The translations under genes were made by a program, and so were the position numbers. The notes under the pieces are model-generated. The model had not been told where the DNA came from and searched no databases. It saw nothing but the letters and a program-made list of their open reading frames with translations. From IMG/VR virus record IMGVR_UViG_3300048772_000090, positions 1 to 59,424 of that record: 59,424 nucleotides of DNA; one strand, given 5' to 3'. This document shows, piece after piece, positions 1 through 59,424 of this stretch (position 1 is its first letter; every line of letters begins with the position of its first letter). This DNA comes from a virus (lineage: Duplodnaviria > Caudoviricetes).

Positions 1-135
1 ACGATTGGATTCGGGATAATGCGCTAAAATGTAGAGTTTCCTAAGAATTTTCACGCCAAAAACGGTTTTAGTGTAAATTGTCGGTAATAAAGTGTCAGAG
101 ATGGAATATAAATTCGCAATTCCTATACTTTATAC

Positions 136-165
136 TTGACACCGCGAAACCAATAGGGATAATAT
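136..165 (+). promoter_or_regulatory. sigma70-like early promoter (TTGACA-18-TAATAT)
   Basis: Perfect -35 upstream of a GGAGG RBS and ATG at 183; same 18-nt architecture at 1364-1393 and 3347-3376. Confidence 0.55.
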
Positions 166-182
166 TAGAGATGGGAGGGAAT

Positions 183-374
183 ATGAAAGATTGGGATGCC
201 TCAGAAGTCGTCCGACTCCGCAAGGAATTAGCCAAGATGCGGCGCAGGAATACCATCGCACAGAAGGCTTATTTTGATGCGGGTACGCCGGAACTTTTTA
301 GAAAAGCGATGGAAACTTACCACGCCGTACAGGTGCTATCCGGGCAGATTCTTTCACTCACACAGCCATCCTAG
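183..374 (+). CDS. hypothetical protein (start at ATG 183)
   Basis: GGAGG RBS before ATG 183; in frame with ORF 78..374. Confidence 0.65.
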   Translation: MKDWDASEVVRLRKELAKMRRRNTIAQKAYFDAGTPELFRKAMETYHAVQVLSGQILSLTQPS

Positions 375-404
375 CCGCTCACCGGCTGGAAGGGGAACAA
401 AGCA

Positions 405-881
405 ATGAGTAAACTCTTAGAGCAAGCGATAGAGAGCGACCGTAAATGTTTTGGCGTCCTGACCGACGCCGAACGGAAACAGGCAACAAGCTGGACTCCT
501 GTAGTCCACAAAACACGTTTCACAGAGTTGGGATTCTGCCACCTATTCGACTTCTGGCAATGCGTAGACCTCACCGGGGATAGACCGGCGCAGGTAGGCT
601 ACCAGTACGCAACCAAGGCCGAACTCCTGGCCAACCTCGAAGCGTATGCAACCGAGTACGGATGCGAGAACGCGAGTCCTAAGCCGCGACAGGATGAGAA
701 CTATGCACGCCTCCTGCGCGTGGCAAAGGAAATTGCAAACAATCCAGCTATTGATCTAGTGGATTCGGAGCTTCGCATTCGTCTGTACTATGCAATTGCG
801 CAGCTAGACCCGGCAGGATTAAAGACCTATCCTGCTACCGTCAACGGTAAACACGTTATGGTAACTATACCGGAGGATTGA
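405..881 (+). CDS. hypothetical phage protein
   Basis: 158-aa ORF with AGGGG RBS, in an operon-like run. Confidence 0.7.
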   Translation: MSKLLEQAIESDRKCFGVLTDAERKQATSWTPVVHKTRFTELGFCHLFDFWQCVDLTGDRPAQVGYQYATKAELLANLEAYATEYGCENASPKPRQDENYARLLRVAKEIANNPAIDLVDSELRIRLYYAIAQLDPAGLKTYPATVNGKHVMVTIPED

Positions 882-1049
882 AATGACTCATCCACATCCT
901 GATAAGCAGCATGTGATTGATTCAGTAAGACGTTACATCCTTTCCGCAGGTCGGAAGTTTACAGGGCGAAGATACGGAACGGCGCGGGCACTCATCCACT
1001 ACCGAGACTTGCTTGCTACTTACGTCACCGCCAAGAGAGAGGTTTAGGG

Positions 1050-1352
1050 ATGATTCGCGCTGTCTCCTACCAGTACCCCGTAAGCACACCGCCGTATATT
1101 CCTGACCCGGAAGTTTATCAGGAATGGATGGATGTTGCGCCCGCACACGTCCTGCACGCTCTGGCTTTTCTTAAGCATGGAGGCCGTCTAGTCTCTGTCA
1201 TGCCGTCGAGTGTGACATTCCGTACCGATACCCTAAACAGGATGGTACGAGCCGCTGTAGAGGCTGGCGGGAGCATCGAAGCATTACCTGAGAATTCTTT
1301 TACTGAGTCGGGAACCAACGTCAACACTGTAATCGTAACTTTGCAAGCCTGA
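1050..1352 (+). pseudogene. C-terminal fragment of a class I SAM-dependent (N6-adenine-type) DNA methyltransferase
   Basis: HVLHALAFLKHGGRLVSVMPSSVTF...LPENSFTESGTNVNTVIV resembles the part after the NPPF motif; SAM-binding and NPPF motifs are absent. Confidence 0.6.
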
Positions 1353-1363
1353 TACTTTTACTC

Positions 1364-1393
1364 TTGACACCTTACCGCCAGTTGTGAAATAGT
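1364..1393 (+). promoter_or_regulatory. sigma70-like promoter (TTGACA-18-TGnAATAGT)
   Basis: Intergenic, upstream of the GGAGG RBS of ORF 1424. Confidence 0.5.
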
Positions 1394-1423
1394 TGTTTTG
1401 TATTCGACCGGGAGGAAACACCG

Positions 1424-2476
1424 ATGCAAGCTAATCAGGAATACGATCTGAGCAAGCCGCTGGCAACCGCTATCAAAGCTAAGGCTCCGTTTGTAGGGAT
1501 TCCCATGCCGGGATATGCGCCGCTCACCCTATGCCGTGCGAAACTCGCAGCGGCATTGAGGGGAGTCAAGCCGTTGGATATTCGGGTGGAAGTCAACGGG
1601 GATACGCGCTGGCTGATAGTCGAGGGAGTGGCAAGCGAAGGACGTGTCAGAACGTGTATGAAGATGATTGCGACTCCTGCCGCGTACTGGAAAACGTATC
1701 AGGGCAAGGAAGCGCTGGCGAAGTGGAAGGAATCGGCCGCACCCAAAGCCAAAGCCGCAAGGGTTCCAAAGCCTAAGAACTTGGATCGTGCTGTAACGAT
1801 GATAAAGCGTCTACAGCGGGAACTTGACGGCATGGGACGCGAGTACACGCTGCGGAATCCTTGCCTGTTAGGGACGCGGAAAGACCCTGAGTACGATCCT
1901 GAGTGGGGTGAGCGCGAGAGTGAGCGTAGGGCGAGGGAAGTGGCAGACTGGCAGGACTACCGGGCCACACGACGCATGAGAACTGAGGTTGGGGCGTTAG
2001 CTCGCCGGAAACGGAATGCGACTAGCCGTGACCTATACAACGCTATGCGTGAGCGCGGATGGGATTTTACCGGATATTCGGAAGTCCGCCAACCAATGAA
2101 AGAGAAATACGCAGGGAGCTACTATTTCTACCTGAAAGAACTATGGCGATTTGTTCGCGGGACAGGATCGCAGTCGTTTATCGAGGTACGGAAGTACCGG
2201 GCGCATCGCGTAAGTGAATCACCTATCCCAACGGAAGACGACCAGTACCCGGTTTGGGGGCCAACACGTTATCAGGTGAAGTTGGATGACATGCGAGCAC
2301 GGCAGAGCCTACAGGCGCAGATTGAAGCGATAGGGGCTGAGGTTCCTGCTGCGCTGATACAGGCCAAGGTGCAACGTCTGGAATCGAAGATGAAGAAACG
2401 CTACTGGCTGAGTGATGCGGAACGAATAGAACTGCAAACCGAACGGCAACAGTTAGAGGCTCAGTTAGCAGCGTAG
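1424..2476 (+). CDS. hypothetical protein
   Basis: 350-aa ORF with GGAGG RBS; no motif recognised. Confidence 0.8.
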   Translation: MQANQEYDLSKPLATAIKAKAPFVGIPMPGYAPLTLCRAKLAAALRGVKPLDIRVEVNGDTRWLIVEGVASEGRVRTCMKMIATPAAYWKTYQGKEALAKWKESAAPKAKAARVPKPKNLDRAVTMIKRLQRELDGMGREYTLRNPCLLGTRKDPEYDPEWGERESERRAREVADWQDYRATRRMRTEVGALARRKRNATSRDLYNAMRERGWDFTGYSEVRQPMKEKYAGSYYFYLKELWRFVRGTGSQSFIEVRKYRAHRVSESPIPTEDDQYPVWGPTRYQVKLDDMRARQSLQAQIEAIGAEVPAALIQAKVQRLESKMKKRYWLSDAERIELQTERQQLEAQLAA

Positions 2477-2972
2477 AGCATACCCCTTCCCTCGGCATTT
2501 AGTACCGTTGGGGAGTCGGACGTAGCAATAAAGTAGTAGACTCTTGATCGAAGAGAGGCGCATTTATGAACCCGTTAGGGATGCCATTAGACGCGGACGT
2601 AGGGGTAGTGACGTATCAATTAACGTCCCGGAGCCGCGATTATGCGCTTGCATTCTTTCATCTGGTGCCTATGTCCAGTAGTCCTTATTACTTAGCAGCC
2701 CGTTGTTTAGTTGGGATCAAAGTGTGCTGCGAACTCACCCTAACCGCTTTCACGGTTACTGTACTCTATTGCCTAAGCAAGATCAGTTTGACATATTCTT
2801 GCGGACATATCAAGATAAATATGCGGGGATGCTCAGAGTCTCTACTGCCTAAGCACCAGCCGATGCTCGCGCAACCCGGCATCTCCCGCATATTTTGCGA
2901 AGCCCCCAAGACCAGTACAGCGGTGTTGGGGGCTTTCAATATCTATAAAATAGTTTTAGGGAGGATAATTGT

Positions 2973-3338
2973 ATGGCAATGTTCCTGAGCGATTGCGGGG
3001 AATACATCCTGATAACCAAGAGTGGGCACGGCTCATCTTACAGTGACGTGTACCTGCGGGATGGCTCTCGCCATTGGGTCCACGATGAGCGCGTGAAGAC
3101 GTGGAAGGATGCGAAGGTTCCACGCAAGGCGTTGCCATTCTGTATCGGTGGTTATTCCTGTACGAAGAACGGCGAGAAGAAGGGAACCTTCACGGTAACC
3201 CTATTAGATTGCAACACTGAGAAAGAGATCGTACCGTGGACTGGCAACACTGTTATCCAGTCGCTTGACGTAAAGTTCCGACGCAAGATTCCATCGAATC
3301 ACTACGCCGCATGGAAGAAAAGATTAGGCATTATGTAA
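2973..3338 (+). CDS. hypothetical protein
   Basis: 121-aa ORF with GGAGG RBS. Confidence 0.7.
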   Translation: MAMFLSDCGEYILITKSGHGSSYSDVYLRDGSRHWVHDERVKTWKDAKVPRKALPFCIGGYSCTKNGEKKGTFTVTLLDCNTEKEIVPWTGNTVIQSLDVKFRRKIPSNHYAAWKKRLGIM

Positions 3339-3346
3339 TTATTATC

Positions 3347-3376
3347 TTGACACTCCGTATCCGAGTATGCAATAGT
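3347..3376 (+). promoter_or_regulatory. sigma70-like promoter (TTGACA-18-TGnAATAGT)
   Basis: Same architecture as 1364-1393. Confidence 0.5.
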
Positions 3377-3615
3377 AGTCGTGGGAGAAATAAGATGAGA
3401 CAGTTTGGAATGTTTGGCGAAGGCGAAGATTACTGCAAGCATGACAATGTACGCGGTTATTGTTCTGAGTGCAGAGCCGAAAAGGAACGGGAAGAGAAGC
3501 AGAAAGCGCATGAATCTTCCGTTGCCAAACAGCGACTCAGATTGAAGGTTCTAGATCGTAGCAATATCGTATCAGGTAAGTAAACGCCATAAAACTTATT
3601 TCCGGGAGGAAGAAA

Positions 3616-4572
3616 ATGGCAACACTCGCAATCAACCCTACTGAGACAGCGGTAACTCCGCTCCCTTACGATCTTCTCAATGTTCCTGACGGATACTGGG
3701 ATCGCGCAACCAACCCTGACCGGCTCCGCGACCTGAAGACTGGTGCGCGGGATATGTTCGCAATTCCCCCATCCATGATCTGCGTGGAAGAGGGGCACAA
3801 CCCCCGTAATTATTCTCTCCCTGAGAATCGCGCTCACTTGGACGAACTCAAGCGTTCCATCGCACAGATCGGTGTCCAGATTCCCCTGCTGGTACGTTTT
3901 GACGTTCCTAGCCCCGGCGAGAAAAAGACAGCGATACTTTTGGATGGAGAATGTCGCTTGCGTGCCGTGCTGGAACTCATCGCGGAAGGAATGGAAATCC
4001 GCTCCGTCCCCGTCATCCAAGTAGAGGGCAAGTCTGAGACCGAGAGGCTCCTGCTCGCCATTACCGCGAACACTGGTAAACCACTCTCCAAATGGGAGTT
4101 GGGCGATGCGTTCCGCCGTCTGCTCCGCTTTGGCTGGTCTGAGTCCGACGTGAGCAAGAAGACGGGATACAATGCTCGCTTTGTCGCTGAGGCGGTGGAG
4201 TTGGCCGATGCGCCGGAGGAGATCAAGCATCTCCTGTCCGAGCAGGCCGTAACGCCCTCCCTTGCCCTTGCCACGCTCCGTACCAACGGCTCAGAAGCTA
4301 CCTCCATCCTGAAAGCGCGGGTAGAAGCTGCCAAGAGTAGCGGACAGAAGACAGCCAAGCGGGACAAGGCTCCTACTACTCCTGCCCCGAAAGAGGCAAA
4401 GGCGAAGACAGAGAACGTCTCGAATCTCGTCCTCTACGCCGCTGAGGAGCTTGCCAAGGCCGTGGATGTCTGGATTGAAGACGCGACAGTGGACATGGAG
4501 ATCAAGCTGATTGCGGCGCACAAGGCTTACCGCAAGTTGATTCCTGCTCCGAAACGGGCAAAGGCGGCATAG
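3616..4572 (+). CDS. ParB/Srx N-terminal domain protein with HTH
   Basis: NPR...LDELKRSIAQIGVQIPLLV...LLDGECRLRA ParB-like motifs, then HTH-like GWSESDVSKKTGY; GGAGG RBS. Confidence 0.8.
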   Translation: MATLAINPTETAVTPLPYDLLNVPDGYWDRATNPDRLRDLKTGARDMFAIPPSMICVEEGHNPRNYSLPENRAHLDELKRSIAQIGVQIPLLVRFDVPSPGEKKTAILLDGECRLRAVLELIAEGMEIRSVPVIQVEGKSETERLLLAITANTGKPLSKWELGDAFRRLLRFGWSESDVSKKTGYNARFVAEAVELADAPEEIKHLLSEQAVTPSLALATLRTNGSEATSILKARVEAAKSSGQKTAKRDKAPTTPAPKEAKAKTENVSNLVLYAAEELAKAVDVWIEDATVDMEIKLIAAHKAYRKLIPAPKRAKAA

Positions 4573-5163
4573 CGTGACAGCCACTACCTGCCCACGATGC
4601 GACGGGACACGGATTGAGATAGTCCGTGTCCCGGATATGAAGTCTCATGTAGGGTTTCGCCAGTTCGCGGTACGCTGTGACCACAAGCCGGTTACTCCTA
4701 TCCGAGATGGAAAACTTGCCGCAACAGGAAAGGACTCCTAAAATGACCGAATTGAAGCAACGCGCCCTAGCCGTAGCGTTACGCGAGCATCAAGAGGAGG
4801 CGCGTAAGGAATACAACTCAGATAAAGCAAAGTTGTGGAGCGATATTGCCAAATTGGAAGAGCGGCAAAAGAAGGACGCCGGACTTGAGCGGCTGCTGTG
4901 CGCCGTGCTGTTCGAAGAGGGGGAGCCAAATTGAGCAATAGTCTAGCAGTATTGGAACTGGTAGCAGCGGCAGAACTGGCCGCGCTGGAGATGCCTAAGA
5001 CTCTCATTTCGAGAATGCGCCTCATCAGAGCCGCCGCAGCGGTCAAGGCGGAAGAGTCGCAGACGCATAGTTTTGCGCCATCCGATTGGGGAGCGACCGG
5101 AGAACATTGCCGCGTATGCTCTGAGCCATGTAATGCACCAATCCACCAGAAAGGAGTCAAATC

Positions 5164-5460
5164 GTGAAGAACGAATGGACTGCGGACGAATTGCTGCGAG
5201 CGAATGAACAGGTACTCGCCGCAACCGAAACGAAGCTCGCTAAATTGAAGAGGCGGCATACGGACGCGGTATACGAAGCAACTGAGGATGTTGCCATCGA
5301 GCTTGCCTGCCAGCGGAATCGCGCTCTCGCCGCGTTGGAAGAACTGGTTGCACTTGTCCGAGGGGAATGTCCAAGTCTTCTTAATGAGGACAGTGGCGGA
5401 GACGCGAAGCTTTCTATGGAGATCGACGCGGCCATCGCCGCCTGCAAGGAGGGAAAATGA
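5164..5460 (+). CDS. hypothetical protein, paralog of 20641..20928
   Basis: Shared ELACQRNR and DAAIAAC blocks. Confidence 0.65.
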   Translation: MKNEWTADELLRANEQVLAATETKLAKLKRRHTDAVYEATEDVAIELACQRNRALAALEELVALVRGECPSLLNEDSGGDAKLSMEIDAAIAACKEGK

Positions 5461-5864
5461 CCCTCGACCCCGCCATTCACGCAGTTTGCATTCATGGCCT
5501 CAGAATTGTGCTGGAATGCTACGGTCTGTTCTGCCTGAGTATCGTCACGCTGGGTCTGCTGTTAGCAGGGAGATACATTCTGCCTGCAATGTGGCAGATG
5601 ATTTGGAGGCGCAAATGATCCGCATAATACTGATTGCATGGGCCGTGCTGTCCATCCCCACCGCATTCGGGCTGTATCAATTATGCCGCGTCAGTGGGCA
5701 AAGCAGCACCAGTGAACCTGAAGAGAAACGAGGCAAGCGATGATCCACTTTATCACCACGTTCGCCCACGACAACCCGGCAGGATTCATGTTCTGCTCTC
5801 TCTTGATCGTCCTGTTCGTCGTTATGCTTGTCTGTGAATGCCGCATAGAGGGAAGGATGCCGAA

Positions 5865-6134
5865 ATGAGTAAATCTAAGGGAGAGGTACAGAAGTTTATC
5901 GACGTTCTGAAAGAGGCTGGCTACGAGCCTGAGAGCTACAGTGGACGCAATATGTATGGCAAGTGCTGCGTCTCTGTTAACAACGCTATATCGTCATGGG
6001 AGATCGCTCGCGCTCTCTGGCTCAACAATTTCGACTCAGACGACTTAGACATTCCTGAGCCGCGACAGGATCAGTTGGGACTTGGGATCGTCCTGTACTG
6101 GCCGTCTTACGAATGGCCGAAGGAAGAGGAGTAG
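5865..6134 (+). CDS. hypothetical phage protein
   Basis: YSGRNMYGKCC...DQLGLGIVLYWP; start MSKSK after AAGGA. Confidence 0.65.
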   Translation: MSKSKGEVQKFIDVLKEAGYEPESYSGRNMYGKCCVSVNNAISSWEIARALWLNNFDSDDLDIPEPRQDQLGLGIVLYWPSYEWPKEEE

Positions 6135-6575
6135 CTATGGAGCGCATCGTCTTCACGCATGGCATGGCGGCACGGGAGACCGATAGGTCAGGTAGCTGGA
6201 GCGAGATCGACTGTGAGCCTGTCCCGCTTATCCTTGGAGAGTTGACGTTGAGTATGGGACTCGCCGCCGACCAGATCGCATGGGACACACAACGCTTTAT
6301 GAGGTACATCAAATGGAGACATGTATGAGCAATCTTTCGCTGTCCTTGTCTATTGGAGGAGTCGTATTCCTCGCGCTTATGTCCTACTTGTTCCGCAGCA
6401 AGCCGCAACATATGATGCTTGGAGAGTGGCGGGAGCGGATGAAGAAGTTGGACACTGAGAAGCCGCTAAAGTCTAGGATCGAAGGCAAGCCGGGAGTATC
6501 AAGTTCAGTAAAGGTTCGGAAAGAGAAGAAGGTTGTTGCTATTCGGAAGACAGTTAACCAGTAAGGGAGAAGACA

Positions 6576-6959
6576 ATGAAAACCAATAAAGCAAAGCACG
6601 ATGGAATGATTCGTGGGTTCTACCACCTCGCAGAAGCATGGTACGCGGACGCCAACCTTACCAACCGATACGATGGTCTGATTGACGAAGTAACGATCGG
6701 TTTCTACGGTCCTGACGGAGATCAGGGAACATCGGGAGAATTCGCCGTAAAATGGAAGCTCTTGGGCGGTAAGCTGACTCCACAACTCTGCGTCTATGAC
6801 GAAGCCTGGGATGCCCTGACTCACTTCTCAGACCTATTGGCGGAGATGGCAAAGCTCGACAAAATTAGTCCTTCTCCGGCAGAATTCTGCGAACTCCTCA
6901 AGCGGCTAGGGATTAAAGACCTCACTCCCAGGGACTCCTCTGTGAAGGAGAAGAAGTGA
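6576..6959 (+). CDS. hypothetical protein
   Basis: 127-aa ORF with GGGAG RBS. Confidence 0.7.
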   Translation: MKTNKAKHDGMIRGFYHLAEAWYADANLTNRYDGLIDEVTIGFYGPDGDQGTSGEFAVKWKLLGGKLTPQLCVYDEAWDALTHFSDLLAEMAKLDKISPSPAEFCELLKRLGIKDLTPRDSSVKEKK

Positions 6960-7259
6960 GCATTTTCCGATTCATCTTAGGGTTCCTCGCCATCTTTGCC
7001 CTAGCCTTGCTGTTGGGATGGGCAGAGAGTAGAGTCAAGCATCCTGCCGCTCAGACCTATCTTTTCCTTAGCGCAATCGCTGTATTGCTTATTATGGGGT
7101 GGTGCTTTTGACTCCCTTCTTCAGATTCTTCGTCGGGTTCTTTATTGCCATTTGCCTAGCTGTCCTTATCGGCTGGACTAGGGTATATCCTGCCCGCCAC
7201 CCTGTTCTACTCTGGACAGGAGTAATTGTTGTCCTAATTCTCGTGAGGTTATATTTCTG

Positions 7260-7574
7260 ATGCCAGTCAAGCAAATTACTAAAACAGTCTTCGAATGTAC
7301 CTGCTGCTATCCTGAATGCCCGCACCACACTAAGCCGTGGTTCGCAGACGCTATTCCTGAACGCTGTGCAGGATGTAAGCGAAGGACTTGGAATAGACCT
7401 GCTCGCATATCATCAAGAGAGCCGCTTACTTTCAACGGAGAGACGCTCTCGATAGCTCAGTGGTCACGAAAGTTAGGGCTGGCGAAGACTACAATCCCGT
7501 GGAGGATCAAACAGGGATGGCCGATGGAGCAGGTTTTGACCAATGAGGACTGGAGATTCAAGGAAGAGAGCTAA
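7260..7574 (+). CDS. zinc-ribbon protein with C-terminal HTH-like DNA-binding segment
   Basis: CTCC/CAGC pairs; FNGETLSIAQWSRKLGLAKTTIPWRIKQGW resembles C-termini of phage HNH-associated proteins. Confidence 0.6.
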   Translation: MPVKQITKTVFECTCCYPECPHHTKPWFADAIPERCAGCKRRTWNRPARISSREPLTFNGETLSIAQWSRKLGLAKTTIPWRIKQGWPMEQVLTNEDWRFKEES

Positions 7575-7576
7575 CC

Positions 7577-7948
7577 ATGAGCTATTTCGAGGATCAATAT
7601 GATGAATGGATGTCGAACGATTGCCAAGGCAACCTAGAGGACTACGGCGATGGGTTGTCCTATGTAGAGGAGAAGAAGCCTTACACTCCTCCGCCCAATA
7701 AAGTTCGTACCTCAGCTTACGGTCGCAGCCGGTCGTTACTGGCTATGTCTAAATTGGAAGAGTTCGCGGAGTGGGCAGTCAAAGATGGGTTTACACGCGA
7801 ACCCACTAAGGGAGAATACGAAGTCCTGCGGCTCCGCTGGCCGAAGATGCAGCCATTCATCTACTTCAGGAGGACAGGAGCGCAACATGCTACTAGCCAA
7901 GCCGAAGGGACACAACTCGTAGCACGTTGGCTGAAGGGAACGGGATGA
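7577..7948 (+). CDS. hypothetical protein
   Basis: 123-aa ORF coupled to its neighbours. Confidence 0.65.
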   Translation: MSYFEDQYDEWMSNDCQGNLEDYGDGLSYVEEKKPYTPPPNKVRTSAYGRSRSLLAMSKLEEFAEWAVKDGFTREPTKGEYEVLRLRWPKMQPFIYFRRTGAQHATSQAEGTQLVARWLKGTG

Positions 7949-8161
7949 TTAAGAACGTAACTATTCCTGCTCGCCTAGCTCATTGCGAAGTGTGCCAGTA
8001 CGAGTGGATCACGATTCTCGAACCGCCTAGACTACCGTCAACGTGCCAGAACCGGGAGTGCCGGTCGCGGGAGTGGAACGGCAAGAAGGAACGAAAGATG
8101 CCAGAAGCAAAGCCGGTAGTTATCCTGCCGAAGCCAAAAAAAGTACGCAAGGGAGAAGACT

Positions 8162-8638
8162 ATGACTTCTAAAGAAATCCGTGAGATGGATATTCTCGAC
8201 AGTAGGAATGGAAGCGCTCCATGCCTAGAGCTACAGGTTATTCTATTTCGCGAGATAGCAGCGCAACTCGCGGAGTTAAATGAGGGGATCAGGCTCCTAG
8301 CTCCTGAGCCTTTGTGTCGGCGATGTGACGGCCAGGGGTGGATATGTATCCACTGCGACAAAAGTCTAACCAAGTGCGAGTGTCCTGAAGACGGAAGCCA
8401 AAATCCTGCCTTATGCGATAGATGTGGAGTGGGCACTGTTAATCCAGAGCCGCAGGAACCGGAATACTCCGACGAAGATATAGTGAAAGAAAATAATCGT
8501 CACGCAGATGCTATGGCACAGCCTGTTAGCGATCCTGATAAGTTCACCCGCTGTGATATATGCGAAAAGGAAGTTCCACGTCCTTCCGGTTGCTCTGTTG
8601 GTGAACCCATAATATGTGACTACTGTATCCCGTTCTAG
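8162..8638 (+). CDS. Cys-rich zinc-finger protein
   Basis: Multiple CxxC pairs. Confidence 0.6.
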   Translation: MTSKEIREMDILDSRNGSAPCLELQVILFREIAAQLAELNEGIRLLAPEPLCRRCDGQGWICIHCDKSLTKCECPEDGSQNPALCDRCGVGTVNPEPQEPEYSDEDIVKENNRHADAMAQPVSDPDKFTRCDICEKEVPRPSGCSVGEPIICDYCIPF

Positions 8639-8864
8639 TGGAGAGAAAAGTGTCTAGGAAATACACGCGATTGGAGCAACGGCGTTACAGAGAAAAGCGC
8701 AGGGAACAAGCTGCTCATGTAGCTGAGAGGCTGATGGGAAGGAAGAAAGTAACTTTTCCACTAGATAACGATGATGTGGTTTCACCTTTACTATATCAAC
8801 CACAATCATGGAATATGTATGGTAAAAACCCACGGAGTAGTATTTATATGGGAGGAATTTTGAC

Positions 8865-9560
8865 ATGACTGAAGCAGTGAGTTACCTCAGAGTATCGAGT
8901 GAAGGACAAATATCTGGGGATGGATTTCCGCGCCAACGGGAGAAGATTCAGTCCTATGCCACTCAGAACGCCATCTCGATCCTAGAGGAGTTCCGTGACG
9001 AAGGCGTAACAGGGAAGATGGAACTTGAAGGGCGAGAGGGGCTTTCCAAGTGCCTAGAATACGTTCGGGTGCATGAGATAAAGATTGTGTTAATCGAAGA
9101 CTCGACGAGACTTGCGAGAGATATGATCGTGTCTGAGGTTGTGATCCGAGAGTTCCAGAAAATTGGGGTTCACGTTATCTCTGCCTCTGGAGGAGTAGAC
9201 CTCACAGAAGGCGACGACTCTAATCCTACCGCGAAATTGATTCGTCAGATACTAGCAGCGGTAAGCGAGTTTGATAGGTGCTGTATTAATATCAAGCTGC
9301 GCGTGGCTAGGGAGAGAAAGCGTGCAGCTACCGGAAAATGCGAAGGAAGAATTAGGTATGGAGAAAAGCCAGGTGAAGACACCGTGCTCCACCAGATGCG
9401 CTCACTAAAGGCGGCAGGACTCTCTTGCGACAGGATTGCAGACGCTCTCAACGCCAATGGAGTTCCTGCCCGTGGTACTAAAAAGAAGACGGGGCCGTGG
9501 CTTGGATGCACTATTGCTAGAATCCTGAAGCGGGAGGCGACATCATGCGAGACTACATAG
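8865..9560 (+). CDS. serine recombinase (resolvase/invertase family)
   Basis: YLRVSS catalytic motif, DEGVTG, TRLARD, C-terminal recombinase-type IADALNANGVP. Confidence 0.9.
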   Translation: MTEAVSYLRVSSEGQISGDGFPRQREKIQSYATQNAISILEEFRDEGVTGKMELEGREGLSKCLEYVRVHEIKIVLIEDSTRLARDMIVSEVVIREFQKIGVHVISASGGVDLTEGDDSNPTAKLIRQILAAVSEFDRCCINIKLRVARERKRAATGKCEGRIRYGEKPGEDTVLHQMRSLKAAGLSCDRIADALNANGVPARGTKKKTGPWLGCTIARILKREATSCETT

Positions 9561-9689
9561 AGCAGTCCGACGTGGATGTTGCCACGCTGAAATCAAAATC
9601 TAAGGATTTTGTTGAGGACAACATCGCAAACCCGACCACCATGGATTACTTGATAATCGAGAGTGCGATGTTGATAGGGGCACTAACAG

Positions 9690-10265
9690 CTACTGCACAA
9701 CTGGAGCGTCCTGAGACGCCGCAGGATCGGGAATAGAGAACAGAGGAGCCTTCTTCTTCTCCTGTAAAACTCTCGCAAATTCTGCGAGATCGCGTTTCCA
9801 TATACCATTTCTCTGAACAATCTCATAAAACTCGGCTACGTCGTGAGATCGTAACCGGAACAGATAGCGACCTCGCTCATCCACCTCATGCTCCCCAGTC
9901 TCATCGTTGTATGTCGGGGCGGCATGTGTCATCTCATGGTCGATCAGAGCTATCCGCTGCTCTTTTGTGACCGTTGGTTCATCGTAGAACTCGCGGTTAA
10001 GAACAATGATAAAGTCGTAGTCGGCGTACTCACGGTACAGGTCTGAAACCTTTACGCACTTGCCAAGGACAATGTGACCGTCCTTGTCGGCCTTGGTTCT
10101 CAGCCGCCACGCCATTGCGATCCGTGCTTGCTTTGTGGAACCATGGTGCATATCCCGGACTTCCTTCAGCAGTTTGTACGGCTCAGGAATCTTCCCGTGT
10201 GCGTCCTGCTCAGGGATGAGGAGGAAATTGACCTTTTTCCCGGTTTTGATTTTCTTGGATGGCAT
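9690..10265 (-). CDS. putative phage metallopeptidase
   Basis: LIDHEMTH zincin motif and downstream HDVAEF. Confidence 0.75.
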   Translation of the reverse strand: MPSKKIKTGKKVNFLLIPEQDAHGKIPEPYKLLKEVRDMHHGSTKQARIAMAWRLRTKADKDGHIVLGKCVKVSDLYREYADYDFIIVLNREFYDEPTVTKEQRIALIDHEMTHAAPTYNDETGEHEVDERGRYLFRLRSHDVAEFYEIVQRNGIWKRDLAEFARVLQEKKKAPLFSIPDPAASQDAPVVQ

Positions 10266-10276
10266 GTGTTCTCCCG

Positions 10277-10705
10277 TTATGAAGTGGTTGCGGCGATGAA
10301 GAGCCTACGTTTGAAGATAGCGCGTTGTGCAGGTTCTGGCAAGAGATTTATCTCGTCTACGAATATGGGGCAACTAGGACTCACAACGTAAATACCCTTC
10401 ATCGTAACGACCACTGGAGTCATTACATCCTCTCCCTCTAGCTCTTGCCCTAAAAGACGTTTGGCCACAACTTCAACGTGGCTTATCCCGTTGTACAATC
10501 TCCAATGCAGTTTGATGATACGCTTCTGATCCTCTTCCTTGGCGATGATGACGGCGAAACGACCGTTTGGATACCGCTCTTCAGCATACTTCAACAACTC
10601 AGTCGTCTTCCCAGAGCGGGGAGGAGCCGTAACCACGATCCTGCCGCGACTCCGTAAGAGTCGAGCGATGTCTTCGGCGGTTTCGGCTGTTTCGTAGTAG
10701 ACCAT
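10277..10705 (-). CDS. small P-loop NTPase-like protein (tandem paralog A)
   Basis: Start MVYYETAETAEDIARLLRS at 10705; APPRSGKT Walker A-like and IFVDE Walker B-like. Confidence 0.65.
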   Translation of the reverse strand: MVYYETAETAEDIARLLRSRGRIVVTAPPRSGKTTELLKYAEERYPNGRFAVIIAKEEDQKRIIKLHWRLYNGISHVEVVAKRLLGQELEGEDVMTPVVVTMKGIYVVSPSCPIFVDEINLLPEPAQRAIFKRRLFIAATTS

Positions 10706-11199
10706 TAGGACGTGACGGCGGCAATAAGCCTTCCAGAGTCTAGTATATCCCTCTGTGCGTCCTCTGGGATGAGATTCCATTCGTCCACAAATACTGGCTT
10801 GCCTTGCCCCCGCAGGAGATGCAGGTTGTTCGGGGTCAACATGAGAGGAGCAGTGACTCCTTCCGCGCTTACAGGCTTTCCTAGTAGCCTTGCAGCCACA
10901 ACATCTGATGGTCCGATCTTGTTGAACAGGAGCCAATGTTGGCGAATGATGCCACTCTGTATTTCATGGTTCAAACACACTACCGCGAACTGCCCGTTCT
11001 GATATTTCTCCTCCGCAAATTTCAGGAGTTCTCTCGTCTTTCCGCTCTTCCTTGGGGCTGTAATACAAATAGGCTCAGGAGCAATCGCCTTTATGGTCAC
11101 TTTCTCTTCGTCGTCCCATCCTGCATCCCTGCGGCTCTCTTGGCTTGAACGCAAGAGTCTCGCAATATCCTCTGCCGTAGATGCGGTTGCATAGATCAT
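10705..11199 (-). CDS. small P-loop NTPase-like protein (tandem paralog B)
   Basis: MIYATASTAEDIARLLRS; APRKSGKT; VFVDE. Confidence 0.65.
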   Translation of the reverse strand: MIYATASTAEDIARLLRSSQESRRDAGWDDEEKVTIKAIAPEPICITAPRKSGKTRELLKFAEEKYQNGQFAVVCLNHEIQSGIIRQHWLLFNKIGPSDVVAARLLGKPVSAEGVTAPLMLTPNNLHLLRGQGKPVFVDEWNLIPEDAQRDILDSGRLIAAVTS

Positions 11200-11564
11200 A
11201 GTCCTTCAACAATGACTTCCGTCCTTGGATTATTCCTGTCCCGTTGCTTGGTCATGTGCAACTCAATTACATGGGCATCGGTGCTGTGTTTCCCATTCTT
11301 GTCCAGCAGGACTCCATTGGTCGCCAATAAATCTAGGGTCTGTTTTGCATATCCGTCGATGTCCCCCTTCTTCTTCGCGCCTTGGTAGATATGAATAGTC
11401 ACAGAATACTCCTTCGCGCTCACGGCAAGTCCCCGACAAGCAATCGCACCGATCTGCTCGAAGGATATTGCCTCTGGTGTTTTGTAGTGTCGTCCTGCGC
11501 GTGTGTGGCGCACGTAATGATTAACTCCCATCGGCTCCATCGGAATAACAATCTTGATCGTCAT
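11196..11564 (-). CDS. RusA-like Holliday junction resolvase
   Basis: GVNHY N-terminus, GDIDGYAKQTLDLL...DAHV, C-terminal PRTEVIV. Confidence 0.75.
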   Translation of the reverse strand: MTIKIVIPMEPMGVNHYVRHTRAGRHYKTPEAISFEQIGAIACRGLAVSAKEYSVTIHIYQGAKKKGDIDGYAKQTLDLLATNGVLLDKNGKHSTDAHVIELHMTKQRDRNNPRTEVIVEGL

Positions 11565-12247
11565 TCTGGCCTCGCAAACTCCCCGTGATATTTCAATGCT
11601 GCTGGTCTCCATAACTCTTCATACGCCTCTTTTGCTGTTGCGCGAGTTCCAAGATATATCGTTTTTCCATTAACAGTAATCTCCGCCTGCCACCTCTCAG
11701 TTACACTCCGTTTATTTCTAGTAACGCCCGTATACCCACTGGTATTATTGCGAAACTTGCGGCGATTCCACATCTGTTCGAAACCATTTGCGAGTCTTAG
11801 ATTTGGCTCTCCATTTATAAACTCCCGATTATCTAAAGTATTATGGAAGGCGTGATCTACTGTTATTGGGTCTTCAGGGGTAAGTTCCAACACATCTCTA
11901 TGGAGAGAAATCAAACTTTGCTTAGACTTTTTACTTAAATCTTTTACCGTTCTGACGGCATAGAAACTTTGTGTTCCATCGCTCCATAGGGAGAAATATT
12001 TGAATTGAGACAATCTATCGTAATGTTTTGAATCTACGATAGCGTATTGTCCACGAGTCAAAGGTATATACTTTATCGTCGGGTCATCAGGTTGCTCTAT
12101 CTTCGGTCTTTTTGACTCTATCCTGCAACCAGAGCACTGCTTCGATGTTCTCCTCTTCGTCCCATTGCACGTAGGGCAGCAGTCGTGATTTTTGGGAGGT
12201 TTAGGACGATCCTCGAATGGTATCAGGTATGATATGTCTGGGGTCAT
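11561..12247 (-). CDS. HNH endonuclease with AP2 domain
   Basis: IPLTRGQYAIVD, VDHAFHNTLDNR, NNTSGYTGV...WQAEITVNGKTIYLG...HGEFAR. Confidence 0.85.
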   Translation of the reverse strand: MTPDISYLIPFEDRPKPPKNHDCCPTCNGTKRRTSKQCSGCRIESKRPKIEQPDDPTIKYIPLTRGQYAIVDSKHYDRLSQFKYFSLWSDGTQSFYAVRTVKDLSKKSKQSLISLHRDVLELTPEDPITVDHAFHNTLDNREFINGEPNLRLANGFEQMWNRRKFRNNTSGYTGVTRNKRSVTERWQAEITVNGKTIYLGTRATAKEAYEELWRPAALKYHGEFARPE

Positions 12248-12311
12248 AGTCGCTCTCCTTTAGCGATTAGGCTTGTCCGGGCGTTACAAGCGTCCTGACC
12301 CCACTATTCTA

Positions 12312-14210
12312 TCACAGTCTCGTAATAACGCCTTCCTCTATTTTGAAAAACGCGGAGTCGGGAAGGGATGGAACAGCCGTCGAAGTATCAGCAACCAATA
12401 AAATTATTTGATCCAAAATCCCATCCTTAACCATCTGGTAAAGGTGCTTATAAAGAGCAGGTCTTAGATCGGGCAGAAGTGTGTCAACTCGATCAATGAC
12501 GACGAAACCTATCCCCGCCGTCCTACTTACCGCACACTGAAACGCGGCGTAAAACATTAGCTCCTCGGCACCGGAAAGTTCAATCAGCGGAGTAGATGTT
12601 CCACGGTAGTCCGTAATCTCGAATTTGAACGGTTCGATAGACAGAGAGCAGGAGTAATTCCAAGAGGCCAGTACCTCGTTGCATTTAATTTCAAAGCCCC
12701 CGATATGCTCAGCAATCAGTTTTGCCTTTACTCCGTCTTTGTCGAAATACTTAACCAATTTATCCAATTTGGCAGCTTTGGCTTCCAGCTTAGCGAATTG
12801 CTCTTTCTTCGTTGCAATATCCTTCTCCCGCTCCTCAGCGGCAATCACGGGCTGAATCTGCTGAAGGATCGTCTCAATCTTACTGTCCGTCTCGGCTATC
12901 GTATTGTCGAAAGTAGAGGAGTCGAATAGTCCTCCCACATCCTTATCAGCCTCATCCTTTGCTAACTTCAGTTCCTTTTCCTGCTCCTCAATCTTTGCAG
13001 CAAACTCAGTCTTCTCCGCTAGTGCAGTATTGTGCTTCTCCAGCTTAGCAGCCGCTCCGTCTACATCTCCCAATGCTCCGAGAGACTGAGTTACCTTTAC
13101 GTACTCATTCGCAAGTCTATTTCGTTCGGAAACACTACTCGACATCAGTTGCGTCAACTTTGAATCGTCAATCTCCTGTTCGCATGTAGGACAAGTAGAG
13201 CCAAGACCGGAAATAGTGTTGATCCTGCTCGACTCTTTCTTAGCCGCTTCCTGTTCGCCAAGTAGTCTCTGTTGCTCGGCCAACAGCCGATCACGCTCCG
13301 CCTTATGACTAGCCACTTCCTGCACCGCGCTCGGATCAGGAAGAATGTTCGCTTCAAGTGTGCGAAGAGATTCCTTGTTCGCCTTGAGTACAGCCTCCAG
13401 CGTCTCAATCTTAGCCTTCGCCCTTGCCTGCTTCAATGCTCCTTCGTTCGATTTCTTAGAGGCCGCGTCTCGCTCCATAGATTGCTTCTGGCGGGCTTCC
13501 TTGAGGGATGATAGCTGAGTTTTCAGTGATTCGGAGTTCACGCCTTTGGGAGCCGGTAGAGCGTCAGGGACGATAAACTCCTTCACCTTCCTGTTCACGT
13601 CGGTACGCTCTGCAAATAGTTTCTTGTACGACAATTCTATGGCGAGGAATGGCTCCCCATCGAACTTGACGATTCCCTCGCCAAGAATGCTATCCACGTC
13701 TGCAATTGTGTCTTTGGGAAAGTCGTAGTGCGCTGGCAGAACTAGCTGTGCCAGAAGATTCTTTTGCGCCTTCTCATCGCCAGAATAGATCATGCTCATA
13801 AATTGGCGAGTGTTGATCGCTATTCCGAGAGCAGTCTTTTTATCGTCAAGGAGACGATCAAACTTTATCGCATTCCATGATGGGTCTGCGATGTCTTGGG
13901 ATGATGTAGTTCGCCCAGAGCTATTTACATTGAGAGTGCAAGTCCTGCGGATAGTCCTGTTTGCCCCCTGTAGATCGGCCTCGATAGTAGCCTTCGTTTC
14001 GCCACGCTTGATTTTTTTCTCGTACCCCGCTCCGCGAGCGTCTAGCCCCCATGTCGTCGGGGTAATTGTGAGCGACAGTGCCTCTGCCACTGAGGTTTTC
14101 CCATTCCTGTTAGCTCCCCGGACACAAATGAACTTGGACTCTATACCTAAGTCTAGTGTTGTGTCACTAATATTCCTAAAGTTCTTGATTTTGAGTCTGT
14201 TCAACCTCAT
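12312..14210 (-). CDS. SbcC/Rad50-like SMC ATPase
   Basis: IKNFRN, GANRNGKT Walker A, coiled coil with CPTC zinc hook, LSGAE signature, VVIDRVD. Confidence 0.85.
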   Translation of the reverse strand: MRLNRLKIKNFRNISDTTLDLGIESKFICVRGANRNGKTSVAEALSLTITPTTWGLDARGAGYEKKIKRGETKATIEADLQGANRTIRRTCTLNVNSSGRTTSSQDIADPSWNAIKFDRLLDDKKTALGIAINTRQFMSMIYSGDEKAQKNLLAQLVLPAHYDFPKDTIADVDSILGEGIVKFDGEPFLAIELSYKKLFAERTDVNRKVKEFIVPDALPAPKGVNSESLKTQLSSLKEARQKQSMERDAASKKSNEGALKQARAKAKIETLEAVLKANKESLRTLEANILPDPSAVQEVASHKAERDRLLAEQQRLLGEQEAAKKESSRINTISGLGSTCPTCEQEIDDSKLTQLMSSSVSERNRLANEYVKVTQSLGALGDVDGAAAKLEKHNTALAEKTEFAAKIEEQEKELKLAKDEADKDVGGLFDSSTFDNTIAETDSKIETILQQIQPVIAAEEREKDIATKKEQFAKLEAKAAKLDKLVKYFDKDGVKAKLIAEHIGGFEIKCNEVLASWNYSCSLSIEPFKFEITDYRGTSTPLIELSGAEELMFYAAFQCAVSRTAGIGFVVIDRVDTLLPDLRPALYKHLYQMVKDGILDQIILLVADTSTAVPSLPDSAFFKIEEGVITRL

Positions 14211-14785
14211 GCTATTTCCTCCGCTTTCTCTTCCAACTCAATCTTGTATTGCTCAGGAATAATCACTGCTACTTTCCCGGAAGTCCACGAGAGCGGCCCA
14301 GCAGCCTTGACTACCTCATTGAAAACACCCATTGCCTCGTAGATCGAATCGGGTAGCTCTCCGTCTTCATACAGTTCGTCACAGAAGTAATCATCATCCA
14401 GAAATCTACCATACACAGGCACCGCGAACACCAGTTGCAAGTCCTGCGGCTGCATCTGCATCTCTTCGCAATAGTCCATCAACTCGGAGTCGGAGAAGAA
14501 GAATTTATCATCGTCCCACTCCACAAGGTACTCAACTCCATCCCAAACCTTTGTTTCCAGTGTCTTGTATTTCTCCCAACGATCCTTAGCAAAGCATTTT
14601 TCGCACTTTACACGCGAACGCTCCACGACCTCGCCACAGTCGCATAGCTGATGGGTCGATCCAGAGTACCGCGCTGTGCGCTCATCGTCGCCAAACCAGC
14701 GGCCATCGGCTGACACCCATCCTGTAACCGTCTTGATTGACGCGGCTTCGTCCGACTCCCGCATGATGATCTTCTGCTCTTTCAT
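14207..14785 (-). CDS. conserved-looking phage hypothetical protein
   Basis: 192-aa ORF with GGAGG RBS and a CDC/CEKC pair. Confidence 0.75.
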   Translation of the reverse strand: MKEQKIIMRESDEAASIKTVTGWVSADGRWFGDDERTARYSGSTHQLCDCGEVVERSRVKCEKCFAKDRWEKYKTLETKVWDGVEYLVEWDDDKFFFSDSELMDYCEEMQMQPQDLQLVFAVPVYGRFLDDDYFCDELYEDGELPDSIYEAMGVFNEVVKAAGPLSWTSGKVAVIIPEQYKIELEEKAEEIA

Positions 14786-14798
14786 AACTACTCCTCCC

Positions 14799-15755
14799 CT
14801 AAAACATTCTGTCGATTATTTCGACTAGATAAGCAGCATTAACCTTCTCAGGGTCTTTCTCTTTCAACTTCTCGATCAACTGAAGGAAGTAAGCAGTGTC
14901 CACGCCGGTAAGTTGATCCTCAAGTACACTTATATCAGTGAGGTCAAGCTCGGAAATCTGCATCGCCATTTTCAGAATTTGACCAGCGTTTATCCTCCAT
15001 CCCCGAGCAATAAATTTACGAAGACGAACAACAGAACAGATTGGATACTTACTTCCAACATAGCGCAGTTCCTTAGCAAGAATCGACTCCATCGCTTCCG
15101 GTTTCAGGACAAGTTTCTCATCCCAACTCGTCCAGTAGGATGTGCAGTGGATGTAGTCGTAGTTGGCGTGAATATCATCTGGATCACCTTGAAAGCGGAG
15201 AACGATCTGCACTTTGTCGCTCAGAGTAATTGCATTGCTTGTAAGGAAGACTGGGCGATACGTTGGCTTACCATCTGTTGAGGTTTGAAGAGCAATCTGC
15301 TCCGTCTCTTCATGTGCATCCATGATTTGATCTTGCTGATCCATCACAGCGGAAACATACTCTTCTCCAACCTGCTCAGGACGTGATTCGAAATACTGGT
15401 ATGGTTTCACCGTTCCTTCTTCGCTGGCTATACCTGCGGACTTTGCCACAATCTTGACGCGCTTGGTCGCGGCGTCAGCGTCCACAAGCAGTGGAACAGG
15501 AACGCCACTCTTGACGCGAGGGGTAAACCGACCCACATAATACTCGGCTACAGCAACGGCGGTTTCGTAGTCGCGCAGGTAAACATCGAAATCGTTTACT
15601 GGCTCCCCTTGGAGCATAGAAGCGATGCATCCTCCAGTGACCACAACAGACTTCGCAACCTTAGAGCGTAAACTCTCATCCTCGATTGTCTCAACCCACT
15701 GATTCATCTTGCGACTGATAACAGATTTGATCGACTTCGCTTTCATTCCCGGCAT
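14799..15755 (-). CDS. nucleotidyltransferase-like protein (Pol beta / CCA-PAP head-like)
   Basis: VTGGCIASML...NDFDVY motif A-like and later NYDYIHC. Confidence 0.6.
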   Translation of the reverse strand: MPGMKAKSIKSVISRKMNQWVETIEDESLRSKVAKSVVVTGGCIASMLQGEPVNDFDVYLRDYETAVAVAEYYVGRFTPRVKSGVPVPLLVDADAATKRVKIVAKSAGIASEEGTVKPYQYFESRPEQVGEEYVSAVMDQQDQIMDAHEETEQIALQTSTDGKPTYRPVFLTSNAITLSDKVQIVLRFQGDPDDIHANYDYIHCTSYWTSWDEKLVLKPEAMESILAKELRYVGSKYPICSVVRLRKFIARGWRINAGQILKMAMQISELDLTDISVLEDQLTGVDTAYFLQLIEKLKEKDPEKVNAAYLVEIIDRMF

Positions 15756-15767
15756 AGTCCTTCTCCC

Positions 15768-17069
15768 TTAGAACTCTTCTTCCTCATCCTCATCTGTAAC
15801 CTCGTCTGGCAGCGTTTCCAGCGGTCTACTAACAGCAAGTTTTACCTTAGTCACCTTTTCAACGACATCATCACATGCAAGATCGAGCACCGCACGACGC
15901 TTTGTTTTCAGGTAACTCTTGATAGACGTAGATGAAATCTGTATCTTACCCAACCAAGCGGAATCCTCCGGTGCTGCATAGGCATAGTCGGACAGGAGAT
16001 CGACCACCGGCATTACAAGCCTATTCCCATCCGTCTCCACCCCATCTGCCGTTGCTTTGAATAGCGGGTACACTTCAGACTCGCTAGGAACCGGCCCATA
16101 AGTATACGCTTTCCCGTTGAAGTCGGTTAGACGAATATCCCTGCCCGTCTCCTGAACATGTTCCTTCATCGCCTTGTTATTTGCCTTACTGAACTGGATG
16201 TAGAATAGATTGAAATTCAACCGCTGCTCAGGAGTTAGCTGCATCGCTGGATTCCAAGCGGCTATTGGGCAGGTAGCATTCGCAAGCATAGGGCAATATA
16301 TACAGTGCCCGCCAGCCACAGCTTGCATTTCTTTGCCCGCGTCATAGTCCACATGAATAGAAATCTGACGTTCACGATTGGATTTTATAGCATCAATCAG
16401 CATAGGTAAGTCCTGCCGCGTGTAGGTCACGGAACGTGTTAAATTCTTATATCGGACAAAAGTAAGAGTGAAGGTTACGGTCTGCACCCAAGGAAAGTGA
16501 GCCAACACGAAGACAGTGTAGGTCTTCGCTTGCAATGTTGTCTCCGGCTCAAAAGGTCTTGGATGACTTTTGTAATCATTAATGGCTGCACGTAACTCCT
16601 CGCGGAATCCATACAGCGCGTCGAGAACTCCAGAGTAGTGCGCTGGCTTTCCTGAGTCGGTACAGATACCGTCAAGTGCTTCTACCACGTCGGTAGGTTG
16701 GAAGTTCTCATCCAGAGACATAGGAAGTTCGGTTGAAATTAAGTGTTGCCAATCACAGCTGAAAGATTCTCTCATTCCAGACAAAATCTTTGTGGCAACC
16801 GGCCCTGCACCTTTCGACAGATTATCGAAGGCTTGCAAGTCCATCGGAACTTTCTTCAGTGCGCAATAGGCTGTAATCGCAGCGGCTGTGCGGTGGACTT
16901 CGTTTCCTCGTGCCGACTCCATTCCCCCCGGCATCTTGTTGCCTTTGATGATAGACTCGATATAGAAAACCGGGCATGAAGTCGTAAATTCCGTGCTTTG
17001 ATGCCAGGGGGGAATAGGAGATGCAGTTATCTGGACTAACTCAGTTGGCTTGGCTTTCTTTGTGGTCAC
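15768..17069 (-). CDS. PD-(D/E)XK (RecB/Cas4-like) exonuclease
   Basis: RGNEVH, GVLDAL, INDYKS, QAKTY, CIYCP...CP; GTG start at 17069 after GAGGAG. Confidence 0.75.
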   Translation of the reverse strand: MTTKKAKPTELVQITASPIPPWHQSTEFTTSCPVFYIESIIKGNKMPGGMESARGNEVHRTAAAITAYCALKKVPMDLQAFDNLSKGAGPVATKILSGMRESFSCDWQHLISTELPMSLDENFQPTDVVEALDGICTDSGKPAHYSGVLDALYGFREELRAAINDYKSHPRPFEPETTLQAKTYTVFVLAHFPWVQTVTFTLTFVRYKNLTRSVTYTRQDLPMLIDAIKSNRERQISIHVDYDAGKEMQAVAGGHCIYCPMLANATCPIAAWNPAMQLTPEQRLNFNLFYIQFSKANNKAMKEHVQETGRDIRLTDFNGKAYTYGPVPSESEVYPLFKATADGVETDGNRLVMPVVDLLSDYAYAAPEDSAWLGKIQISSTSIKSYLKTKRRAVLDLACDDVVEKVTKVKLAVSRPLETLPDEVTDEDEEEEF

Positions 17070-17318
17070 GCGATCTCCTCTTTGTTGCATATCTTGCAGT
17101 GGCGTTGCTGCTTTGAAACCTCGATTGCGAGGGATTTCATCTTTTGAGGATAAAGTGTTCCATACCACGGCTCCCACTTTCCCCAGTCGTGGAGCCAGTG
17201 ATGCTTTTTGAGCCAAGTGGTGAGCCAAGTAATCATCGTTTTCCTCCACAGCACGTCTTACATGGGCATAAGCCCAGCAGGACTCTGATTTTCCTGCGAA
17301 TGGACAATATCTCTCGCG

Positions 17319-17636
17319 TCACGCTGGTACTCCTGTCGGTTGCGCTTCCTGTTGCGGTGCAGGTGGCTCTTTCATAAAAGGCTCGACTAACTCAAGTTGT
17401 AGGATGATGCTCTGAAGTTGCTGCTTGAGGCGTTCGACCTCGGCAAGACGGTTGGCGTTACGGTGAAGCTGGCTGATTCCCTCGACGACATTGAAAGTCG
17501 TGCCGATGTAGGGTTGCTGCTCCCATCGCTCATAGTAGCTGCTCCACTGGTAGAGAACTTTCCCTGCCAGCATGTTTACTTCCTGTGTGGATGCTTCGAT
17601 GATGACGTTATCCCGTCCGTGTCCAATGATCTTCAT
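17319..17636 (-). CDS. hypothetical protein
   Basis: GGAGG RBS, overlaps the upstream stop codon. Confidence 0.65.
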   Translation of the reverse strand: MKIIGHGRDNVIIEASTQEVNMLAGKVLYQWSSYYERWEQQPYIGTTFNVVEGISQLHRNANRLAEVERLKQQLQSIILQLELVEPFMKEPPAPQQEAQPTGVPA

Positions 17637-18016
17637 TTCTTTCCTCCCGTTAGTCTTTTTGCAACCTTGTCAGCCGTAGGATCGGGTTTCGCTTCATTCC
17701 AGAACGTACTCCCGTAAACTACTTTTCCGTTCTCAGAGTGAAATACAAGTTCGTCCCCACCGTCACAGACACGCACTTCAAGTTTATTCCCGATAGCCGC
17801 TTCTGCTAGTTCCTTCGCCTTTGCGAATGAGATTTCCTCATCTGGATACTTGGATTTACCCTCCCGAAACCACATCCCACCAGAATGAAAATGATCCTTT
17901 CCAAAGATATACAAACGCCACGGCCCTTTACCTGTCTCGGCGTACTGAAACTCTGTGATTTCGTGAACCACAGCGTCAGGAAATTTCTCGATGAGGTCTT
18001 GCATGTTCATTTTCAT
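17633..18016 (-). CDS. hypothetical protein
   Basis: GGAGG RBS, coupled. Confidence 0.65.
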   Translation of the reverse strand: MKMNMQDLIEKFPDAVVHEITEFQYAETGKGPWRLYIFGKDHFHSGGMWFREGKSKYPDEEISFAKAKELAEAAIGNKLEVRVCDGGDELVFHSENGKVVYGSTFWNEAKPDPTADKVAKRLTGGKK

Positions 18017-18169
18017 CCTCCCGGAACCGATTCATTGAAGCGATGGAATCAGGCAGTGGCAGTCCCTTCTTACGGAAGAACGCCACCGCCGTATCCATAG
18101 CTTCGTCGTAACTTAGTCCACGCTCTTTACGGAGCGTCCTAACCGCGTCTAGGAAGTTCATTGCTCTCC

Positions 18170-19402
18170 TCAGATGAGGTCAAAAGCCGATCCAGCCACC
18201 TGTGTAGCAGCGGCTCCCTCGTCCTGCGATGTATCTTCCTCATCCGCCCCGGTTGGGTCAATGTCGGCAGGAAGATTTCCAGTCAGCACAGCCTCAGCGG
18301 TAGGCGGAACGGATGCTTGCTGTACTACTTCCTGAACAACCTTCTTCGGACGACCACGACCACGCTTCACTCCCACAACAGGAGTAGAAGCCGCAGGAAT
18401 GGTTGTAGTCTGAGCAGGAGTAGGATCGTCCTGTTTCGCTACCTTCTCCGCCGCAGGAGTCGCTGTAGTAGCCTGTGTCGGAGTAGCTACTCGCTGTCCT
18501 TGAGTCTGTGGACGAAGTTGAGCAGTCAGGTACTCCAGAAGTTCTTTTGTCCTGCCCGCGTAGGAGTCCTTCAGCATCCGCTGCTGTGTAGCGTTCTTCC
18601 CCAACTGAGTTAGCAGCGCGTCAATTTCCTTGTCCAACGGAGAACCGAAGACTTGCTCAATCGTCTTGTCTCCACGCTTGATTTCCTGACAAAGCACTTT
18701 CAGTGTAACCAAGTGCTCAATCTCCAAATCCTTCACGCTTGGACATTCGACGGCATTCAGAGCCTGCAACTCAGTGACTCCCAGCTTATTCAGGTACTCC
18801 ATGCAATCAGCTACTCGCTGAGCGTGGCTTACAGCTTTTCCTACCGCCGTCAATTGCGCGGCTTCATAGGCTGGCGACCAGAGAGCTTGCGGTACTCCAC
18901 CCTTCAACACCGCATTCCTGCGGGCGATGGACATAGCAGCGTTCGAGGTCGTAACAATCATGTCGGCGTTGTAGCGGTTTCCGTTCTTGTCTGTTATCCG
19001 GCGAGGAACCTCAATCGAGTTCCGCAGGTTGCATTCGTAGTCGATGAATACTCCTTGTGCCGTCACTGTATCAGTCGCATCCCCTACCACACGAGAGGCT
19101 ACAGCGCAGTTCTTCCAGCACGGAGCCACAATCTCGGCAAAGCGAATGCTGGCACCGATGATCTGTTTTCCTGCTCGCGGAAGGCTGTAGAACATACTCA
19201 GGGCGACAGGCTGAGAATGGTTCGCGTAGGCCATGAGTTTGTCGTCAAAGTCCTTCAGCTTCCTACGGTTAGACGGCAGGTTTGCGGTAGAAACCATTGC
19301 AGCGTGTTCGCTCTGGTTAAGGATCGCTAGAGCGTTAGGAGTGATTTCAGATTGCTCACTACGGAAGTCTTCGGACTCAGGGGCTAGAATTTCTGCTTGC
19401 AT
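18170..19402 (-). CDS. hypothetical protein, possible recombination/ssDNA-annealing protein
   Basis: 410 aa with conserved-looking YSLPRAGKQIIGASIRFAE and an acidic tail; lies near the exonuclease; function inferred from context only. Confidence 0.5.
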   Translation of the reverse strand: MQAEILAPESEDFRSEQSEITPNALAILNQSEHAAMVSTANLPSNRRKLKDFDDKLMAYANHSQPVALSMFYSLPRAGKQIIGASIRFAEIVAPCWKNCAVASRVVGDATDTVTAQGVFIDYECNLRNSIEVPRRITDKNGNRYNADMIVTTSNAAMSIARRNAVLKGGVPQALWSPAYEAAQLTAVGKAVSHAQRVADCMEYLNKLGVTELQALNAVECPSVKDLEIEHLVTLKVLCQEIKRGDKTIEQVFGSPLDKEIDALLTQLGKNATQQRMLKDSYAGRTKELLEYLTAQLRPQTQGQRVATPTQATTATPAAEKVAKQDDPTPAQTTTIPAASTPVVGVKRGRGRPKKVVQEVVQQASVPPTAEAVLTGNLPADIDPTGADEEDTSQDEGAAATQVAGSAFDLI

Positions 19403-19878
19403 ATTGGCTCTTTTCTCCTGCGCGGGGCAGGGACTCGGTTACTTGGTTGGCTTGCGAAACTTCGGTTTGGTTTTAGCTTGGGTTATGATCTGCGGCTCCT
19501 GTGTGTTCGCCAGATGCTCAATTGCTTTAGCAAGAGCGAGTGTAGCCTTCACGTTTGACTCTTGGAAGATGAGCGATTTCTCTGCCATGTCAATGGTTCT
19601 CTGTGCGAGTTTCAGTTGTTGGTCAATCTGATTGTCGAGTTGATCGTCTGACATGCTCACTGTTCTACCTCCACATCCAGCGTTAGTCCAAGTTTCTTGG
19701 TTTCGGCAATAATTGCGTCCACAGCGTCTTCCATCTTTTCCAGAACGATGTCGCCGATCTTCATTTCCTGATCGCCGGTTATGGCTTTGTTGGACTTGAC
19801 TGTGATGGAACTCTTATCAATCAACATTTAATACTCCTTTTCTTCTGCTTGGCGCAGATGTTCCACGTGCCACAATAA

Positions 19879-20139
19879 CTACTTACACTTCGCTAAAGCT
19901 GACTTCGCCTGAGCGATTGTTCCCTCTACGTCGCATACTGTCCTTAGATGAAAATGTGACTCAAATCGACTGAGCGTTCGTTCCAGCGCATCTCGCATGG
20001 CGTTCCGTTCGCAGGAAAGGTCGGTAGCAGCCTCCAGCACTTCATCCCCAACCAGCTCGAAGTCGCCAAAATCTTGGCAGCGTTCGAGTAGATTTTGGTA
20101 TGCGATTTTGCGTTCCTGTTCCGTCCAGTTGGTCGTCAT
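19879..20139 (-). CDS. hypothetical protein, distant paralog of 5164 and 20641
   Basis: WTEQER...DLSCERN pattern. Confidence 0.55.
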   Translation of the reverse strand: MTTNWTEQERKIAYQNLLERCQDFGDFELVGDEVLEAATDLSCERNAMRDALERTLSRFESHFHLRTVCDVEGTIAQAKSALAKCK

Positions 20140-20257
20140 TGCTTTGCCTTCTCCCTCTTCCTCATCGCTTCCAACTGCTCCGCAATGCTAGGAAGTTCTG
20201 ATCCACGGCGGATTCTCCACAGTGAAGGTTGTTTGACCAGTTTGCGCAGTTCCCTTT

Positions 20258-20644
20258 TCATACTTCCTCCCACATGTGCGGATGGTTCGGATTGAAAGGG
20301 CGCACGATGATCTTCTCAACGGTGGTTCCCTTGAAACAGTCGGCAATCCGTCGCGATCCATCCGTGTTCCAAGAGTGGACAATCACAATGCGAGGGATAA
20401 AACCTTTTTCTATTGCCCATCGCGCACAGTCAGTTCCGGTCGGTGGTCGGTCAGGATTCATGTAGCCGCCGTCGCTGCCATAGTGCTCTTCTGAAAGGTC
20501 GTGATCGAAGCTAATACAATCTGGGGTTCCGTAGCGAATCAGCCACTCAACAAACTCTCTAGACGTGCGGACATACTCCACATCCTCCCCTCGCCTTAGC
20601 ATGGGAACCCGGCTCGGCATGTCGTCCAGAAACAAAATCTTCAC
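20258..20644 (-). CDS. cyclic-phosphate-processing receiver-like domain protein
   Basis: LFLDD, ISFDHDL, GTDCARW, VHSWN motifs. Confidence 0.75.
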   Translation of the reverse strand: MKILFLDDMPSRVPMLRRGEDVEYVRTSREFVEWLIRYGTPDCISFDHDLSEEHYGSDGGYMNPDRPPTGTDCARWAIEKGFIPRIVIVHSWNTDGSRRIADCFKGTTVEKIIVRPFNPNHPHMWEEV

Positions 20645-20928
20645 AGTTTCCCCTCGCAGGCGGCGATGGCCGCATCTACCTGTTCTGCCACTTCTGCAAT
20701 CTTCTGTGCTGCCGGAGATGCCCCTTGGTCAATAAACTCACACTCCCACAACCTCTTGTGATAACTCAGTACATAAACTTGTGCTTCCTTCAACGCCACG
20801 AGCAGCCGGTTCCGCTGGCAGGCAAGCTCAACTTCGAGTAGCGTAACAGGACGCTTGCCTCCCGTTTGGCACCCCCAGGCATACGACTCTGCGGCACTAC
20901 GTTCCTCTGGAGTCCATTTCTCGCTCAT
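20641..20928 (-). CDS. hypothetical protein, paralog of 5164..5460
   Basis: ELACQRNR and DAAIAAC; GGGAG RBS. Confidence 0.65.
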   Translation of the reverse strand: MSEKWTPEERSAAESYAWGCQTGGKRPVTLLEVELACQRNRLLVALKEAQVYVLSYHKRLWECEFIDQGASPAAQKIAEVAEQVDAAIAACEGKL

Positions 20929-20949
20929 TGAGTTCCTCCCGATTCACCA

Positions 20950-20978
20950 ACAATATTCCTGCGCAATGAATTTGTCAA
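20950..20978 (-). promoter_or_regulatory. sigma70-like promoter (TTGACA-17-TATTGT) heading the leftward recombination operon
   Basis: Located in the AT-rich divergent intergenic region. Confidence 0.6.
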
Positions 20979-21321
20979 TGGAAAATCGCTATTTATTTTA
21001 TGTCAAACAGATTCAACAAGATACAATTTCAACGTCCTGCGCCGCTTAGGACAACGCGGCAGGACTCTTCAGTATTGAAAAGCGCAGAGCATCAATCGAA
21101 TCATAACTTTAGGCTTGACAGACTCCGTGCTGAGGTGCATCCTTGCTGAGTCTGGAAGTCATGATCCAGATGCCCCGCCAGCGAAAAGTTCCGGGGGTCA
21201 TCTACGGATGGCCCCCGCGAGACTTTCCTAGCTAGGCTAATTCGCTGGCATTCTTTCCCCACACAAGGATTCCCTTTAGTGAGTGCAGGATTAGTGTGTC
21301 CAAAAAGGAATAACCGTCACA

Positions 21322-22335
21322 ATGCCGGGAATGAGTACAGGATTTCTTCAATTACGGCGTGGCCTTTTTGAGCACGTAAAAGACGGACGTGTGTCTTTTT
21401 TTGAAGCGAGTTTATATGTGGCAATTTTGAGCGATGCAAATCCAAGTACGGGAGTTTGTTACGGCTCCGCTGGATTATTCGCTGCGCTATACAGCCTATC
21501 CAGCAGGACATGCCGAGACGCGCTCGAAAAACTAGAAGAAAAAGGGTATCTAAGGCGGTTTCCAACACGCGGGAAACATGGTTCCTACCCTATTTTAGTA
21601 AACAAGTTTCGCTGCTCTGATGGTGCCATGAAGGGTAAATATGTAAACTGCTCAAAATCAACAGATTGGAATAAAGTTGTATATGATTTATGCGATGATG
21701 GTGTCAATGAGGGTGCCGTTGCTAGTGTCAATGAGGGTGTCAATGACAGTGCCGCAAGAGTAGATACTAGAGATAAGAAACAAGATAAAAAACAACTACC
21801 TTTGCTCGATGACGAGCATCGAGCGGTGATAGTGGAGCAGGAGATGAAAATTTACGAAGCATACCCTCGAAAGGTTGCACCTGACAAGGCAATCAAAGCA
21901 ATCCAAAAATCCGTAGAGCGGTTGGTAGAAGGTAATTCTCGTCATCCCCCGATGGATGAAATATCAGCAAGGAGATTTTTATGGAAGAAATCTGCTGAAT
22001 ATGCGGCTTCTCCTGCCGGACAAAAATCTATCAGCACTGAAGATTTTCGGCCTCATCCTTCGACATGGTTCAATCAGGGACATTATTTCGACGATTTTAG
22101 TGAATGGCAAAAACCAAATGGACAAAATGGAGCAACAAATGGAAAACAAACTGGACGCATCGAAAAAAATCTCGAATCTGGAGCGCAAGCAATCCGAGAT
22201 GTTATTGAGCCAAGAGCAAATTATTCAAGTCAAGATAATCGAGAAACTTACGGAGACGATGTGTTTTCGAGCGGCGGAGGGGAGCAAAAACTATTTCCGA
22301 ATAATGTCGGCGCGACTATCGAGGGAGAAATTTGA
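21322..22335 (+). CDS. phage replication initiator (N-terminal wHTH)
   Basis: HTH-like RTCRDALEKLEEKGYL, C-terminal YEAYPRKV and HPSTWFNQ; internal iterons; upstream of DnaB. Confidence 0.75.
   Translation: MPGMSTGFLQLRRGLFEHVKDGRVSFFEASLYVAILSDANPSTGVCYGSAGLFAALYSLSSRTCRDALEKLEEKGYLRRFPTRGKHGSYPILVNKFRCSDGAMKGKYVNCSKSTDWNKVVYDLCDDGVNEGAVASVNEGVNDSAARVDTRDKKQDKKQLPLLDDEHRAVIVEQEMKIYEAYPRKVAPDKAIKAIQKSVERLVEGNSRHPPMDEISARRFLWKKSAEYAASPAGQKSISTEDFRPHPSTWFNQGHYFDDFSEWQKPNGQNGATNGKQTGRIEKNLESGAQAIRDVIEPRANYSSQDNRETYGDDVFSSGGGEQKLFPNNVGATIEGEI
21701..21800 (+). repeat. iteron-like repeats GTGTCAATGA(G/C) x3 plus A-rich tract; putative origin
   Basis: GTGTCAATGA starts at 21701, 21725 and 21737, followed by AGATAAGAAACAAGATAAAAAAC. 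Confidence 0.6.
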
Positions 22336-22517
22336 GTATGTCATGCAGGCATTGACCACCCTTGGGGAAAGAGAGCGAGGAGAGGGAGAAACGGCGTTGA
22401 TTGATCTGGCCTCGATCCTGCGAGAAATTAGACTTCTGACGCCGAAGCCTAAAACAGCATACGAACAGGAAGTTGAAGAAATTCAAGCAGAGCAGCGCAA
22501 AGCAAGGGAGCAAGCAA

Positions 22518-23933
22518 GTGGGAATTGAGGATTATTCCATACCGAGTTCTCTTCCTGAGCCGCCAGAGGATAATCCTGCCCCTCGTGGGGATGGTAGGGC
22601 GTCTCTGGCTCAACTAAGCGTACCAGAGGGTCTACCGTCGTCGATTCACACAGAGATCGCCGTCCTTGGCGCTATGATGTTGGAGCGGGAAGCTATGCAG
22701 GAGGCTTTCACGCACCTTGAGGCGGAGGATTTTAGCCTAGACAGCCACCAGCGCGTCTTCAAGGCAATTCTGGCCGTTACAGATGGCTATAATCTTGGCG
22801 AGTCTGAGGAACTTTTTCTCCTCGTTCGTACAGAACTCGAACGTCGCAAGGAATTGGATGCTATTGGCGGACCAGCCTACCTCGCCTACCTTACCGAAGG
22901 CATTCCGCGCCACTTCAATATCGAATCTTACGTCCAGATCGTCAAGGACAAAAGTTTACTCCGCCAGTTGATGGGAGTTTTTCACGACGGAGGCATTCGC
23001 GCAGGAGACCAGAGCGAAGATGGAATCAATATTGCGACTGAGGTAATGTCTCAAGTAGCTGAGATTGTCGAAAACAATCAGATAAAAACTGAAGTCTTCG
23101 ACTCTCCTACAATGGCGATGGATGCGGCCCAACGACTGCTGGATAATCCAAAACAAGACCTTGCTATTCCTACCGGCTTCAAGCCTTTGGATGATTTTAC
23201 CAATGGAGGGATAAGACTTGGGGAACTGTGGGTTGTAGGAGCCTCGCCGTCTAGGGGTAAAACCACTCTTGCGCGTCAGATCGTAAAGCATGTTGTCCGG
23301 CAAGGAATCCCAGCCTACGTCCATTCAGGAGAGATGACAAAGGAATCTTGGTACGATGTTACGGCTTGTCTGTTGGTTGGAATGCCGTCGTGGAAGATTC
23401 GTGAGCCGTGGTTATTGAATTTGTCAGAAAAAGAGGCACTGCGGGTAGGACTGAAAGAACTTTCTGGACTTCCATTCCATATTTCGGACGCGGGAGGAAT
23501 CAACATTGACAAGCTGATTTGGAACGCCTCTCGTGCTCTACGTCAACATCAAATTCAGTTGCTTGTGGTAGATTATGCGCAGATCATCAACGCCAACGGC
23601 AAGGACGAAAGGCAGAAGGTCACACAAGTTGCTACTAAACTTAGAGTCTTTGCGAAGGATAACAATGTTGCTACAATCCTCCTTTCGCAAAGCCCTAGAC
23701 CGGAAGGAAGAAGCATCAACTCTCGACCTAATATGTTTTCCTTGAAGGAATCGGGGACTCTTGAAGAGGCTGCACACTGCGTTATTCTCCCGTTCCGTCC
23801 TGTTGATCCCGACACTAATTCTTTTACGGGAGAGGATGAGTTAGTGATTGGCAAATCCCGCTGGGGGCCTATAGGAAGTATTCCTTGCCGTCTAGATGGG
23901 AAGTATCTAAAGTTTGAAGAAAGAGTGGTATAA
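22518..23933 (+). CDS. dnaB: replicative DNA helicase, DnaB family
   Basis: EIAVLGAMM N-domain, IPTGFKPLD, GASPSRGKT, VVDYAQ, LLSQ, LKESGTLEEAA, KSRWGP. Confidence 0.92.
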   Translation: MGIEDYSIPSSLPEPPEDNPAPRGDGRASLAQLSVPEGLPSSIHTEIAVLGAMMLEREAMQEAFTHLEAEDFSLDSHQRVFKAILAVTDGYNLGESEELFLLVRTELERRKELDAIGGPAYLAYLTEGIPRHFNIESYVQIVKDKSLLRQLMGVFHDGGIRAGDQSEDGINIATEVMSQVAEIVENNQIKTEVFDSPTMAMDAAQRLLDNPKQDLAIPTGFKPLDDFTNGGIRLGELWVVGASPSRGKTTLARQIVKHVVRQGIPAYVHSGEMTKESWYDVTACLLVGMPSWKIREPWLLNLSEKEALRVGLKELSGLPFHISDAGGINIDKLIWNASRALRQHQIQLLVVDYAQIINANGKDERQKVTQVATKLRVFAKDNNVATILLSQSPRPEGRSINSRPNMFSLKESGTLEEAAHCVILPFRPVDPDTNSFTGEDELVIGKSRWGPIGSIPCRLDGKYLKFEERVV

Positions 23934-23934
23934 G

Positions 23935-24690
23935 ATGGGAAAAGAGACAAATATCGCGTGGACTTCACATACATACAATCCGGTCTGGGGATGCACAGAA
24001 GTGTCAATTGGATGCGATTTCTGTTATGCGCGTGTCCTTGATGCACGATGGGGTGAATCACATTGGGGTAAAGGTGTTCCACGTCGGGAGTTCGGCGATA
24101 AACATTGGGCCGAGCCTTTGAAGTGGGATAAGGACGCTGCGCGTGAAGGCGTTAAATCTAAAGTATTTTGCGCGTCAATGGCAGACGTTATGGATGACGA
24201 ATGGCCGGAAGGGACGAGAGAACGTCTTTGGGAGTTGATTGACAACACTCCTAACCTCATCTGGCAGCTACTTACAAAGCGTCCACACCGCTACCACCGC
24301 TATCTTCCTGCCGCGTTCAAGCATCGCAACGTGTGGCTAGGTACCTCTGCTGAGAACCAGCACTACTACGACATTCGCTGGCCTATTCTAGCGGACATGA
24401 GGATCGCAACAGGACTCACTACGTTCATAAGCTATGAGCCTGCACTTGGGCCTCTGACGCTAAGTAAGCACGCTCATCTCCTGGACGTTGGAGTACCGGA
24501 ATGGCTGATATGTGGTGGTGAGTCGGGAGCCAAGCGTAGGCCAATGAGCATCGAGTGGGCTGAGAACTTAAAGAAGGAATGTGAAGAGAATGGTGTTAGC
24601 TTCTATATGAAACAGATGTCGGCAAGGACTCCAGAAGAAGGTGCGGCGTTGATTCCAGCCAAGTTGCTGCTGAGGCAATTTCCAAAATGA
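23935..24690 (+). CDS. phage Gp37/Gp68 (DUF5131) family protein
   Basis: TNIAWT..TYNPVWGCTEVSIGCDFCYA, FCASMAD, LLTKRP, SYEPALG, GGESG, YMKQ. Confidence 0.88.
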   Translation: MGKETNIAWTSHTYNPVWGCTEVSIGCDFCYARVLDARWGESHWGKGVPRREFGDKHWAEPLKWDKDAAREGVKSKVFCASMADVMDDEWPEGTRERLWELIDNTPNLIWQLLTKRPHRYHRYLPAAFKHRNVWLGTSAENQHYYDIRWPILADMRIATGLTTFISYEPALGPLTLSKHAHLLDVGVPEWLICGGESGAKRRPMSIEWAENLKKECEENGVSFYMKQMSARTPEEGAALIPAKLLLRQFPK

Positions 24691-24738
24691 TTAAACGAAG
24701 GGGAATTACATACATGAGTCCCTTAGAGAGGACGCCGA

Positions 24739-25233
24739 ATGAAAATCTTCGATGACGAAGCGCGCCGAGCCTATGACGAGTGGGGCGCGAACTGTGGCCC
24801 CGGCGCTCTGGCTGCGATTGCGGGCCTAACCTTGGAGAAAGTGCGGCCCTTGATGGGTGACTTTGAGGCAAAAGGCTATACAAACCCAACGCTGATGTAC
24901 GAGTGCATGGCCCGAGCGGGGCTCAAATGGAAAGCTCTGAAAGATAGGACCACATGGCCGAAGTATGGGCTGGTTAGAGTCCAGTGGGAGGGTCCATGGA
25001 CGAAAGAAGGCGTGCCGATGCGGGTCAGATATCGGCACACGCATTGGGTTGGAGCTGCGACAGAAGACGATGGTTTAGTCCGCATCTTCGATATCAACGC
25101 GGCGTCGGTTGGAGGCTGGATTCAGATCGCAGAATGGAAAAACAGTCTTGTTCCTTGGATTATTGAGCACTGCGTTCCCAAGGCAGACGGAAGATGGCAC
25201 CTAACGCATGTGCTGGAAGTGGAAAGGGACTAA
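24739..25233 (+). CDS. hypothetical protein, possible papain-like fold
   Basis: NCGPGALA...HWV...IFD could be a Cys-His-Asp triad. Confidence 0.5.
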   Translation: MKIFDDEARRAYDEWGANCGPGALAAIAGLTLEKVRPLMGDFEAKGYTNPTLMYECMARAGLKWKALKDRTTWPKYGLVRVQWEGPWTKEGVPMRVRYRHTHWVGAATEDDGLVRIFDINAASVGGWIQIAEWKNSLVPWIIEHCVPKADGRWHLTHVLEVERD

Positions 25234-25556
25234 TGTATATAAATCCCAAACGAAGCCCCATTCGTAAAGTGCGTTCCAAGCCGCGTCATGGACGCCTCAA
25301 AGGTGACGATATGGAAGAACTCCGTCAGGCTGTCTATGCCCGAGACGTGGGACACTGCCAGCGTTGTGGGATCATCACCATATTCGGAGCGCCAGAGGAG
25401 TGGGATAACAGCTTTCACCTCGCGCACCGTAAGGGTAAGCGTATGTGGGGTGACAGCCTCGAAACAACGGAGGTCAACTGCGGGAAATGCCATCGCCAAT
25501 TCCACGCCTACGGCCCAAGTATGGAGAAGCCTTGTCCGCCGAAATCTGTTGACTAG
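25233..25556 (+). CDS. small HNH-like protein
   Basis: RDVGHCQRCG...HLAH...NCGKCH. Confidence 0.6.
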   Translation: MYINPKRSPIRKVRSKPRHGRLKGDDMEELRQAVYARDVGHCQRCGIITIFGAPEEWDNSFHLAHRKGKRMWGDSLETTEVNCGKCHRQFHAYGPSMEKPCPPKSVD

Positions 25557-25603
25557 GCGCAGAGTTAGGTGTACCGTTTTCCTAGCCGCGAAAGGAAAAA
25601 CCG

Positions 25604-26065
25604 ATGGAACCAAATCAGAATCCGCCAAGCGAACGAGCATGGAGCATAGCAGAGCAAGAGGAATTCTTCGCCTCTCAGGATGCAATTACTGGGGCAATAA
25701 TCAGTAATGCTCCGTTTCGTGAAAATTGGTTCCTGTATCCGGCAGGAATCCACGTCACATACATCACTCCTCCAGCGCAGGGCTGGCCTATTGCGATGCA
25801 CTGTCCAATTTGCAGGGATACTACTTTCATCCTGTCGCCGTGGGCTATAAAGCCGATAAATGGGGATTACTTTAAGATGAAGGACACATGCTCCGCTGAC
25901 GGAATATGCGACCAGCACAACATGAGAATGGCGGTGAACGGGATGAATCCGCACATATACGAAAGGATACTGTGCGGCCCATACGACGCCGTAATTGAGC
26001 AGGAGATGAGCATTGAAGAGGCCAAGAGACGGTTTCCCAATACTCCTGTTCCCGGAGAGAAGTAG
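25604..26065 (+). CDS. hypothetical protein
   Basis: AAGGA RBS, 153 aa. Confidence 0.6.
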   Translation: MEPNQNPPSERAWSIAEQEEFFASQDAITGAIISNAPFRENWFLYPAGIHVTYITPPAQGWPIAMHCPICRDTTFILSPWAIKPINGDYFKMKDTCSADGICDQHNMRMAVNGMNPHIYERILCGPYDAVIEQEMSIEEAKRRFPNTPVPGEK

Positions 26066-26497
26066 ATGCCTCTATACCCGCCAAGAACAGCATTGACCGC
26101 CGAGAGAAATTACGATGTCCTTACCGACTTCCTGAAGCGCGTTTCATATAAGCCGGGATGGAATATATCTATAAGACAAGAGCAGAATAACTACGGGTTT
26201 GTCGTAGAAGTGGTTTACGAAGGCTACGAATCGGAAAACGCGCCTTTTACTCCTCTCGCCGCAGAGGATATACGGGTAACAGTGAGTAGAGCTAGGTTAA
26301 TAGGTAAGAAGTTCCGCCAGTCAGAGAGACTTTACTTCCGTAGGGACTTCGACATGTATACCTTGGAGAATATGACGCCTGAAAATCTTATCAAATACGT
26401 CATTGGCGACACGATCAAACAGGCGGAGATGTTCGAGTTTGATAGATGGTTCAAAGTGGATGGAGACAAGGTTTTCGATAGCGGGGCAGGAAAATGA
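26066..26497 (+). CDS. hypothetical protein
   Basis: Coupled ORF; YKPGW motif. Confidence 0.65.
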   Translation: MPLYPPRTALTAERNYDVLTDFLKRVSYKPGWNISIRQEQNNYGFVVEVVYEGYESENAPFTPLAAEDIRVTVSRARLIGKKFRQSERLYFRRDFDMYTLENMTPENLIKYVIGDTIKQAEMFEFDRWFKVDGDKVFDSGAGK

Positions 26498-26844
26498 TAT
26501 ATAACAAACTCTATGTCGTCTTCGATGTATTCGGTAATCCTTACGCCGTTTCCCCAGTGCGAGAGGATTTTTCCTACCATGATCCTGATCGCACCAAGGA
26601 ATATGTGAGAGAGGAAGTAGCGAAGTCGCTCGCCAACGGCAAAGTTGACCTTATGATTAAGGTAAATGAATTGAAACAGGAGCTAGCAGAGGATGAAGCC
26701 CTAAGAGATCGCCTCAGTGACCTCCTAAACGACATAGCAAACGCTCTACATGGTGGGCCAAAGGAAAACGGGCTATGGTCGTTCCACGATCTTCCTGAGT
26801 TGGCTACCAAAGCGATGGAGCGAATCGCTGAGTTGGAGGCATGA
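26494..26844 (+). CDS. hypothetical protein
   Basis: Coupled ORF; SFHDLPELA motif. Confidence 0.65.
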   Translation: MIYNKLYVVFDVFGNPYAVSPVREDFSYHDPDRTKEYVREEVAKSLANGKVDLMIKVNELKQELAEDEALRDRLSDLLNDIANALHGGPKENGLWSFHDLPELATKAMERIAELEA

Positions 26845-27278
26845 TGAAAGCACTATCGTTGTGGCAGCCATGGGCTGAGATGATCTTTCGGACGGATGAT
26901 GACGGCGTTGCGCTCAAGCCGGATGAGACGCGATCTTGGCCTACGCGCGTTCGAGGACGCATCGCTATTCACGCGGCAAAGAAGCCGCTGCGTAGCATCT
27001 TGCGCGAGTTCCCCCAACTCAAGATGTCTCTCATGCTCTGCGGGGTGCGTGAACACGAATTAGCATTTGGTGCGATCATCGGCACGGTTGAGATTGTCCA
27101 CTGCTTGCCCACGGCTTTAGTAAGACGCGCTGATTGGCAACTGTGCTGGGGTGACTACACCCTAGGACGGTGGGCGTTTGAATTGCTGTCCCCTATCCGA
27201 TTTGAAACGCCAATCCCCTACATCGGACGACAAGGGTTCTTCAACGTCCCTGACGATTTAGTGGCGAGGGAGCGATGA
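26841..27278 (+). CDS. ASCH domain protein
   Basis: KALSLWQPWAEMI, ETRSW, RGRIAIHA, GAIIGTV, GRQGFF. Confidence 0.88.
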   Translation: MMKALSLWQPWAEMIFRTDDDGVALKPDETRSWPTRVRGRIAIHAAKKPLRSILREFPQLKMSLMLCGVREHELAFGAIIGTVEIVHCLPTALVRRADWQLCWGDYTLGRWAFELLSPIRFETPIPYIGRQGFFNVPDDLVARER

Positions 27279-27934
27279 GCAGCCTTTGGCGTGTAGTCTG
27301 GAACCTCCGTGGGACAAATGGGCCTCGTCAGACTACCGAGTACGCACAGGAGAAAAACGCAATGGACTGGGCAAATGGGATGCTCAAAGGTGGGGCGAAC
27401 GGAATCTTCGTAACCGAACTAATCATAGGTAAGAGCGTCCACGTTGACAACAAAGACGCTACTCCTGCGGCTCTCCCATCCCAAGACTAAAAAATAAAAC
27501 TTGACATTTTCCAAATTTCGCGCATCATATAGTTATATGGTGGCACTGAGAATCCAACTCGGAGCGAAAGTACAGCGCAGGAACTACAACGGCATGGATA
27601 CTCCGGGGTCGGTCGTTCGCTTGAACTCTATGGAAGCTCTTGTTTTCTGGCCAGATGATGGGTTCTACGAGATCGTTCCTATCGCGGGGCTGGAATCATA
27701 CGATGCTATGCGCGAACTTGTAGCCGCCTAAAACCCCATTAAAAGCCAAAGCGGAACAGTACGACCGGGAGGAAGTTAACTGTTCCGCTTTAACGCGGCT
27801 GCGCGGAATAAGGGAGGAAAATCGACGCGCTAGGACTAATCTACCAAGATTCTCCACTTACGTCAAGCATCCTGTTCCGAGCAAGAAGAAGGGAGCCGGT
27901 TTTATCCGGCCCCATGTAGATAAACATGTAAGTA

Positions 27935-29326
27935 TTACTGCTGTGCTTCGTGCTGCTGGATAAAGTCGAGTGTTGCTTCTGAAAAACCATCCACATGTAG
28001 CCACTCACCATAGCCGATGCCATTACGGTCTGCACCGACGTTGATGAGGTAGTTATTCTTACCGAACGGCTTTGCGCTCGATGGCTTATTCACCAAGTCG
28101 CAGTCCTGCTCGTCCGTAAAGACCACGATACGGTCGGCGTCTGATTCCTTCTCCCGCAGCACGTCAATCACTTGCTTGAGGAAGATTCCGCCGCCGCCAA
28201 TTGTGTGACACGTCTTCTCATATGAGAGCAGGTCGCGGAGTCCGAATCCCCTGCGCGGAGGAATCAGCATCGTAGCGTGCTTGCGAGCGCAGTCGTCTCC
28301 AGCGGTTGCGTAGATTACTACGTCTTCGCAGACCTCACGAAGCAGCATTGCCAAAGCCGCAGCCGCACTCAGCCTATCCAGTTCGGACTTGCCAGAGATT
28401 TGACCGTGCATCGACCCAGAGCAATCCACAACTAGCACGGTCTTACCTGCCAGTTTAGGTTGACCCTCAAGGCAACGGAACATCGCTTGCTCCAACTCAG
28501 GCTCCAACTTTGGCGCATACTTCGCCGCCGTAATGAACCGGAAAGGAAGAACGCGCTCCGTCCTCATATTCGTCAAAGCCCCGCGAATAACCGACTGATC
28601 CACCTTCGCTTCCTGCATATTCCGCAGGTTGCGAAGCAACGCCAGAGCACCAAGCTGATTCTCTTCGATGAGACGAGTAAACGTCGCCTTCTTATCCTTA
28701 CCAGCCGACAGATTCGACTCCCAAGTGTCAGGAGCCGTCAACTTGTTCTCGGCCAGTTCCTTCCAGAGTGCCGTCTGCTCATCGTTCTGAGGCTTTGCAT
28801 GGACGAGGAAGAGCACGTCGCGCATGGCTACTTGGCCATCCCGGTTCGCGTACTTGCTCAAGGAATATCTGTCGAACTTCTGGAATGCCGCCGCTAGACC
28901 CTTCTTCATCTGAGCCGTCAAGGGCTGCTTTCCGTCCTTCCAGTGCATCGCAATAAGCTCGGCCATCTCGTCAGGACGCTGCACACAGGAAGCGATTGCA
29001 CCTGATACGACAGCGCGAGCCTCTTCCGTCTTGGCGCGGATCAGTGCAACGATAAGCCAGAGCGGGGCATGGCGCAGCTTGAACTTCGTCCGCGCCTCAT
29101 ACGCGATGTTACCGACGATCCCCGCACCATCCTTCAACTTCAGGACAGCAGCAACTTCATCGTGGATGCGCTTGGCAATCTCGACACCCTCTTCGTAGAA
29201 AGTGCCCTCAAAGAGCATCGTCGCCATCACAGAGCGGCGAAGCTGTTGAACAGCGTTAATGCGAACGGCTACCGCACCCTCATGGGTGTGGATAGGCGGA
29301 GTCTTTACGGCGACGTTGGTACGCAT
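27935..29326 (-). CDS. Ro60/Rsr-like TROVE domain protein with vWA domain
   Basis: THEGAVA, FEGTFYE, TWES, ALLRNLRNM, LPFRF, vWA MIDAS VVDCSGSM and VFTDEQ. Confidence 0.92.
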   Translation of the reverse strand: MRTNVAVKTPPIHTHEGAVAVRINAVQQLRRSVMATMLFEGTFYEEGVEIAKRIHDEVAAVLKLKDGAGIVGNIAYEARTKFKLRHAPLWLIVALIRAKTEEARAVVSGAIASCVQRPDEMAELIAMHWKDGKQPLTAQMKKGLAAAFQKFDRYSLSKYANRDGQVAMRDVLFLVHAKPQNDEQTALWKELAENKLTAPDTWESNLSAGKDKKATFTRLIEENQLGALALLRNLRNMQEAKVDQSVIRGALTNMRTERVLPFRFITAAKYAPKLEPELEQAMFRCLEGQPKLAGKTVLVVDCSGSMHGQISGKSELDRLSAAAALAMLLREVCEDVVIYATAGDDCARKHATMLIPPRRGFGLRDLLSYEKTCHTIGGGGIFLKQVIDVLREKESDADRIVVFTDEQDCDLVNKPSSAKPFGKNNYLINVGADRNGIGYGEWLHVDGFSEATLDFIQQHEAQQ

Positions 29327-29346
29327 GGTTTACTCTCCCTTTTGCT

Positions 29347-29380
29347 GCAAGATAAAGGGCTACCCCGGAGGATAGCCCTT
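29347..29380 (-). terminator. hairpin plus weak U-tract between the Y RNAs and the TROVE gene
   Basis: AAGGGCTA-loop-TAGCCCTT followed by TATCTT on the minus strand. Confidence 0.5.
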
Positions 29381-29388
29381 AGTATTGA

Positions 29389-29526
29389 TCGGTCGGAACA
29401 TACGCCTACGGTAATTTTACGTGCTCTACCACTGAGCTACGCTTCGCGGTGACCCGAAAAGCGGAAGGATTCGAACCTTCGTCCTCGTCCTTAGCATGGA
29501 AGTAACCGTAAACTTCACCAGACCGA
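29389..29526 (-). ncRNA. YrlA-like Y RNA 1 (tRNA-mimic domain)
   Basis: Terminal stem TCGGTC/GACCGA; T-arm GAAGG-TTCGAAT-CCTTC precedes D-arm TAGCTCAGTGGTAGAGC (permuted order typical of YrlA); next to the Ro60 gene. Confidence 0.85.
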
Positions 29527-29534
29527 ACATCTAA

Positions 29535-29666
29535 GAGCCGAGAACATTCGTAACAATCTCCCTTGCGGGAATCTTGCCTTACCAATTAGGCGAGTAGTTA
29601 GATTTCTCTAACCCCATTGGAATTGAACCAATAATAGAGATGTAATTGTTACTACCACTACGGCTC
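29535..29666 (-). ncRNA. YrlA-like Y RNA 2
   Basis: Terminal stem GAGCCG/CGGCTC; T-arm TTGG-TTCAATT-CCAA then D-arm GCCTAATTGGTAAGGC; shares TAC.TC and TGTTC motifs with RNA 1. Confidence 0.75.
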
Positions 29667-29683
29667 GTACTTATAAAACTTTT

Positions 29684-29763
29684 GTCGAAGGAACAAGCGA
29701 ACTCGGAAGGTGCCCGAAGGCTTTTCTGTTCAAGAGAAGTATCCGAACTCTTCACCATTCGAC
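29684..29763 (-). ncRNA. short Y-RNA-like RNA lacking the tRNA domain
   Basis: GTCGAA/TTCGAC stem with the same TGGTGAAG, TACTTC and TGTTCC motifs as RNA 1. Confidence 0.65.
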
Positions 29764-29784
29764 AAAACTTGTACTTCTAAACTT

Positions 29785-29910
29785 CGCGAAGCAGACGGGA
29801 GTCGAAACCCGTAGGAGTCATTAAAAGTGGCCCCTGTCACCATCCAAGAGAGACTTTCGAAAGTCCGTCTCGTCAACCTGCAATCTGGGTATCAGCCAGA
29901 AGGCTTCGCG
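29785..29910 (-). ncRNA. unknown tRNA-like structured RNA
   Basis: 8-bp terminal stem CGCGAAGC/GCTTCGCG, 3' T-arm-like ACGGG-TTTCGACT-CCCGT, three internal hairpins. Confidence 0.5.
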
Positions 29911-29952
29911 CTATTCCCCGCCGTCGCGGGAAACTCAAACTCAACATTCACA

Positions 29953-29981
29953 ACTCTAAGCGCAGTTCTAAAACTTGTCAA
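29953..29981 (-). promoter_or_regulatory. sigma70-like promoter of the Y RNA-Ro60 unit (TTGACA-17-TAGAGT)
   Basis: Perfect -35 with 17-nt spacer. Confidence 0.65.
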
Positions 29982-30015
29982 GCAAAATCTGCGCTTTATT
30001 TCCACAAATCTAAAA

Positions 30016-30090
30016 TGGAGCGGGAGAAGGGAATTGAACCCTCTGCGCCTTGCTTGGAAGGCAAGCACTCTACCGATGAGCTACTCCCGC
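30016..30090 (-). tRNA. tRNA-Gly(TCC)
   Basis: Cloverleaf; CTTGC-CTTCCAA-GCAAG; CCA. Confidence 0.92.
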
Positions 30091-30351
30091 CTATTTCTTC
30101 ACAACGTCCTTCCAGAACTCCACAACACTCTCAATCCCTGTATCGTCCATCAACTCGAAATCTACTTCCCCGATGGACTCTATCGAAAGGTCGCAGCATG
30201 TATCCACTTTGGCCTCCAGAGCCTTGCAGCGCATCACCTCTAGCTTCTCTTGGCACTGCATGACGGCGGATACCATATCGTCGGCACGGAAGACCATATC
30301 CGGGACAGGAGTACACTCACAACCTGATAACGTAGCAATGTAAACTGGCAT
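30091..30351 (-). CDS. hypothetical protein within tRNA operon 1
   Basis: GGGAGG RBS, start MPVYIATL, 86 aa. Confidence 0.6.
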   Translation of the reverse strand: MPVYIATLSGCECTPVPDMVFRADDMVSAVMQCQEKLEVMRCKALEAKVDTCCDLSIESIGEVDFELMDDTGIESVVEFWKDVVKK

Positions 30352-30387
30352 GTTTGAATCCTCCCGAACAATAGTAACACTGAAACA

Positions 30388-30465
30388 TGGTAGCGGATAC
30401 TGGACTTGAACCAGTCGCCTCAGCCTTATCAAGACTGCGCTCTTCTCAGGATGAGCTAATCCGCC
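30388..30465 (-). tRNA. tRNA-Ile(GAT)
   Basis: CAGTC-TTGATAA-GGCTG; CCA. Confidence 0.9.
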
Positions 30466-30477
30466 ACGTGAAATGGA

Positions 30478-30553
30478 TGGTACCCAGTAGAGGAGTCGAA
30501 CCTCTCTAGCCAGTTTGTAGGACTGGAGCCTGAAACCGATAGGCTAACCGGGC
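30478..30553 (-). tRNA. tRNA-Val(TAC), C33
   Basis: CCAGT-CCTACAA-ACTGG; CCA. Confidence 0.8.
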
Positions 30554-30558
30554 GAATA

Positions 30559-30634
30559 TGGCGCGAACGGGGAGATTCGAACTCCTGTCTCACTGATCGA
30601 CAATCAGTTGCTTTGGCCACTAAGCTACGTTCGC
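30559..30634 (-). tRNA. tRNA-Asp(GTC)
   Basis: ACTGA-TTGTCGA-TCAGT; G73; CCA. Confidence 0.88.
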
Positions 30635-30706
30635 AAAACTGTTAGGCCGTTCAGTCGCATCCAGAAGGGATATTCATTGATCCCTGCGCTTACTAGACCC
30701 GTAAAA

Positions 30707-30783
30707 TGGTGGGCGATGGCAGATTCGAACTGCCGACTGAAATTTAGGAAATTTCTGTGATTATCCAATTTCACCAAACGCCC
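30707..30783 (-). tRNA. tRNA-Arg(CCT)
   Basis: GAAAT-TTCCTAA-ATTTC; CCA. Confidence 0.88.
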
Positions 30784-30792
30784 AAAACTTGA

Positions 30793-30868
30793 TGGTCGAA
30801 CCGCTGGGATTCAGACCCAGAACTGTGTCTTCGGAGGGCACTGTGATATTCAGTTTCACCACGGCTCG
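30793..30868 (-). tRNA. tRNA-Arg(CCG)
   Basis: GTGCC-CTCCGAA-GACAC; atypical T-loop TCTGAAT; CCA. Confidence 0.8.
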
Positions 30869-30871
30869 AAA

Positions 30872-30945
30872 TGGTGCCGCAAAGGATACTCGAAATCCTG
30901 TTGGATGCGTGAGAAGCATCTATCCTACCCTTGAATGATTGCGGC
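30872..30945 (-). tRNA. tRNA-Glu(CTC)
   Basis: GATGC-TTCTCAC-GCATC; CCA. Confidence 0.85.
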
Positions 30946-30946
30946 A

Positions 30947-31024
30947 TGGTCCGAAGGACGAGACTCTAACTCGCTAGGAACGGCTTGAAGGGCCGCTTGC
31001 TCGATACACTTTGCATTCCTTCGG
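30947..31024 (-). tRNA. tRNA-Glu(TTC), C33, atypical D/T loops
   Basis: GCGGC-CCTTCAA-GCCGT; acceptor CCGAAGG/CCTTCGG; CCA. Confidence 0.65.
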
Positions 31025-31032
31025 ATAAAAGA

Positions 31033-31107
31033 TGGAGCATCCACCCCGAATCGAACGGGGATCACAACCTTAGAAGGGAAGTCTCTATCCGCTTGAGCTA
31101 TGGACGC
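31033..31107 (-). tRNA. tRNA-Arg(TCT)
   Basis: Loop CTTCTAA with a weak anticodon stem; CCA. Confidence 0.75.
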
Positions 31108-31108
31108 A

Positions 31109-31187
31109 TGGTCCCCGTGGCATGGATTTGAACCTGCGGCCTCTACCTTAAAGGGGTAGCACTCTAACCGGACTGAGTTACACGGGG
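31109..31187 (-). tRNA. tRNA-Lys(TTT), C33
   Basis: CTACC-CCTTTAA-GGTAG; CCA. Confidence 0.8.
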
Positions 31188-31193
31188 ATAAAC

Positions 31194-31268
31194 TGGTGGC
31201 AGCGCTGGGACTTTAACCCAGATCGAACTCCTTAAGAGGGAGGCATGTTGAATTAACACCACGCTGCC
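31194..31268 (-). tRNA. tRNA-Lys(CTT)
   Basis: CCTCC-CTCTTAA-GGAGT; T-loop TTAAAGT; CCA. Confidence 0.8.
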
Positions 31269-31270
31269 AT

Positions 31271-31364
31271 TGGTACCGGAAGAGGGAATCGAACCCGTCT
31301 AGCATCGGTTATCGACCGACTATATGAGGAGTATAAGGCCCCGCTGTGTCCTACACTTTCCGGC
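31271..31364 (-). tRNA. atypical tRNA-like RNA, probably Ile(TAT), with a long extra arm
   Basis: Acceptor GCCGGAA/TTCCGGT-ACCA and TTCGATT T-loop; tiny D-arm; loop CTTATAC; extra arm GTCGG-TCGATAA-CCGAT. Confidence 0.5.
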
Positions 31365-31367
31365 GAA

Positions 31368-31461
31368 TCTTAGGTGGTCGCTATAGCCTCCCCGCCTCAG
31401 TTTTGGGGCGATGTTGCTATTACAGAGCAGTCCTATCCCGTCGAATAGGAAGCGCCCAAGA
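31368..31461 (-). ncRNA. unknown structured RNA between tRNAs
   Basis: Terminal stem TCTTGGGCG/CACCTAAGA with internal hairpins. Confidence 0.4.
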
Positions 31462-31539
31462 TGGTGCCAGTGGACAGGATTGAACTGTCGGCCTCGTCGT
31501 TATGGGTGACGCGCTCTAAGCCTACTGAGCTACACTGGC
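31462..31539 (-). tRNA. tRNA-Met/Ile2(CAT), C33
   Basis: CGTCA-CCCATAA-CGACG; CCA. Confidence 0.82.
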
Positions 31540-31540
31540 A

Positions 31541-31615
31541 TGGCAGGGGAGGACGGAACCGAACCGTCAATTTCGGTTTTGGAGACCGAGAGTTTTCCTG
31601 TTAGCCTACTCCCCT
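31541..31615 (-). tRNA. tRNA-Trp(CCA)
   Basis: TCGGT-CTCCAAA-ACCGA; A1-U72, G73; CCA. Confidence 0.88.
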
Positions 31616-31625
31616 AAAAATTCAT

Positions 31626-31642
31626 TTCAATTGTCAACGAGC
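31626..31642 (-). promoter_or_regulatory. boxA-like antitermination element, operon 1
   Basis: GCTCGTTGACAATTGAA directly after the attenuator; no -10 at promoter spacing. Confidence 0.5.
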
Positions 31643-31699
31643 AAAAGTAAACCCCAGCCTGAGCCGGGGTCTGATAAAGCGGTGTTGCCGACAGACCCC
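31643..31699 (-). terminator. attenuator 1: antiterminator GGGGTCTG/CAGACCCC versus terminator ACCCCGGC-TCAG-GCTGGGGT-TTACTTTT
   Basis: Two mutually exclusive stems sharing ACCCC, starting right after the leader stop codon. Confidence 0.8.
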
Positions 31700-31771
31700 T
31701 CAAACGCGCATATCCCACCCGTCCCGCTTAATGCGGACTATGGTTTCGACGTTTTTGGTTGATCTGGTCAT
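31700..31771 (-). CDS. leader peptide 1 MTRSTKNVETIVRIKRDGWDMRV
   Basis: AGGA RBS; 23 codons plus TGA abutting the antiterminator; codons match downstream tRNAs. Confidence 0.75.
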   Translation of the reverse strand: MTRSTKNVETIVRIKRDGWDMRV

Positions 31772-31841
31772 CGTTTAATCCTAAATTGTGCTCTCATTAC
31801 CCACCGAGCAGGTGCATCCATGCTTTTACTGCACTTGAGAA

Positions 31842-31871
31842 ACTATATCACACGTCAAACTGAAAGCGCAA
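31842..31871 (-). promoter_or_regulatory. promoter of tRNA operon 1 (TTGCGC-18-TGnTATAGT)
   Basis: Extended -10; same 18-nt spacing as the early promoters. Confidence 0.55.
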
Positions 31872-31882
31872 GGAATATTTTA

Positions 31883-31961
31883 TGGTGCGCCCGGAGGGAC
31901 TTGAACCCCCTGCCTTTTGGTTCGTAGCCAAACGCTCTGAATCCAGATGAGCTACGGGCGC
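31883..31961 (-). tRNA. tRNA-Arg(ACG)
   Basis: TTTGG-CTACGAA-CCAAA; CCA. Confidence 0.92.
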
Positions 31962-31971
31962 AAACTTTTAT

Positions 31972-32061
31972 GAGGCGGCTTCATGCTACCCGGTCTAGCC
32001 GGACACGTGACCCGCTCTGACTGGCCCGGAGTTTCCTCCGCGTCTAGGCAGCGACCGCCTC
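31972..32061 (-). ncRNA. unknown multibranch structured RNA
   Basis: Terminal stem GAGGCGG/CCGCCTC; internal CGGAG-GAAA-CTCCG and CCGG-CTAGA-CCGG. Confidence 0.45.
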
Positions 32062-32077
32062 TGTAGTCACTCAAGCA

Positions 32078-32186
32078 TGGTCGGGTTTGCGAGTCTGCCA
32101 GTCTCGCACTAGAGCGCCCCATGCGCCCCGTGCTTTGATCCGTCCGTCCCGAAGGCTCTGGATCAGGCCGTTTACACTAGCACCCG
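32078..32186 (-). tRNA. atypical tRNA-Pro(TGG)-like RNA with a hairpin inserted in the D-loop
   Basis: C1-G72/A73 Pro-type end CCCGACCA; GGGCG-CATGGGG-CGCTC; TGATCC...GGATCA insert; 9-nt T-loop. Confidence 0.5.
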
Positions 32187-32194
32187 GTAAATGA

Positions 32195-32271
32195 TGGTCG
32201 GAGAGGTGAGATTCGAACTCACGTCATCTCGCTCCCAGGGCGAGTGCCTGAAGCCTCTAGGCTACTCTCCG
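32195..32271 (-). tRNA. tRNA-Pro(TGG), C33
   Basis: CTCGC-CCTGGGA-GCGAG; C1-G72; CCA. Confidence 0.88.
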
Positions 32272-32276
32272 ACTAT

Positions 32277-32352
32277 TGGTGCCAACTCAGCGAATCGAAC
32301 GCTGTTCCATTCCTCTTCAGGGAATTGTAATCACCAGACCTACGCAGTTGGC
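32277..32352 (-). tRNA. tRNA-Phe(GAA)
   Basis: ATTCC-CTGAAGA-GGAAT; CCA. Confidence 0.82.
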
Positions 32353-32360
32353 AAATCATT

Positions 32361-32435
32361 TGGTGGAGACGGAGGGAATCAAACCCTCAACTTCGGAGTG
32401 CAAAACCGATGTGTTCTCATTAGCACCACGTCCCC
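32361..32435 (-). tRNA. tRNA-Ala(TGC)
   Basis: G3:U70; loop TTTGCAC; CCA. Confidence 0.88.
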
Positions 32436-32439
32436 AAAC

Positions 32440-32607
32440 TTATTTACCGAAAATCTTTTCCATCAATTCCTTCATCCACGGATACTCTTCCGGCTTGCAG
32501 AGGATCATAGGGTACTCATACTTATACGGACCTAGAGTCTCCGCATACGCTTTCTGAAGCATCTCTAGTGTGACCTGACCCGTATTCTCCTTCGCGTCGT
32601 AGTACAT
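32440..32607 (-). CDS. 55-aa hypothetical protein (MYYDAKENTG...KIFGK)
   Basis: AGGAGG RBS; fills the gap between tRNA-His and tRNA-Ala; below the ORF-track cutoff. Confidence 0.6.
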   Translation of the reverse strand: MYYDAKENTGQVTLEMLQKAYAETLGPYKYEYPMILCKPEEYPWMKELMEKIFGK

Positions 32608-32627
32608 TGCTTCCTCCTAACAAACTT

Positions 32628-32703
32628 TGGGGCGGGATGTGGTACTCGAAACCACGTAGACTGATGCCACAGATCAGCGCCTTACCTCTCGGCCAATCCC
32701 ACC
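32628..32703 (-). tRNA. tRNA-His(GTG)
   Basis: G-1:C73; CTGAT-CTGTGGC-ATCAG; CCA. Confidence 0.88.
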
Positions 32704-32710
32704 ACATCTT

Positions 32711-32792
32711 TGGAGCACGGAGAGGGATTCGAACCCCCGGTGTTGGATGCCTGCTTACAAAACAGGTGCAGTCGCCGCTGTGCCATCCGTGC
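32711..32792 (-). tRNA. tRNA-Thr(TGT), enlarged variable loop
   Basis: CCTGT-TTTGTAA-GCAGG; CCA. Confidence 0.85.
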
Positions 32793-32902
32793 AAATCTTA
32801 ACCGGAATCTCTCTTCCGCAGTCACGCCACTAGACTCGCTGCTCGGACTTTCCGAGTGTGCTATACCCCGGACGGGGTTACGTCGGGCAGGTGTCGCCCA
32901 TT

Positions 32903-32978
32903 TGGAGCCGTCTGCGAGAATTGAACTCGCTGCCTCCGAATTACCAATCCGGTGCTCTTCCATACGAGCTACGACGGC
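32903..32978 (-). tRNA. tRNA-Thr(GGT)
   Basis: CCGGA-TTGGTAA-TTCGG; CCA. Confidence 0.88.
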
Positions 32979-33521
32979 CTATCCTACGGTTGCGTACTTC
33001 GTGTCTCCAGCGTTGTCAAAGTACAGATAAGGACGCCACTTTTCATCCTCAGCGCCCATCGACTTCAAGATGAAACGTGATGTATGTATCGAGGCCGCAC
33101 GAGGCTTGTGGATCAACTTCATCCCCGCTTCCTCTGGTGTCCTGTCCGCCTTACGACGATTGTCCTCGACACAGCAGGCTACAAGGTTACTCCATGTGTC
33201 CTTTCCTCCTTGCGCCCGAGGTACAATGTGATCCAGCGTCAACTTAGACGGATGGAAAACAATGCCACAGTACATGCAAGTGTTCCGATCCCGCAAGAAG
33301 ATGTTCTTCCTGCTCAAAATCTGGACGCGAACAGGAATGTACCGAAACTCCTTCAAGCGAATTACCGAAGGGAACATGATTCCGGGATAAATCTCTTGTC
33401 CTGTGTGCTCTTGAATAACAGCCCGATCCTTGCAAACCAATGTGAGAGCACGTCGGCAGGAACGAATGCTGATCGGCTCAAATGAGCTATTTAAAACTAG
33501 CGTTGCTTTGTTCATGTTCAT
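32979..33521 (-). CDS. HNH endonuclease
   Basis: TLVLNSSFEP, RDRNTCMYCG, LTLDHIVPRAQGG, WSNLVACC, KADRTPEEAGM. Confidence 0.9.
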   Translation of the reverse strand: MNMNKATLVLNSSFEPISIRSCRRALTLVCKDRAVIQEHTGQEIYPGIMFPSVIRLKEFRYIPVRVQILSRKNIFLRDRNTCMYCGIVFHPSKLTLDHIVPRAQGGKDTWSNLVACCVEDNRRKADRTPEEAGMKLIHKPRAASIHTSRFILKSMGAEDEKWRPYLYFDNAGDTKYATVG

Positions 33522-33565
33522 AACGCACTCTCCTTTCTGTTTACTTTACCACTAACTGCGCATCC

Positions 33566-33639
33566 AGCCTACGTTATTTGGGTGACGGATTAAATGTCCG
33601 CCTGTACGTCCCGTCGCATCTCGCGGTACAGCGTAGGCT
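33566..33639 (-). ncRNA. unknown structured RNA
   Basis: Terminal stem AGCCTACG/CGTAGGCT enclosing two hairpins. Confidence 0.4.
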
Positions 33640-33647
33640 AGAAACTT

Positions 33648-33724
33648 TGGAGCAGGCGTCCCGAGTCGAACGGGAATCGTCTTTCTTACGAGGAAAGTGC
33701 ATAAGCCACTTCTGCCACGCCTGC
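33648..33724 (-). tRNA. tRNA-Thr(CGT)
   Basis: CTTTC-CTCGTAA-GAAAG; CCA. Confidence 0.88.
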
Positions 33725-33736
33725 GTAAATCTAAGA

Positions 33737-33811
33737 TGGAGCGGGGTATCGGGATTGAACCGATGATCTTCGGTCTGGCAGACCAATGCTTTGCCACTCA
33801 GCTAACCCCGC
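33737..33811 (-). tRNA. tRNA-Gly(GCC)
   Basis: TTGGT-CTGCCAG-ACCGA; U73; CCA. Confidence 0.9.
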
Positions 33812-33816
33812 AAAAA

Positions 33817-33890
33817 TGGTTCGGTCGCTCCGAGTCGGACGGAGATAGAGAGTGTCAAAGGCTCTCGAATTGCCATTATTCGACGACCGA
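33817..33890 (-). tRNA. tRNA-Gln(TTG)
   Basis: Loop CTTTGAC; U1-A72; CCA. Confidence 0.8.
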
Positions 33891-33896
33891 TCAAAC

Positions 33897-33971
33897 TGGT
33901 TCCGGGTGGAGGATTCTGACCCCCATCTTTAGGTTCAGAGCCTAAAATCCTCACATTTGGACGAACCCGGA
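33897..33971 (-). tRNA. tRNA-Gln(CTG)
   Basis: TTAGG-CTCTGAA-CCTAA; U1-A72; CCA. Confidence 0.82.
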
Positions 33972-33982
33972 TCAATCCTTGC

Positions 33983-34000
33983 TATTCAGTTGTCAAACTC
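33983..34000 (-). promoter_or_regulatory. boxA-like antitermination element, operon 2
   Basis: GAGTTTGACAACTGAATA resembles rrn-spacer TTTGAAAACTGAATA; no -10 at promoter spacing. Confidence 0.5.
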
Positions 34001-34120
34001 CCGATCCCACTAGGGGCGGTGAAACGAAACTTTGCGACGGTGGCTATAACCTGCCCGCTGCCACCGCCGAAGTCCACGTCTGTAGTTAGCGGCCTACCTA
34101 CTCCGGGTCGTATCAAACTT

Positions 34121-34197
34121 TGGCTCATCAGGTCGGCCTCGGACCGACATCCCCGAAATTAACAGTTTCGTGCTCTGCCTACTTGAGCTACCGATGA
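34121..34197 (-). tRNA. tRNA-Asn(GTT)
   Basis: CGAAA-CTGTTAA-TTTCG; G73; CCA. Confidence 0.85.
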
Positions 34198-34207
34198 ACA
34201 TTACTGC

Positions 34208-34296
34208 AAAACTTTGGGGTCACCAGATTTTCTCCGGTGACCCCATCTACTGCTCGCTGTTTTATAAATGTCAGTCGAGAGAAGGACGGCCACCGG
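34208..34296 (-). terminator. attenuator 2: antiterminator CCGGTGGCC/GGTCACCGG versus hairpin GGGGTCACCGGA-GAAAA-TCTGGTGACCCC-AAAGTTTT
   Basis: Mutually exclusive stems; the U-tract is imperfect. Confidence 0.7.
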
Positions 34297-34369
34297 GCGC
34301 ATGATTACCGCGCGGCTGTGCTTGCGTTGCCGCTGGGGTAAAGGTTCGCGTTGTGGCTGCGTTCTTCAT
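34271..34369 (-). CDS. leader peptide 2 MKNAATTRTFTPAATQAQPRGNHAPGGRPSLD
   Basis: ATG a few nt after the predicted TSS; codons 3-29 all encode amino acids of the downstream tRNA set. Confidence 0.8.
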   Translation of the reverse strand: MKNAATTRTFTPAATQAQPRGNHAPGGRPSLD

Positions 34370-34381
34370 GTCTCTTTTGTC

Positions 34382-34410
34382 AATGTACCCGCGTTGAGAT
34401 TATTTGTCAA
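34382..34410 (-). promoter_or_regulatory. promoter of tRNA operon 2 (TTGACA-17-TACATT)
   Basis: Near-consensus sigma70. Confidence 0.75.
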
Positions 34411-34417
34411 CTGCTAT

Positions 34418-35078
34418 TTACCAGATTCCGCGAACATAGTCCTTGTAACGCCAACTCTTGCCAGTAATGTGGTCGTTTACGTCCCCGTCCTTCACGCGGA
34501 TGGTACGGCGTTTGTCGCCACGCTGTCCACTTCCAACCTGCTTCTTCCTATCGGCTGAAATGCTCCCGTGCCTATGTTCCTTATCGGCAGCGAACAGTCT
34601 TGCGGTCAGGATCGCTAGAGCAATATCCTTGTTCCGCTTCTGTGATCGCTCGTCTTCGCAGCGAACCGTTAGGCCCGTAGGAATATGCTTGAGGATGACG
34701 CAGGTTTCGAGTTTGTTGGCGTTCTGTCCGCCCTTGCCTCCTGAACGGGTAGTGGAGTATTCCAGATCGTTAGGGGATACAGAAAATTCGTATGGCTGTG
34801 GTTCTGGGAAGGTAGCGACCGTAACCGTAGAGGTTTGGACTCGTCCACTACGCTCTGTAGGCGGGATTCTCTGCCATCTGTGGCCGCCTGACTCGTTAGC
34901 AAATATCTTCTCAACTCCCTTTCCGGTAACTCGGAAAACAACAATTCCCGGTCTTTCCTCAGTCAATTCGAGGTCAAAGCCCCCTCCGCTCCGCAAGTTT
35001 TGTGTAGATGCGGAATTGGTCGATCACAAGTAATTTAGCATCCATTCCTCCCTCAGCAGCCCTAATCTCAATTATCAT
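34418..35078 (-). CDS. short class-I peptide chain release factor (lacks domain 1), expressed through a +1 frameshift; join(35078..34977, 34975..34418), about 219 aa
   Basis: AGGAG RBS; MIIEIRAAEGG (RF domain 2 start) in frame 0; ESGGHRWQRIPPTE...RVQTS, GGKGGQNANK, RSQKRN and RGDKRRT in frame +1; junction CGGAGG-GGG-CTT-TGA-C. Confidence 0.88.
34973..34988 (-). promoter_or_regulatory. prfB-type programmed +1 frameshift signal
   Basis: Internal SD GGAGG, 3-nt spacer, CTT TGA C; same layout as the RF2 signal AGGGGG-TAT-CTT-TGA-C. Confidence 0.88.
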
Positions 35079-35228
35079 TTCATTTCTCCTATTCGCGTCA
35101 GGATAAAACCCGAATGGCCCCATTTCTGAGGCCACTCGCGGCTCGTGCAAGGACATTATGTACGCAGGCACAATTAGGAGCGGTACGCTCCCTGGTTGAT
35201 GCGGCCTTTCGACCGCGAGATAAGCATA

Positions 35229-35579
35229 CTATTCACATGGGGTTAGGTCAAGGTAATAGTTCTTACCCGGAACAAACGTGTCGCAGACATCGGGATTATC
35301 AACAAGGAACGTCATGGTTCCGCTTGGCGTTGCGGCAGCGAAACTAACATCCTCTGGATTACTTGTGTCGTACTGCGCGGCTAACCGCACGTTCTGAGCA
35401 AACTTTCCAGTAGAGATGTACTTGACTTTCTTACCATTATCCGTGTACTCAGTTCCAACCAGAGCAGCATAGTCCTCCGGCGTTACTGAGTCCTCGAAAA
35501 CTCGCTTTGAAACGGCGTTGTCAGTCAGCTCTACGCTAACCACACGGAACTTGCAGCGGGTACGAATCGCTTCTGGCAT
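35229..35579 (-). CDS. hypothetical protein
   Basis: AGGAG RBS; RCKFRV...FAAATPSG...PGKNYYLDLTP. Confidence 0.75.
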   Translation of the reverse strand: MPEAIRTRCKFRVVSVELTDNAVSKRVFEDSVTPEDYAALVGTEYTDNGKKVKYISTGKFAQNVRLAAQYDTSNPEDVSFAAATPSGTMTFLVDNPDVCDTFVPGKNYYLDLTPCE

Positions 35580-35675
35580 AAACTCTCCTAAATTTGGTTG
35601 GGAAGCACCGCTATGCTTGCGGCATCACTGAGCCACGCCAAGGTTATCCTGCGGCTCACATGGACAGCATAACAT

Positions 35676-35714
35676 AAAACAGCAATGGCTCCCACTTAAG
35701 TTGAGAGCCACTGC
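35676..35714 (-). terminator. intrinsic terminator closing the ncRNA cluster
   Basis: GCAGTGGCTCTCA-ACTTAAG-TGGGAGCCATTGC-TGTTTT. Confidence 0.7.
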
Positions 35715-35742
35715 CGGTCGTGCCTTCTATTTATAGGAAATC

Positions 35743-36789
35743 TTTGCAGCGGGTCGGATTCCTATACCGGCATGGCGGTCTGCACTAGGTGATGCCTCTT
35801 TCGAGGGCTTATGCTGGCTCTCGCTGCCGCGTGGGTTTCTCACCCATCCGCCGAACTGCTAATCCCTTCCGGGACTCGGACGACCTAGCCAAGTTAGCGG
35901 GTTCCTCCCCGCCGCCACTGCAAACTTTGCCCGTTCGTATTGAACGGAGCCGAAGTCACCAACAATCGAGTGCTGGACTCCTACTCCGATCTCTGCGCCA
36001 CCCCATCTTGGGTACTCGCGTCAGGATTGCAGATCGTTTCGCTTGGAATTCTTTGCAGCGTTCTGCTCTCTCGTTACTCCTCGCGGCGTCTAGAAGCTAC
36101 CGATTCTGGAAGACCGAACACCTCAAAAGAGTGGAGTCTTGGGGTCTAAAGGAGTGTCCTACCACTCTTCCGCTGCAAACCTTTGAGGCGCGGCTCCGAT
36201 TCTGGCTAACCAGTCACCGTTTTATCCTTTGCGGGAGAGACCTGTCAGTTCCGCCTCAAACTTTTCCCGTCCCAAACCGATAAGAGAAGGTGGCCCCTCG
36301 GACGGCCACTAACCGCCCATTCTCTCCGGCTCGACTTAGCAGACCGATAAGGCGTTCTGAACAGCCTCCGGCCCGCGACAGGAAACTTTATAATCCCCTA
36401 AAATGTGGGGCCGTTCGGCCTTGCAGATACTAGGCTTCGACCGATCTTACAGCTTATTATGGACGATCAATCGGCTTGGCGTCCAGCTATTACCTCTCCA
36501 CCGTTCTCTTCCTACTAGGCCCCTTCGTCGGGGGTATTCTAAAATCCAGCGGCGTTGCGTCATTGTCGCTGCGAAAGTATGCCTACGTTCGCGTTCTCGG
36601 ATGGCCCCGGATTTCTCCGTCTGACGCTATCCCTGATGTTTGCTTGCCGCTGAAACTCAAACTATGCTCGTCTTTCCGAGCCGCCAAGGGACGTTACCGT
36701 TACCCTACGCGTCTTTCCGTGTCTCGTCACTCCCGTTACTGAGGACGTTTTGAATGGCCGTCTATGAACGTGAGTCGAAGTCTCCCAGC
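35743..36789 (-). ncRNA. tandem cluster of at least six unknown structured RNAs
   Basis: No RBS-supported ORF; consecutive units closed by 7-11-bp terminal stems, several separated by the AAAGTTT-type spacer also seen after tRNA CCA ends. Confidence 0.6.
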
Positions 36790-36797
36790 CAGATCAA

Positions 36798-36867
36798 TGG
36801 TTGCGCAGGGAAGAGTTGAACTTCCGTCCTTGGCCTTATGAGAGCTAGGCATACCGCTATCCGCGCA
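36798..36867 (-). tRNA. 70-nt tRNA(CAT)-like RNA with a reduced D-arm
   Basis: Acceptor TGCGCGG/CTGCGCA-ACCA, loop CTCATAA, T-arm GGAAG-TTCAACT-CTTCC. Confidence 0.55.
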
Positions 36868-36878
36868 GGACAAATATC

Positions 36879-37460
36879 TCATCCTGCGCCAACGATGTCA
36901 AGTGGTATTTTATAGAATATGGTGCGTTGAGCAGGAGTCGAACCTGCGGTGTTTGCTCGTAGAGTCACAGATTTACAGTCTGCTGCCTTCGCCACTGGGC
37001 CACCAACGCATAACTTTTCATATTTCTTTGGAGAACGACGTTTTTGCCGACACTCCCTGCAATCTGTTTCAAGTCCTCTACGCTTTGACCTATCCTTCGT
37101 AAAATCTCCAACTGGAAGCCAATCCTGATGCCCATAACACCATGCCATTCCGGGAGGATCAATGCGTCTCAAATGGGCGTTGGCGTCCATTGCTCGGAGA
37201 TCACGTTTGGTTTTCTCTAAATGGCAACCGTGACAACGTGCTTTGCATTTCTCCAATTCTTCCAATCTTTTAGCATCACCCCAACTCCATACAGTGTGGC
37301 TCACTTTTGTCGAAGGATCAACATGATCTAGTTCAAGATTGTCCCAAGTCCCGCAATCCACACATGGACCGTTCTCTGCAAACCACTTTCTCCTACGTTC
37401 TTTGACGACTCGCTCATACCACGCCTTTTGTGCTGCCTTCCACTTCACCATATCTCTCAT
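36879..37460 (-). CDS. HNH endonuclease; the reading frame runs through tRNA-Tyr
   Basis: CVDCG..NLELDHVDP...CHGCH plus a second CYGH/CREC zinc finger. Confidence 0.8.
   Translation of the reverse strand: MRDMVKWKAAQKAWYERVVKERRRKWFAENGPCVDCGTWDNLELDHVDPSTKVSHTVWSWGDAKRLEELEKCKARCHGCHLEKTKRDLRAMDANAHLRRIDPPGMAWCYGHQDWLPVGDFTKDRSKRRGLETDCRECRQKRRSPKKYEKLCVGGPVAKAADCKSVTLRANTAGSTPAQRTIFYKIPLDIVGAG
36920..37009 (-). tRNA. tRNA-Tyr(GTA)
   Basis: GCAGA-CTGTAAA-TCTGT; long variable region; CCA. Confidence 0.9.
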
Positions 37461-37466
37461 GGCGGA

Positions 37467-37495
37467 AGTATACAGCTATAACGGCGGAAATACAA
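37467..37495 (-). promoter_or_regulatory. promoter for a leaderless HNH transcript (TTGTAT-17-TATACT, ATG 6 nt downstream)
   Basis: Spacing places +1 on the A of the ATG at 37460. Confidence 0.55.
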
Positions 37496-37511
37496 CAACT
37501 AAACACATTAA

Positions 37512-37604
37512 TGGAGGAAGAAGCGAGATTTGAACTCGCGGTGCCGGTCACCCGGACACTCCCGTTTTCAAAACGGGCGCTTTAGACCACTCAGCCATCC
37601 TTCC
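37512..37604 (-). tRNA. tRNA-Ser(TGA)
   Basis: CCCGT-TTTGAAA-ACGGG; long variable arm; CCA. Confidence 0.9.
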
Positions 37605-37608
37605 AAAC

Positions 37609-37694
37609 TGGCGGTAGGGAAGCGATTTAAACGCTTAATACCTTTCGGTATGCTCGGTTTCGAATCGAGGTGTCCCATCAATGACAGCCCTACC
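37609..37694 (-). tRNA. tRNA-Ser(CGA)
   Basis: Loop TTCGAAA; long variable arm; atypical D/T loops; CCA. Confidence 0.75.
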
Positions 37695-37698
37695 AAAC

Positions 37699-37788
37699 TG
37701 GCAGTGAGGATGGGATTCCAACCCACGATACCCTTACAGGTATTCTTGCTTTCCAAGCAAGCGCCTTCGAGCACTCGGCCACCTCACT
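37699..37788 (-). tRNA. tRNA-Ser(GGA)
   Basis: CTTGC-TTGGAAA-GCAAG; long variable arm; CCA. Confidence 0.85.
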
Positions 37789-37793
37789 GTAAA

Positions 37794-37884
37794 TGGCGAT
37801 GAGACTGAGATTCGAACTCAGGACACCCTTTTGAGGTGCTTCGTCTTAGCAGGACGATGCCTTAAGCCACTCGGCCATCTCACC
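37794..37884 (-). tRNA. tRNA-Ser(GCT)
   Basis: TCGTC-CTGCTAA-GACGA; long variable arm; CCA. Confidence 0.92.
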
Positions 37885-37893
37885 GTAAAACTT

Positions 37894-37970
37894 TGGTGCG
37901 CGACCGGGAAATCGAATCCCGAAACACCTCTGTTTGAAAAAGGCGGCTTTGCCTATTTGCCTAGTCGCGC
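37894..37970 (-). tRNA. tRNA-Leu(CAA), short variable loop
   Basis: CCTTT-TTCAAAC-AGAGG; A73; CCA. Confidence 0.82.
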
Positions 37971-37979
37971 ATAACCTTT

Positions 37980-38056
37980 TGGTGCCAGTGGGGGAAATCG
38001 AATCCCCAAACATATCGCCCTAAACGATACCGCTTTGCCTATTTGCGTACACTGGC
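37980..38056 (-). tRNA. tRNA-Leu(TAG), short variable loop
   Basis: TATCG-TTTAGGG-CGATA; CCA. Confidence 0.82.
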
Positions 38057-38064
38057 ATAAAACT

Positions 38065-38143
38065 TGGTGCCGGGAGCGGAAATCGAATCCGCACTGTCAC
38101 AGCCTTCTTAGGACTGCCGCTTTGCCATTTTGCGTACCCCGGC
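38065..38143 (-). tRNA. tRNA-Leu(AAG), A34, short variable loop
   Basis: CAGTC-CTAAGAA-GGCTG; CCA. Confidence 0.8.
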
Positions 38144-38149
38144 TAAACT

Positions 38150-38227
38150 TGGTGCGCTAGGGCGAATTCGAATCGCCAAACTCTTCCGTCTGAGGAAAGA
38201 AGGTATACCAATTCCCATCACTAGCGC
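38150..38227 (-). tRNA. tRNA-Leu(CAG), short variable loop
   Basis: CTTTC-CTCAGAC-GGAAG; CCA. Confidence 0.82.
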
Positions 38228-38230
38228 ATT

Positions 38231-38245
38231 TAATTGTCAAAGAAC
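38231..38245 (-). promoter_or_regulatory. boxA-like antitermination element, operon 3
   Basis: GTTCTTTGACAATTA, close to boxA GCTCTTTAACAA. Confidence 0.6.
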
Positions 38246-38322
38246 TGGAGAGCGGTGTCAGATTTCAACTGACGATTAGCAGTTTTGCAGACTGCTGCGT
38301 TTGAGCACTTCGCCAACCGCTC
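38246..38322 (-). tRNA. tRNA-Cys(GCA)
   Basis: GCAGT-CTGCAAA-ACTGC; U73; CCA. Confidence 0.88.
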
Positions 38323-38323
38323 A

Positions 38324-38403
38324 TGGTGTGGGCATCGGGATTCGAACCCGAAGAATAGACAATTTTTAGGACTGTCCGGCTATACCTGTTCGCCTATACC
38401 CAC
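38324..38403 (-). tRNA. tRNA-Leu(TAA), C33, short variable region
   Basis: ACAGT-CCTAAAA-ATTGT; CCA. Confidence 0.78.
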
Positions 38404-38503
38404 AAACGAAAACCCCTCCGTTTTGAGTGGAGGGGTTCGTCACAACCTTGGGAGGATTACACCTTATATCCCTCTCCAACGCGCAAGCGAACCCCCGCTC
38501 AAA
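38404..38503 (-). terminator. attenuator 3: antiterminator TTTGAG-CG-GGGGTTCG/CGAACCCC-TCCA-CTCAAA versus terminator AACCCCTCC-loop-GGAGGGGTT-TTCGTTT
   Basis: Mutually exclusive stems; the terminator ends directly at the 5' end of tRNA-Leu. Confidence 0.82.
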
Positions 38504-38547
38504 CTGAGCGATGACAGGCAATACGAGTTGGATAAGAGGTTCTTCAT
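38464..38547 (-). CDS. leader peptide 3 MKNLLSNSYCLSSLSLSGGSLARWRGI
   Basis: 13 of codons 4-17 are Leu/Ser/Tyr/Cys, the amino acids of the downstream tRNAs. Confidence 0.82.
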   Translation of the reverse strand: MKNLLSNSYCLSSLSLSGGSLARWRGI

Positions 38548-38563
38548 ATCAGATCGCAAAGTT

Positions 38564-38592
38564 AGATTACATTCCTGCCGAGCGGTTGTCAA
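38564..38592 (-). promoter_or_regulatory. promoter of tRNA operon 3 (TTGACA-17-TAATCT)
   Basis: Near-consensus sigma70. Confidence 0.72.
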
Positions 38593-38599
38593 GCGGTTT

Positions 38600-39016
38600 T
38601 TACGGAGTTGGCGTTCCGAAAGTGCTTGCGATCTCTGTCGGCACCTCAACGGCAGCAACCACTGTCACTGTGTCCGTGCCGCTCAGACCATACACTGAGT
38701 CTCCGTAGGTGTCCGTTACGGTTCCCGGTGCTACTGCTGTCCATGTTGCTGTGCCGTCGCCATTATCAACGACGCTTGCGATGGTTGGATCGCTGCTTAC
38801 TACGGTGATGTCTGCGCCAACAACAGGAACGTTTCCTGCGGCGTTCGACTCTGTTACCGTCTCGATGACGGTCTGGCCTACCGTAAGGGTGATTGGCATG
38901 GTAACTCCTTCAAAATGACTGTGGATTTGGGTGGGACGGTGGGAACGAAGGATTTCAAGCACTTCTTTTAGTTCGTGCCTGATTTCCTCCAAAAGATGGA
39001 TTTCATGGTGAGTCAT
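38600..39016 (-). CDS. Ig-like (Big-2-like) domain protein; an internal start at MPITLTVG is possible
   Basis: Thr/Val-rich, VSSDPTIASV...TAVAPGTVT. Confidence 0.6.
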   Translation of the reverse strand: MTHHEIHLLEEIRHELKEVLEILRSHRPTQIHSHFEGVTMPITLTVGQTVIETVTESNAAGNVPVVGADITVVSSDPTIASVVDNGDGTATWTAVAPGTVTDTYGDSVYGLSGTDTVTVVAAVEVPTEIASTFGTPTP

Positions 39017-39253
39017 AGGCGTATCATACTCCTGTTCCGGTGGATTTTTCGGTTAATTTCTGCTGTTTTTCCCATGGCCACTGGCCAAAATCGACCACAA
39101 AGAACGGAGGCCTATCGTGGAAGTATGGTGACGGTTTGTCGGGATGCTCAATTGCGAAATAGCCGGTTGCTACCTCAACCCGATCCCCAACCTTGTGCAG
39201 CCAAGAACCGTTAGGGTACTCGGCGGAAGGACGCATAAAAGTATCTTTAATCT

Positions 39254-39490
39254 CTACCAAGGCATCCATTTTCTCTCCTCTCCGAAGAATTTCTCTATTC
39301 CTAGATACTCCCTGTACTCTTGGATCGAAGAATGACCGCGCTGATTATTACATTTTTTGCAGGCATCTACGAACTTGTCTCCACCGAAAAACTTAGGGAT
39401 GAAATGATCTACTGTCCGCTGTCTTGGATGGTCGCGTTTGGTAAGCAAGAGCTTACAGCCGCAGAACCAGCACTGATTCCATTGAGCCAT
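39254..39490 (-). CDS. small HNH endonuclease
   Basis: CWFCG...TVDHFIPK..GG...ACKKCNNQRG. Confidence 0.8.
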   Translation of the reverse strand: MAQWNQCWFCGCKLLLTKRDHPRQRTVDHFIPKFFGGDKFVDACKKCNNQRGHSSIQEYREYLGIEKFFGEERKWMPW

Positions 39491-40208
39491 ATATCCTCCT
39501 TTCTCCTCGTCTCAGGCCACCACTTGTCATTAAACCCTTCCATAATTTCCTCTCCTCTATCGAGTCCAAGATGTCTTGCATTCCTGACCGCTCGCCTGAT
39601 TTCGGAAGGATCGCACTGGTGGATACTAAACTCGTACAAATCTTCCGCTTGCCGTATTCGGTTGTGAACGAGATATACGGTTTCACATGCCACGCAACGA
39701 TACCCGAAGAAGAAGCATTGAACATCCCCGTCCGCCATCTTTACCTGCGTCATCAAAAGCCCGTGGATGAGTGCAGGAGACTGATACATCAAAAGTTCCA
39801 TTTGGGTTGGGGCTACGACCTGCGACGTATCAACAATATTAGTTCCTACGCCTACAGCCCCTCCAAGCACGTTGGCGTAGCGGTTGTTGAAGACTTGTAT
39901 GGTCGGCGGCAGGAATTCAGGTATTTTTCTCACGCGATAACCTCAAAAATCCAGTATTGCTCGTCCTCGCTTGGAGTGACACAAAATCTATGATGGTAGC
40001 CCCTCCCAGGAAAAGGACACATCTTAAAACGGAAGTTCGGGGTGCAGACGACATACCACGGCCCTGTTCCGAGTCTCCCGCAAATGGTAAAAGAATCATG
40101 CGCTTCCTTGAGAATTCCCCTCGCGTAATCCGCCCATGTCAAAGATTGGCCGAGCAACCGTCGAGCAACCGTTATGTCTGGAGAAACGAGCATAGCGCAA
40201 CTTTAGCA

Positions 40209-40237
40209 TTGACAAGGCGCAGTTTGCAAGTTATATT
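40209..40237 (+). promoter_or_regulatory. sigma70-like promoter (TTGACA-17-TATATT)
   Basis: Upstream of the 40262-42466 operon. Confidence 0.7.
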
Positions 40238-40261
40238 TTATCTGTATCCGGGAGAGGGAAA

Positions 40262-40525
40262 ATGAAACTTTTTGAGGCATACGCACAAGCAGTCCTTGAG
40301 GACTGGGACCCAAAAGAGCGAACAGAAATTTCGGATAGCACTGAATTAAAGACTCTTATCGTCGAAGAGATTATGGAGGCGATGAAAGAAATACGCAAGC
40401 ACAAAGGGAAAAAGAGAACTGCCGTCGATCTCATCAACCCCATCTTCAAATGCGTTGCGTTCTGGTTCATTATTGGAATCCGCGTTGGCAAGATTCTGCG
40501 AGATGAGGAGTTGGCTACCAAATGA
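40262..40525 (+). CDS. hypothetical protein
   Basis: GAGGG RBS; coupled to the glycosyltransferase. Confidence 0.65.
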   Translation: MKLFEAYAQAVLEDWDPKERTEISDSTELKTLIVEEIMEAMKEIRKHKGKKRTAVDLINPIFKCVAFWFIIGIRVGKILRDEELATK

Positions 40526-41730
40526 CCACGCCACTGCTGCTGGTAGGGGATGCGCCGACCGCTGGAACTGGTCTGGGAAAAATCCTGTCCGATGTAGCCT
40601 CAAGAGTTGCCACCAACTTGAGTGATGTATATGATTTGGCGACAGTTGGATACGGAGGAATCGCTTCTCGTCACCTTCCTTACCGGCACTATACTGCCGA
40701 AGGAATGAATGGATGGATTCTTCCTACCCTGCCTGAGATTTGGGAAGACTGGGCAGGGAAAGAGCGCGGTGTGGTAATGTTCCTTAGCGATCCTGCCCGT
40801 TTGGGATGGTTCTCCCGTCCTGAGATGAGCGAGGAACTTGCTAAGTATCCTGATCTAAAGAAGTTCCTCACGAAACCTCCATTCAAAAAGTGGATTTATG
40901 CGCCACTCGACGCTTCTGGGCCAAATGATAAACTTACCTTTCCTCTCGCGCAGAACCTGCTTGGATTCGACAGGATTCTAGCCTACGGAAAATGGGGCGA
41001 GGACGTGATTCGCCGGACTTTGGGGGATCAGGAATCAGAGAAGCGTGGTCTGACCTCGCTTCCACACGGAATCAACATAGATATTTTCCATCCTAGCGAC
41101 CGAAGGTCAGCGAGAGCCTTTTTCTTTTCTCTTACAGGAGCTACCACGCTGCGGGGAGAGAAGAAACCAATCGAGAGTGACGAAATTCTGATAGGATGCG
41201 TTTGCACCAATCAGAGCCGGAAGGACGTTCCTTTACTCATTAAAACCGTTGCTATACTGTCCCGACAAAGGAAGGTTCGCCTATGGCTGCACACTGATAC
41301 ACTTGAAAGGAGTTGGTCTATCCCAGCACTGCTTATAGATTATGGATTGTTGGATCGTACCGTTATTTCTTTGGGACATCTTCCTGATAACGCTTTGGCT
41401 AGAAGTTATACTGCATGTGACATCACTATAGCTCCGGGGGCTGAAGGTTGGGGACTGCCTCTGGCCGAATCCTTGGCGTGTGGATGCCCTGTTATTCACG
41501 GTTCCTACGGTGGAGGTGCAGATGTAGTCCCAAAATCAATGCAAGTAAATCCTGTCGCTTTTCGGTATGAAAGCATTTGGTCGTGCGAACGCCCCGTATA
41601 CAGAGCGGAAGATTGGGAGTTAAAGGCTAATGAGTGGATTAGCAAGAGAGCGATTCTTGACTCTAAGTATGACTGGAAATTGAATTGGATTGGATGGGAG
41701 AAGTGGTTTCGGGAAGGATTGTATGAATAA
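40522..41730 (+). CDS. glycosyltransferase, GT-B/GT4-like
   Basis: LPHGINIDIFHP, NQSRKD, EGWGLPLAESLACGCPVI. Confidence 0.88.
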   Translation: MTTPLLLVGDAPTAGTGLGKILSDVASRVATNLSDVYDLATVGYGGIASRHLPYRHYTAEGMNGWILPTLPEIWEDWAGKERGVVMFLSDPARLGWFSRPEMSEELAKYPDLKKFLTKPPFKKWIYAPLDASGPNDKLTFPLAQNLLGFDRILAYGKWGEDVIRRTLGDQESEKRGLTSLPHGINIDIFHPSDRRSARAFFFSLTGATTLRGEKKPIESDEILIGCVCTNQSRKDVPLLIKTVAILSRQRKVRLWLHTDTLERSWSIPALLIDYGLLDRTVISLGHLPDNALARSYTACDITIAPGAEGWGLPLAESLACGCPVIHGSYGGGADVVPKSMQVNPVAFRYESIWSCERPVYRAEDWELKANEWISKRAILDSKYDWKLNWIGWEKWFREGLYE

Positions 41731-42466
41731 CGCTGTACTTATGATTTGCTATGACCGAACAAAAGAGCAGCATGATCTAGCTGTTGATGCTCTCAACTCC
41801 GCTCTTGCGCAGGATATTCCCGTAGATGTTTATGTCTTTGATAACGGGTCAACCTACCCCAAAACAAGGGAATGGCTGAACGATGTGGCTAATCGTAACC
41901 AGAATGTATTAGTAACGCGAGAGGAAACAAACGTATCTCCTGTCGCTGTTGATAACTATATGATGGATAGACTGTTTACAGAACTAAACTATCCATATAT
42001 TCTCGGGATTCCTGACGACATAGTGCTCCCGCCCAATGCCTACCGAAAGTTGCTAGGGTTCCCCCAAGGCATTGTCGCAGCGCACATGGATAGTCCTAAT
42101 CCACCTCCAATCATGGATGAAGTAACGCGACTCCACGGAGATGTCCATTTAGCTGTTCCTATGGTAAGGAAGTCGGCCTATGACGCCCTGATAACTAAGG
42201 ACGGGTATTATATGGATGAAGGATACTTCAATTACTGCTCAGATTGCGATCTGAAGCTGCGAATAATTGATGCTGGAATCACTACCGCCCAGACAGACTT
42301 GAGATGTTGGCACTACGGGGGAGCTAGCCATAGGCTGGCTCCGGCAGGTCAGCGTGAGCCGGATCATGCCGGTGAGGATCGGGCATACTTTATACGCAAA
42401 TGGAATTTTTCTATAGGATCGCCAGAATGGGATAGTCGGATAGCAAAGATCAACGAGGATAGGTAA
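41723..42466 (+). CDS. glycosyltransferase, GT-A/GT2-like
   Basis: VFDNGS, PDDIV (DxD-like), MDEGYFNYCSDCDL, WHYGGAS. Confidence 0.85.
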   Translation: MNNAVLMICYDRTKEQHDLAVDALNSALAQDIPVDVYVFDNGSTYPKTREWLNDVANRNQNVLVTREETNVSPVAVDNYMMDRLFTELNYPYILGIPDDIVLPPNAYRKLLGFPQGIVAAHMDSPNPPPIMDEVTRLHGDVHLAVPMVRKSAYDALITKDGYYMDEGYFNYCSDCDLKLRIIDAGITTAQTDLRCWHYGGASHRLAPAGQREPDHAGEDRAYFIRKWNFSIGSPEWDSRIAKINEDR

Positions 42467-42657
42467 ATGGCCGAGATGATTAAAGGACGTAAACTAACGC
42501 TGCGCGAGATTCTTGACGAAATCGCTGAGGACGAAGAGTTTAGCGACGAGGAAAGAGAACTGGCGCGAGATAAATCTAAGCAGTTAGATACAGAATCGCG
42601 CATCCATGAAGTAAAGTGAAGGAAGTTCTATGATATACTGCGCCTGAGAGGATAATT

Positions 42658-43353
42658 ATGCCGAAAAAAGATAAATTAAGCAAAGAAGAGCGCAGTCAGA
42701 TCGCCAAAGACCGCTGGGCGAAGATTAAGGCAACGAAGAAAGTGAAGGTTGAAGTCAATGCCACACCAATCAGTGATATTCCTAGTGCTAGTCCTAGTGT
42801 GGCTGCACCTACACCTGAAGCGGAAACGCCGCGAGCGGAACAGGAAGAAGTAGCCAAAGTTCCAGAACCTATTCCTGCCCCGCCTCCGCCTCCTCCAGTA
42901 GTGGTTCCTTCCCCACAGCTTACTCCTGTGGCCCCCAAGAGGCCGAAGCGGTACACAGGCCCCAAAGAGTTCTCCGTAGCCCTCAAAGCGGCTGAGAACC
43001 GCTTGGCAAAGGCAATCAACGAACGGGCAGAGGCAATGGGTAAGCTGGCAGGACTCAATGCTGAGATTCCTAGCCTCCTACAAATCATTCAAGCCCTAAA
43101 AGGATCAAACAATCTTCCTCCTGCTCAGTATGACTTTTCAGGATCAGTTCCTAACGCACAAGCGTTTCAGGCTCCTATCGACCCTCAAGCGGCTCTCATG
43201 GCAGCTATGGCGGCTCCGCCAGTTTCAAGGGCGCAGGGTAATGCTGTACAGTTCGGTCCTGACGTTGTGGGGTCACTTGAGGGGCCAGACGACGACGATC
43301 CTGATAGGTTTATTACTGGGCCACAGGCTGGGCCAGGGTGGATAGGCGGATAG
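42658..43353 (+). CDS. Pro-rich hypothetical protein
   Basis: GAGG RBS; basic N-terminus, poly-Pro, coiled coil. Confidence 0.7.
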   Translation: MPKKDKLSKEERSQIAKDRWAKIKATKKVKVEVNATPISDIPSASPSVAAPTPEAETPRAEQEEVAKVPEPIPAPPPPPPVVVPSPQLTPVAPKRPKRYTGPKEFSVALKAAENRLAKAINERAEAMGKLAGLNAEIPSLLQIIQALKGSNNLPPAQYDFSGSVPNAQAFQAPIDPQAALMAAMAAPPVSRAQGNAVQFGPDVVGSLEGPDDDDPDRFITGPQAGPGWIGG

Positions 43354-43521
43354 CCATGCGTCAGTCATGTGAGAAGTGCGGTAGAGGCTATAACGACGAA
43401 TTCTGCTCGACCTGTTGCCCACATAAAGGAATTGGCTACTGTGCCATTTGCGATTGCATAATGTGCGTCTGCACGAAGCAAACTTCTGGAGATTGGGAGC
43501 GTAGCTCTGGCAATAGAGAAT

Positions 43522-44451
43522 CTACTTCACCTGCTCCACAGGGATAAACCCTGAACGTCCGTTGGGCGATTCCCCCCTATTGCAACACCCACGGTAGATA
43601 CAGGGAATAGGCCACGAGCAGGTACTAAATTGCTGTGGAGGGGCTGTTTTTAGAGAATAAATCTCCTCTAGCCTCCTTGCCGCTGTGTCCACAATCATCT
43701 GCCTAGCTCTTGGTTCTGGAACCTGAATATCTACGTTAAATAGACTGTCCTGAAGAACTCCGTCATCCAACATTGCCTGTAGCCAAGTTTCGGATTCGAT
43801 CTCGTCTCTATCTTCCCTGAAAATCGTATTCCACGATTCCTTGAAATTGGTTCCTACATTATTTCTTTTCCTGAACCGCAATTTTTTATTCGCGGGATGT
43901 AAAACGCCTTTGCTCCAATATCCATGCCTTTTCCCGTCTCGCCTTGCTCCTAGCACGCAAACCACTTGCTGCATCGGGAGTCCATAGGCGCAGACTTCTC
44001 CTAGCGAATACCAGCTACGCGCCTCGGAATAGTGCCTATCGTCAGACCAGTTGGTGACTAGGCAAACCCGGCGCAGTTTTGTCCCCGAAGGATCGAGATA
44101 TGCACTTGATTTCCATATCGTCCCGTTGTCCAATGGAATTTCTTTAGCAGTTTCCCACGGCTTATCGTTGGGTTTTCTGAGGGCGGTTACGATCAAATCA
44201 CAAATGTGAGCGATGTGAATTACCTCATCGTAAACATTTAGGCTGTCCGTTCTCAATCCCGGTTCCGCTCCTAGCGCGATAGCCTCTTCTCCAGCATATT
44301 CCCCGTAGTTCTTCTCAGACGTGCAGAGTCCAGCGTTGATGCACTTCTGCATAAACTGGTGCTCGTCAGGTTTTCCTTTTTCCCAATCGCGGCTCCAGAA
44401 TCCATCACGATTGCAATGCTCATAGGCGGAAAGGATAAAAGGGCTGTTCAT
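43522..44451 (-). CDS. hypothetical protein, possibly Cas4/PD-(D/E)XK-like
   Basis: N-terminal EHC and C-terminal CSWPIPCIYRGCC suggest an Fe-S staple; catalytic motif not evident. Confidence 0.45.
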   Translation of the reverse strand: MNSPFILSAYEHCNRDGFWSRDWEKGKPDEHQFMQKCINAGLCTSEKNYGEYAGEEAIALGAEPGLRTDSLNVYDEVIHIAHICDLIVTALRKPNDKPWETAKEIPLDNGTIWKSSAYLDPSGTKLRRVCLVTNWSDDRHYSEARSWYSLGEVCAYGLPMQQVVCVLGARRDGKRHGYWSKGVLHPANKKLRFRKRNNVGTNFKESWNTIFREDRDEIESETWLQAMLDDGVLQDSLFNVDIQVPEPRARQMIVDTAARRLEEIYSLKTAPPQQFSTCSWPIPCIYRGCCNRGESPNGRSGFIPVEQVK

Positions 44452-47400
44452 TATGGGATCATCTTCGTTGGGTTGCGCCTGTTGGCTTCGGCAATTAAAT
44501 CCTTAATGTTGCTCACCTTCCGCTGAGGGTTCAACCCCGCTGCCAATACCTTCAACTCAGACAACGGCAGGATTCTCTTCGTAACCACTGGTGTAACACC
44601 CATAGTTGTCTGTAGAGGCACAGAAACTTGTGCTGTAGTTTGATGGGGAAGGATAGTGTGAACCTTTATCACAGGCACCACAGGTATTTGTATGGGAGCG
44701 GCGGCTAACTGCGTACCGCCTTTGATCGGAATAACAGTAGTAGGGGTAGTTCCCGTGCTACCCCCTACTGGCTCTGGGATTCCCGCACCTCCTATTGAAT
44801 CAGTATTTGACTCCAAACTTGATTCTTGTCCTGCCGCGCTAGGAGTAATCCGATCCTCTAGGATTCCTGACTCGGACTCTCCTTTTCCTCCGGCCCCCAC
44901 TCCTTCTGAGCCTGCTCCCGAATCGCCCTGATCCCCTTCAACGCCTCCTCCTTCGGGAGTCCCGCTAGGGCTAGGAACTTCTTTCTCCTGTCCGCCACCT
45001 TCTTCATATCCAGGGAATTCAAGTTGAACAAGGTCTCTGCTTCTCCTATTGCTTTCATGTCTTTCTGCCGCCTCTCTTAGTGCATCTACATACTTCTTCC
45101 CTGTTGGGTCTATCGTGTTGAGTTTTTCTCCGTGATGTGAAGTTTGGGCTTTAAGACTCTCCCACATCAACTCATCAACCTCATCTTCAGTGAAAAGACC
45201 AAGCCTATTGAACTTCCCAGATAGACCAAACGCTTCCGATTCCGCAGCCAGCAACGCTCTATCGTTCCCGTAATGTTTCAGTGCGTACCATGCTTTTTGC
45301 GCTATCATCCTTTTCGCTAAATCATCAGTTACAGATTTAGGAAACAGTGTCAACGGATCGCCATCTCCAGACACAACCCGTTGACCAGCATGAACCATAG
45401 CCTCATGCTTTTCCAGTTCTTTTTGTTCTTCTGGTCTGCGATTAGGGTCAACAGTAAGTATCGGAACTCCAGCATCCCCATTATCGTTTGCTGCCTGCAA
45501 AATATGGGAAGCTATCTCAATGGCTTTATTCTGTTCCTTTCCAGATAATCCAAGAGAATGACTAATCAACTTCTGTACTAGAACATAGGCATTCTGGGAG
45601 TCTAAATTCCTTCCGTTGCTTTCAATTTTTACGCCCGATAATTTATTTACAAGTTCGTAGTCGTCTTTGGTTAGGTCAACAATTCCTATTGACCCCGTAT
45701 CCACCATACTGCGGTATCCAGTCTCGGTAGGAATCTTGGTTTGTTCGTAATCCGACTTCTCCCTGTTCCGCAATATGTTCGGATCGTTGGGGTCGAAGGA
45801 ACCTGAATTACCGATTGCAGATTTGATCTGAGTAGGATCGAAGGCAATGTAGCTTTCTCCTTCCCCCTCGTACTCGTTTGGGTAAGTAATTCCATCATAT
45901 CCTTTCGACTTCAGGTATTCGCGTATCAATTTGAACCGCTGCGCCCGTTCGTTCGCGCTACCTGTGTGAGCAGAATTCTTGTCAGACTCATCCATCCGAC
46001 TCAATAATTCTTTGGACTCTGGCTCTGAAATAACCTTGTCCTTTACCAGTTGCCCCAGAAGGCTTAACCGTCCAAAATATCCCGGATCAGCACTAAGGCG
46101 AATAGGATTATTGATACGGATGTATGCAGGAATAATGTTTTCACCAAGGCGTGGCTTCCCGACCGAACTATCAAGTCGCTTGCTGGCCTGTTCCGCCGTG
46201 CCAAAATGTGAACCTAACTCTCCTCCGGTAAATTCATCGAACTCCTTATCTGTACCGTGATAAAGAACCATCGGTTCTCCATCTTTGTCCACGACTTTAC
46301 TTTCGCCGAAGAATTTCTTGAACTCAGGAGTTTTCGTTTGTTCCCTATTAAATAGGATATTGGAATTCTTAGGATCAAACGTGCCCTTATTACCGATGGC
46401 AGACTTAATCTGAGCAGGTTCGAACGCTACCCATGTGTCAGTGTTTTTTGCATCCCCTTGTGAATCATCGGTAATAATAGCTCCGTCATAACCCATTTCC
46501 TTAGCGGCCCTGACAAACTCTTTTCCATCCTCGTCGTCAAACAGTTCCCAAGTGTGCTGCGTCCCATTCGTTATCCATCGTGGGTTTACGCCATGCGCTT
46601 TGAAGTCGTCTAAAGTGTCCTCATCGAGCGTAGATTTTCCACTCCGCAGGTCGAGCGGAGATTTAATATTTAGATAGACAGGGATAGTCTTCCCGCCCGT
46701 CTTTGGCTTAGAATTTGGCGACTCAGGATCAATCACAAATTCATTGGCAAACTCAGGAGACTCGGCTAGGAATATGCCGTGCCTATTTGTCTCGTATGAT
46801 CCAAGCACATTTGAATTGAATGAACCTCTCCCTACCTCAAACTGATTGAAGTCTCCAGAAGTGGAGTGGTACAAGACTTTTGGCGTACCATCTTTATTTA
46901 CTGCCATCGAAACAGGAGGCTTACCCTCCTCACGTTTAGAACTAAATGCGTTAGGGTCTTCCCAATCTCCAAACCAGTTCTTAAATTCAGGCTTCTTGGT
47001 CTGCTCACGGTTGAACAGCGGGTCTACTTTCTTTTGTAGTCCACCATCAGTCCTTCTATCGGTACTGGAGGCTCCGCCATCCGGTTTCGCTTCTGAGCTA
47101 GTTCCTTCAAGGCTTCCTTTCCCCCCGCCTTGTACGCCGCCCATACCTCCTCTATCTGCTTCATTTCCCGATCCATTTCCTTTTGCATTGTAGTAATCCT
47201 CCTTGACGTGACGTGCTGGTGTAGTAATGTGCTTTAGCTGATCTAATGCGTCCTTGCCGTGAGTCTTTTCAACTAACTCAAAGTATTGGAACAGATAATT
47301 AGCCCATTCGTCTTCACTTAATCCTAGCGCCTTCGGGTTGTCGGCAATCATTTTCGCCGCAGATTCCAGTACGCGATATTTGTTGGCTATCTCCGAACCG

Positions 47401-50400
47401 TCATCATCCTTGTAATCGTTTTTCTTTAAGTAATAGCTCATCGCGGCAGGGATAGCAGCATTCAGTTTCTTGAACTCTATTTCAGGGAGATGCTTCCCTG
47501 CTTCCACTTCAAATCGCTTTTGCCATGTATGCCCTAACTCCTCGCGCAGAGTAGCTAACGCTTCGCTAAGGCTCTGTCCTTTTTCGGGAACCATCGCTAT
47601 CGTTACGCTACCTTTATCGTCTAGTCCTTGCGTGATTAGTTTCTTTATCTCCCTCGAATGAGGAGATTTATATTCATCCAAGTTTTTGAATACCTTGCTA
47701 AGGCTTAGATTGTCGAGTGAAGCCCCATTTATTGAAAAGTTAGGGCTGTAGGATGAGCCAAACGCTTCATGTAGGTCATCCGACCCCTTCCGCGTCAAGT
47801 AAACCACCTTCGTCTTATCGGGAAGCTGGCGCACCTCTCCTATACTCTTGTTCTTTAGGTAGCCAAGTCTCCTCTCCAGTGCCTTGATGTGATCTTCGTT
47901 ATATCCGTAATCTCTATTCCAATCTTCTTTATCTTCGTTCCACGCCGCTCTCTTTTCTGGAGTGCTAAGGTCTGGGTTTGTGGGAAGTGGGTTCCTGTGA
48001 ATAATGTCCTTTGTCGCATCCAACTGTCCCTGCACATCGTCTATTTCTTCCTGATCTGCGTCAGGACTCTTGTAAACCCGGTTGAATAGCTCATCATTCC
48101 CACGCTCATGCCAGTAAGATGGTGAAGCGTACTTCGCAGCCGCTTCTCCTACTCGCTGCCATTTTTCCAGTCCCAATAGGACTATATCAGCACCACCAGA
48201 GATGCTCTTTGGTGCCCTATTATTCGCAGGGGTAAACTCAACAGTGAAATCCATGCCGGGGAAGGATGCAATCGTCTTTCTTACGCGACTCAGTACATCG
48301 TTATCTATCTTCCCAATCTCAATATTCATCCCACCGTAGGCAGGACGAATCCTTACTCCTCCTGCGGCGAACAGGTCAGCGTAGTCCTTGTATCCGTTAT
48401 CCTCCATTAGTTCGTAGTGACCTTCGCCAACCTTTACCTTCCCATCTCCGGTAATGATTGCGGCACTATTTGGCGTTCCCATTACGGCTTTAGGATCAAG
48501 ACCCTCTAGTTCCTTGTAGGGCTTCTCCTTATTGAAGAGGGTATCGTCGGGGGAAATAGTTCCTTTTCCGCTAGGAGATACGCCTTCCGCTGGTAGTTGT
48601 GGAGACTTATACTCCTGCGCTAGCCTATTCCTGTTCCCGAACGTGTTGATTGCATCCGTGAGCATCCGTGCTCCAGATGTTTGGGTTCGTACAGTGTCCA
48701 TTGGCACTACAGGAACAGGACGACGCGGAACTCCAGCCTTGCGATCCTCTAGTATTTTTTCACTCGTGGCCACACGATCTTGTAGTTCCTTGCGGTAGGC
48801 ATCCGTGAGAGACGGACCTGTAGCCTCCTGTGTCATCTTTCCGTCAACCATCTCAAGGCCCATAAATCTACCAGCCGTGAGCATCTTATTCGCTTGTTCC
48901 ATGTCTCTTTTTAGCTCAAAATCACTCTTATCGTAGATGTGATCCTTCGCCATGAAGACTTCATTTACATAGTTGTGGGCAGGAGAATCAAGCACGTCTG
49001 CCGCTACCGATGCTGGCATTACGTGACGCGCTCCGTAGGTGTCCTTAAGCACTAAGGGAAAGTCTCCATCCTTCGCGACTAGGCCACGAATATCGTCTCC
49101 TGTACGAAGACTACCGCCATTCCTAGCTACATCCGACCATGTTCCATAGATCGGTCTCTTTGGCTCTGGAGGAGCAAGTTCTACAGCCTTCGTGGTGACG
49201 GCAGGGCGCGGCTCAAGAGGAGACTCAAAGAAGATTTTACGAATTGACGGCGGAGCGGACGAGGACATTGGATTTGCTATTTCGTCTGCAAAATGATCCG
49301 CAATACGCTCTTCCAACCCCCCAGTATGTTCGGCGTGGATGTATGTTGCACCTGTAACGTATCTATCAATAATTGCACGGTTCTCAGGCGTCAAGCGACG
49401 GTAAATATCGTGGGCTACTTCATGCGCCAACGTATGAGTTGGATTAGATGCAGCCGCGTTTACGGCTATCTTACCTGTCTTCGGATCAATGTTCCCTTGT
49501 TCTGACAAATCAAACTTGTACGGCTCTTCAATCGAGAATCCACTGATTCCTGTCCGCTTGAACTGCTCATGCAGCAAAGGATTCATGGACGCATCGCGCC
49601 ATGCGGACTCCATCTCTTTCGGCGGAGGAAACAGTACATCCACGTTCACGGAAGGGACTTCTACTCCATCTTCCTGCAAAGGGATCGTTAGAGACGACTT
49701 GAATTTATCGGCATCGTCCTTTACTTTTTCGCGGTTGAAGGCTGGCTCTCCTGATCCCTGATTAGCTTCAGCAGCCCCTCCTTGCCGCCCTGCTGCCACG
49801 CTTGGAAGTGCGCCGCCATCCGTTCCGTTTGCGTCAACTCCTTCGGGCGGAATAGGAATTCGTGCAGCTTGCGGAGTATTCCCATCTACTTCTTCCGCTC
49901 CTGATCCAGCTTGGCTTCCTGCTCCGTTATGAACTTGCTCAGCCCCTCCCGCCCCCCGTCCAGAAAGGCTTTGAAGTGGGCTACCATCAGGTCTGTTGTT
50001 GGCCAATCCTGCATTGGTTCCGCTGGTTCCTTGTTTTCCTGTGTTTTCGGCATATACTTTCTCCTTTACGTCCCTTGCGCCATCGACAAGATGAGTAAAT
50101 ACATCCAGTGCTTGTGCGCCGTGTTCCGCAGCAATCTCAGTGAAATAATCCGTTAGGAATTTTGCCTTCTCTTCTGGCGTAACTCCAAAGTCTGTAGACT
50201 TTCTTCCCATTAATTTGGCCGCTGCTTCTGTCACCATTTGGGGAGAGTTAAATTCATCGTAATCATTATTCAGCAAGTGATCGTACATTCCTTGCGGAAT
50301 ATTTCTCCTTAAGTGGCTAAAGACTCCGGGCTTCAGAACGTCATCAAAAGTTCCATTTGCCGACAGTTGGCGTTGGTGAGTATGAATGAGTTCCTCACGC

Positions 50401-51899
50401 ATAACATTTACGGCGTGCTGAACTCCCCTTCCAGTTTTGGAAGCGACAGCCGCACCACCAATACTTGTCTTCCTATGAGCCTCCGCCAACAGTTGTTGCA
50501 CTTCTGGATGAGCAGCGGCAAGCGTTGGATCGTTAGCGAAGGTATGGAGAAGATCAGTCGAAAGATTGAATCCGTGAGTTGACGCATGGTTCTCTTTGGG
50601 ATACATCGTGTTCATCAAAGACTTCCAAGCATCAGGACTCAACCAAACAGACGGAGCCTGTCCCTTTGCTTGTCGTACCTCTCCTGCCGTGTTGCGATGC
50701 AGGACATTCGTCCTGTCGCGGCTAGGAGCAACAACTACAGGCGTAAAAGGATGATCTGTAATCGTCCTACCACCCATTACGTCTCCAGCCCCTTCAGTCA
50801 GCCCTTGCCTTGCACTCTCTGCGAACGATGGAGCCTTCCCTCCAGCCAGATGTTTTGCTGCCATTCCAGCCATTGCCCCATCAATGAGGGCTGAGGTAGC
50901 CAAAGCCGCTGCCTTCTCGTGATCGCCCGCTTGGTACGCTTTCCACGCCTCTGGAGTATCATGGATCACACCCTGAGCCATCTGAACGCCAAAGAATAGG
51001 CTCACAAACTTCGACTCTGGGATCAAAGCCATAACAGCAAGTTGATCCACTCTACTCAAATCGGACAGTTTATCCCTAGTCGCTCTCTGGACAGCCCCCG
51101 CAATTCCGGGTTGCGTCTGCACCCAGTTACGCTGCAATAACTCTTTCTGTTGAGTAGACAGCTTTGTTGGGTCAAAGTTACCTTTGGATGCCGCACTACT
51201 CAATGTGGCAACCTGATTCTTCTCCTCTGTGGTCAAAGGTTTGTCCTGTGGAAGTAGGCGAGGGAGATTTTTGGCCCATCTAGCAGATTGCTCCCTCTGT
51301 TTTTCGCCCTCGGCCTTCACCCCAGACAGGACATAAGCCTCTGCGGTGTCTGACTGTACTCCGGGAAGGAGCATATCAAGTAAACTCTTTGTGTGCATCG
51401 GTACAGCCTGAGCATTCAAGTCAGGATGAGCGGATGGTTGCCCAATGTTTGGAGCAACGTAAGTGATATGTGATCCTGCCCGCTGTGCCTTTATCTCTTC
51501 TCCGATAGTCTTAGGCTTCGGTGCATTCGGGACTGAGGCAAGGGTACTCTGCGCTCCTGCGGCTTGGTTGGCAGGATTGTACGTCGGCTTGATAAGCGGT
51601 GAAAGTCTTGCGGCAGGAGCACTAAAGGCGTCCGCTCCTTCGGATACAGGGGCATCGGCTACTCGCTGTTTCTCCTTCGCCAAGAACTGGTCTAGTAGAG
51701 GAGATTTGGTTAATAGGTAGCCCTTCGGGGTGACTACTGGAGTTCTCTTCGCAGCCTCTAATTTCAGGTCTTTAACCGTCTTCTTGGGCGCGGAAGGACT
51801 CTTCTTAGACGACAATAAGCTATAGCCAGCAGGAAGTTTCACCTCTGGCCCAGCAGTAATTGGTTCGCCGTCGTCATCGAGATATTGCTTTGGAGCCAT
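44451..51899 (-). CDS. large polyvalent (probably virion-injected) protein with two ART-like domains and zincin-like repeats
   Basis: Two T.EFK.(W/F)FG...LYH(S/G)T...GYDG...AF.P.QIKSAIGN.G.FDP units, HEVAH motif, repeated REEL.HT units. Confidence 0.8.
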   Translation of the reverse strand: MAPKQYLDDDGEPITAGPEVKLPAGYSLLSSKKSPSAPKKTVKDLKLEAAKRTPVVTPKGYLLTKSPLLDQFLAKEKQRVADAPVSEGADAFSAPAARLSPLIKPTYNPANQAAGAQSTLASVPNAPKPKTIGEEIKAQRAGSHITYVAPNIGQPSAHPDLNAQAVPMHTKSLLDMLLPGVQSDTAEAYVLSGVKAEGEKQREQSARWAKNLPRLLPQDKPLTTEEKNQVATLSSAASKGNFDPTKLSTQQKELLQRNWVQTQPGIAGAVQRATRDKLSDLSRVDQLAVMALIPESKFVSLFFGVQMAQGVIHDTPEAWKAYQAGDHEKAAALATSALIDGAMAGMAAKHLAGGKAPSFAESARQGLTEGAGDVMGGRTITDHPFTPVVVAPSRDRTNVLHRNTAGEVRQAKGQAPSVWLSPDAWKSLMNTMYPKENHASTHGFNLSTDLLHTFANDPTLAAAHPEVQQLLAEAHRKTSIGGAAVASKTGRGVQHAVNVMREELIHTHQRQLSANGTFDDVLKPGVFSHLRRNIPQGMYDHLLNNDYDEFNSPQMVTEAAAKLMGRKSTDFGVTPEEKAKFLTDYFTEIAAEHGAQALDVFTHLVDGARDVKEKVYAENTGKQGTSGTNAGLANNRPDGSPLQSLSGRGAGGAEQVHNGAGSQAGSGAEEVDGNTPQAARIPIPPEGVDANGTDGGALPSVAAGRQGGAAEANQGSGEPAFNREKVKDDADKFKSSLTIPLQEDGVEVPSVNVDVLFPPPKEMESAWRDASMNPLLHEQFKRTGISGFSIEEPYKFDLSEQGNIDPKTGKIAVNAAASNPTHTLAHEVAHDIYRRLTPENRAIIDRYVTGATYIHAEHTGGLEERIADHFADEIANPMSSSAPPSIRKIFFESPLEPRPAVTTKAVELAPPEPKRPIYGTWSDVARNGGSLRTGDDIRGLVAKDGDFPLVLKDTYGARHVMPASVAADVLDSPAHNYVNEVFMAKDHIYDKSDFELKRDMEQANKMLTAGRFMGLEMVDGKMTQEATGPSLTDAYRKELQDRVATSEKILEDRKAGVPRRPVPVVPMDTVRTQTSGARMLTDAINTFGNRNRLAQEYKSPQLPAEGVSPSGKGTISPDDTLFNKEKPYKELEGLDPKAVMGTPNSAAIITGDGKVKVGEGHYELMEDNGYKDYADLFAAGGVRIRPAYGGMNIEIGKIDNDVLSRVRKTIASFPGMDFTVEFTPANNRAPKSISGGADIVLLGLEKWQRVGEAAAKYASPSYWHERGNDELFNRVYKSPDADQEEIDDVQGQLDATKDIIHRNPLPTNPDLSTPEKRAAWNEDKEDWNRDYGYNEDHIKALERRLGYLKNKSIGEVRQLPDKTKVVYLTRKGSDDLHEAFGSSYSPNFSINGASLDNLSLSKVFKNLDEYKSPHSREIKKLITQGLDDKGSVTIAMVPEKGQSLSEALATLREELGHTWQKRFEVEAGKHLPEIEFKKLNAAIPAAMSYYLKKNDYKDDDGSEIANKYRVLESAAKMIADNPKALGLSEDEWANYLFQYFELVEKTHGKDALDQLKHITTPARHVKEDYYNAKGNGSGNEADRGGMGGVQGGGKGSLEGTSSEAKPDGGASSTDRRTDGGLQKKVDPLFNREQTKKPEFKNWFGDWEDPNAFSSKREEGKPPVSMAVNKDGTPKVLYHSTSGDFNQFEVGRGSFNSNVLGSYETNRHGIFLAESPEFANEFVIDPESPNSKPKTGGKTIPVYLNIKSPLDLRSGKSTLDEDTLDDFKAHGVNPRWITNGTQHTWELFDDEDGKEFVRAAKEMGYDGAIITDDSQGDAKNTDTWVAFEPAQIKSAIGNKGTFDPKNSNILFNREQTKTPEFKKFFGESKVVDKDGEPMVLYHGTDKEFDEFTGGELGSHFGTAEQASKRLDSSVGKPRLGENIIPAYIRINNPIRLSADPGYFGRLSLLGQLVKDKVISEPESKELLSRMDESDKNSAHTGSANERAQRFKLIREYLKSKGYDGITYPNEYEGEGESYIAFDPTQIKSAIGNSGSFDPNDPNILRNREKSDYEQTKIPTETGYRSMVDTGSIGIVDLTKDDYELVNKLSGVKIESNGRNLDSQNAYVLVQKLISHSLGLSGKEQNKAIEIASHILQAANDNGDAGVPILTVDPNRRPEEQKELEKHEAMVHAGQRVVSGDGDPLTLFPKSVTDDLAKRMIAQKAWYALKHYGNDRALLAAESEAFGLSGKFNRLGLFTEDEVDELMWESLKAQTSHHGEKLNTIDPTGKKYVDALREAAERHESNRRSRDLVQLEFPGYEEGGGQEKEVPSPSGTPEGGGVEGDQGDSGAGSEGVGAGGKGESESGILEDRITPSAAGQESSLESNTDSIGGAGIPEPVGGSTGTTPTTVIPIKGGTQLAAAPIQIPVVPVIKVHTILPHQTTAQVSVPLQTTMGVTPVVTKRILPLSELKVLAAGLNPQRKVSNIKDLIAEANRRNPTKMIP

Positions 51900-52673
51900 C
51901 TATTGTGCCGCCCAGCCATGTCCGTCCCAAATCCCTATCTTATCATTCGGGAAACGCTTTTTTTCGCCTATCTTGTGGGGTACGGAAGAATTCCTTTGAG
52001 CCGCTTCCTGCTTCAACTGCTGGACGGTCTTCGGAGGAGCCGTAGCACCCCCAATCAGTTTATCGGGTAGCAGCGGCATCCCAGCTACGCTTACAGGCGG
52101 CATAGGCGCGGCAGGAGTCAAGTCCTGTTGCGTCATCTGTGCCATGTTCGCGCCCTTGGGTGGAATCTTAGCCAACTGTCCGATGAGGGGGTGGTAGGCC
52201 GCTGTGACCCTCGCTAGAGCCGCAGGATCGCCTCTACGAATAGCATCCTGCGTGGCTTTCTGATAGTCCTCCACCATCCTAGCCTGTTGCTCTGCGCTAA
52301 AGTTGGCAATGGTCTTGTGAGCGCGTTGAGCGGCCATCAGACCCTCTACCCCGCCATAGTCGAAGTCCTTTTGGCTGGTTGCCTGTTGCTGACCCTGTAT
52401 CGCAGACGTGAAGGCTGGATTGCGGCTCAACTGGAAGATGTGAGTAGATTCATGCGTCTGCGTCGGCTGAGTGAACGCCGCAGGATTCCTGACCTGAATT
52501 GTCGTTGGGTTGGCAGGATCAACATCTGCATCTACCGTTCCTCCTCCGATATTCATTGGAGGCGCACTGGTAATCTTCGTCTTGGCGTTGGAAGGCTTGA
52601 GGAAGTCAGGAAGGTTGACTACTGAATATCCCGGTGGCGGAATCGGCTTCGGAGATAGGGAGTCCTTTGGCAT
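51900..52673 (-). CDS. probable virion protein with a zincin motif
   Basis: HESTHIFQ...EQQA. Confidence 0.6.
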   Translation of the reverse strand: MPKDSLSPKPIPPPGYSVVNLPDFLKPSNAKTKITSAPPMNIGGGTVDADVDPANPTTIQVRNPAAFTQPTQTHESTHIFQLSRNPAFTSAIQGQQQATSQKDFDYGGVEGLMAAQRAHKTIANFSAEQQARMVEDYQKATQDAIRRGDPAALARVTAAYHPLIGQLAKIPPKGANMAQMTQQDLTPAAPMPPVSVAGMPLLPDKLIGGATAPPKTVQQLKQEAAQRNSSVPHKIGEKKRFPNDKIGIWDGHGWAAQ

Positions 52674-52682
52674 GAGAGTAGT

Positions 52683-53285
52683 TTACGCTGCACGGTTATG
52701 GTACTCAACTACCAATTCCTGTAACTTGAGGAACGACTCTCTCGCCATGCGCTCGATTTCCGCATCACTTGTTCCTAGAGAAAATCTTTTATAGATAGGA
52801 ACTGTCTGACCAGGGTTTACTTCCATCGCCCAATCGAGGGGAACTGACGACGCAAATAACCTGGCCTCGTTCGTATACTTATTGCGCACCCCTTGACGGT
52901 ATATCCCCATATAGCTAATATCGGAAAGATCAACATCCTCCTCAACTTTCCCATCTTCAAATTGCCAAGGGTGAATTCCAGCTACCTGTCCTATTATTTT
53001 ACAATCTCCATGCTGATAACTGCCTTTAATGGAGCCATCTTTTGCGGTAAAAACGGGAACTTGCTGAGGAATTTCCTTCGTTACCCTGTAAAAAATTCCA
53101 GTAGGTATATTGTCCCGCATCCGCTGGAGTGCCAAACGCTGCTCAGGGGTCGCTTCGTTCCATTCGGCGTCAATGTCTCCCTGCTCAATAATCCATTTAG
53201 GCGAACCTTCTGCTAAAATCTTCGGCGCAACTACCACCACTGCCGCTACGAGTCCTGCCGTTTTGCTGAAATCGCGTCTGTTCAT
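52683..53285 (-). CDS. hypothetical protein with a twin-arginine (Tat)-like signal
   Basis: MNRRDFSKTAGLVAAVVVVAP. Confidence 0.65.
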   Translation of the reverse strand: MNRRDFSKTAGLVAAVVVVAPKILAEGSPKWIIEQGDIDAEWNEATPEQRLALQRMRDNIPTGIFYRVTKEIPQQVPVFTAKDGSIKGSYQHGDCKIIGQVAGIHPWQFEDGKVEEDVDLSDISYMGIYRQGVRNKYTNEARLFASSVPLDWAMEVNPGQTVPIYKRFSLGTSDAEIERMARESFLKLQELVVEYHNRAA

Positions 53286-53554
53286 TTTGTCACCACTTCC
53301 TTCGCCTTTACTTTCGGAGATATGCTGTTGGTAAGCCCCACTTGCATAATTATATTTTCTTTCGGAATAACAATGGTTCTTCTCGCGTTCCCGTTTTCGA
53401 GAAGTTCCCCTGCAAGTACCAACTTCTTCGCATCTTCTTGAAGCACAAATCCAACACTTTCCATGATGGCAACATCAAAATCAGCATCTATCGTCTGCTG
53501 ATCGCGTAATACGCAACTGTCGCGCCACTTGACACGTTTTATCTTTATCTCCAT
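53282..53554 (-). CDS. hypothetical phage protein
   Basis: GGGAGGGAG RBS; VKWRDS...SVGF...IPKENI. Confidence 0.7.
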   Translation of the reverse strand: MEIKIKRVKWRDSCVLRDQQTIDADFDVAIMESVGFVLQEDAKKLVLAGELLENGNARRTIVIPKENIIMQVGLTNSISPKVKAKEVVTK

Positions 53555-53575
53555 ACTCCCTCCCTATGGGGATAA

Positions 53576-53604
53576 AGCATACTCCAGAGGCGCAGGAAAG
53601 TCAA
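53576..53604 (-). promoter_or_regulatory. sigma70-like promoter (TTGACT-17-TATGCT) of a two-gene insert
   Basis: Intergenic between 53611 and 53554. Confidence 0.6.
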
Positions 53605-53610
53605 GGGGAT

Positions 53611-55539
53611 TTACGCCACCTGTTGTCCGGTCTGTGCGTCGTACCACTGCTTTCCGTCTGCCGATGCAATGCGGTGTCCGGTCTTCGGATTCACAGCCAA
53701 ATGATTGTACGCGACTTGTCCTTGCCCCGCAGGGGCCATCCGTTTGGCCTTCTCCATAAGCTCTTTTGGAGTGGAAGTGGGAGCAACGGAAGACTGCGGC
53801 CCATCTGAATCATATGATTTAGCAGGAGGTTTACGGGTTGGGCGAGTAGAAAGTATACCGCTATCTCTGTAGCCAATCAAAGCGCGTATAGGAAGCGAAA
53901 GGATATTGTCTCCCCAGACCTCGCTCCCCCCTGGAGATGAGGCTATTTTTCGTGCTTTCGATTCCAGAGTATGACCAAATGCTCGTGCTACCTTAGTATT
54001 TGCTTGGCTCTCAACATCATTCGCACCGAGTTTCATCGGTAATCTGTGAAGTCCTACTCCTACCCCAGATGGCGTTGCGTAACCGCCGATATTCATTCCT
54101 TTCGTGGCACCTTGACGCGATTCTGTGTATATTTTTTCCATGTTATCAAGCAGTTGGTTTTCCAGACTTATCAGGGCACCACGCTTACCTTGTAATTCAG
54201 CAGTAGTCCCTAAAGGCTGACCGGATAGCCTATCCATTTCAGGATAAGTAACTTTACGTATGTAGTCCGCTATAGATTTATCCACCTCAAACAGTGGGTG
54301 GGTACTCAAGAACAACCGTTTTCCGTCAGGAGTTAGTGAATAATAATCATTAAGTTCGTTACCAATACGGATACGCTCTTTAGCCAACTGCCCATAAGTC
54401 CACGGCTTCTGCTGAAAGGTTAACGCTCTATCTTTTACCATCTGTAGGTACTTTTTCGCAGCAGTTACGCTTGGGTCTCTACCTGTCAGTGATGCTCTGT
54501 GGACTATACCCTCATCTTTTGTTGCAAAATTATTTATCAAATCAGCCAATGGAGTAGGGTTGGGAGCCACATCTTTTAATGGAACAATTGCTTTTCCTTG
54601 CCGCACAGGAAGGTTCATCTTCTCGTCAACTTGTGTACCTATGTCTTTTTTCAAATCATTTATATTGTCATATAAATCTCTAACCGTGACAGCAGGCTTA
54701 CCCGCTTTCTCCGTTTCCATAACGTCGTTGATGACTTTTTCTAGTGTTCCTCCTGATTTATACGCCGATTTTCCTGTTCCAACCGTCGCTTCTTTTGCGA
54801 TAGGATCGCCATAATCAAACATCCCTGCGGAATAAAGATTATTGATAGACCTACCCAGTGTAGGGCGAATGGCTTTCCCAATCCCCATCCCTATTCCTTG
54901 AGCTATAGCCTGGTCTATTCCTGCATGGATGATTCTTCTTCTTCTTTCGGCCCAAGTGTTTCTCCACGGCTCGTTATACTTATCTACTCCCTCAACATGC
55001 TCAAGACCCTGACGTACCGCTTCAGCCCCCGCTCCTGCAATGGAAGCACCAGAAACCTCTCCAGCGTATCCGCCAAATTCTGGTCCTATTGGCCCACTTT
55101 CGGGGGCAACATATTCCCCTACTGCTGCTCCAGCAATTCTTCCTACATGGGCACCAAAAGGCCCAGCTATATTCGAGAGGTTTTCTTGCCCCCAATTCAA
55201 CAAACCAAGAGCCTTCTGCTTCATCCACTGCTTTGACTCAGGAGTTAGTTGGGGAATGCTCATCACTGTTCCATTACCAGTGCTTCTAGCCTCAAATCCT
55301 GTCCACTCAGGGGCTTTCCCTATACTAGTTGCATGACCTACTGATACCCCTAATTTATTCAGTTTATCGTCTAATTCTTCTGGACTCATTCCATATATGG
55401 CAGCTTTTTTCTGATCCGGGGTCAGAGAATACCACTTCCTCTTTTCATCAATATTTTGGTCGAGAGGCTGCGCGTCAGACAGCTTTGCCCTACCGCTTTG
55501 TGGTATAGGCTGTGCGTCACTGAGTTTCGCTGTAGGCAT
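53611..55539 (-). CDS. probable internal virion / DNA ejection protein
   Basis: 642 aa with a Gly/Ala-rich glycine-zipper-like segment; gene position. Confidence 0.55.
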   Translation of the reverse strand: MPTAKLSDAQPIPQSGRAKLSDAQPLDQNIDEKRKWYSLTPDQKKAAIYGMSPEELDDKLNKLGVSVGHATSIGKAPEWTGFEARSTGNGTVMSIPQLTPESKQWMKQKALGLLNWGQENLSNIAGPFGAHVGRIAGAAVGEYVAPESGPIGPEFGGYAGEVSGASIAGAGAEAVRQGLEHVEGVDKYNEPWRNTWAERRRRIIHAGIDQAIAQGIGMGIGKAIRPTLGRSINNLYSAGMFDYGDPIAKEATVGTGKSAYKSGGTLEKVINDVMETEKAGKPAVTVRDLYDNINDLKKDIGTQVDEKMNLPVRQGKAIVPLKDVAPNPTPLADLINNFATKDEGIVHRASLTGRDPSVTAAKKYLQMVKDRALTFQQKPWTYGQLAKERIRIGNELNDYYSLTPDGKRLFLSTHPLFEVDKSIADYIRKVTYPEMDRLSGQPLGTTAELQGKRGALISLENQLLDNMEKIYTESRQGATKGMNIGGYATPSGVGVGLHRLPMKLGANDVESQANTKVARAFGHTLESKARKIASSPGGSEVWGDNILSLPIRALIGYRDSGILSTRPTRKPPAKSYDSDGPQSSVAPTSTPKELMEKAKRMAPAGQGQVAYNHLAVNPKTGHRIASADGKQWYDAQTGQQVA

Positions 55540-57770
55540 TAGTAGTCAAACGTCCCGTCTGGGTAGATATTCTTGATTGTTACTATCTTTCCGCCGAGCA
55601 TCACCTGATCCCCCGCTTTATGTTGTGCTGGTGGGGGAGGAGGAGCATTCAAAAGTGCCGCCTGCTTCTTTAGAACATCGACAGAATTAGACTGAGCTTG
55701 ATCGGCTTGTCCATATAGCCAATTAACGTGAGCCTTATTGATTCCGGGAACTTGATCTAATGCTACCGCCATCGTCCGCAGCATATTAGCGGTACGATTG
55801 CGAAAGTCCTCTGGACTGGAAATATTCATAATAGGGGATTCCTGATAGAGTGGTTGCATCGCACCCATAGCAGACGATCCTCCCTGAATCTTACGCAGGT
55901 TAGGAATAGTTCCCTTCAGTTCAGCTAGGCGGTCTAGAAACTCTACCGCTTGAGGGCCACCTTCGTTCTGCACTTTATTACGAGCAGCAACAATCTGCTC
56001 CGTAGTAACCTTCTGCGCAGCGGTAGCCAATCCTAAAGCTAATGTTATAGTATTCCAAAATCCTGGGTCTTTACTTCCTTCTGGAGTCTGAAGCATAGGA
56101 GCAGCCATAGCCCAGTTAGTGGCTTTCAATAGATCGGGATTATTTAGAATCGTGCTATATTCCCATAAAGGCTTTGCTCCACGCCCTACTACCTGTTGCT
56201 CAACAGTCGCAACTGGAGCAGTAAGGTTGGAGATAGCACGCTCATCTGCTCCCTTCATTGGTGGAAGTTTAGGATCGCGCATTGGAGGAATGTCGGAACT
56301 TCTAGTTTGCTTCGGAGAGGCAGGTTGAGAGGTTGGCTGTGCCGCCCCACCTGACCGTGGAGCAACAGGATGTGTACCCGGCTGATTGGGAATAGCCTGA
56401 CGGACTGCCGCAGGACGAGAAACGCCGCCTCCGCCTGTCATTGGCGATGTTACGCTTGACGTTACAACTGGGCCACCCGGCCCTGGAGTAACAGAAGTCC
56501 TAGACGTTGGTACGCGCACCTGACCAACATTCTGGGGGTTAGCGACTGGTCCTCCTACAGCGGGTTCAAACTTGCGCAGGTTATCACCAGTTTCGTAACG
56601 CCCCTTGTCATTGGCTATCGACCAGTAGCTCTTACCTCCACCTTCAAATACGGGAACGAGAATCGAACCATCGGGAAGAGAGGATAGATCAATAGGATTT
56701 CCATCCTGTCCGCTGTATACCGTTCCTTGCGTCTGTAGATTCCGGGCTAGATCAAGATTGACAGCAGCATTGTAGCCTAGAACTGGACGACCACCTGCGC
56801 TTTTTTCTGTAGGCTTCCAATTTTCAGGCGGAGTAGACGAGTATGTGTTGTCTGGCATCTTATACTTGCCAGTTTTACTGTCGTAAGATAGAGGATAAGG
56901 CTGTCCATTAAGTGTTCCTTCCTTTACCGACCAATTCCCTATCTGTTCATTCCCAGGAATAAGACTGCTTGCATAAGCGGATACATCCTTAGCCTCATCC
57001 TCTTCAGTTGCTTTGGGGTTGAGCATTTTATAGAGTGTTTTGTAATTCTTGATCTTCCCTTGGATCGCTGCAAGGCTACCAGCGTTAGCAGCATTAGCGT
57101 TCACTGTGGCCGTTTGTTCTGGCGACAATCCTGCCCCAGCCTCAAGAGTTTTAGCCTCCTGTTGTGCCTTCTGCATCGCTTTATCTTTTAGTTCTTGAAC
57201 TCGTCCTGCCGCCCACGGCATCTTCGTAACCTTTGGAAGAGGGACAGCAGGAAGAGTGATAGGAGCACCTGCCATCCCCGGAATCGTCGTCGCCGCCACT
57301 CCCGGAACTGTTGTTGTTACACCTCCCCCTTGGGACGGAAGCCCCGGAGTCGTTTGCTGATAAGCGGGCATCTCCGGCGTAGTGATCGGCGCAGGAGCAA
57401 AAGCAGGAAGCGTTACCGCTGGAGACTGTGTTGGAGTAGGGGTAGGCTGCTTGATTCCATGTATGCGTTCACGAAGGTAATGCCAGTCGGCTTGCAAGCG
57501 GCCAGGTGCTTTGATGGGATCGTAAAGTTGACCTAGATTGTATTCATTTTGGGTGGATAAATCCGATACTTTTTTGTACTGGTCAGCATATTCGGGGATT
57601 ACTTCCCCTTTATCGTTTTTATAAGACGACAATTGAACTTGATATGCCTTGCCAGCGGCTATGTATTTGTCACGCTGGTCTGCGTGTTGTTCGTCGGTAA
57701 GCGCATCCTTGCGAGCAATGCGACGTGCCGCAAGTTCCTTCCCAAACGCATATCCTTCGTCAAAGCCCAT
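55539..57770 (-). CDS. probable internal virion / DNA ejection protein
   Basis: 743 aa, Pro/Thr/Ala-rich, AGGAG RBS; gene position. Confidence 0.55.
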   Translation of the reverse strand: MGFDEGYAFGKELAARRIARKDALTDEQHADQRDKYIAAGKAYQVQLSSYKNDKGEVIPEYADQYKKVSDLSTQNEYNLGQLYDPIKAPGRLQADWHYLRERIHGIKQPTPTPTQSPAVTLPAFAPAPITTPEMPAYQQTTPGLPSQGGGVTTTVPGVAATTIPGMAGAPITLPAVPLPKVTKMPWAAGRVQELKDKAMQKAQQEAKTLEAGAGLSPEQTATVNANAANAGSLAAIQGKIKNYKTLYKMLNPKATEEDEAKDVSAYASSLIPGNEQIGNWSVKEGTLNGQPYPLSYDSKTGKYKMPDNTYSSTPPENWKPTEKSAGGRPVLGYNAAVNLDLARNLQTQGTVYSGQDGNPIDLSSLPDGSILVPVFEGGGKSYWSIANDKGRYETGDNLRKFEPAVGGPVANPQNVGQVRVPTSRTSVTPGPGGPVVTSSVTSPMTGGGGVSRPAAVRQAIPNQPGTHPVAPRSGGAAQPTSQPASPKQTRSSDIPPMRDPKLPPMKGADERAISNLTAPVATVEQQVVGRGAKPLWEYSTILNNPDLLKATNWAMAAPMLQTPEGSKDPGFWNTITLALGLATAAQKVTTEQIVAARNKVQNEGGPQAVEFLDRLAELKGTIPNLRKIQGGSSAMGAMQPLYQESPIMNISSPEDFRNRTANMLRTMAVALDQVPGINKAHVNWLYGQADQAQSNSVDVLKKQAALLNAPPPPPAQHKAGDQVMLGGKIVTIKNIYPDGTFDY

Positions 57771-57778
57771 TGAATCTC

Positions 57779-58372
57779 CTATTGGCTCCCGCCCATAAAC
57801 GAATTTAGTGCGCTCTGTCCACCCTTCGAGAAGCTACCGCCAGCCTGACCAAGAGTGCTCAATCCTCCAGTAGCAAACGCTTCAGCAGCACCCACTCCAG
57901 TCGATATACTATTTCCGAGAATGGAATTCTGCCAGTTCTTCATCTGGTCTTGAGACATCTGTTCCTGTTGCTGATAGGCCTTCAAGGATGTTCCTAACAG
58001 GCTTTGCCCCGAACTCATAAGGTTGCTTGCCGCCGATCCAGTAAGGCTAGAAATCGAGTTGTCGATGTTTCCTCGCGTCGTGTCCATGTTCTTCTGGTTT
58101 GACGCATTCGTTCCGCCTGATCGGTTCCCAAACTGAGATGTTGTATTGAGTTGCTGCTGCCCCTGATCCTGCATGGTCTTAATTTGGGGCGCGAGGACCT
58201 TCGCCTGATCTTTAGAGTTTCCACTCAGCAGGGAATTGAAGAAGTTGCTGGAATTTGTGATGTTGCCTTGGCCTATTGCAGAGGAGAAATTACCGATGTT
58301 CCCCGTGCTCGCCATGTCTCCAGAGAGCGTAGAATTTGAGCCACCAAACAAGGATGAGGCAAAGCCTGACAT
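57779..58372 (-). CDS. probable DNA ejection (pilot-like) protein
   Basis: Ser/Gly/Asn/Gln-rich, 197 aa, AGGAG RBS. Confidence 0.55.
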   Translation of the reverse strand: MSGFASSLFGGSNSTLSGDMASTGNIGNFSSAIGQGNITNSSNFFNSLLSGNSKDQAKVLAPQIKTMQDQGQQQLNTTSQFGNRSGGTNASNQKNMDTTRGNIDNSISSLTGSAASNLMSSGQSLLGTSLKAYQQQEQMSQDQMKNWQNSILGNSISTGVGAAEAFATGGLSTLGQAGGSFSKGGQSALNSFMGGSQ

Positions 58373-58451
58373 AAATTCTCCTGTGCGACTCTCCCGGAAG
58401 CGCAGGTTATCTGTTCTAGATTACTCCGTCAGTAGCCTAAAAGCAAGATGT

Positions 58452-59270
58452 TTATACGCTAAAAAAAGGTATCTTGCATATCACTCCGTTGATACTCATT
58501 TCAAGGTATCCGAGCGGGGCAACTGGAAGCGCAGTAGCCGCCCCAGCCGTAGCGGAGGTTGCCGTAATCGCCGCCGTAAGCACTGCCGGAGTTGATTCTG
58601 TCACTGTCCCAGTAAACGTAGGGGATGCGATAGGTGCGAGAAGTGCAAGCGCAGCCGATAGTCCAGAAACATCCCCTATCGCTGGCTGACTGAGGCTGAA
58701 CGCCCCGGTGCTGCTATTATACGAACTGATCCACTGACTGGTAACGGATGGCGTATTAACGGGAACAATAGGTGACGATCCTGCCCACCAAGAAACCCCG
58801 TCAAAGGCCACGACAGCGGAACAGTTCTGGAGCAGGGTTATTGAAGATAACCCATTTATGGTACCCGTCACTGGGGTCAAGGTAACAATCCCGGCTCCAA
58901 GATTAACTATCCAGCAGAACCAAGGCGGAGTTTGAGTGCTAAGGCTTACCGCGATAGGAGATGCGTCCGAAAGCACCACTACCGAGCCATAGTCTCCTTG
59001 CGTCGTTGCATAAGTAGTTACTCCACTCTGATCGTCAACTGCTCCAACCGATGCCGGAGTTGTCGGACTTGCCCCTCCCCCCGTGGTTACGCTCTCCTGA
59101 ACCGTTGTGTTATTGGTAGTGGGGCCGCTAGTCTTCCCTGCCAATAGCGACATTGCCTGCGTATGGTTATTCAATTTCTGGTAGATGAGTGTGAGGTGCT
59201 GTTGAAGCCACGCGGGGGCTTCTGGACTGATTTTGGGAGCGAAGGTTAGGATTGGCGCTGGTTTACTCAT
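58452..59270 (-). CDS. probable tail/structural protein
   Basis: Thr/Ser-rich; APIASPTFTG motif typical of fibre proteins. Confidence 0.55.
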   Translation of the reverse strand: MSKPAPILTFAPKISPEAPAWLQQHLTLIYQKLNNHTQAMSLLAGKTSGPTTNNTTVQESVTTGGGASPTTPASVGAVDDQSGVTTYATTQGDYGSVVVLSDASPIAVSLSTQTPPWFCWIVNLGAGIVTLTPVTGTINGLSSITLLQNCSAVVAFDGVSWWAGSSPIVPVNTPSVTSQWISSYNSSTGAFSLSQPAIGDVSGLSAALALLAPIASPTFTGTVTESTPAVLTAAITATSATAGAATALPVAPLGYLEMSINGVICKIPFFSV

Positions 59271-59424
59271 ACCTGCGCCCCTGGCGACGACAACCCGCCG
59301 AATGGTTTCTCCACCCTAAAACTCCCGTTATCTACCCCCCAAGATCGGACTATGACCTCCAACTCTGGAAGCCAAAGTGAGAAGGGAGCCGAAGAGGTAG
59401 CAGAGAAACCAATCAATCGCCATT

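Follow-up and report, generated by a model that had tools for sequence, protein, structure and literature searches.

The locus

The window analysed here is the complete 59,424-nt stretch of an uncultivated peat-bog phage record, IMGVR_UViG_3300048772_000090. It contains an island of 34 tRNA genes, all on the minus strand, and within this island lies a non-coding unit of about 1.2 kb (36901-35680, minus strand). The unit begins with an atypical CAU tRNA-like gene, which is followed in order by the modules a, b, c, U3, U4, U5, g and U6 (Table 1). The initial annotation had described this region as a string of structured RNAs set inside a tRNA array and followed by a terminator. This observation is largely real, including the array setting and a terminator-like hairpin at its end. 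It left the strand unstated, however, and one of its six units was wrongly bounded. All stem strings quoted there are minus-strand reads.

Ahead of the tRNA-like gene, a sigma-70-like promoter is predicted, with an expected start at about 36868, and its sequence is conserved in the relatives L044 and L049. At the other end of the unit, L049 has a terminator-like hairpin at the equivalent place with a different loop. No minus-strand ORF of at least 40 aa is present in the unit except one that overlaps the promoter. The region is accordingly non-coding, with no credible minus-strand ORF.

ORF116 (35579-35229) and a PrfH-like gene lie downstream of the unit on the same strand, and two HNH endonuclease genes are located within the island. 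The island's other parts with a role in translation or RNA quality control are a full tRNA set, the PrfH-like release factor and Ro60 with YrlA.

Table 1 Features of the non-coding unit and the Ro60 locus in the window; z gives folding stability relative to shuffled sequences
Feature	Position	Strand	Description
Ro60/Rsr gene (TROVE + vWA)	27935..29326	-	Pfam TROVE 50.6 bits; phrog_850 2e-41
YrlA-like Y RNA	29402..29512	-	RF02553 33.9 bits, E 8e-5, below gathering score 69
Intrinsic terminator-like hairpin	35680..35716	-	15 pairs, then UUUUAUGUU
Module U6, 182 nt	35742..35924	-	closing stem UUUGCAGUGG/CCGCUGCAAA; GGAA and GAAA tetraloop hairpins
Module g, about 125 nt	35925..36050	-	three hairpins
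Module U5, 128 nt	36051..36179	-	closing stem UUUGCAGCG/CGCUGCAAA
Module U4, 79-81 nt	36180..36260	-	closing stem UUUGAGGCG/CGCCUCAAA
Module U3, Y-shaped	36261..36385	-	both arms with helix CCGGAG/CUUAUCGG and AU bulge; z -4.94
Module c, about 150 nt	36386..36538	-	terminal stem CCCC/GGGG and GGGGCC/GGCCCC around an internal loop; z -1.19
Module b, 117 nt	36539..36655	-	closing stem CAGCGG/CCGCUG, GAAA tetraloop hairpin inside; z -4.67
Module a, 137 nt	36661..36797	-	two hairpins with a common GAAAGA loop; z -1.13
Atypical tRNA-like gene, first of unit	36798..36868	-	CAU anticodon-like loop, 7-bp acceptor stem, T-arm, encoded ACCA
Sigma-70-like promoter, predicted	36873..36901	-	TTGACA, 17-nt spacer, TG-extended GATATT; 10/12 matches

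Anatomy of the modules

tRNA-like gene: The Rfam tRNA model gives 26.2 bits for this gene against a gathering score of 29, and ARAGORN calls it at relaxed settings only. A clear D-arm or D-stem was not found in it. When the window, L044 and L049 are compared, all 11 variable pairs are kept, and the 10 pairs changed on both sides support the acceptor, anticodon-like and T stems. The T-loop of the L044 gene is non-canonical.

Module a: The two hairpins with the same GAAAGA loop that had been pointed out in the initial annotation were found as described. Each reads CGGAAAGACG (36719-36710 and 36678-36669). The module is present in an RNA-library contig of X16, in which two changes fit a GACG/CGUC hairpin.

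Modules b and c: A unit had been proposed at 36407-36608 with a terminal stem of its own, but its two strands fall in two different modules. The 5′ strand is within module b, which is itself closed by another stem, and the 3′ strand pairs inside module c in relatives. In module c, the 5′ strand of the internal loop carries GACGAAGG, which matches GNCGAAN0-1G. The terminal stem is that of the consensus fold, and the four G/C tracts of the module permit two alternative pairings.

U3: The tip of the second arm is hypervariable, as three relatives have three different tip stems on a base helix that is kept. Three pairs of this module are changed on both sides, and two G.U pairs are replaced by A-U in X16.

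U4: This module contains the hairpins UCCC-GCAA-GGGA and CUGGUU-AGCCAG-AAUCGG. The closing pair of the GNRA loop is C-G or U.G in relatives and C.A in the window. Identity to relatives is 97.5-98.8%.

U5, g and U6: One hairpin pair of U5 is changed from A-U to C-G in L049 and X14. In module g, which is present in the window, L044 and L049, 4 of 4 variable pairs are kept and 0 of 39 pairs are broken. U6 is 98.4% identical to its counterpart in L044, and its 3′ part is 98.7% identical to that in L048. The closing stem GCAG(C/U)GG is common to U5, U6 and a replacement unit in L044, and the interiors of the three are unrelated.

The remaining closed units of the initial annotation (35743-35924, 36052-36179, 36182-36260 and 36263-36385) are closed in minimum-free-energy folds, and three of the four are supported by relatives. 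The words AUCGG (6 copies) and UCCGAG (3 copies) are mildly enriched.

Folding signal and selection on structure

Stem density in the unit is above that of shuffled sequence, which bears out the initial annotation on this point. With revised boundaries, all eight modules have negative z values (mean -2.21), and 40 coding windows used as control gave 0.01 ± 1.09 (Mann-Whitney p = 6.7e-5). For b and U3, 0 of 100 shuffles each were as stable, and the other six modules are weakly significant singly (z -0.75 to -1.85). The folding energy is -394.1 kcal/mol for the minus strand and -352.0 kcal/mol for the plus strand.

Substitutions avoid paired positions and mostly preserve the minus-strand pairs. 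Judged against folds of the window sequence alone, 11 of 462 paired columns are variable compared with 22 of 296 unpaired columns (Fisher p = 0.0015), and variable pairs still pair in 9 of 10 cases on the minus strand and in 4 of 9 on the plus strand. The covariation is thin in relatives that are 89-98% identical: in the consensus folds, four module pairs are changed on both sides and seven variable pairs are broken. Identity to relatives is 93-99% for the modules and 85-91% for the third codon positions of neighbouring ORFs.

Linkers between the modules

An AAG-UUU linker joins the modules and likewise separates tRNAs (P about 1e-10 to 1e-12). The minus strand of the island contains 20 copies of AAGTTT, with 3.1 expected (P = 1.4e-10). 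The AAAGTTT-type linkers noticed in the initial annotation are real and far above chance, since the minus-strand count of AAAG.?TTT is 15 in the RNA island versus 1.09 expected, and 5 versus 0.14 within the unit. About 10 of the 34 tRNAs also have this linker after their CCA.

AAG-UUU fits RN↓WUU, which is described as the core motif of RNase E (PMC5222698). The leading UUU of a module can pair with its trailing AAA, and 1-2 unpaired bases then remain between neighbouring helices. Paired in this way, the linker would be a poor single-stranded RNase E site.

Comparison with known RNA families

The window was scanned with 4227 Rfam families at gathering score, and the interval 34100-37600 at the looser limit of E up to 10. 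This cmscan-type check, which the initial annotation had proposed, assigned the unit to no Rfam family, including GOLLD, ROOL, YrlA, tmRNA, 6S, SRP, RNase P, self-cleaving ribozymes and HEARO. Inside the region, only a mycobacterial sRNA model matched, on the plus strand and with 16.6 bits against a gathering score of 72. For GOLLD (RF02032, conserved 3′ domain, gathering score 150 bits), the best match in the record has 4.1 bits and lies outside the region at 16546-16558. ROOL (RF03087, 574 positions, gathering score 99.1 bits) gave no match at E up to 10, which is a bare absence of match because the control genomes also gave none. YrlA (RF02553) gave no match in 34100-37600 at E up to 10.

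ARAGORN at relaxed settings found no credible cloverleaf in the modules and only implausible tmRNA tags. Neither Rfam nor ARAGORN detects a tmRNA in the unit, and both detect the tmRNA of L049. No cloverleaf or tmRNA remnants were seen in the modules beyond 11-nt matches at chance level. Apparent likenesses to SRP domain IV, the CR-V region of RNase P and the sarcin-ricin loop were contradicted by the Rfam scans. Keyword searches of the literature found no published description of such modules.

Occurrence and exchange of modules in relatives

Close relatives differ in which modules they carry. A contig of X16 skips module b exactly (36539-36655), and L044 and L049 lack both a and b. In L044, U5 is replaced by an unrelated 81-nt unit with a like closing stem plus about 230 nt. 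In L049, the slot of U6 is taken by about 576 nt that include a permuted, two-piece tmRNA (RF04321, 63.2 bits vs gathering score 47; tag ADTFALPLAA), flanked by AAG-UUU as the modules are. Module c is present in the window, L044, L049 and G039, and c, U3 and U4 were found together in each of four contexts, possibly as a single RNA of about 370 nt. G039 is a complete phage with c-U3-U4, one tRNA and no TROVE/Ro60 gene, and its neighbouring genes are unrelated. Two fragments in other genomes have breakpoints inside modules and not at linkers: L086 extends from the T-arm of the tRNA-like gene to 15 nt into U5, and L048 retains only the 3′ part of U6 beside an ORF116 homologue.

Judged from these comparisons, the modules appear to be independent genetic cassettes that are present, absent or replaced whole among close relatives. 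The initial annotation had preferred separately processed small RNAs over one large RNA. The independence of the units is borne out by a, b, U5 and U6, with the reservation made above for c-U3-U4; their separate processing is putative, as is a role as protein sponges or decoys.

The distribution of the modules is narrow. BLASTN of the region against 50,697 phage records gave no match, and BLAST against 38 whole related phage records gave no homologue, only chance matches of 17-35 nt. In 42 loci anchored on Ro60 or PrfH, sensitive BLASTN found only two chance-level matches, both to the tRNA-like gene. The U3 covariance model matched in 1 of 42 records. The viral contigs with ORF116 relatives (L002-L004) have no tRNA arrays and are therefore uninformative for the region. 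In viral contigs, the motif pattern shared by U4 and U5 gave 23 matches, about the chance number and all in coding or unrelated contexts, and a 23-nt string of U6 gave none. The U3 twin-motif pattern gave three matches, two of them coding chance matches. Comparisons of a and b with the L049 tmRNA, and of the L044 replacement with the window, gave matches of 8-14 nt only. Antisense targets of at least 15 nt were not found elsewhere in the window.

RNA-library contigs

In RNA libraries of three studies, contigs extend over or across parts of the unit (e.g., 36055-36538 and 36656-36805 in X16). They bridge module junctions, e.g., U5-U4-U3-c, and in two of three runs they also cover ORFs at similar depth; DNA carry-over or unprocessed precursor is therefore possible. 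Contig depth cannot rank genes, and parts of the island without cover in X16 (e.g., the ORFs between 34212 and 35746) carry no evidential weight. Strain breakpoints fall at the contig ends near 36527-36538, 36055 and 35924, which are uninformative on RNA ends.

Ro60 and Y-RNA-like features

The Ro60 protein of the window matches the Ro60 structures of Thermus phage phiLo (9kop, 9l5y) at E 5e-19. The YrlA-like RNA, 76 nt upstream of rsr, has an intact T-arm and D-arm; further units adjoin it. The non-coding unit is on the rsr strand, 6.4-7.5 kb upstream of the rsr start at 29326. The criterion of Chen et al. (2014) asks for a same-strand position no more than about 4 kb from the Ro60 gene, a distance that the unit exceeds; by their own statement, Ro60-bound RNAs were missed in their bioinformatic search.

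For c, U4, U5 and U6, the two ends are predicted to pair into a long stem that has a large internal loop. The motif GNCGAAN0-1G near the 5′ end is found in c (36529, kept in L044 and L049), and not in a, b, U3, U4, U5, g or U6. Two more matches follow GACGAAGG in c, and L044 and L049 retain two of the three. Over the whole unit, the enrichment of this motif, calculated post hoc, has P = 0.07. Only module c looks Y-RNA-like.

Discussion

The chance that the region is a punctuated operon of independent small structured RNAs, i.e., a dedicated non-coding transcription unit in the tRNA island, is in our estimate about even. The stretch from about 36868 to 35680 (minus strand) would be transcribed as one unit with the CAU tRNA-like gene first, and the eight modules would each fold alone behind a terminal stem with the AAG-UUU punctuation between them. 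Cleavage of the primary transcript by host tRNA-processing nucleases could then yield several stable small RNAs, with c-U3-U4 possibly left joined. More speculatively, these may be protein-binding RNAs or decoys that act beside the island's translation and RNA-quality-control parts, i.e., the full tRNA set, the PrfH-like release factor, Ro60 with YrlA and, in a relative, a tmRNA.

A bolder version with rather low probability is an RNA cassette array. Here, a reusable closing stem, GCAG(C/U)GG...CC(G/A)CUGC, and the AAG-UUU linker would present swappable inserts that host tRNA-processing enzymes excise. The inserts would be fast-evolving decoys or tethers, exchanged among phages like tRNA and tmRNA genes. 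Their targets could be Ro60 and further factors of translation or RNA quality control, or else tRNA- and ribosome-attacking nucleases of the host.

Equally improbable in our view is one large multi-domain "ornate" RNA, 0.6-1.1 kb or so in length and variable in its peripheral domains, acting whole like GOLLD or ROOL. A single promoter and a single terminator bound the region, only 1-2 bases separate the closed helices if UUU pairs with AAA, and the RNA-library contigs run across U5-U4-U3-c. Several GNRA tetraloops are present (GCAA in U4, GGAA and GAAA in U6, GAAA in b), and c-U3-U4 always co-occur. GOLLD has a variable 5′ region according to PMC12286853, which also describes one GOLLD downstream of a Met-tRNA, and our unit begins with a CAU tRNA-like gene. 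Against one such RNA stand the lack of a match to RF02032, RF03087 or any other Rfam family and the finding of c-U3-U4 alone in G039. Moreover, there is no invariant whole, because the first modules a and b, the last module U6 and the central U5 are all lost or replaced. A slightly smaller share of our belief goes to non-functional filler, in which remnants of tRNA, tmRNA or other RNA genes and scars of recombination would have built up in a fast-shuffling tRNA island, with the linkers as inherited microhomology junctions. This would suit the narrow distribution, the free presence and absence among near-identical strains, the breaks inside modules in L048 and L086, the two HNH endonuclease genes and the weak z-scores of single modules. 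The deletion of b is also flanked by the similar linker words UUUGAG and UUUUAG. Against filler, the modules are more conserved than neighbouring third codon positions, and their substitutions spare paired columns and keep 9 of 10 variable pairs on the minus strand only. The stability of b and U3 far beyond that of shuffles, the conserved promoter and terminator, and the lack of cloverleaf or tmRNA remnants above chance level argue in the same direction.

We also doubt, somewhat more strongly, that Ro60/Rsr of the phage or the host has additional Y-RNA-type partners in the modules, or at the least in c, in which a terminal stem with a Ro-binding motif would bear variable loops that tether other proteins. 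The phage does encode Ro60 on the strand of the unit, and the long stem of c, with GACGAAGG on the 5′ strand of its large internal loop, fits the layout described for bacterial and phage Y RNAs, which is a long stem, a large internal loop and GNCGAAN0-1G (PMC4201824; PMC12135203). U5, U6 and the L044 unit combine the GCAG(C/U)GG stem with unrelated interiors, like Y RNA paralogues, and Chen et al. state that their search missed Ro60-bound RNAs. Nevertheless, a YrlA-like RNA with adjoining units is already located next to rsr. The unit is 6.4 kb or more away, compared with 4 kb in the published criterion, and has a promoter and a terminator of its own. In addition, no YrlA match or tRNA-like domain was found in the region, the motif enrichment is post hoc, and G039 has c-U3-U4 without a TROVE gene. 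By far the least probable reading, to which we give hardly any credence, is a long cis-acting leader or attenuator for ORF116 and the PrfH-like gene. The unit is directly upstream on the same strand, and the four G/C tracts of c can pair in two ways, but a strong terminator-like hairpin separates it from ORF116. The ORF116 homologue in L048 has kept just the 3′ part of U6, c-U3-U4 are beside unrelated genes in G039, and 1.1 kb far exceeds known leaders.

The punctuated operon can be set beside several known systems. GOLLD and ROOL occur near phage tRNA islands as described in PMC12286853, in line with the initial annotation, and they resemble the unit in being phage-encoded, highly structured, hundreds of nucleotides long and variable in parts. 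The unit differs from both in its individually closed domains, its tRNA-type linkers, the single loss or swap of modules and the absence of a covariance-model match. Y RNAs (YrlA, YrlB, Yrl1/2) are, like the modules, small, structured and closed by a 5′-3′ stem, and Ro60-carrying phages have them on the strand of the Ro60 gene; they are described as often adjoining tRNAs, as the modules do. YrlA of M. smegmatis is described as a substrate of tRNA enzymes (RNase P, CCA addition). With module c, Y RNAs share the GNCGAAN0-1G motif on the 5′ strand of the stem loop. Unlike Y RNAs, the unit lacks a T/D-arm domain and a match to the YrlA model, is a putative separate transcription unit more than 6 kb from rsr in a phage whose YrlA lies elsewhere, contains modules of up to 182 nt (Y RNAs: 80-130 nt) and has its c-U3-U4 part also in a phage without Ro60.

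The leuZ 3′ETS sponge is described as a spacer RNA of a tRNA operon that is co-transcribed with tRNAs and freed by RNase E at RN↓WUU (PMC5222698). RNAs of this type are short, largely unstructured trailers of host operons, whereas the unit has eight structured modules in a phage and showed no target complementarity within the window. The phage two-piece tmRNA takes the U6 slot in L049 with like AAG-UUU flanks, and the modules of the window differ from it in having no tmRNA-model or ARAGORN match, with a sole similarity of 11 nt at chance level. In the tRNA cluster of phage T4, stable non-tRNA RNAs (species 1 and 2) are matured from tRNA precursors. T4 has two such RNAs compared with a promoter-to-terminator string of eight here, and the likeness drawn here is one of description.

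Enigmatic RNAs such as GOLLD, ROOL and Y RNAs have been described from phage tRNA islands before. What the present locus contributes is a compact operon of about eight structured RNAs of no known family, running from a promoter-like site to a terminator-like hairpin, whose modules share their punctuation with tRNAs and trade places with a tmRNA gene in a relative. Module c is a candidate Y-like RNA farther from Ro60 than the customary 4 kb. Even as junk, the modules would illustrate how whole-module exchange at linker microhomology reshuffles RNA islands. The modules may instead be new helper RNAs for the takeover of the host's protein-making machinery. Should they be set free and have a function, tRNA islands would serve quite generally to launch small effector RNAs, and several new RNA families would be available to test in translation takeover or counter-defence.

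Organization of the RNA unit

The window is an IMG/VR virus record (59,424 bases; estimated completeness 63%). ARAGORN places 34 tRNA genes, which together serve all 20 amino acids, on the minus strand from 30016 to 38403, and each of them encodes CCA. Within this island, the longest stretch free of tRNA genes is occupied by a minus-strand unit in which a tRNA-like gene is followed by eight stem-closed RNA modules (a, b, c, U3, U4, U5, g, and U6). We read it, at roughly even confidence, as a dedicated operon of independently folding and independently exchangeable RNA modules that shares the punctuation of the island. The stem strings quoted in the initial annotation are minus-strand reads, and the terminator that it placed after the string is present as a terminator-like hairpin. 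The promoter sequence is kept in two related loci, L044 and L049, and L049 has a terminator-like hairpin with an altered loop at the equivalent place. Except for one spanning the promoter, the unit contains no minus-strand ORF of at least 40 aa; the 164-aa plus-strand ORF is wrecked by a module swap in L044.

Features of the RNA unit, the tRNA island, and the RNA-library coverage
Feature	Position	Strand	Remarks
Sigma-70-like promoter (predicted)	36901-36873	-	TTGACA, 17 nt, TG-GATATT; 10/12 matches
Atypical tRNA-like RNA, first gene of unit	36868-36798	-	CAU anticodon-like loop, 7-bp acceptor stem, T-arm, encoded ACCA
Terminator-like hairpin and U-tract	35716-35680	-	15 pairs
PrfH-like release factor, 192 aa	34418-34996	-	RF-1 and PCRF (its end) domains, GGQ; inside tRNA island
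Two HNH endonuclease genes		-	Same strand as modules
YrlA-like RNA	29402-29512	-	Rfam YrlA 33.9 bits, E 8e-5, below threshold; T- and D-arms intact
Ro60/Rsr gene (TROVE and vWA)	27935-29326	-	Pfam TROVE 50.6 bits; phrog_850 2e-41; downstream of tRNA island
Contig cover, public run X15	36216-36742
Contig cover, public run X16	36055-36538 joined to 36656-36805
Contig cover, public run X17	35774-35924 and 36253-36535

The coverage consists of assembled contigs from RNA libraries of three studies; an X16 contig also covers YrlA (29392-29546). Because these are contigs rather than reads, ORFs too have cover in X15 and X17, and carried-over DNA is a possible source, transcription of the unit is no more than plausible.

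The AAAGTTT-type linkers reported initially are real and well over expectation. On the island minus strand, AAGTTT occurs 20 times, whereas 3.1 copies would be expected at its frequency elsewhere in the record (P = 1.4e-10), and AAAG.?TTT occurs 15 times vs 1.09 expected, with five copies in the RNA unit vs 0.14. (A)AG-UUU stands downstream of about 10 of the 34 tRNAs, and the modules are joined likewise (...CAAAG-UUUG...).

Several further elements were observed on the minus strand of the island. A 94-nt tRNA-like sequence (31271-31364), called by neither ARAGORN nor Rfam, has GCCGGAA/UUCCGGU as its acceptor stem and GGGUUCGAUUCCC as its T-arm, together with a long extra arm and ACCA. Between two tRNA-Ser genes, an 86-nt unit (37609-37694) has a 7-bp closing stem, GGUAGGG/CCCUACC, with GCCA after it; its end thus resembles that of a tRNA, though it forms no cloverleaf. 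Five ORF-free, GC-rich spacers of 70-230 nt (31962-32194, 32793-32902, 33972-34120, 30946-31032, and 30635-30706) appear structured, and the same linker bounds most of them. At least one tRNA gene lies within 6 kb in 17 of 26 viral loci with relatives of the PrfH-like gene (L018-L043), many with large arrays. Elsewhere, 44451-51899 (minus strand) is a single ORF of 2482 aa.

Folding and exchange of the modules

With revised boundaries, all eight modules are more stable than their dinucleotide shuffles; thus, the stem density is higher than in shuffled sequence. The z-scores are -1.13 (a), -4.67 (b), -1.19 (c), -4.94 (U3), -1.85 (U4), -0.75 (U5), -1.61 (g), and -1.52 (U6), with a mean of -2.21, six of the eight being weak when judged singly. 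The controls, 40 coding windows of 130 nt from this phage, lay at 0.01 ± 1.09 (Mann-Whitney p = 6.7e-5 vs modules). The whole region folds to -394.1 kcal/mol on the minus strand vs -352.0 on the plus strand. MFE folds reproduce four of the six stem-closed units proposed earlier (35743-35924, 36052-36179, 36182-36260, and 36263-36385), and the two GAAAGA-loop hairpins are there as well, but the unit 36407-36608 does not hold, as its 5' strand belongs to module b and its 3' strand pairs inside module c in relatives.

In public runs, the stretch is present in 20 rows across 15 studies, with peat, wetland, lake, and freshwater samples. ORF116, which neighbours the unit, was used to scan metagenomes and led to loci L044-L049; L044 and L045 have the same sequence in the region, from which L046 departs slightly. 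The tRNA-like gene, c, U3, U4, and g are present in the window, L044, and L049.

tRNA-like gene: It scores 26.2 bits with the Rfam tRNA model, below the threshold of 29. Among the window, L044 (1848-1919), and L049 (about 1476-1547), identity is only 61%, and 11 of 11 variable pairs are kept, ten by two-sided changes. The CAU loop is conserved, the T-loop is non-canonical in L044, and no D-stem is recognisable. The gene may encode an armless tRNA or a tRNA mimic.

Modules a and b: Both are absent from L044 and L049. Module b (36655-36539) has its own closing stem, CAGCGG/CCGCUG, and is left out exactly in the X16 contig, which retains a.

Module c: At 36386-36538 (minus strand), four G/C tracts were observed that allow two alternative pairings, into two nested long-range helices or into a pair of local hairpins with a U-rich stretch behind the second one. 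By these predicted folds, module c could act as a conformational switch.

U3: The second-arm tip carries a distinct stem in each of three relatives, and the base helix CCGGAG/CUUAUCGG is retained. Only one of three matches in a pattern scan for the twin helix was genuine, G039, a complete 61.8-kb phage genome, which was also the sole match of a U3 covariance model among 42 records. In G039, a block of 393 nt between ORFs of 1065 and 131 aa (locus L086, reverse strand 3213-3605) is 100% identical to L049; it starts at the T-arm of the tRNA-like gene, includes c, U3, and U4, and ends after the first 15 nt of U5. G039 has one tRNA, and a TROVE gene was not found in it. The block was either transferred recently or comes from a chimeric assembly. 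In 38 full-length records from phages with Ro60 or PrfH, BLAST detected no homologue.

U5 and U6: U5 is present in L049 and replaced in L044 by an unrelated 81-nt unit with a similar closing stem plus about 230 nt. Within this replacement (L044:2345-2460, plus strand), two very short reading frames (9 and 8 codons) were observed, each behind a strong SD-like GGAG. U6 is present in L044; L049 has about 576 nt instead, including a permuted (two-piece) tmRNA (L049:2342-2749, plus strand; RF04321, 63.2 bits vs a gathering score of 47; ARAGORN tag ADTFALPLAA). In locus L048, U6 is reduced to its 3' part (98.7% identical) beside an ORF116 homologue of 60% identity. The L044 unit has the flanks AAAG(G)UUUGCAG(C/U)GG ... 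C(U/A)CUGCAA in common with U5 and U6, and the interiors of the three are unrelated.

Alternative readings

That the unit is non-functional debris of a shuffling island is improbable. Using folds of the window sequence alone, independent of the variants, we found 11 of 462 paired vs 22 of 296 unpaired columns to be variable (Fisher p = 0.0015), and 9 of 10 variable pairs still form a standard pair on the minus strand vs 4 of 9 on the plus strand. Examples are an A-U to C-G change in U5 (L049 and run X14), two G.U pairs that became A-U in the X16 copy of U3, and four single-sided changes in g, which retain pairing (0/39 pairs broken). Consensus folds of all modules are less clean, with 11 variable pairs kept (four two-sided) and seven broken, several of the latter being window-specific mismatches. 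Identity to relatives (U4 97.5-98.8%, U6 98.4-98.7%, U5 96.9%, g 94-97%, c 93-96%) is higher than at third codon positions in the PrfH-like gene and ORF116 (85-91%) and in the spacers nearby (80-92%), an excess that mosaic recombination could have inflated. One large ornate RNA is unlikely, if a little less so than debris. The GOLLD (RF02032) and ROOL (RF03087) models, run by accession, gave no match. A cis leader is highly improbable.

Y-type partners of Ro60 are also improbable, ranking between debris and the cis leader. Solved structures related to the phage Ro60 are limited to the Ro60 entries of the Thermus phage phiLo (E 5e-19). A distance of 76 nt separates the YrlA match from the Ro60 start codon downstream of it; therefore, the canonical Y RNA of the phage is there and not in the module unit. 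Between tRNA-Gly and YrlA (29520-30015, minus strand), more stem-closed units with AAG-UUU linkers were observed, notably 29679-29766; one of them begins UUUGUCGAAUGG and, with a GNCGAANG motif at its 5' end, is a YrlB-like candidate. Locus L005 has 86% identity over 30268-29336, which takes in this stretch. The Ro60 link of the module unit is weak overall, because the unit is a separate one lying over 6 kb from rsr and has no YrlA-like domain, and because G039, which carries c, U3, and U4, lacks Ro60. For module c, the link may not be empty. Its predicted terminal stem surrounds an internal loop whose 5' strand has GACGAAGG, an instance of the GNCGAAN0-1G motif tied to Rsr binding by Chen et al. 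(PMC4201824); the arrangement is also the CGAA-in-bulge layout by which phiLo Yrl1/2 were found (PMC12135203). Such motifs number three in module c, two of them conserved, vs 0.12 expected; the count is post hoc.

Relation to known RNAs and proposed role

The modules match no described family, in agreement with their initial designation as unknown RNAs. At gathering score, Rfam 15 (4227 models) returned only tRNAs in the window (24 matches), and at E up to 10, it gave no meaningful match inside the region. ARAGORN found no tmRNA in the window, relaxed settings yielding noise only. The unit is of a known kind, the unexplained structured RNAs in phage tRNA islands. Keyword searches of the literature returned no description of cassette-like exchange with reused closing stems or of a tmRNA taking a module slot. 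The distribution of the modules is narrow and the covariation thin.

In the operon that we favour, host tRNA-processing nucleases would most likely release the modules. Modules c, U3, and U4 may stay joined in a single RNA of about 370 nt, as they are always found together. AG↓UUU is compatible with the in vivo core motif of RNase E, RN↓WUU, and this enzyme cuts near tRNA 3' ends and frees a sponge RNA from a tRNA operon (PMC5222698); the linker UUU can pair with AAA of its own module, which would leave little single strand for cutting. A decoy or tether role would be a guess. The only hint at a function is the genomic company of the modules. Each of its members helps to maintain translation and RNA quality control: the PrfH-like factor, the pair of Ro60 and YrlA, tRNAs for every amino acid, and, in a relative, the tmRNA that occupies a module slot.

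What the first reader, a model, noticed from the sequence alone, without database searches (positions are those of the whole stretch)
38404..38592. Leader 3 is a codon inventory of the Leu/Ser/Tyr/Cys operon
Seen: ATG AAG AAC CTC TTA TCC AAC TCG TAT TGC CTG TCA TCG CTC AGT TTG AGC GGG GGT TCG... 13 of codons 4-17 are Leu/Ser/Tyr/Cys. They give a cognate codon for 10 of the 11 downstream tRNAs (Leu AAG/TAA/CAG/CAA, Ser GGA/CGA/TGA/GCT, Tyr, Cys); only CTA is absent. The sensing codons end where the GGGGGTTCG strand (38488-38496) begins, which can capture the 5' arm of the terminator. Inference: a stall upstream frees that strand and gives read-through.
Basis: partly seen in the sequence, partly recalled or inferred. 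Interest (0 to 1): 0.9.

Follow-up and report, generated by a model that had tools for sequence, protein, structure and literature searches.

The report
Leader-peptide attenuator controlling phage tRNA operon
A large phage from peat appears to switch a block of its own tRNA genes on only when a tiny upstream test gene, written in exactly the codons those tRNAs read, is translated too slowly, which would be a new use of a classic bacterial control device.

Summary
On the minus strand, a sigma-70-like promoter is followed by a 27-codon ORF (38547-38464), a hairpin with a T-tract (38441-38404), then tRNA-Leu(taa) at 38403. Thirteen of codons 4-17 are Leu/Ser/Tyr/Cys. All 10 ARAGORN-called downstream tRNAs can read a leader codon. 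Among 463 small ORFs in the window, no other exceeds 10 of 14.

The window has two more such leaders, before the Asn-to-Arg and Trp-to-Gly tRNA blocks. The 3x3 codon-versus-block table gives chi-square 42, P=1.6e-8.

Related jumbo-phage contigs carry ten further leaders, three of them homologues of this one; a fourth homologue was found later. Their codon content matches their own tRNA blocks (1 of 5040 permutations; frame-specific, 181/370 against 80 and 86).

The strand at 38496-38488 starts a 65-nt antiterminator hairpin (-32.2 kcal/mol, z=-4.6). In masked-ribosome folding, stalls at codons 3-14 preserve it. Ribosomes further on favour the terminator.

Best reading: ribosome-mediated attenuation of a tRNA operon, sensing tRNA supply. 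Translation and termination are untested. Eight literature searches found no prior description.

The parts
38587..38592 (-). -35 box (TTGACA) of the leader promoter
   Evidence: Read directly. It starts 8 nt after the stop of the upstream ORF (38600-39016). A TTGACA box is also read upstream of three homologous leaders; alignment A2 puts it in register only for G001.
38564..38569 (-). -10-like box, 17 nt after the -35 box and 16 nt before the ATG
   Evidence: Read directly. It matches 3 of 6 consensus positions, so the scanner did not list it. The transcription start is inferred, not shown.
38464..38547 (-). Leader ORF, 27 codons plus stop
   Evidence: Frame specificity: 15 of 26 codons are in the set in frame 0, against 6 and 5 in the other two frames.
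38497..38538 (-). Sensing segment: codons 4-17, 13 of 14 Leu/Ser/Tyr/Cys
   Evidence: It is unique among 463 small ORFs of the window.
38432..38496 (-). Antiterminator hairpin. Its 5' strand is codons 18-28 of the ORF, starting with the 9-nt strand 38496-38488. Its 3' strand runs into the terminator's 5' arm. The stop codon lies near its tip.
   Evidence: -32.2 kcal/mol against a shuffle mean of -18.3 (sd 3.0), z=-4.6.
38404..38441 (-). Intrinsic-terminator-like hairpin and T-tract. Core stem 38437-38429 with 38419-38411, 9-nt loop 38428-38420, T-tract 38412-38404. It abuts the first base of tRNA-Leu(taa).
   Evidence: -15.4 kcal/mol (core) to -19.0 kcal/mol (extended). Sequence read.
36920..38403 (-). 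Regulated block: tRNA-Leu(taa), Cys(gca), Leu(cag), Leu(aag), Leu(tag), Leu(caa), Ser(gct), Ser(gga), a tRNA-like element at 37698-37605, Ser(tga), an ORF with an HNH-like motif at 37460-36879, and Tyr(gta)
   Evidence: ARAGORN and Rfam. My scan finds no terminator-like hairpin inside the block. The tRNA-like element was examined.
34215..34410 (-). Sister element 'Leader 2': promoter 34410-34382, ORF 34369-34271 (32 codons), terminator 34245-34215. It precedes Asn, Gln x2, Gly(gcc), Thr x3, His, Ala, Phe, Pro and Arg(acg).
   Evidence: It has a run of 27 consecutive in-set codons (next best in the window is 12). All 12 of 12 tRNAs have a readable codon.
31650..31771 (-). Sister element 'Leader 1': ORF 31771-31700 (23 codons), terminator 31671-31650. 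It precedes Trp, Met, Lys x2, Arg x3, Glu, Asp, Val, Ile and Gly(tcc).
   Evidence: It has an in-set run of 13 (next best 9). Nine of 12 tRNAs have a readable codon.

Best explanation
The element is a ribosome-mediated (leader-peptide) transcription attenuator that gates a phage tRNA operon.

Proposed mechanism:
1. Host RNA polymerase starts at the sigma-70-like promoter, and a ribosome begins the 27-codon ORF.
2. Codons 4-17 test the Leu, Ser, Tyr and Cys tRNAs that the operon encodes.
3. If these aminoacyl-tRNAs are plentiful, the ribosome runs into codons 18-28. That melts the 5' strand of the antiterminator hairpin (38496-38432). The terminator (38441-38404) then folds, and transcription stops one base before tRNA-Leu(taa).
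4. If any of them is scarce, the ribosome stalls upstream. The antiterminator holds the terminator's 5' arm, and polymerase reads into the tRNA genes.
5. The new tRNAs relieve the stall. The loop is therefore a negative feedback on tRNA supply.

Shown here: the sequence anatomy, the statistics of the codon match, the alternative pairings, and their recurrence in relatives. Inferred: translation of the ORF, termination at the hairpin, the direction of the switch, and its physiological trigger.
For: 1. Anatomy in the right order: promoter, short ORF, terminator, then the first tRNA with no spacer.

2. Codon match. Thirteen of 14 codons are in the set, unique among 463 small ORFs. All 10 called tRNAs can read a leader codon.

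3. Three leaders partition the array. The leader-by-block table of codons is [[15,5,5],[2,24,2],[1,6,10]], chi-square 42.1, P=1.6e-8. Inside the tRNA blocks themselves my scan finds no terminator-like hairpin; strong ones follow the three leader ORFs, a weaker one (-10.9 kcal/mol) overlaps the end of the Leader 1 ORF, and three more lie in the Tyr-to-Asn spacer.

4. Relatives. Thirteen leaders from the window and from contigs G001, G002, G003 and L020 were tested against their own tRNA sets. Seven family representatives were permuted, and 1 of 5040 permutations reached the observed score. Five of the 7 score best with their own set. A fourteenth leader is in G005.

5. Frame specificity. In-set codons are 181/370 in frame against 80/370 and 86/370 out of frame. 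Frame 0 is the best forward frame in 13 of 13 leaders.

6. Coding constraint. The close relative L041 has a Leader 2 region only 80.6% identical, and its two indels are 3 and 9 nt, so the frame is kept.

7. Antiterminator. The upstream strand pairs with the terminator's 5' arm better than 500 shuffles at P<=0.05 in 7 of 11 leaders. Fisher combined P=3e-8, though the leaders are not independent. The paired sequences differ between homologues while pairing is kept.

8. Ribosome masking. In transcripts cut before the 3' arm, the 5' arm is held upstream while the A site is in the sensing codons (roughly 0.5-0.9 in most of the 11 leaders, with dips lower, for example within L020's run). It falls once the ribosome enters the last third of the ORF (roughly 0-0.5 in most, partly recovering near the stop in some). 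The fall lies near the end of the in-set run.
Against: - No Shine-Dalgarno sequence, and only about 10 nt of inferred 5' UTR. The transcription start is not mapped, and translation is not shown.
- The -10 box is weak (3 of 6).
- Equilibrium folding predicts the terminator regardless of ribosome position in 4 of 11 leaders (both sister leaders of the window, G001_YL and L020), and shows only a weak or narrow effect in G002_P, G002_VGA and G001_QHR. A kinetic argument is needed for these.
- For this leader the ribosome-free state is ambiguous. Terminator probability is 0.93 with one choice of transcript ends and 0.33 with another. The two folds lie at -57.0 and -57.2 kcal/mol.
- Stalls at codons 15-17 are predicted not to antiterminate.
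- With the short 9-nt arm, the duplex test for this leader alone is not significant (P=0.132). It is significant only with the 13-nt arm (P=0.034).
- In the four homologous leaders of G001, G002, G003 and G005, Ser codons are frequent, but no Ser tRNA lies in the block.
- Some tRNA clusters of G001 show no leader (L028, L029, L031). The scan found no leader in most of the more distant relatives either.
Confidence: 0.72

Rival explanations
1. The leader ORF is translated and senses the same tRNAs, but the output is not intrinsic termination. A stalled or absent ribosome would instead change Rho access, RNase cleavage or RNase P processing of the precursor, and the hairpin would mainly be a processing or stability element.
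For: The T-tract abuts the mature 5' end of the first tRNA. Leader 2's T-tract starts 4 nt after the stem, which is not ideal for an intrinsic terminator. A recurring AAAGTTT motif at tRNA boundaries suggests organised processing.
Against: Eleven of 13 leaders have a G+C-rich hairpin followed by a T-tract. The competing upstream pairing targets the 5' arm of that hairpin specifically. That design is the one expected for termination control.
Confidence: 0.12
2. The ORF is not translated. The region is a constitutive partial terminator or an RNA-only switch, and the codon pattern has some other cause.
For: There is no Shine-Dalgarno sequence and the 5' UTR is very short. There is no direct evidence of expression. 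RNA-library contigs were uninformative.
Against: The match is specific to the reading frame in 13 of 13 leaders. In-frame indels occur in a diverged relative. ORF length and stop position are conserved relative to the terminator. Rfam gives no T-box or other known RNA family at E<=1.
Confidence: 0.07
3. The small ORFs encode functional peptides, and their composition only happens to resemble the tRNA sets.
For: The C-terminal parts of homologous peptides are somewhat conserved.
Against: The conserved part coincides with the RNA helices. The N-terminal parts keep their composition rather than their sequence. Composition changes from family to family exactly as the downstream tRNA set changes.
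Confidence: 0.03
4. Chance: an accidental ORF in a spacer.
For: This leader taken alone, over the whole ORF, gives only a binomial P=1.6e-5.
Against: It is unique among 463 small ORFs. Three leaders in the window give P=1.6e-8. The pattern recurs in other phages.
Confidence: 0.01

Closest known systems
Leader-peptide attenuators of enterobacterial amino-acid operons (trpL, hisL, leuL, and the multivalent thrL and ilvL). This comparison is recalled from established knowledge, not from a call.
   Same: A promoter-proximal short ORF rich in regulatory codons. A terminator whose 5' arm can instead pair with an upstream strand. The position of the translating ribosome decides between the two. As in thrL and ilvL, several amino acids are sensed at once.
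   Different: The regulated genes are tRNAs, not biosynthetic enzymes, so the sensed molecule is the product itself. The sensing codons are an inventory of different codons, one or two per isoacceptor, rather than runs of one codon. There is no Shine-Dalgarno sequence. The antiterminator is one long hairpin that encloses the stop codon. It is a phage element.
pheST attenuator with the pheM leader, controlling phenylalanyl-tRNA synthetase in E. coli (recalled)
   Same: Ribosome-mediated attenuation controls a component of the translation apparatus in response to supply of the cognate aminoacyl-tRNA.
   Different: The product there is a synthetase for one amino acid. Here it is a block of 10 tRNAs for four amino acids.
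T-box riboswitches (recalled; Rfam family checked)
   Same: The tRNA status decides between a terminator and an antiterminator upstream of translation-related genes.
   Different: T-boxes bind uncharged tRNA directly with a single specifier codon and need no translation. No T-box match was found at E<=1 in 29000-40000. Here an ATG-to-stop frame carries the codons.
Leaderless polycysteine short ORFs acting as attenuators in mycobacteria (bioRxiv 10.1101/834739; I saw only the search listing and the start of the abstract)
   Same: Short ORFs with little or no 5' UTR and no Shine-Dalgarno sequence act as amino-acid-responsive attenuators of downstream genes.
   Different: They sense a single amino acid and control protein-coding operons in bacterial chromosomes.

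Membership tests
Ribosome-mediated (leader-peptide) transcription attenuator | Short ORF directly downstream of a promoter and upstream of the regulated genes | tested here: met
   TTGACA, 17 nt, a -10-like box, 16 nt, then the ATG; 27 codons. The same layout is seen in relatives.
Ribosome-mediated (leader-peptide) transcription attenuator | ORF enriched in codons whose decoding reports the regulated function | tested here: met
   Thirteen of 14 codons are in the set, unique among 463 small ORFs. The 3x3 table gives P=1.6e-8. The match is frame-specific.
Ribosome-mediated (leader-peptide) transcription attenuator | Intrinsic terminator between the leader ORF and the first regulated gene | tested here: met
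   Hairpin of -15.4 to -19.0 kcal/mol plus a T-tract at 38441-38404. Termination activity itself was not tested.
Ribosome-mediated (leader-peptide) transcription attenuator | Mutually exclusive antiterminator that uses the terminator's 5' arm | tested here: met
   Hairpin 38496-38432 at -32.2 kcal/mol, z=-4.6. Duplex with the 13-nt arm at -17.0 kcal/mol, P=0.034. Seven of 11 leaders reach P<=0.05.
Ribosome-mediated (leader-peptide) transcription attenuator | Ribosome position selects the structure: a stall gives read-through and full translation gives termination | tested here: inconclusive
   The thermodynamic model with a 31-nt footprint agrees for this leader. Four of 11 leaders show no effect at equilibrium. 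Kinetics cannot be computed here.
Ribosome-mediated (leader-peptide) transcription attenuator | Leader ORF is translated, coupled to transcription | not testable with these tools
   Only contigs of RNA libraries were available. There is no Shine-Dalgarno sequence.
Ribosome-mediated (leader-peptide) transcription attenuator | Regulated genes are amino-acid biosynthesis or synthetase genes, as in all classical members | tested here: not met
   The downstream genes are 10 tRNAs. This is the point of novelty rather than a failure of mechanism.
T-box riboswitch | Match to the T-box covariance model (specifier loop, T-box sequence) | tested here: not met
   No such hit among 45 matches at E<=1 in 29000-40000.

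The most novel reading that the evidence does not exclude
A clade of jumbo phages runs its tRNA genes as demand-driven operons. The tRNAs are sorted into blocks by amino acid, and each block is gated by its own leader ORF, which is a codon-by-codon test of exactly those tRNAs. The phage would then make a tRNA set only when the pool of that set (host plus phage) cannot keep a ribosome moving. Examples are late infection, after host tRNA decay, or when a host anticodon nuclease attacks. This would be the first ribosome-mediated attenuator whose output is the sensed molecule itself, and a built-in counter to tRNA-depleting defence.
Probability: 0.6. Interest if true: 0.92.

Novelty: new variant of a known kind. 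Interest (0 to 1): 0.85.

Why it matters
How phages regulate their own tRNA genes is largely unknown. tRNA operons are generally treated as promoter-controlled, not attenuated.

If this reading is right, it gives a simple, testable sensor of tRNA supply made of about 150 nt. It would explain why these phages sort tRNA genes into amino-acid blocks. It would link phage tRNA arrays to tRNA depletion during infection.

It also offers a portable part for synthetic biology: a multi-codon reporter of tRNA availability.

The mechanism class, leader-peptide attenuation, is classical. The target and the inventory design are new as far as eight full-text searches could tell.

Tried and rejected
- blastn of 38300-39100 against 50,697 phage records found no match.
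- The upstream ORF product (38600-39016) found no relatives in viral contigs: 26 stretches matched a pattern and none was confirmed.
- The simple promoter/terminator scan did not list this leader's promoter or terminator, so I wrote my own hairpin+T scan.
- tblastn of the RF-1-domain protein against phages found 76 records, all below 60% identity. The two best, LR745208 and LR745206 with 20 kb either side, hold no ARAGORN tRNA, so they say nothing about leaders.
- A generic scan of all stored loci gave only 27 promoter-less ORF+terminator+tRNA candidates and added only the L038-L041 variant of Leader 2. Most of the 80 metagenome loci are short contigs.
- Equilibrium folding with a masked ribosome fails to switch in several leaders with very stable terminators. 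I therefore also used transcripts truncated before the 3' arm. Neither is a kinetic simulation.
- RNA libraries: four metatranscriptome runs were available only as contigs. One contig spans 38224-38665, across the leader, the terminator and two tRNAs. Another ends at 38403. DNA carry-over cannot be excluded, and contigs cannot show starts, ends or levels, so I draw no conclusion.
- A four-sequence alignment of the homologous leaders (A2, 60% mean column identity) was too small and too poorly aligned in the terminator for column-wise covariation counts. I report helix-level covariation only.
- One scan timed out and was rerun faster.
The statistics were then computed from stored coordinates.

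Full report
**What is there**

The window is a 59,424-base virus record, estimated 63% complete. DNA runs labelled peat or permafrost metagenome hold it. ARAGORN finds 34 tRNA genes, all on the minus strand between 38403 and 30016.

Reading the minus strand upstream of the first tRNA gives this order:
- the stop of an upstream ORF (38600-39016);
- eight bases later, a TTGACA box (38592-38587);
- a 17-nt spacer and a weak -10-like box (38569-38564);
- 16 nt further on, an ATG (38547) opening a 27-codon ORF that stops at 38466-38464;
- 26 nt later, the core stem of a G+C-rich hairpin with a 9-nt loop and a T-tract (extended hairpin and tract 38441-38404);
- the T-tract ends one base before tRNA-Leu(taa).

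**Is the codon pattern more than chance?**

Codons 4-17 hold 13 Leu/Ser/Tyr/Cys codons of 14. I listed all 463 ATG ORFs of 15-60 codons in the six frames of the window. None other exceeds 10 of 14 for this amino-acid set.

The 10 tRNAs that ARAGORN and Rfam call downstream are Leu taa, cag, aag, tag and caa; Cys gca; Ser gct, gga and tga; and Tyr gta. All of them can read at least one leader codon by standard wobble, and 8 have their exact Watson-Crick codon.

Neither ARAGORN, even with relaxed thresholds, nor Rfam at E<=1 calls it.

**The context makes the case**

The spacers of the array hold two more elements of the same build.
- Leader 2 (ORF 34369-34271) precedes Asn, Gln, Gln, Gly(gcc), Thr x3, His, Ala, Phe, Pro and Arg(acg). 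It carries 27 consecutive codons for exactly these amino acids. The next best run in the window is 12.
- Leader 1 (ORF 31771-31700) precedes Trp, Met, Lys x2, Arg x3, Glu, Asp, Val, Ile and Gly(tcc). It has an in-set run of 13, and the next best is 9.

I assigned each leader codon to the block whose tRNA reads it. The 3x3 table is [[15,5,5],[2,24,2],[1,6,10]], chi-square 42.1, P=1.6e-8. Even the split Arg and Gly boxes follow the blocks in Leader 2. Inside the tRNA blocks themselves my scan finds no terminator-like hairpin; the strong ones follow the three leader ORFs, a weaker one overlaps the end of the Leader 1 ORF, and three lie in the Tyr-to-Asn spacer.

**Relatives**

The RF-1-domain protein encoded just upstream of Leader 2 retrieved 26 loci from viral contigs. 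It also retrieved the best 80 of 145 relatives from metagenome contigs.

I fetched the tRNA clusters of three related records: G001 with 455 kb and 64 tRNA matches, G002 with 170 kb and 32, and G003 with 75 kb and 9. These, with L020, hold ten further leader + terminator + tRNA units:
- three homologues of Leader 3, before Tyr and Leu tRNAs (a fourth, in G005, was found later and is counted separately, making fourteen in all);
- three leaders rich in Pro, Met and Phe, before Pro, Met and Phe tRNAs;
- two leaders rich in Val, Gly, Ala, Cys, Asp and Glu, before exactly those tRNAs;
- one leader with a Lys/Arg/His/Gln/Asn stretch, before those tRNAs;
- one leader rich in Thr, Lys, Gly and Met in an A+T-rich 482-kb phage.

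The fourth homologue of Leader 3 lies in G005, 463 kb.

I scored every leader against every tRNA set and permuted seven family representatives. The true pairing is reached by 1 of 5040 permutations, and 5 of the 7 score best with their own set.

The match exists only in the ORF's frame. In-set codons are 181/370 in frame against 80/370 and 86/370 out of frame, and frame 0 is the best forward frame in 13 of 13 leaders.

A metagenome contig (L041) carries the Leader 3 region identical over 217 of 217 bases. Its Leader 2 region is 80.6% identical and differs by two indels of 3 and 9 nt, so the frame is kept.

Not every cluster has a leader. Three clusters of G001 (L028, L029, L031) showed none within 330 nt. 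The scan found none in most of the more distant relatives.

In the four Leader 3 homologues, Ser codons remain frequent although the Ser tRNAs lie elsewhere in those genomes.

**Structure**

The strand 38496-38488 is the best partner of the terminator's 13-nt 5' arm: -17.0 kcal/mol, P=0.034 over 1000 shuffles. It forms the base of a 65-nt hairpin (38496-38432) of -32.2 kcal/mol, against a shuffle mean of -18.3 (z=-4.6). That is more stable than the terminator. With the shorter 9-nt arm, the test for this leader alone gives P=0.132.

Across 11 leaders with a scan-detected terminator, 7 reach P<=0.05. The other four give 0.074, 0.086, 0.132 and 0.279. The two remaining Pro-family leaders had no terminator by my scan.

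The homologues use different stem sequences, yet the leader strand stays complementary in each. The window's stem is C/T-rich, while those of G001, G002 and G003 are GCC-rich.

**Ribosome masking**

I masked 31 nt around an A-site codon.
- This leader, equilibrium fold: terminator probability is 0.93 without a ribosome, 0.10-0.78 for stalls at codons 3-14, and 0.98-0.99 from codon 15 to the stop.
- Transcripts cut before the 3' arm: the 5' arm is held upstream while the A site is in the sensing codons and is largely released once the ribosome enters the last third of the ORF. The fall is clear in most of the 11 leaders, weak in both sister leaders, and lies near the end of the in-set run.
- Limits: equilibrium folds do not switch for 4 leaders with very stable terminators. 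The ribosome-free state of this leader is ambiguous: 0.93 against 0.33 with other transcript ends, with folds at -57.0 and -57.2 kcal/mol. Stalls at codons 15-17 do not antiterminate in the model.

**Interpretation**

This is the architecture of a leader-peptide transcription attenuator, here gating tRNA genes. The sensed quantity, decoding speed at codons read by the operon's tRNAs, is supplied by the operon's own products. The predicted behaviour is therefore homeostatic.

What remains inferred: translation (no Shine-Dalgarno sequence and a short UTR, a trait shared by several of the leaders), termination, direction, and trigger.

Rivals are a translation-dependent but processing-based output, an untranslated RNA element, a functional peptide, and chance. 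They are weighed in the Rival explanations section, and none explains the frame-specific, block-specific codon content together with the arm-specific pairing.

**Comparison and novelty**

The closest known systems are the multivalent thr and ilv leaders and the pheST leader. These are recalled from established knowledge, not from a call. T-boxes work to the same end by a different sensor, and none is detected.

Eight full-text searches returned no description of leader-peptide attenuation of tRNA genes. The single 'tRNA operon' passage in PMC3082878 concerns supercoiling of a Salmonella promoter (passage read). Supplements were closed, and most subscription papers are outside the library.

I rate it a new variant of a known kind, of high interest. 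The finding is well supported in silico and experimentally untested.

Noticed in passing
window 34215-34410 and 31650-31771 (minus strand): Two further leader ORF + terminator units. They are matched to the Asn-to-Arg(acg) block and the Trp-to-Gly(tcc) block.
   Followed up: yes
window 31768-31821 (minus strand): A 17-codon ORF ends in an ATGA overlap with the start of Leader 1. It contains GTA and AGG, two of the three codon types that Leader 1 lacks for its block. It may be a tandem or coupled leader.
   Followed up: partly
window 27935-29326 (minus) and 29402-29512 (minus): A protein with TROVE/Ro60 and vWA domains (Pfam E=2.3e-13) lies next to a weak YrlA (Y RNA-like) match of 33.9 bits, below the gathering score of 69. 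This looks like a phage Ro60/Y-RNA pair beside the tRNA array.
   Followed up: no
window 34418-34996 (minus): A 192-aa protein with RF-1 and PCRF domains (a truncated release-factor-like protein) sits directly upstream of Leader 2. Relatives were found at 26 viral and at least 80 metagenome loci; 17 of the 26 viral loci hold ARAGORN tRNAs within 6 kb.
   Followed up: partly
window 35700-36800 (minus): About 1.1 kb has no convincing ORF and no Rfam hit. It contains repeated copies of a motif around AAAGTTT followed by GCAG, so it may be a structured RNA. AAAGTTT occurs 18 times in the window (9.45 expected). Eleven copies are on the minus strand of the tRNA region, and several abut tRNA ends (31962, 32622, 33642, 34115, 37888).
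   Followed up: partly
window 37605-37698, 36802-36866, 31269-31461 (minus): Three tRNA-like elements are missed by ARAGORN. One is Ser-CGA-like with an odd T loop. One scores 26.2 bits against the Rfam tRNA model, with a CAT anticodon by my reading, behind its own TTGACA promoter (36901-36873). One is a spacer ending in a T arm, acceptor strand and CCA.
   Followed up: partly
window 38065-38143 (minus); relatives L006, L026, L124: ARAGORN calls tRNAs with A at position 34: Leu-aag in the window, and Ile-aat, Asn-att and Phe-aaa in relatives. These are unusual for bacteria and their phages.
   Followed up: no
window 32979-33521 and 36879-37460 (minus): An HNH endonuclease gene (Pfam E=6.9e-14) and a second ORF with an HNH-like Cys/His motif (no Pfam hit) are inserted inside the tRNA blocks. 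Relatives have similar small ORFs between their tRNAs.
   Followed up: no
L029 949-1149 (minus strand of G001 25400-27000): The 455-kb relative has two adjacent tRNAs with anticodon CTA (amber-reading), which ARAGORN labels Pyl. This hints at stop-codon suppression in that phage.
   Followed up: no
window 31616-31645 (minus): A TTGACA box lies between the Leader 1 terminator and tRNA-Trp, 16 nt before the tRNA. It may be a bypass promoter giving basal expression.
   Followed up: no
L041 171-387 against L041 4763-4976: In one metagenome contig the Leader 3 region is 100% identical to the window, while the Leader 2 region is 80.6% identical and the release-factor-like protein 95%. Divergence along the array is mosaic.
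   Followed up: partly
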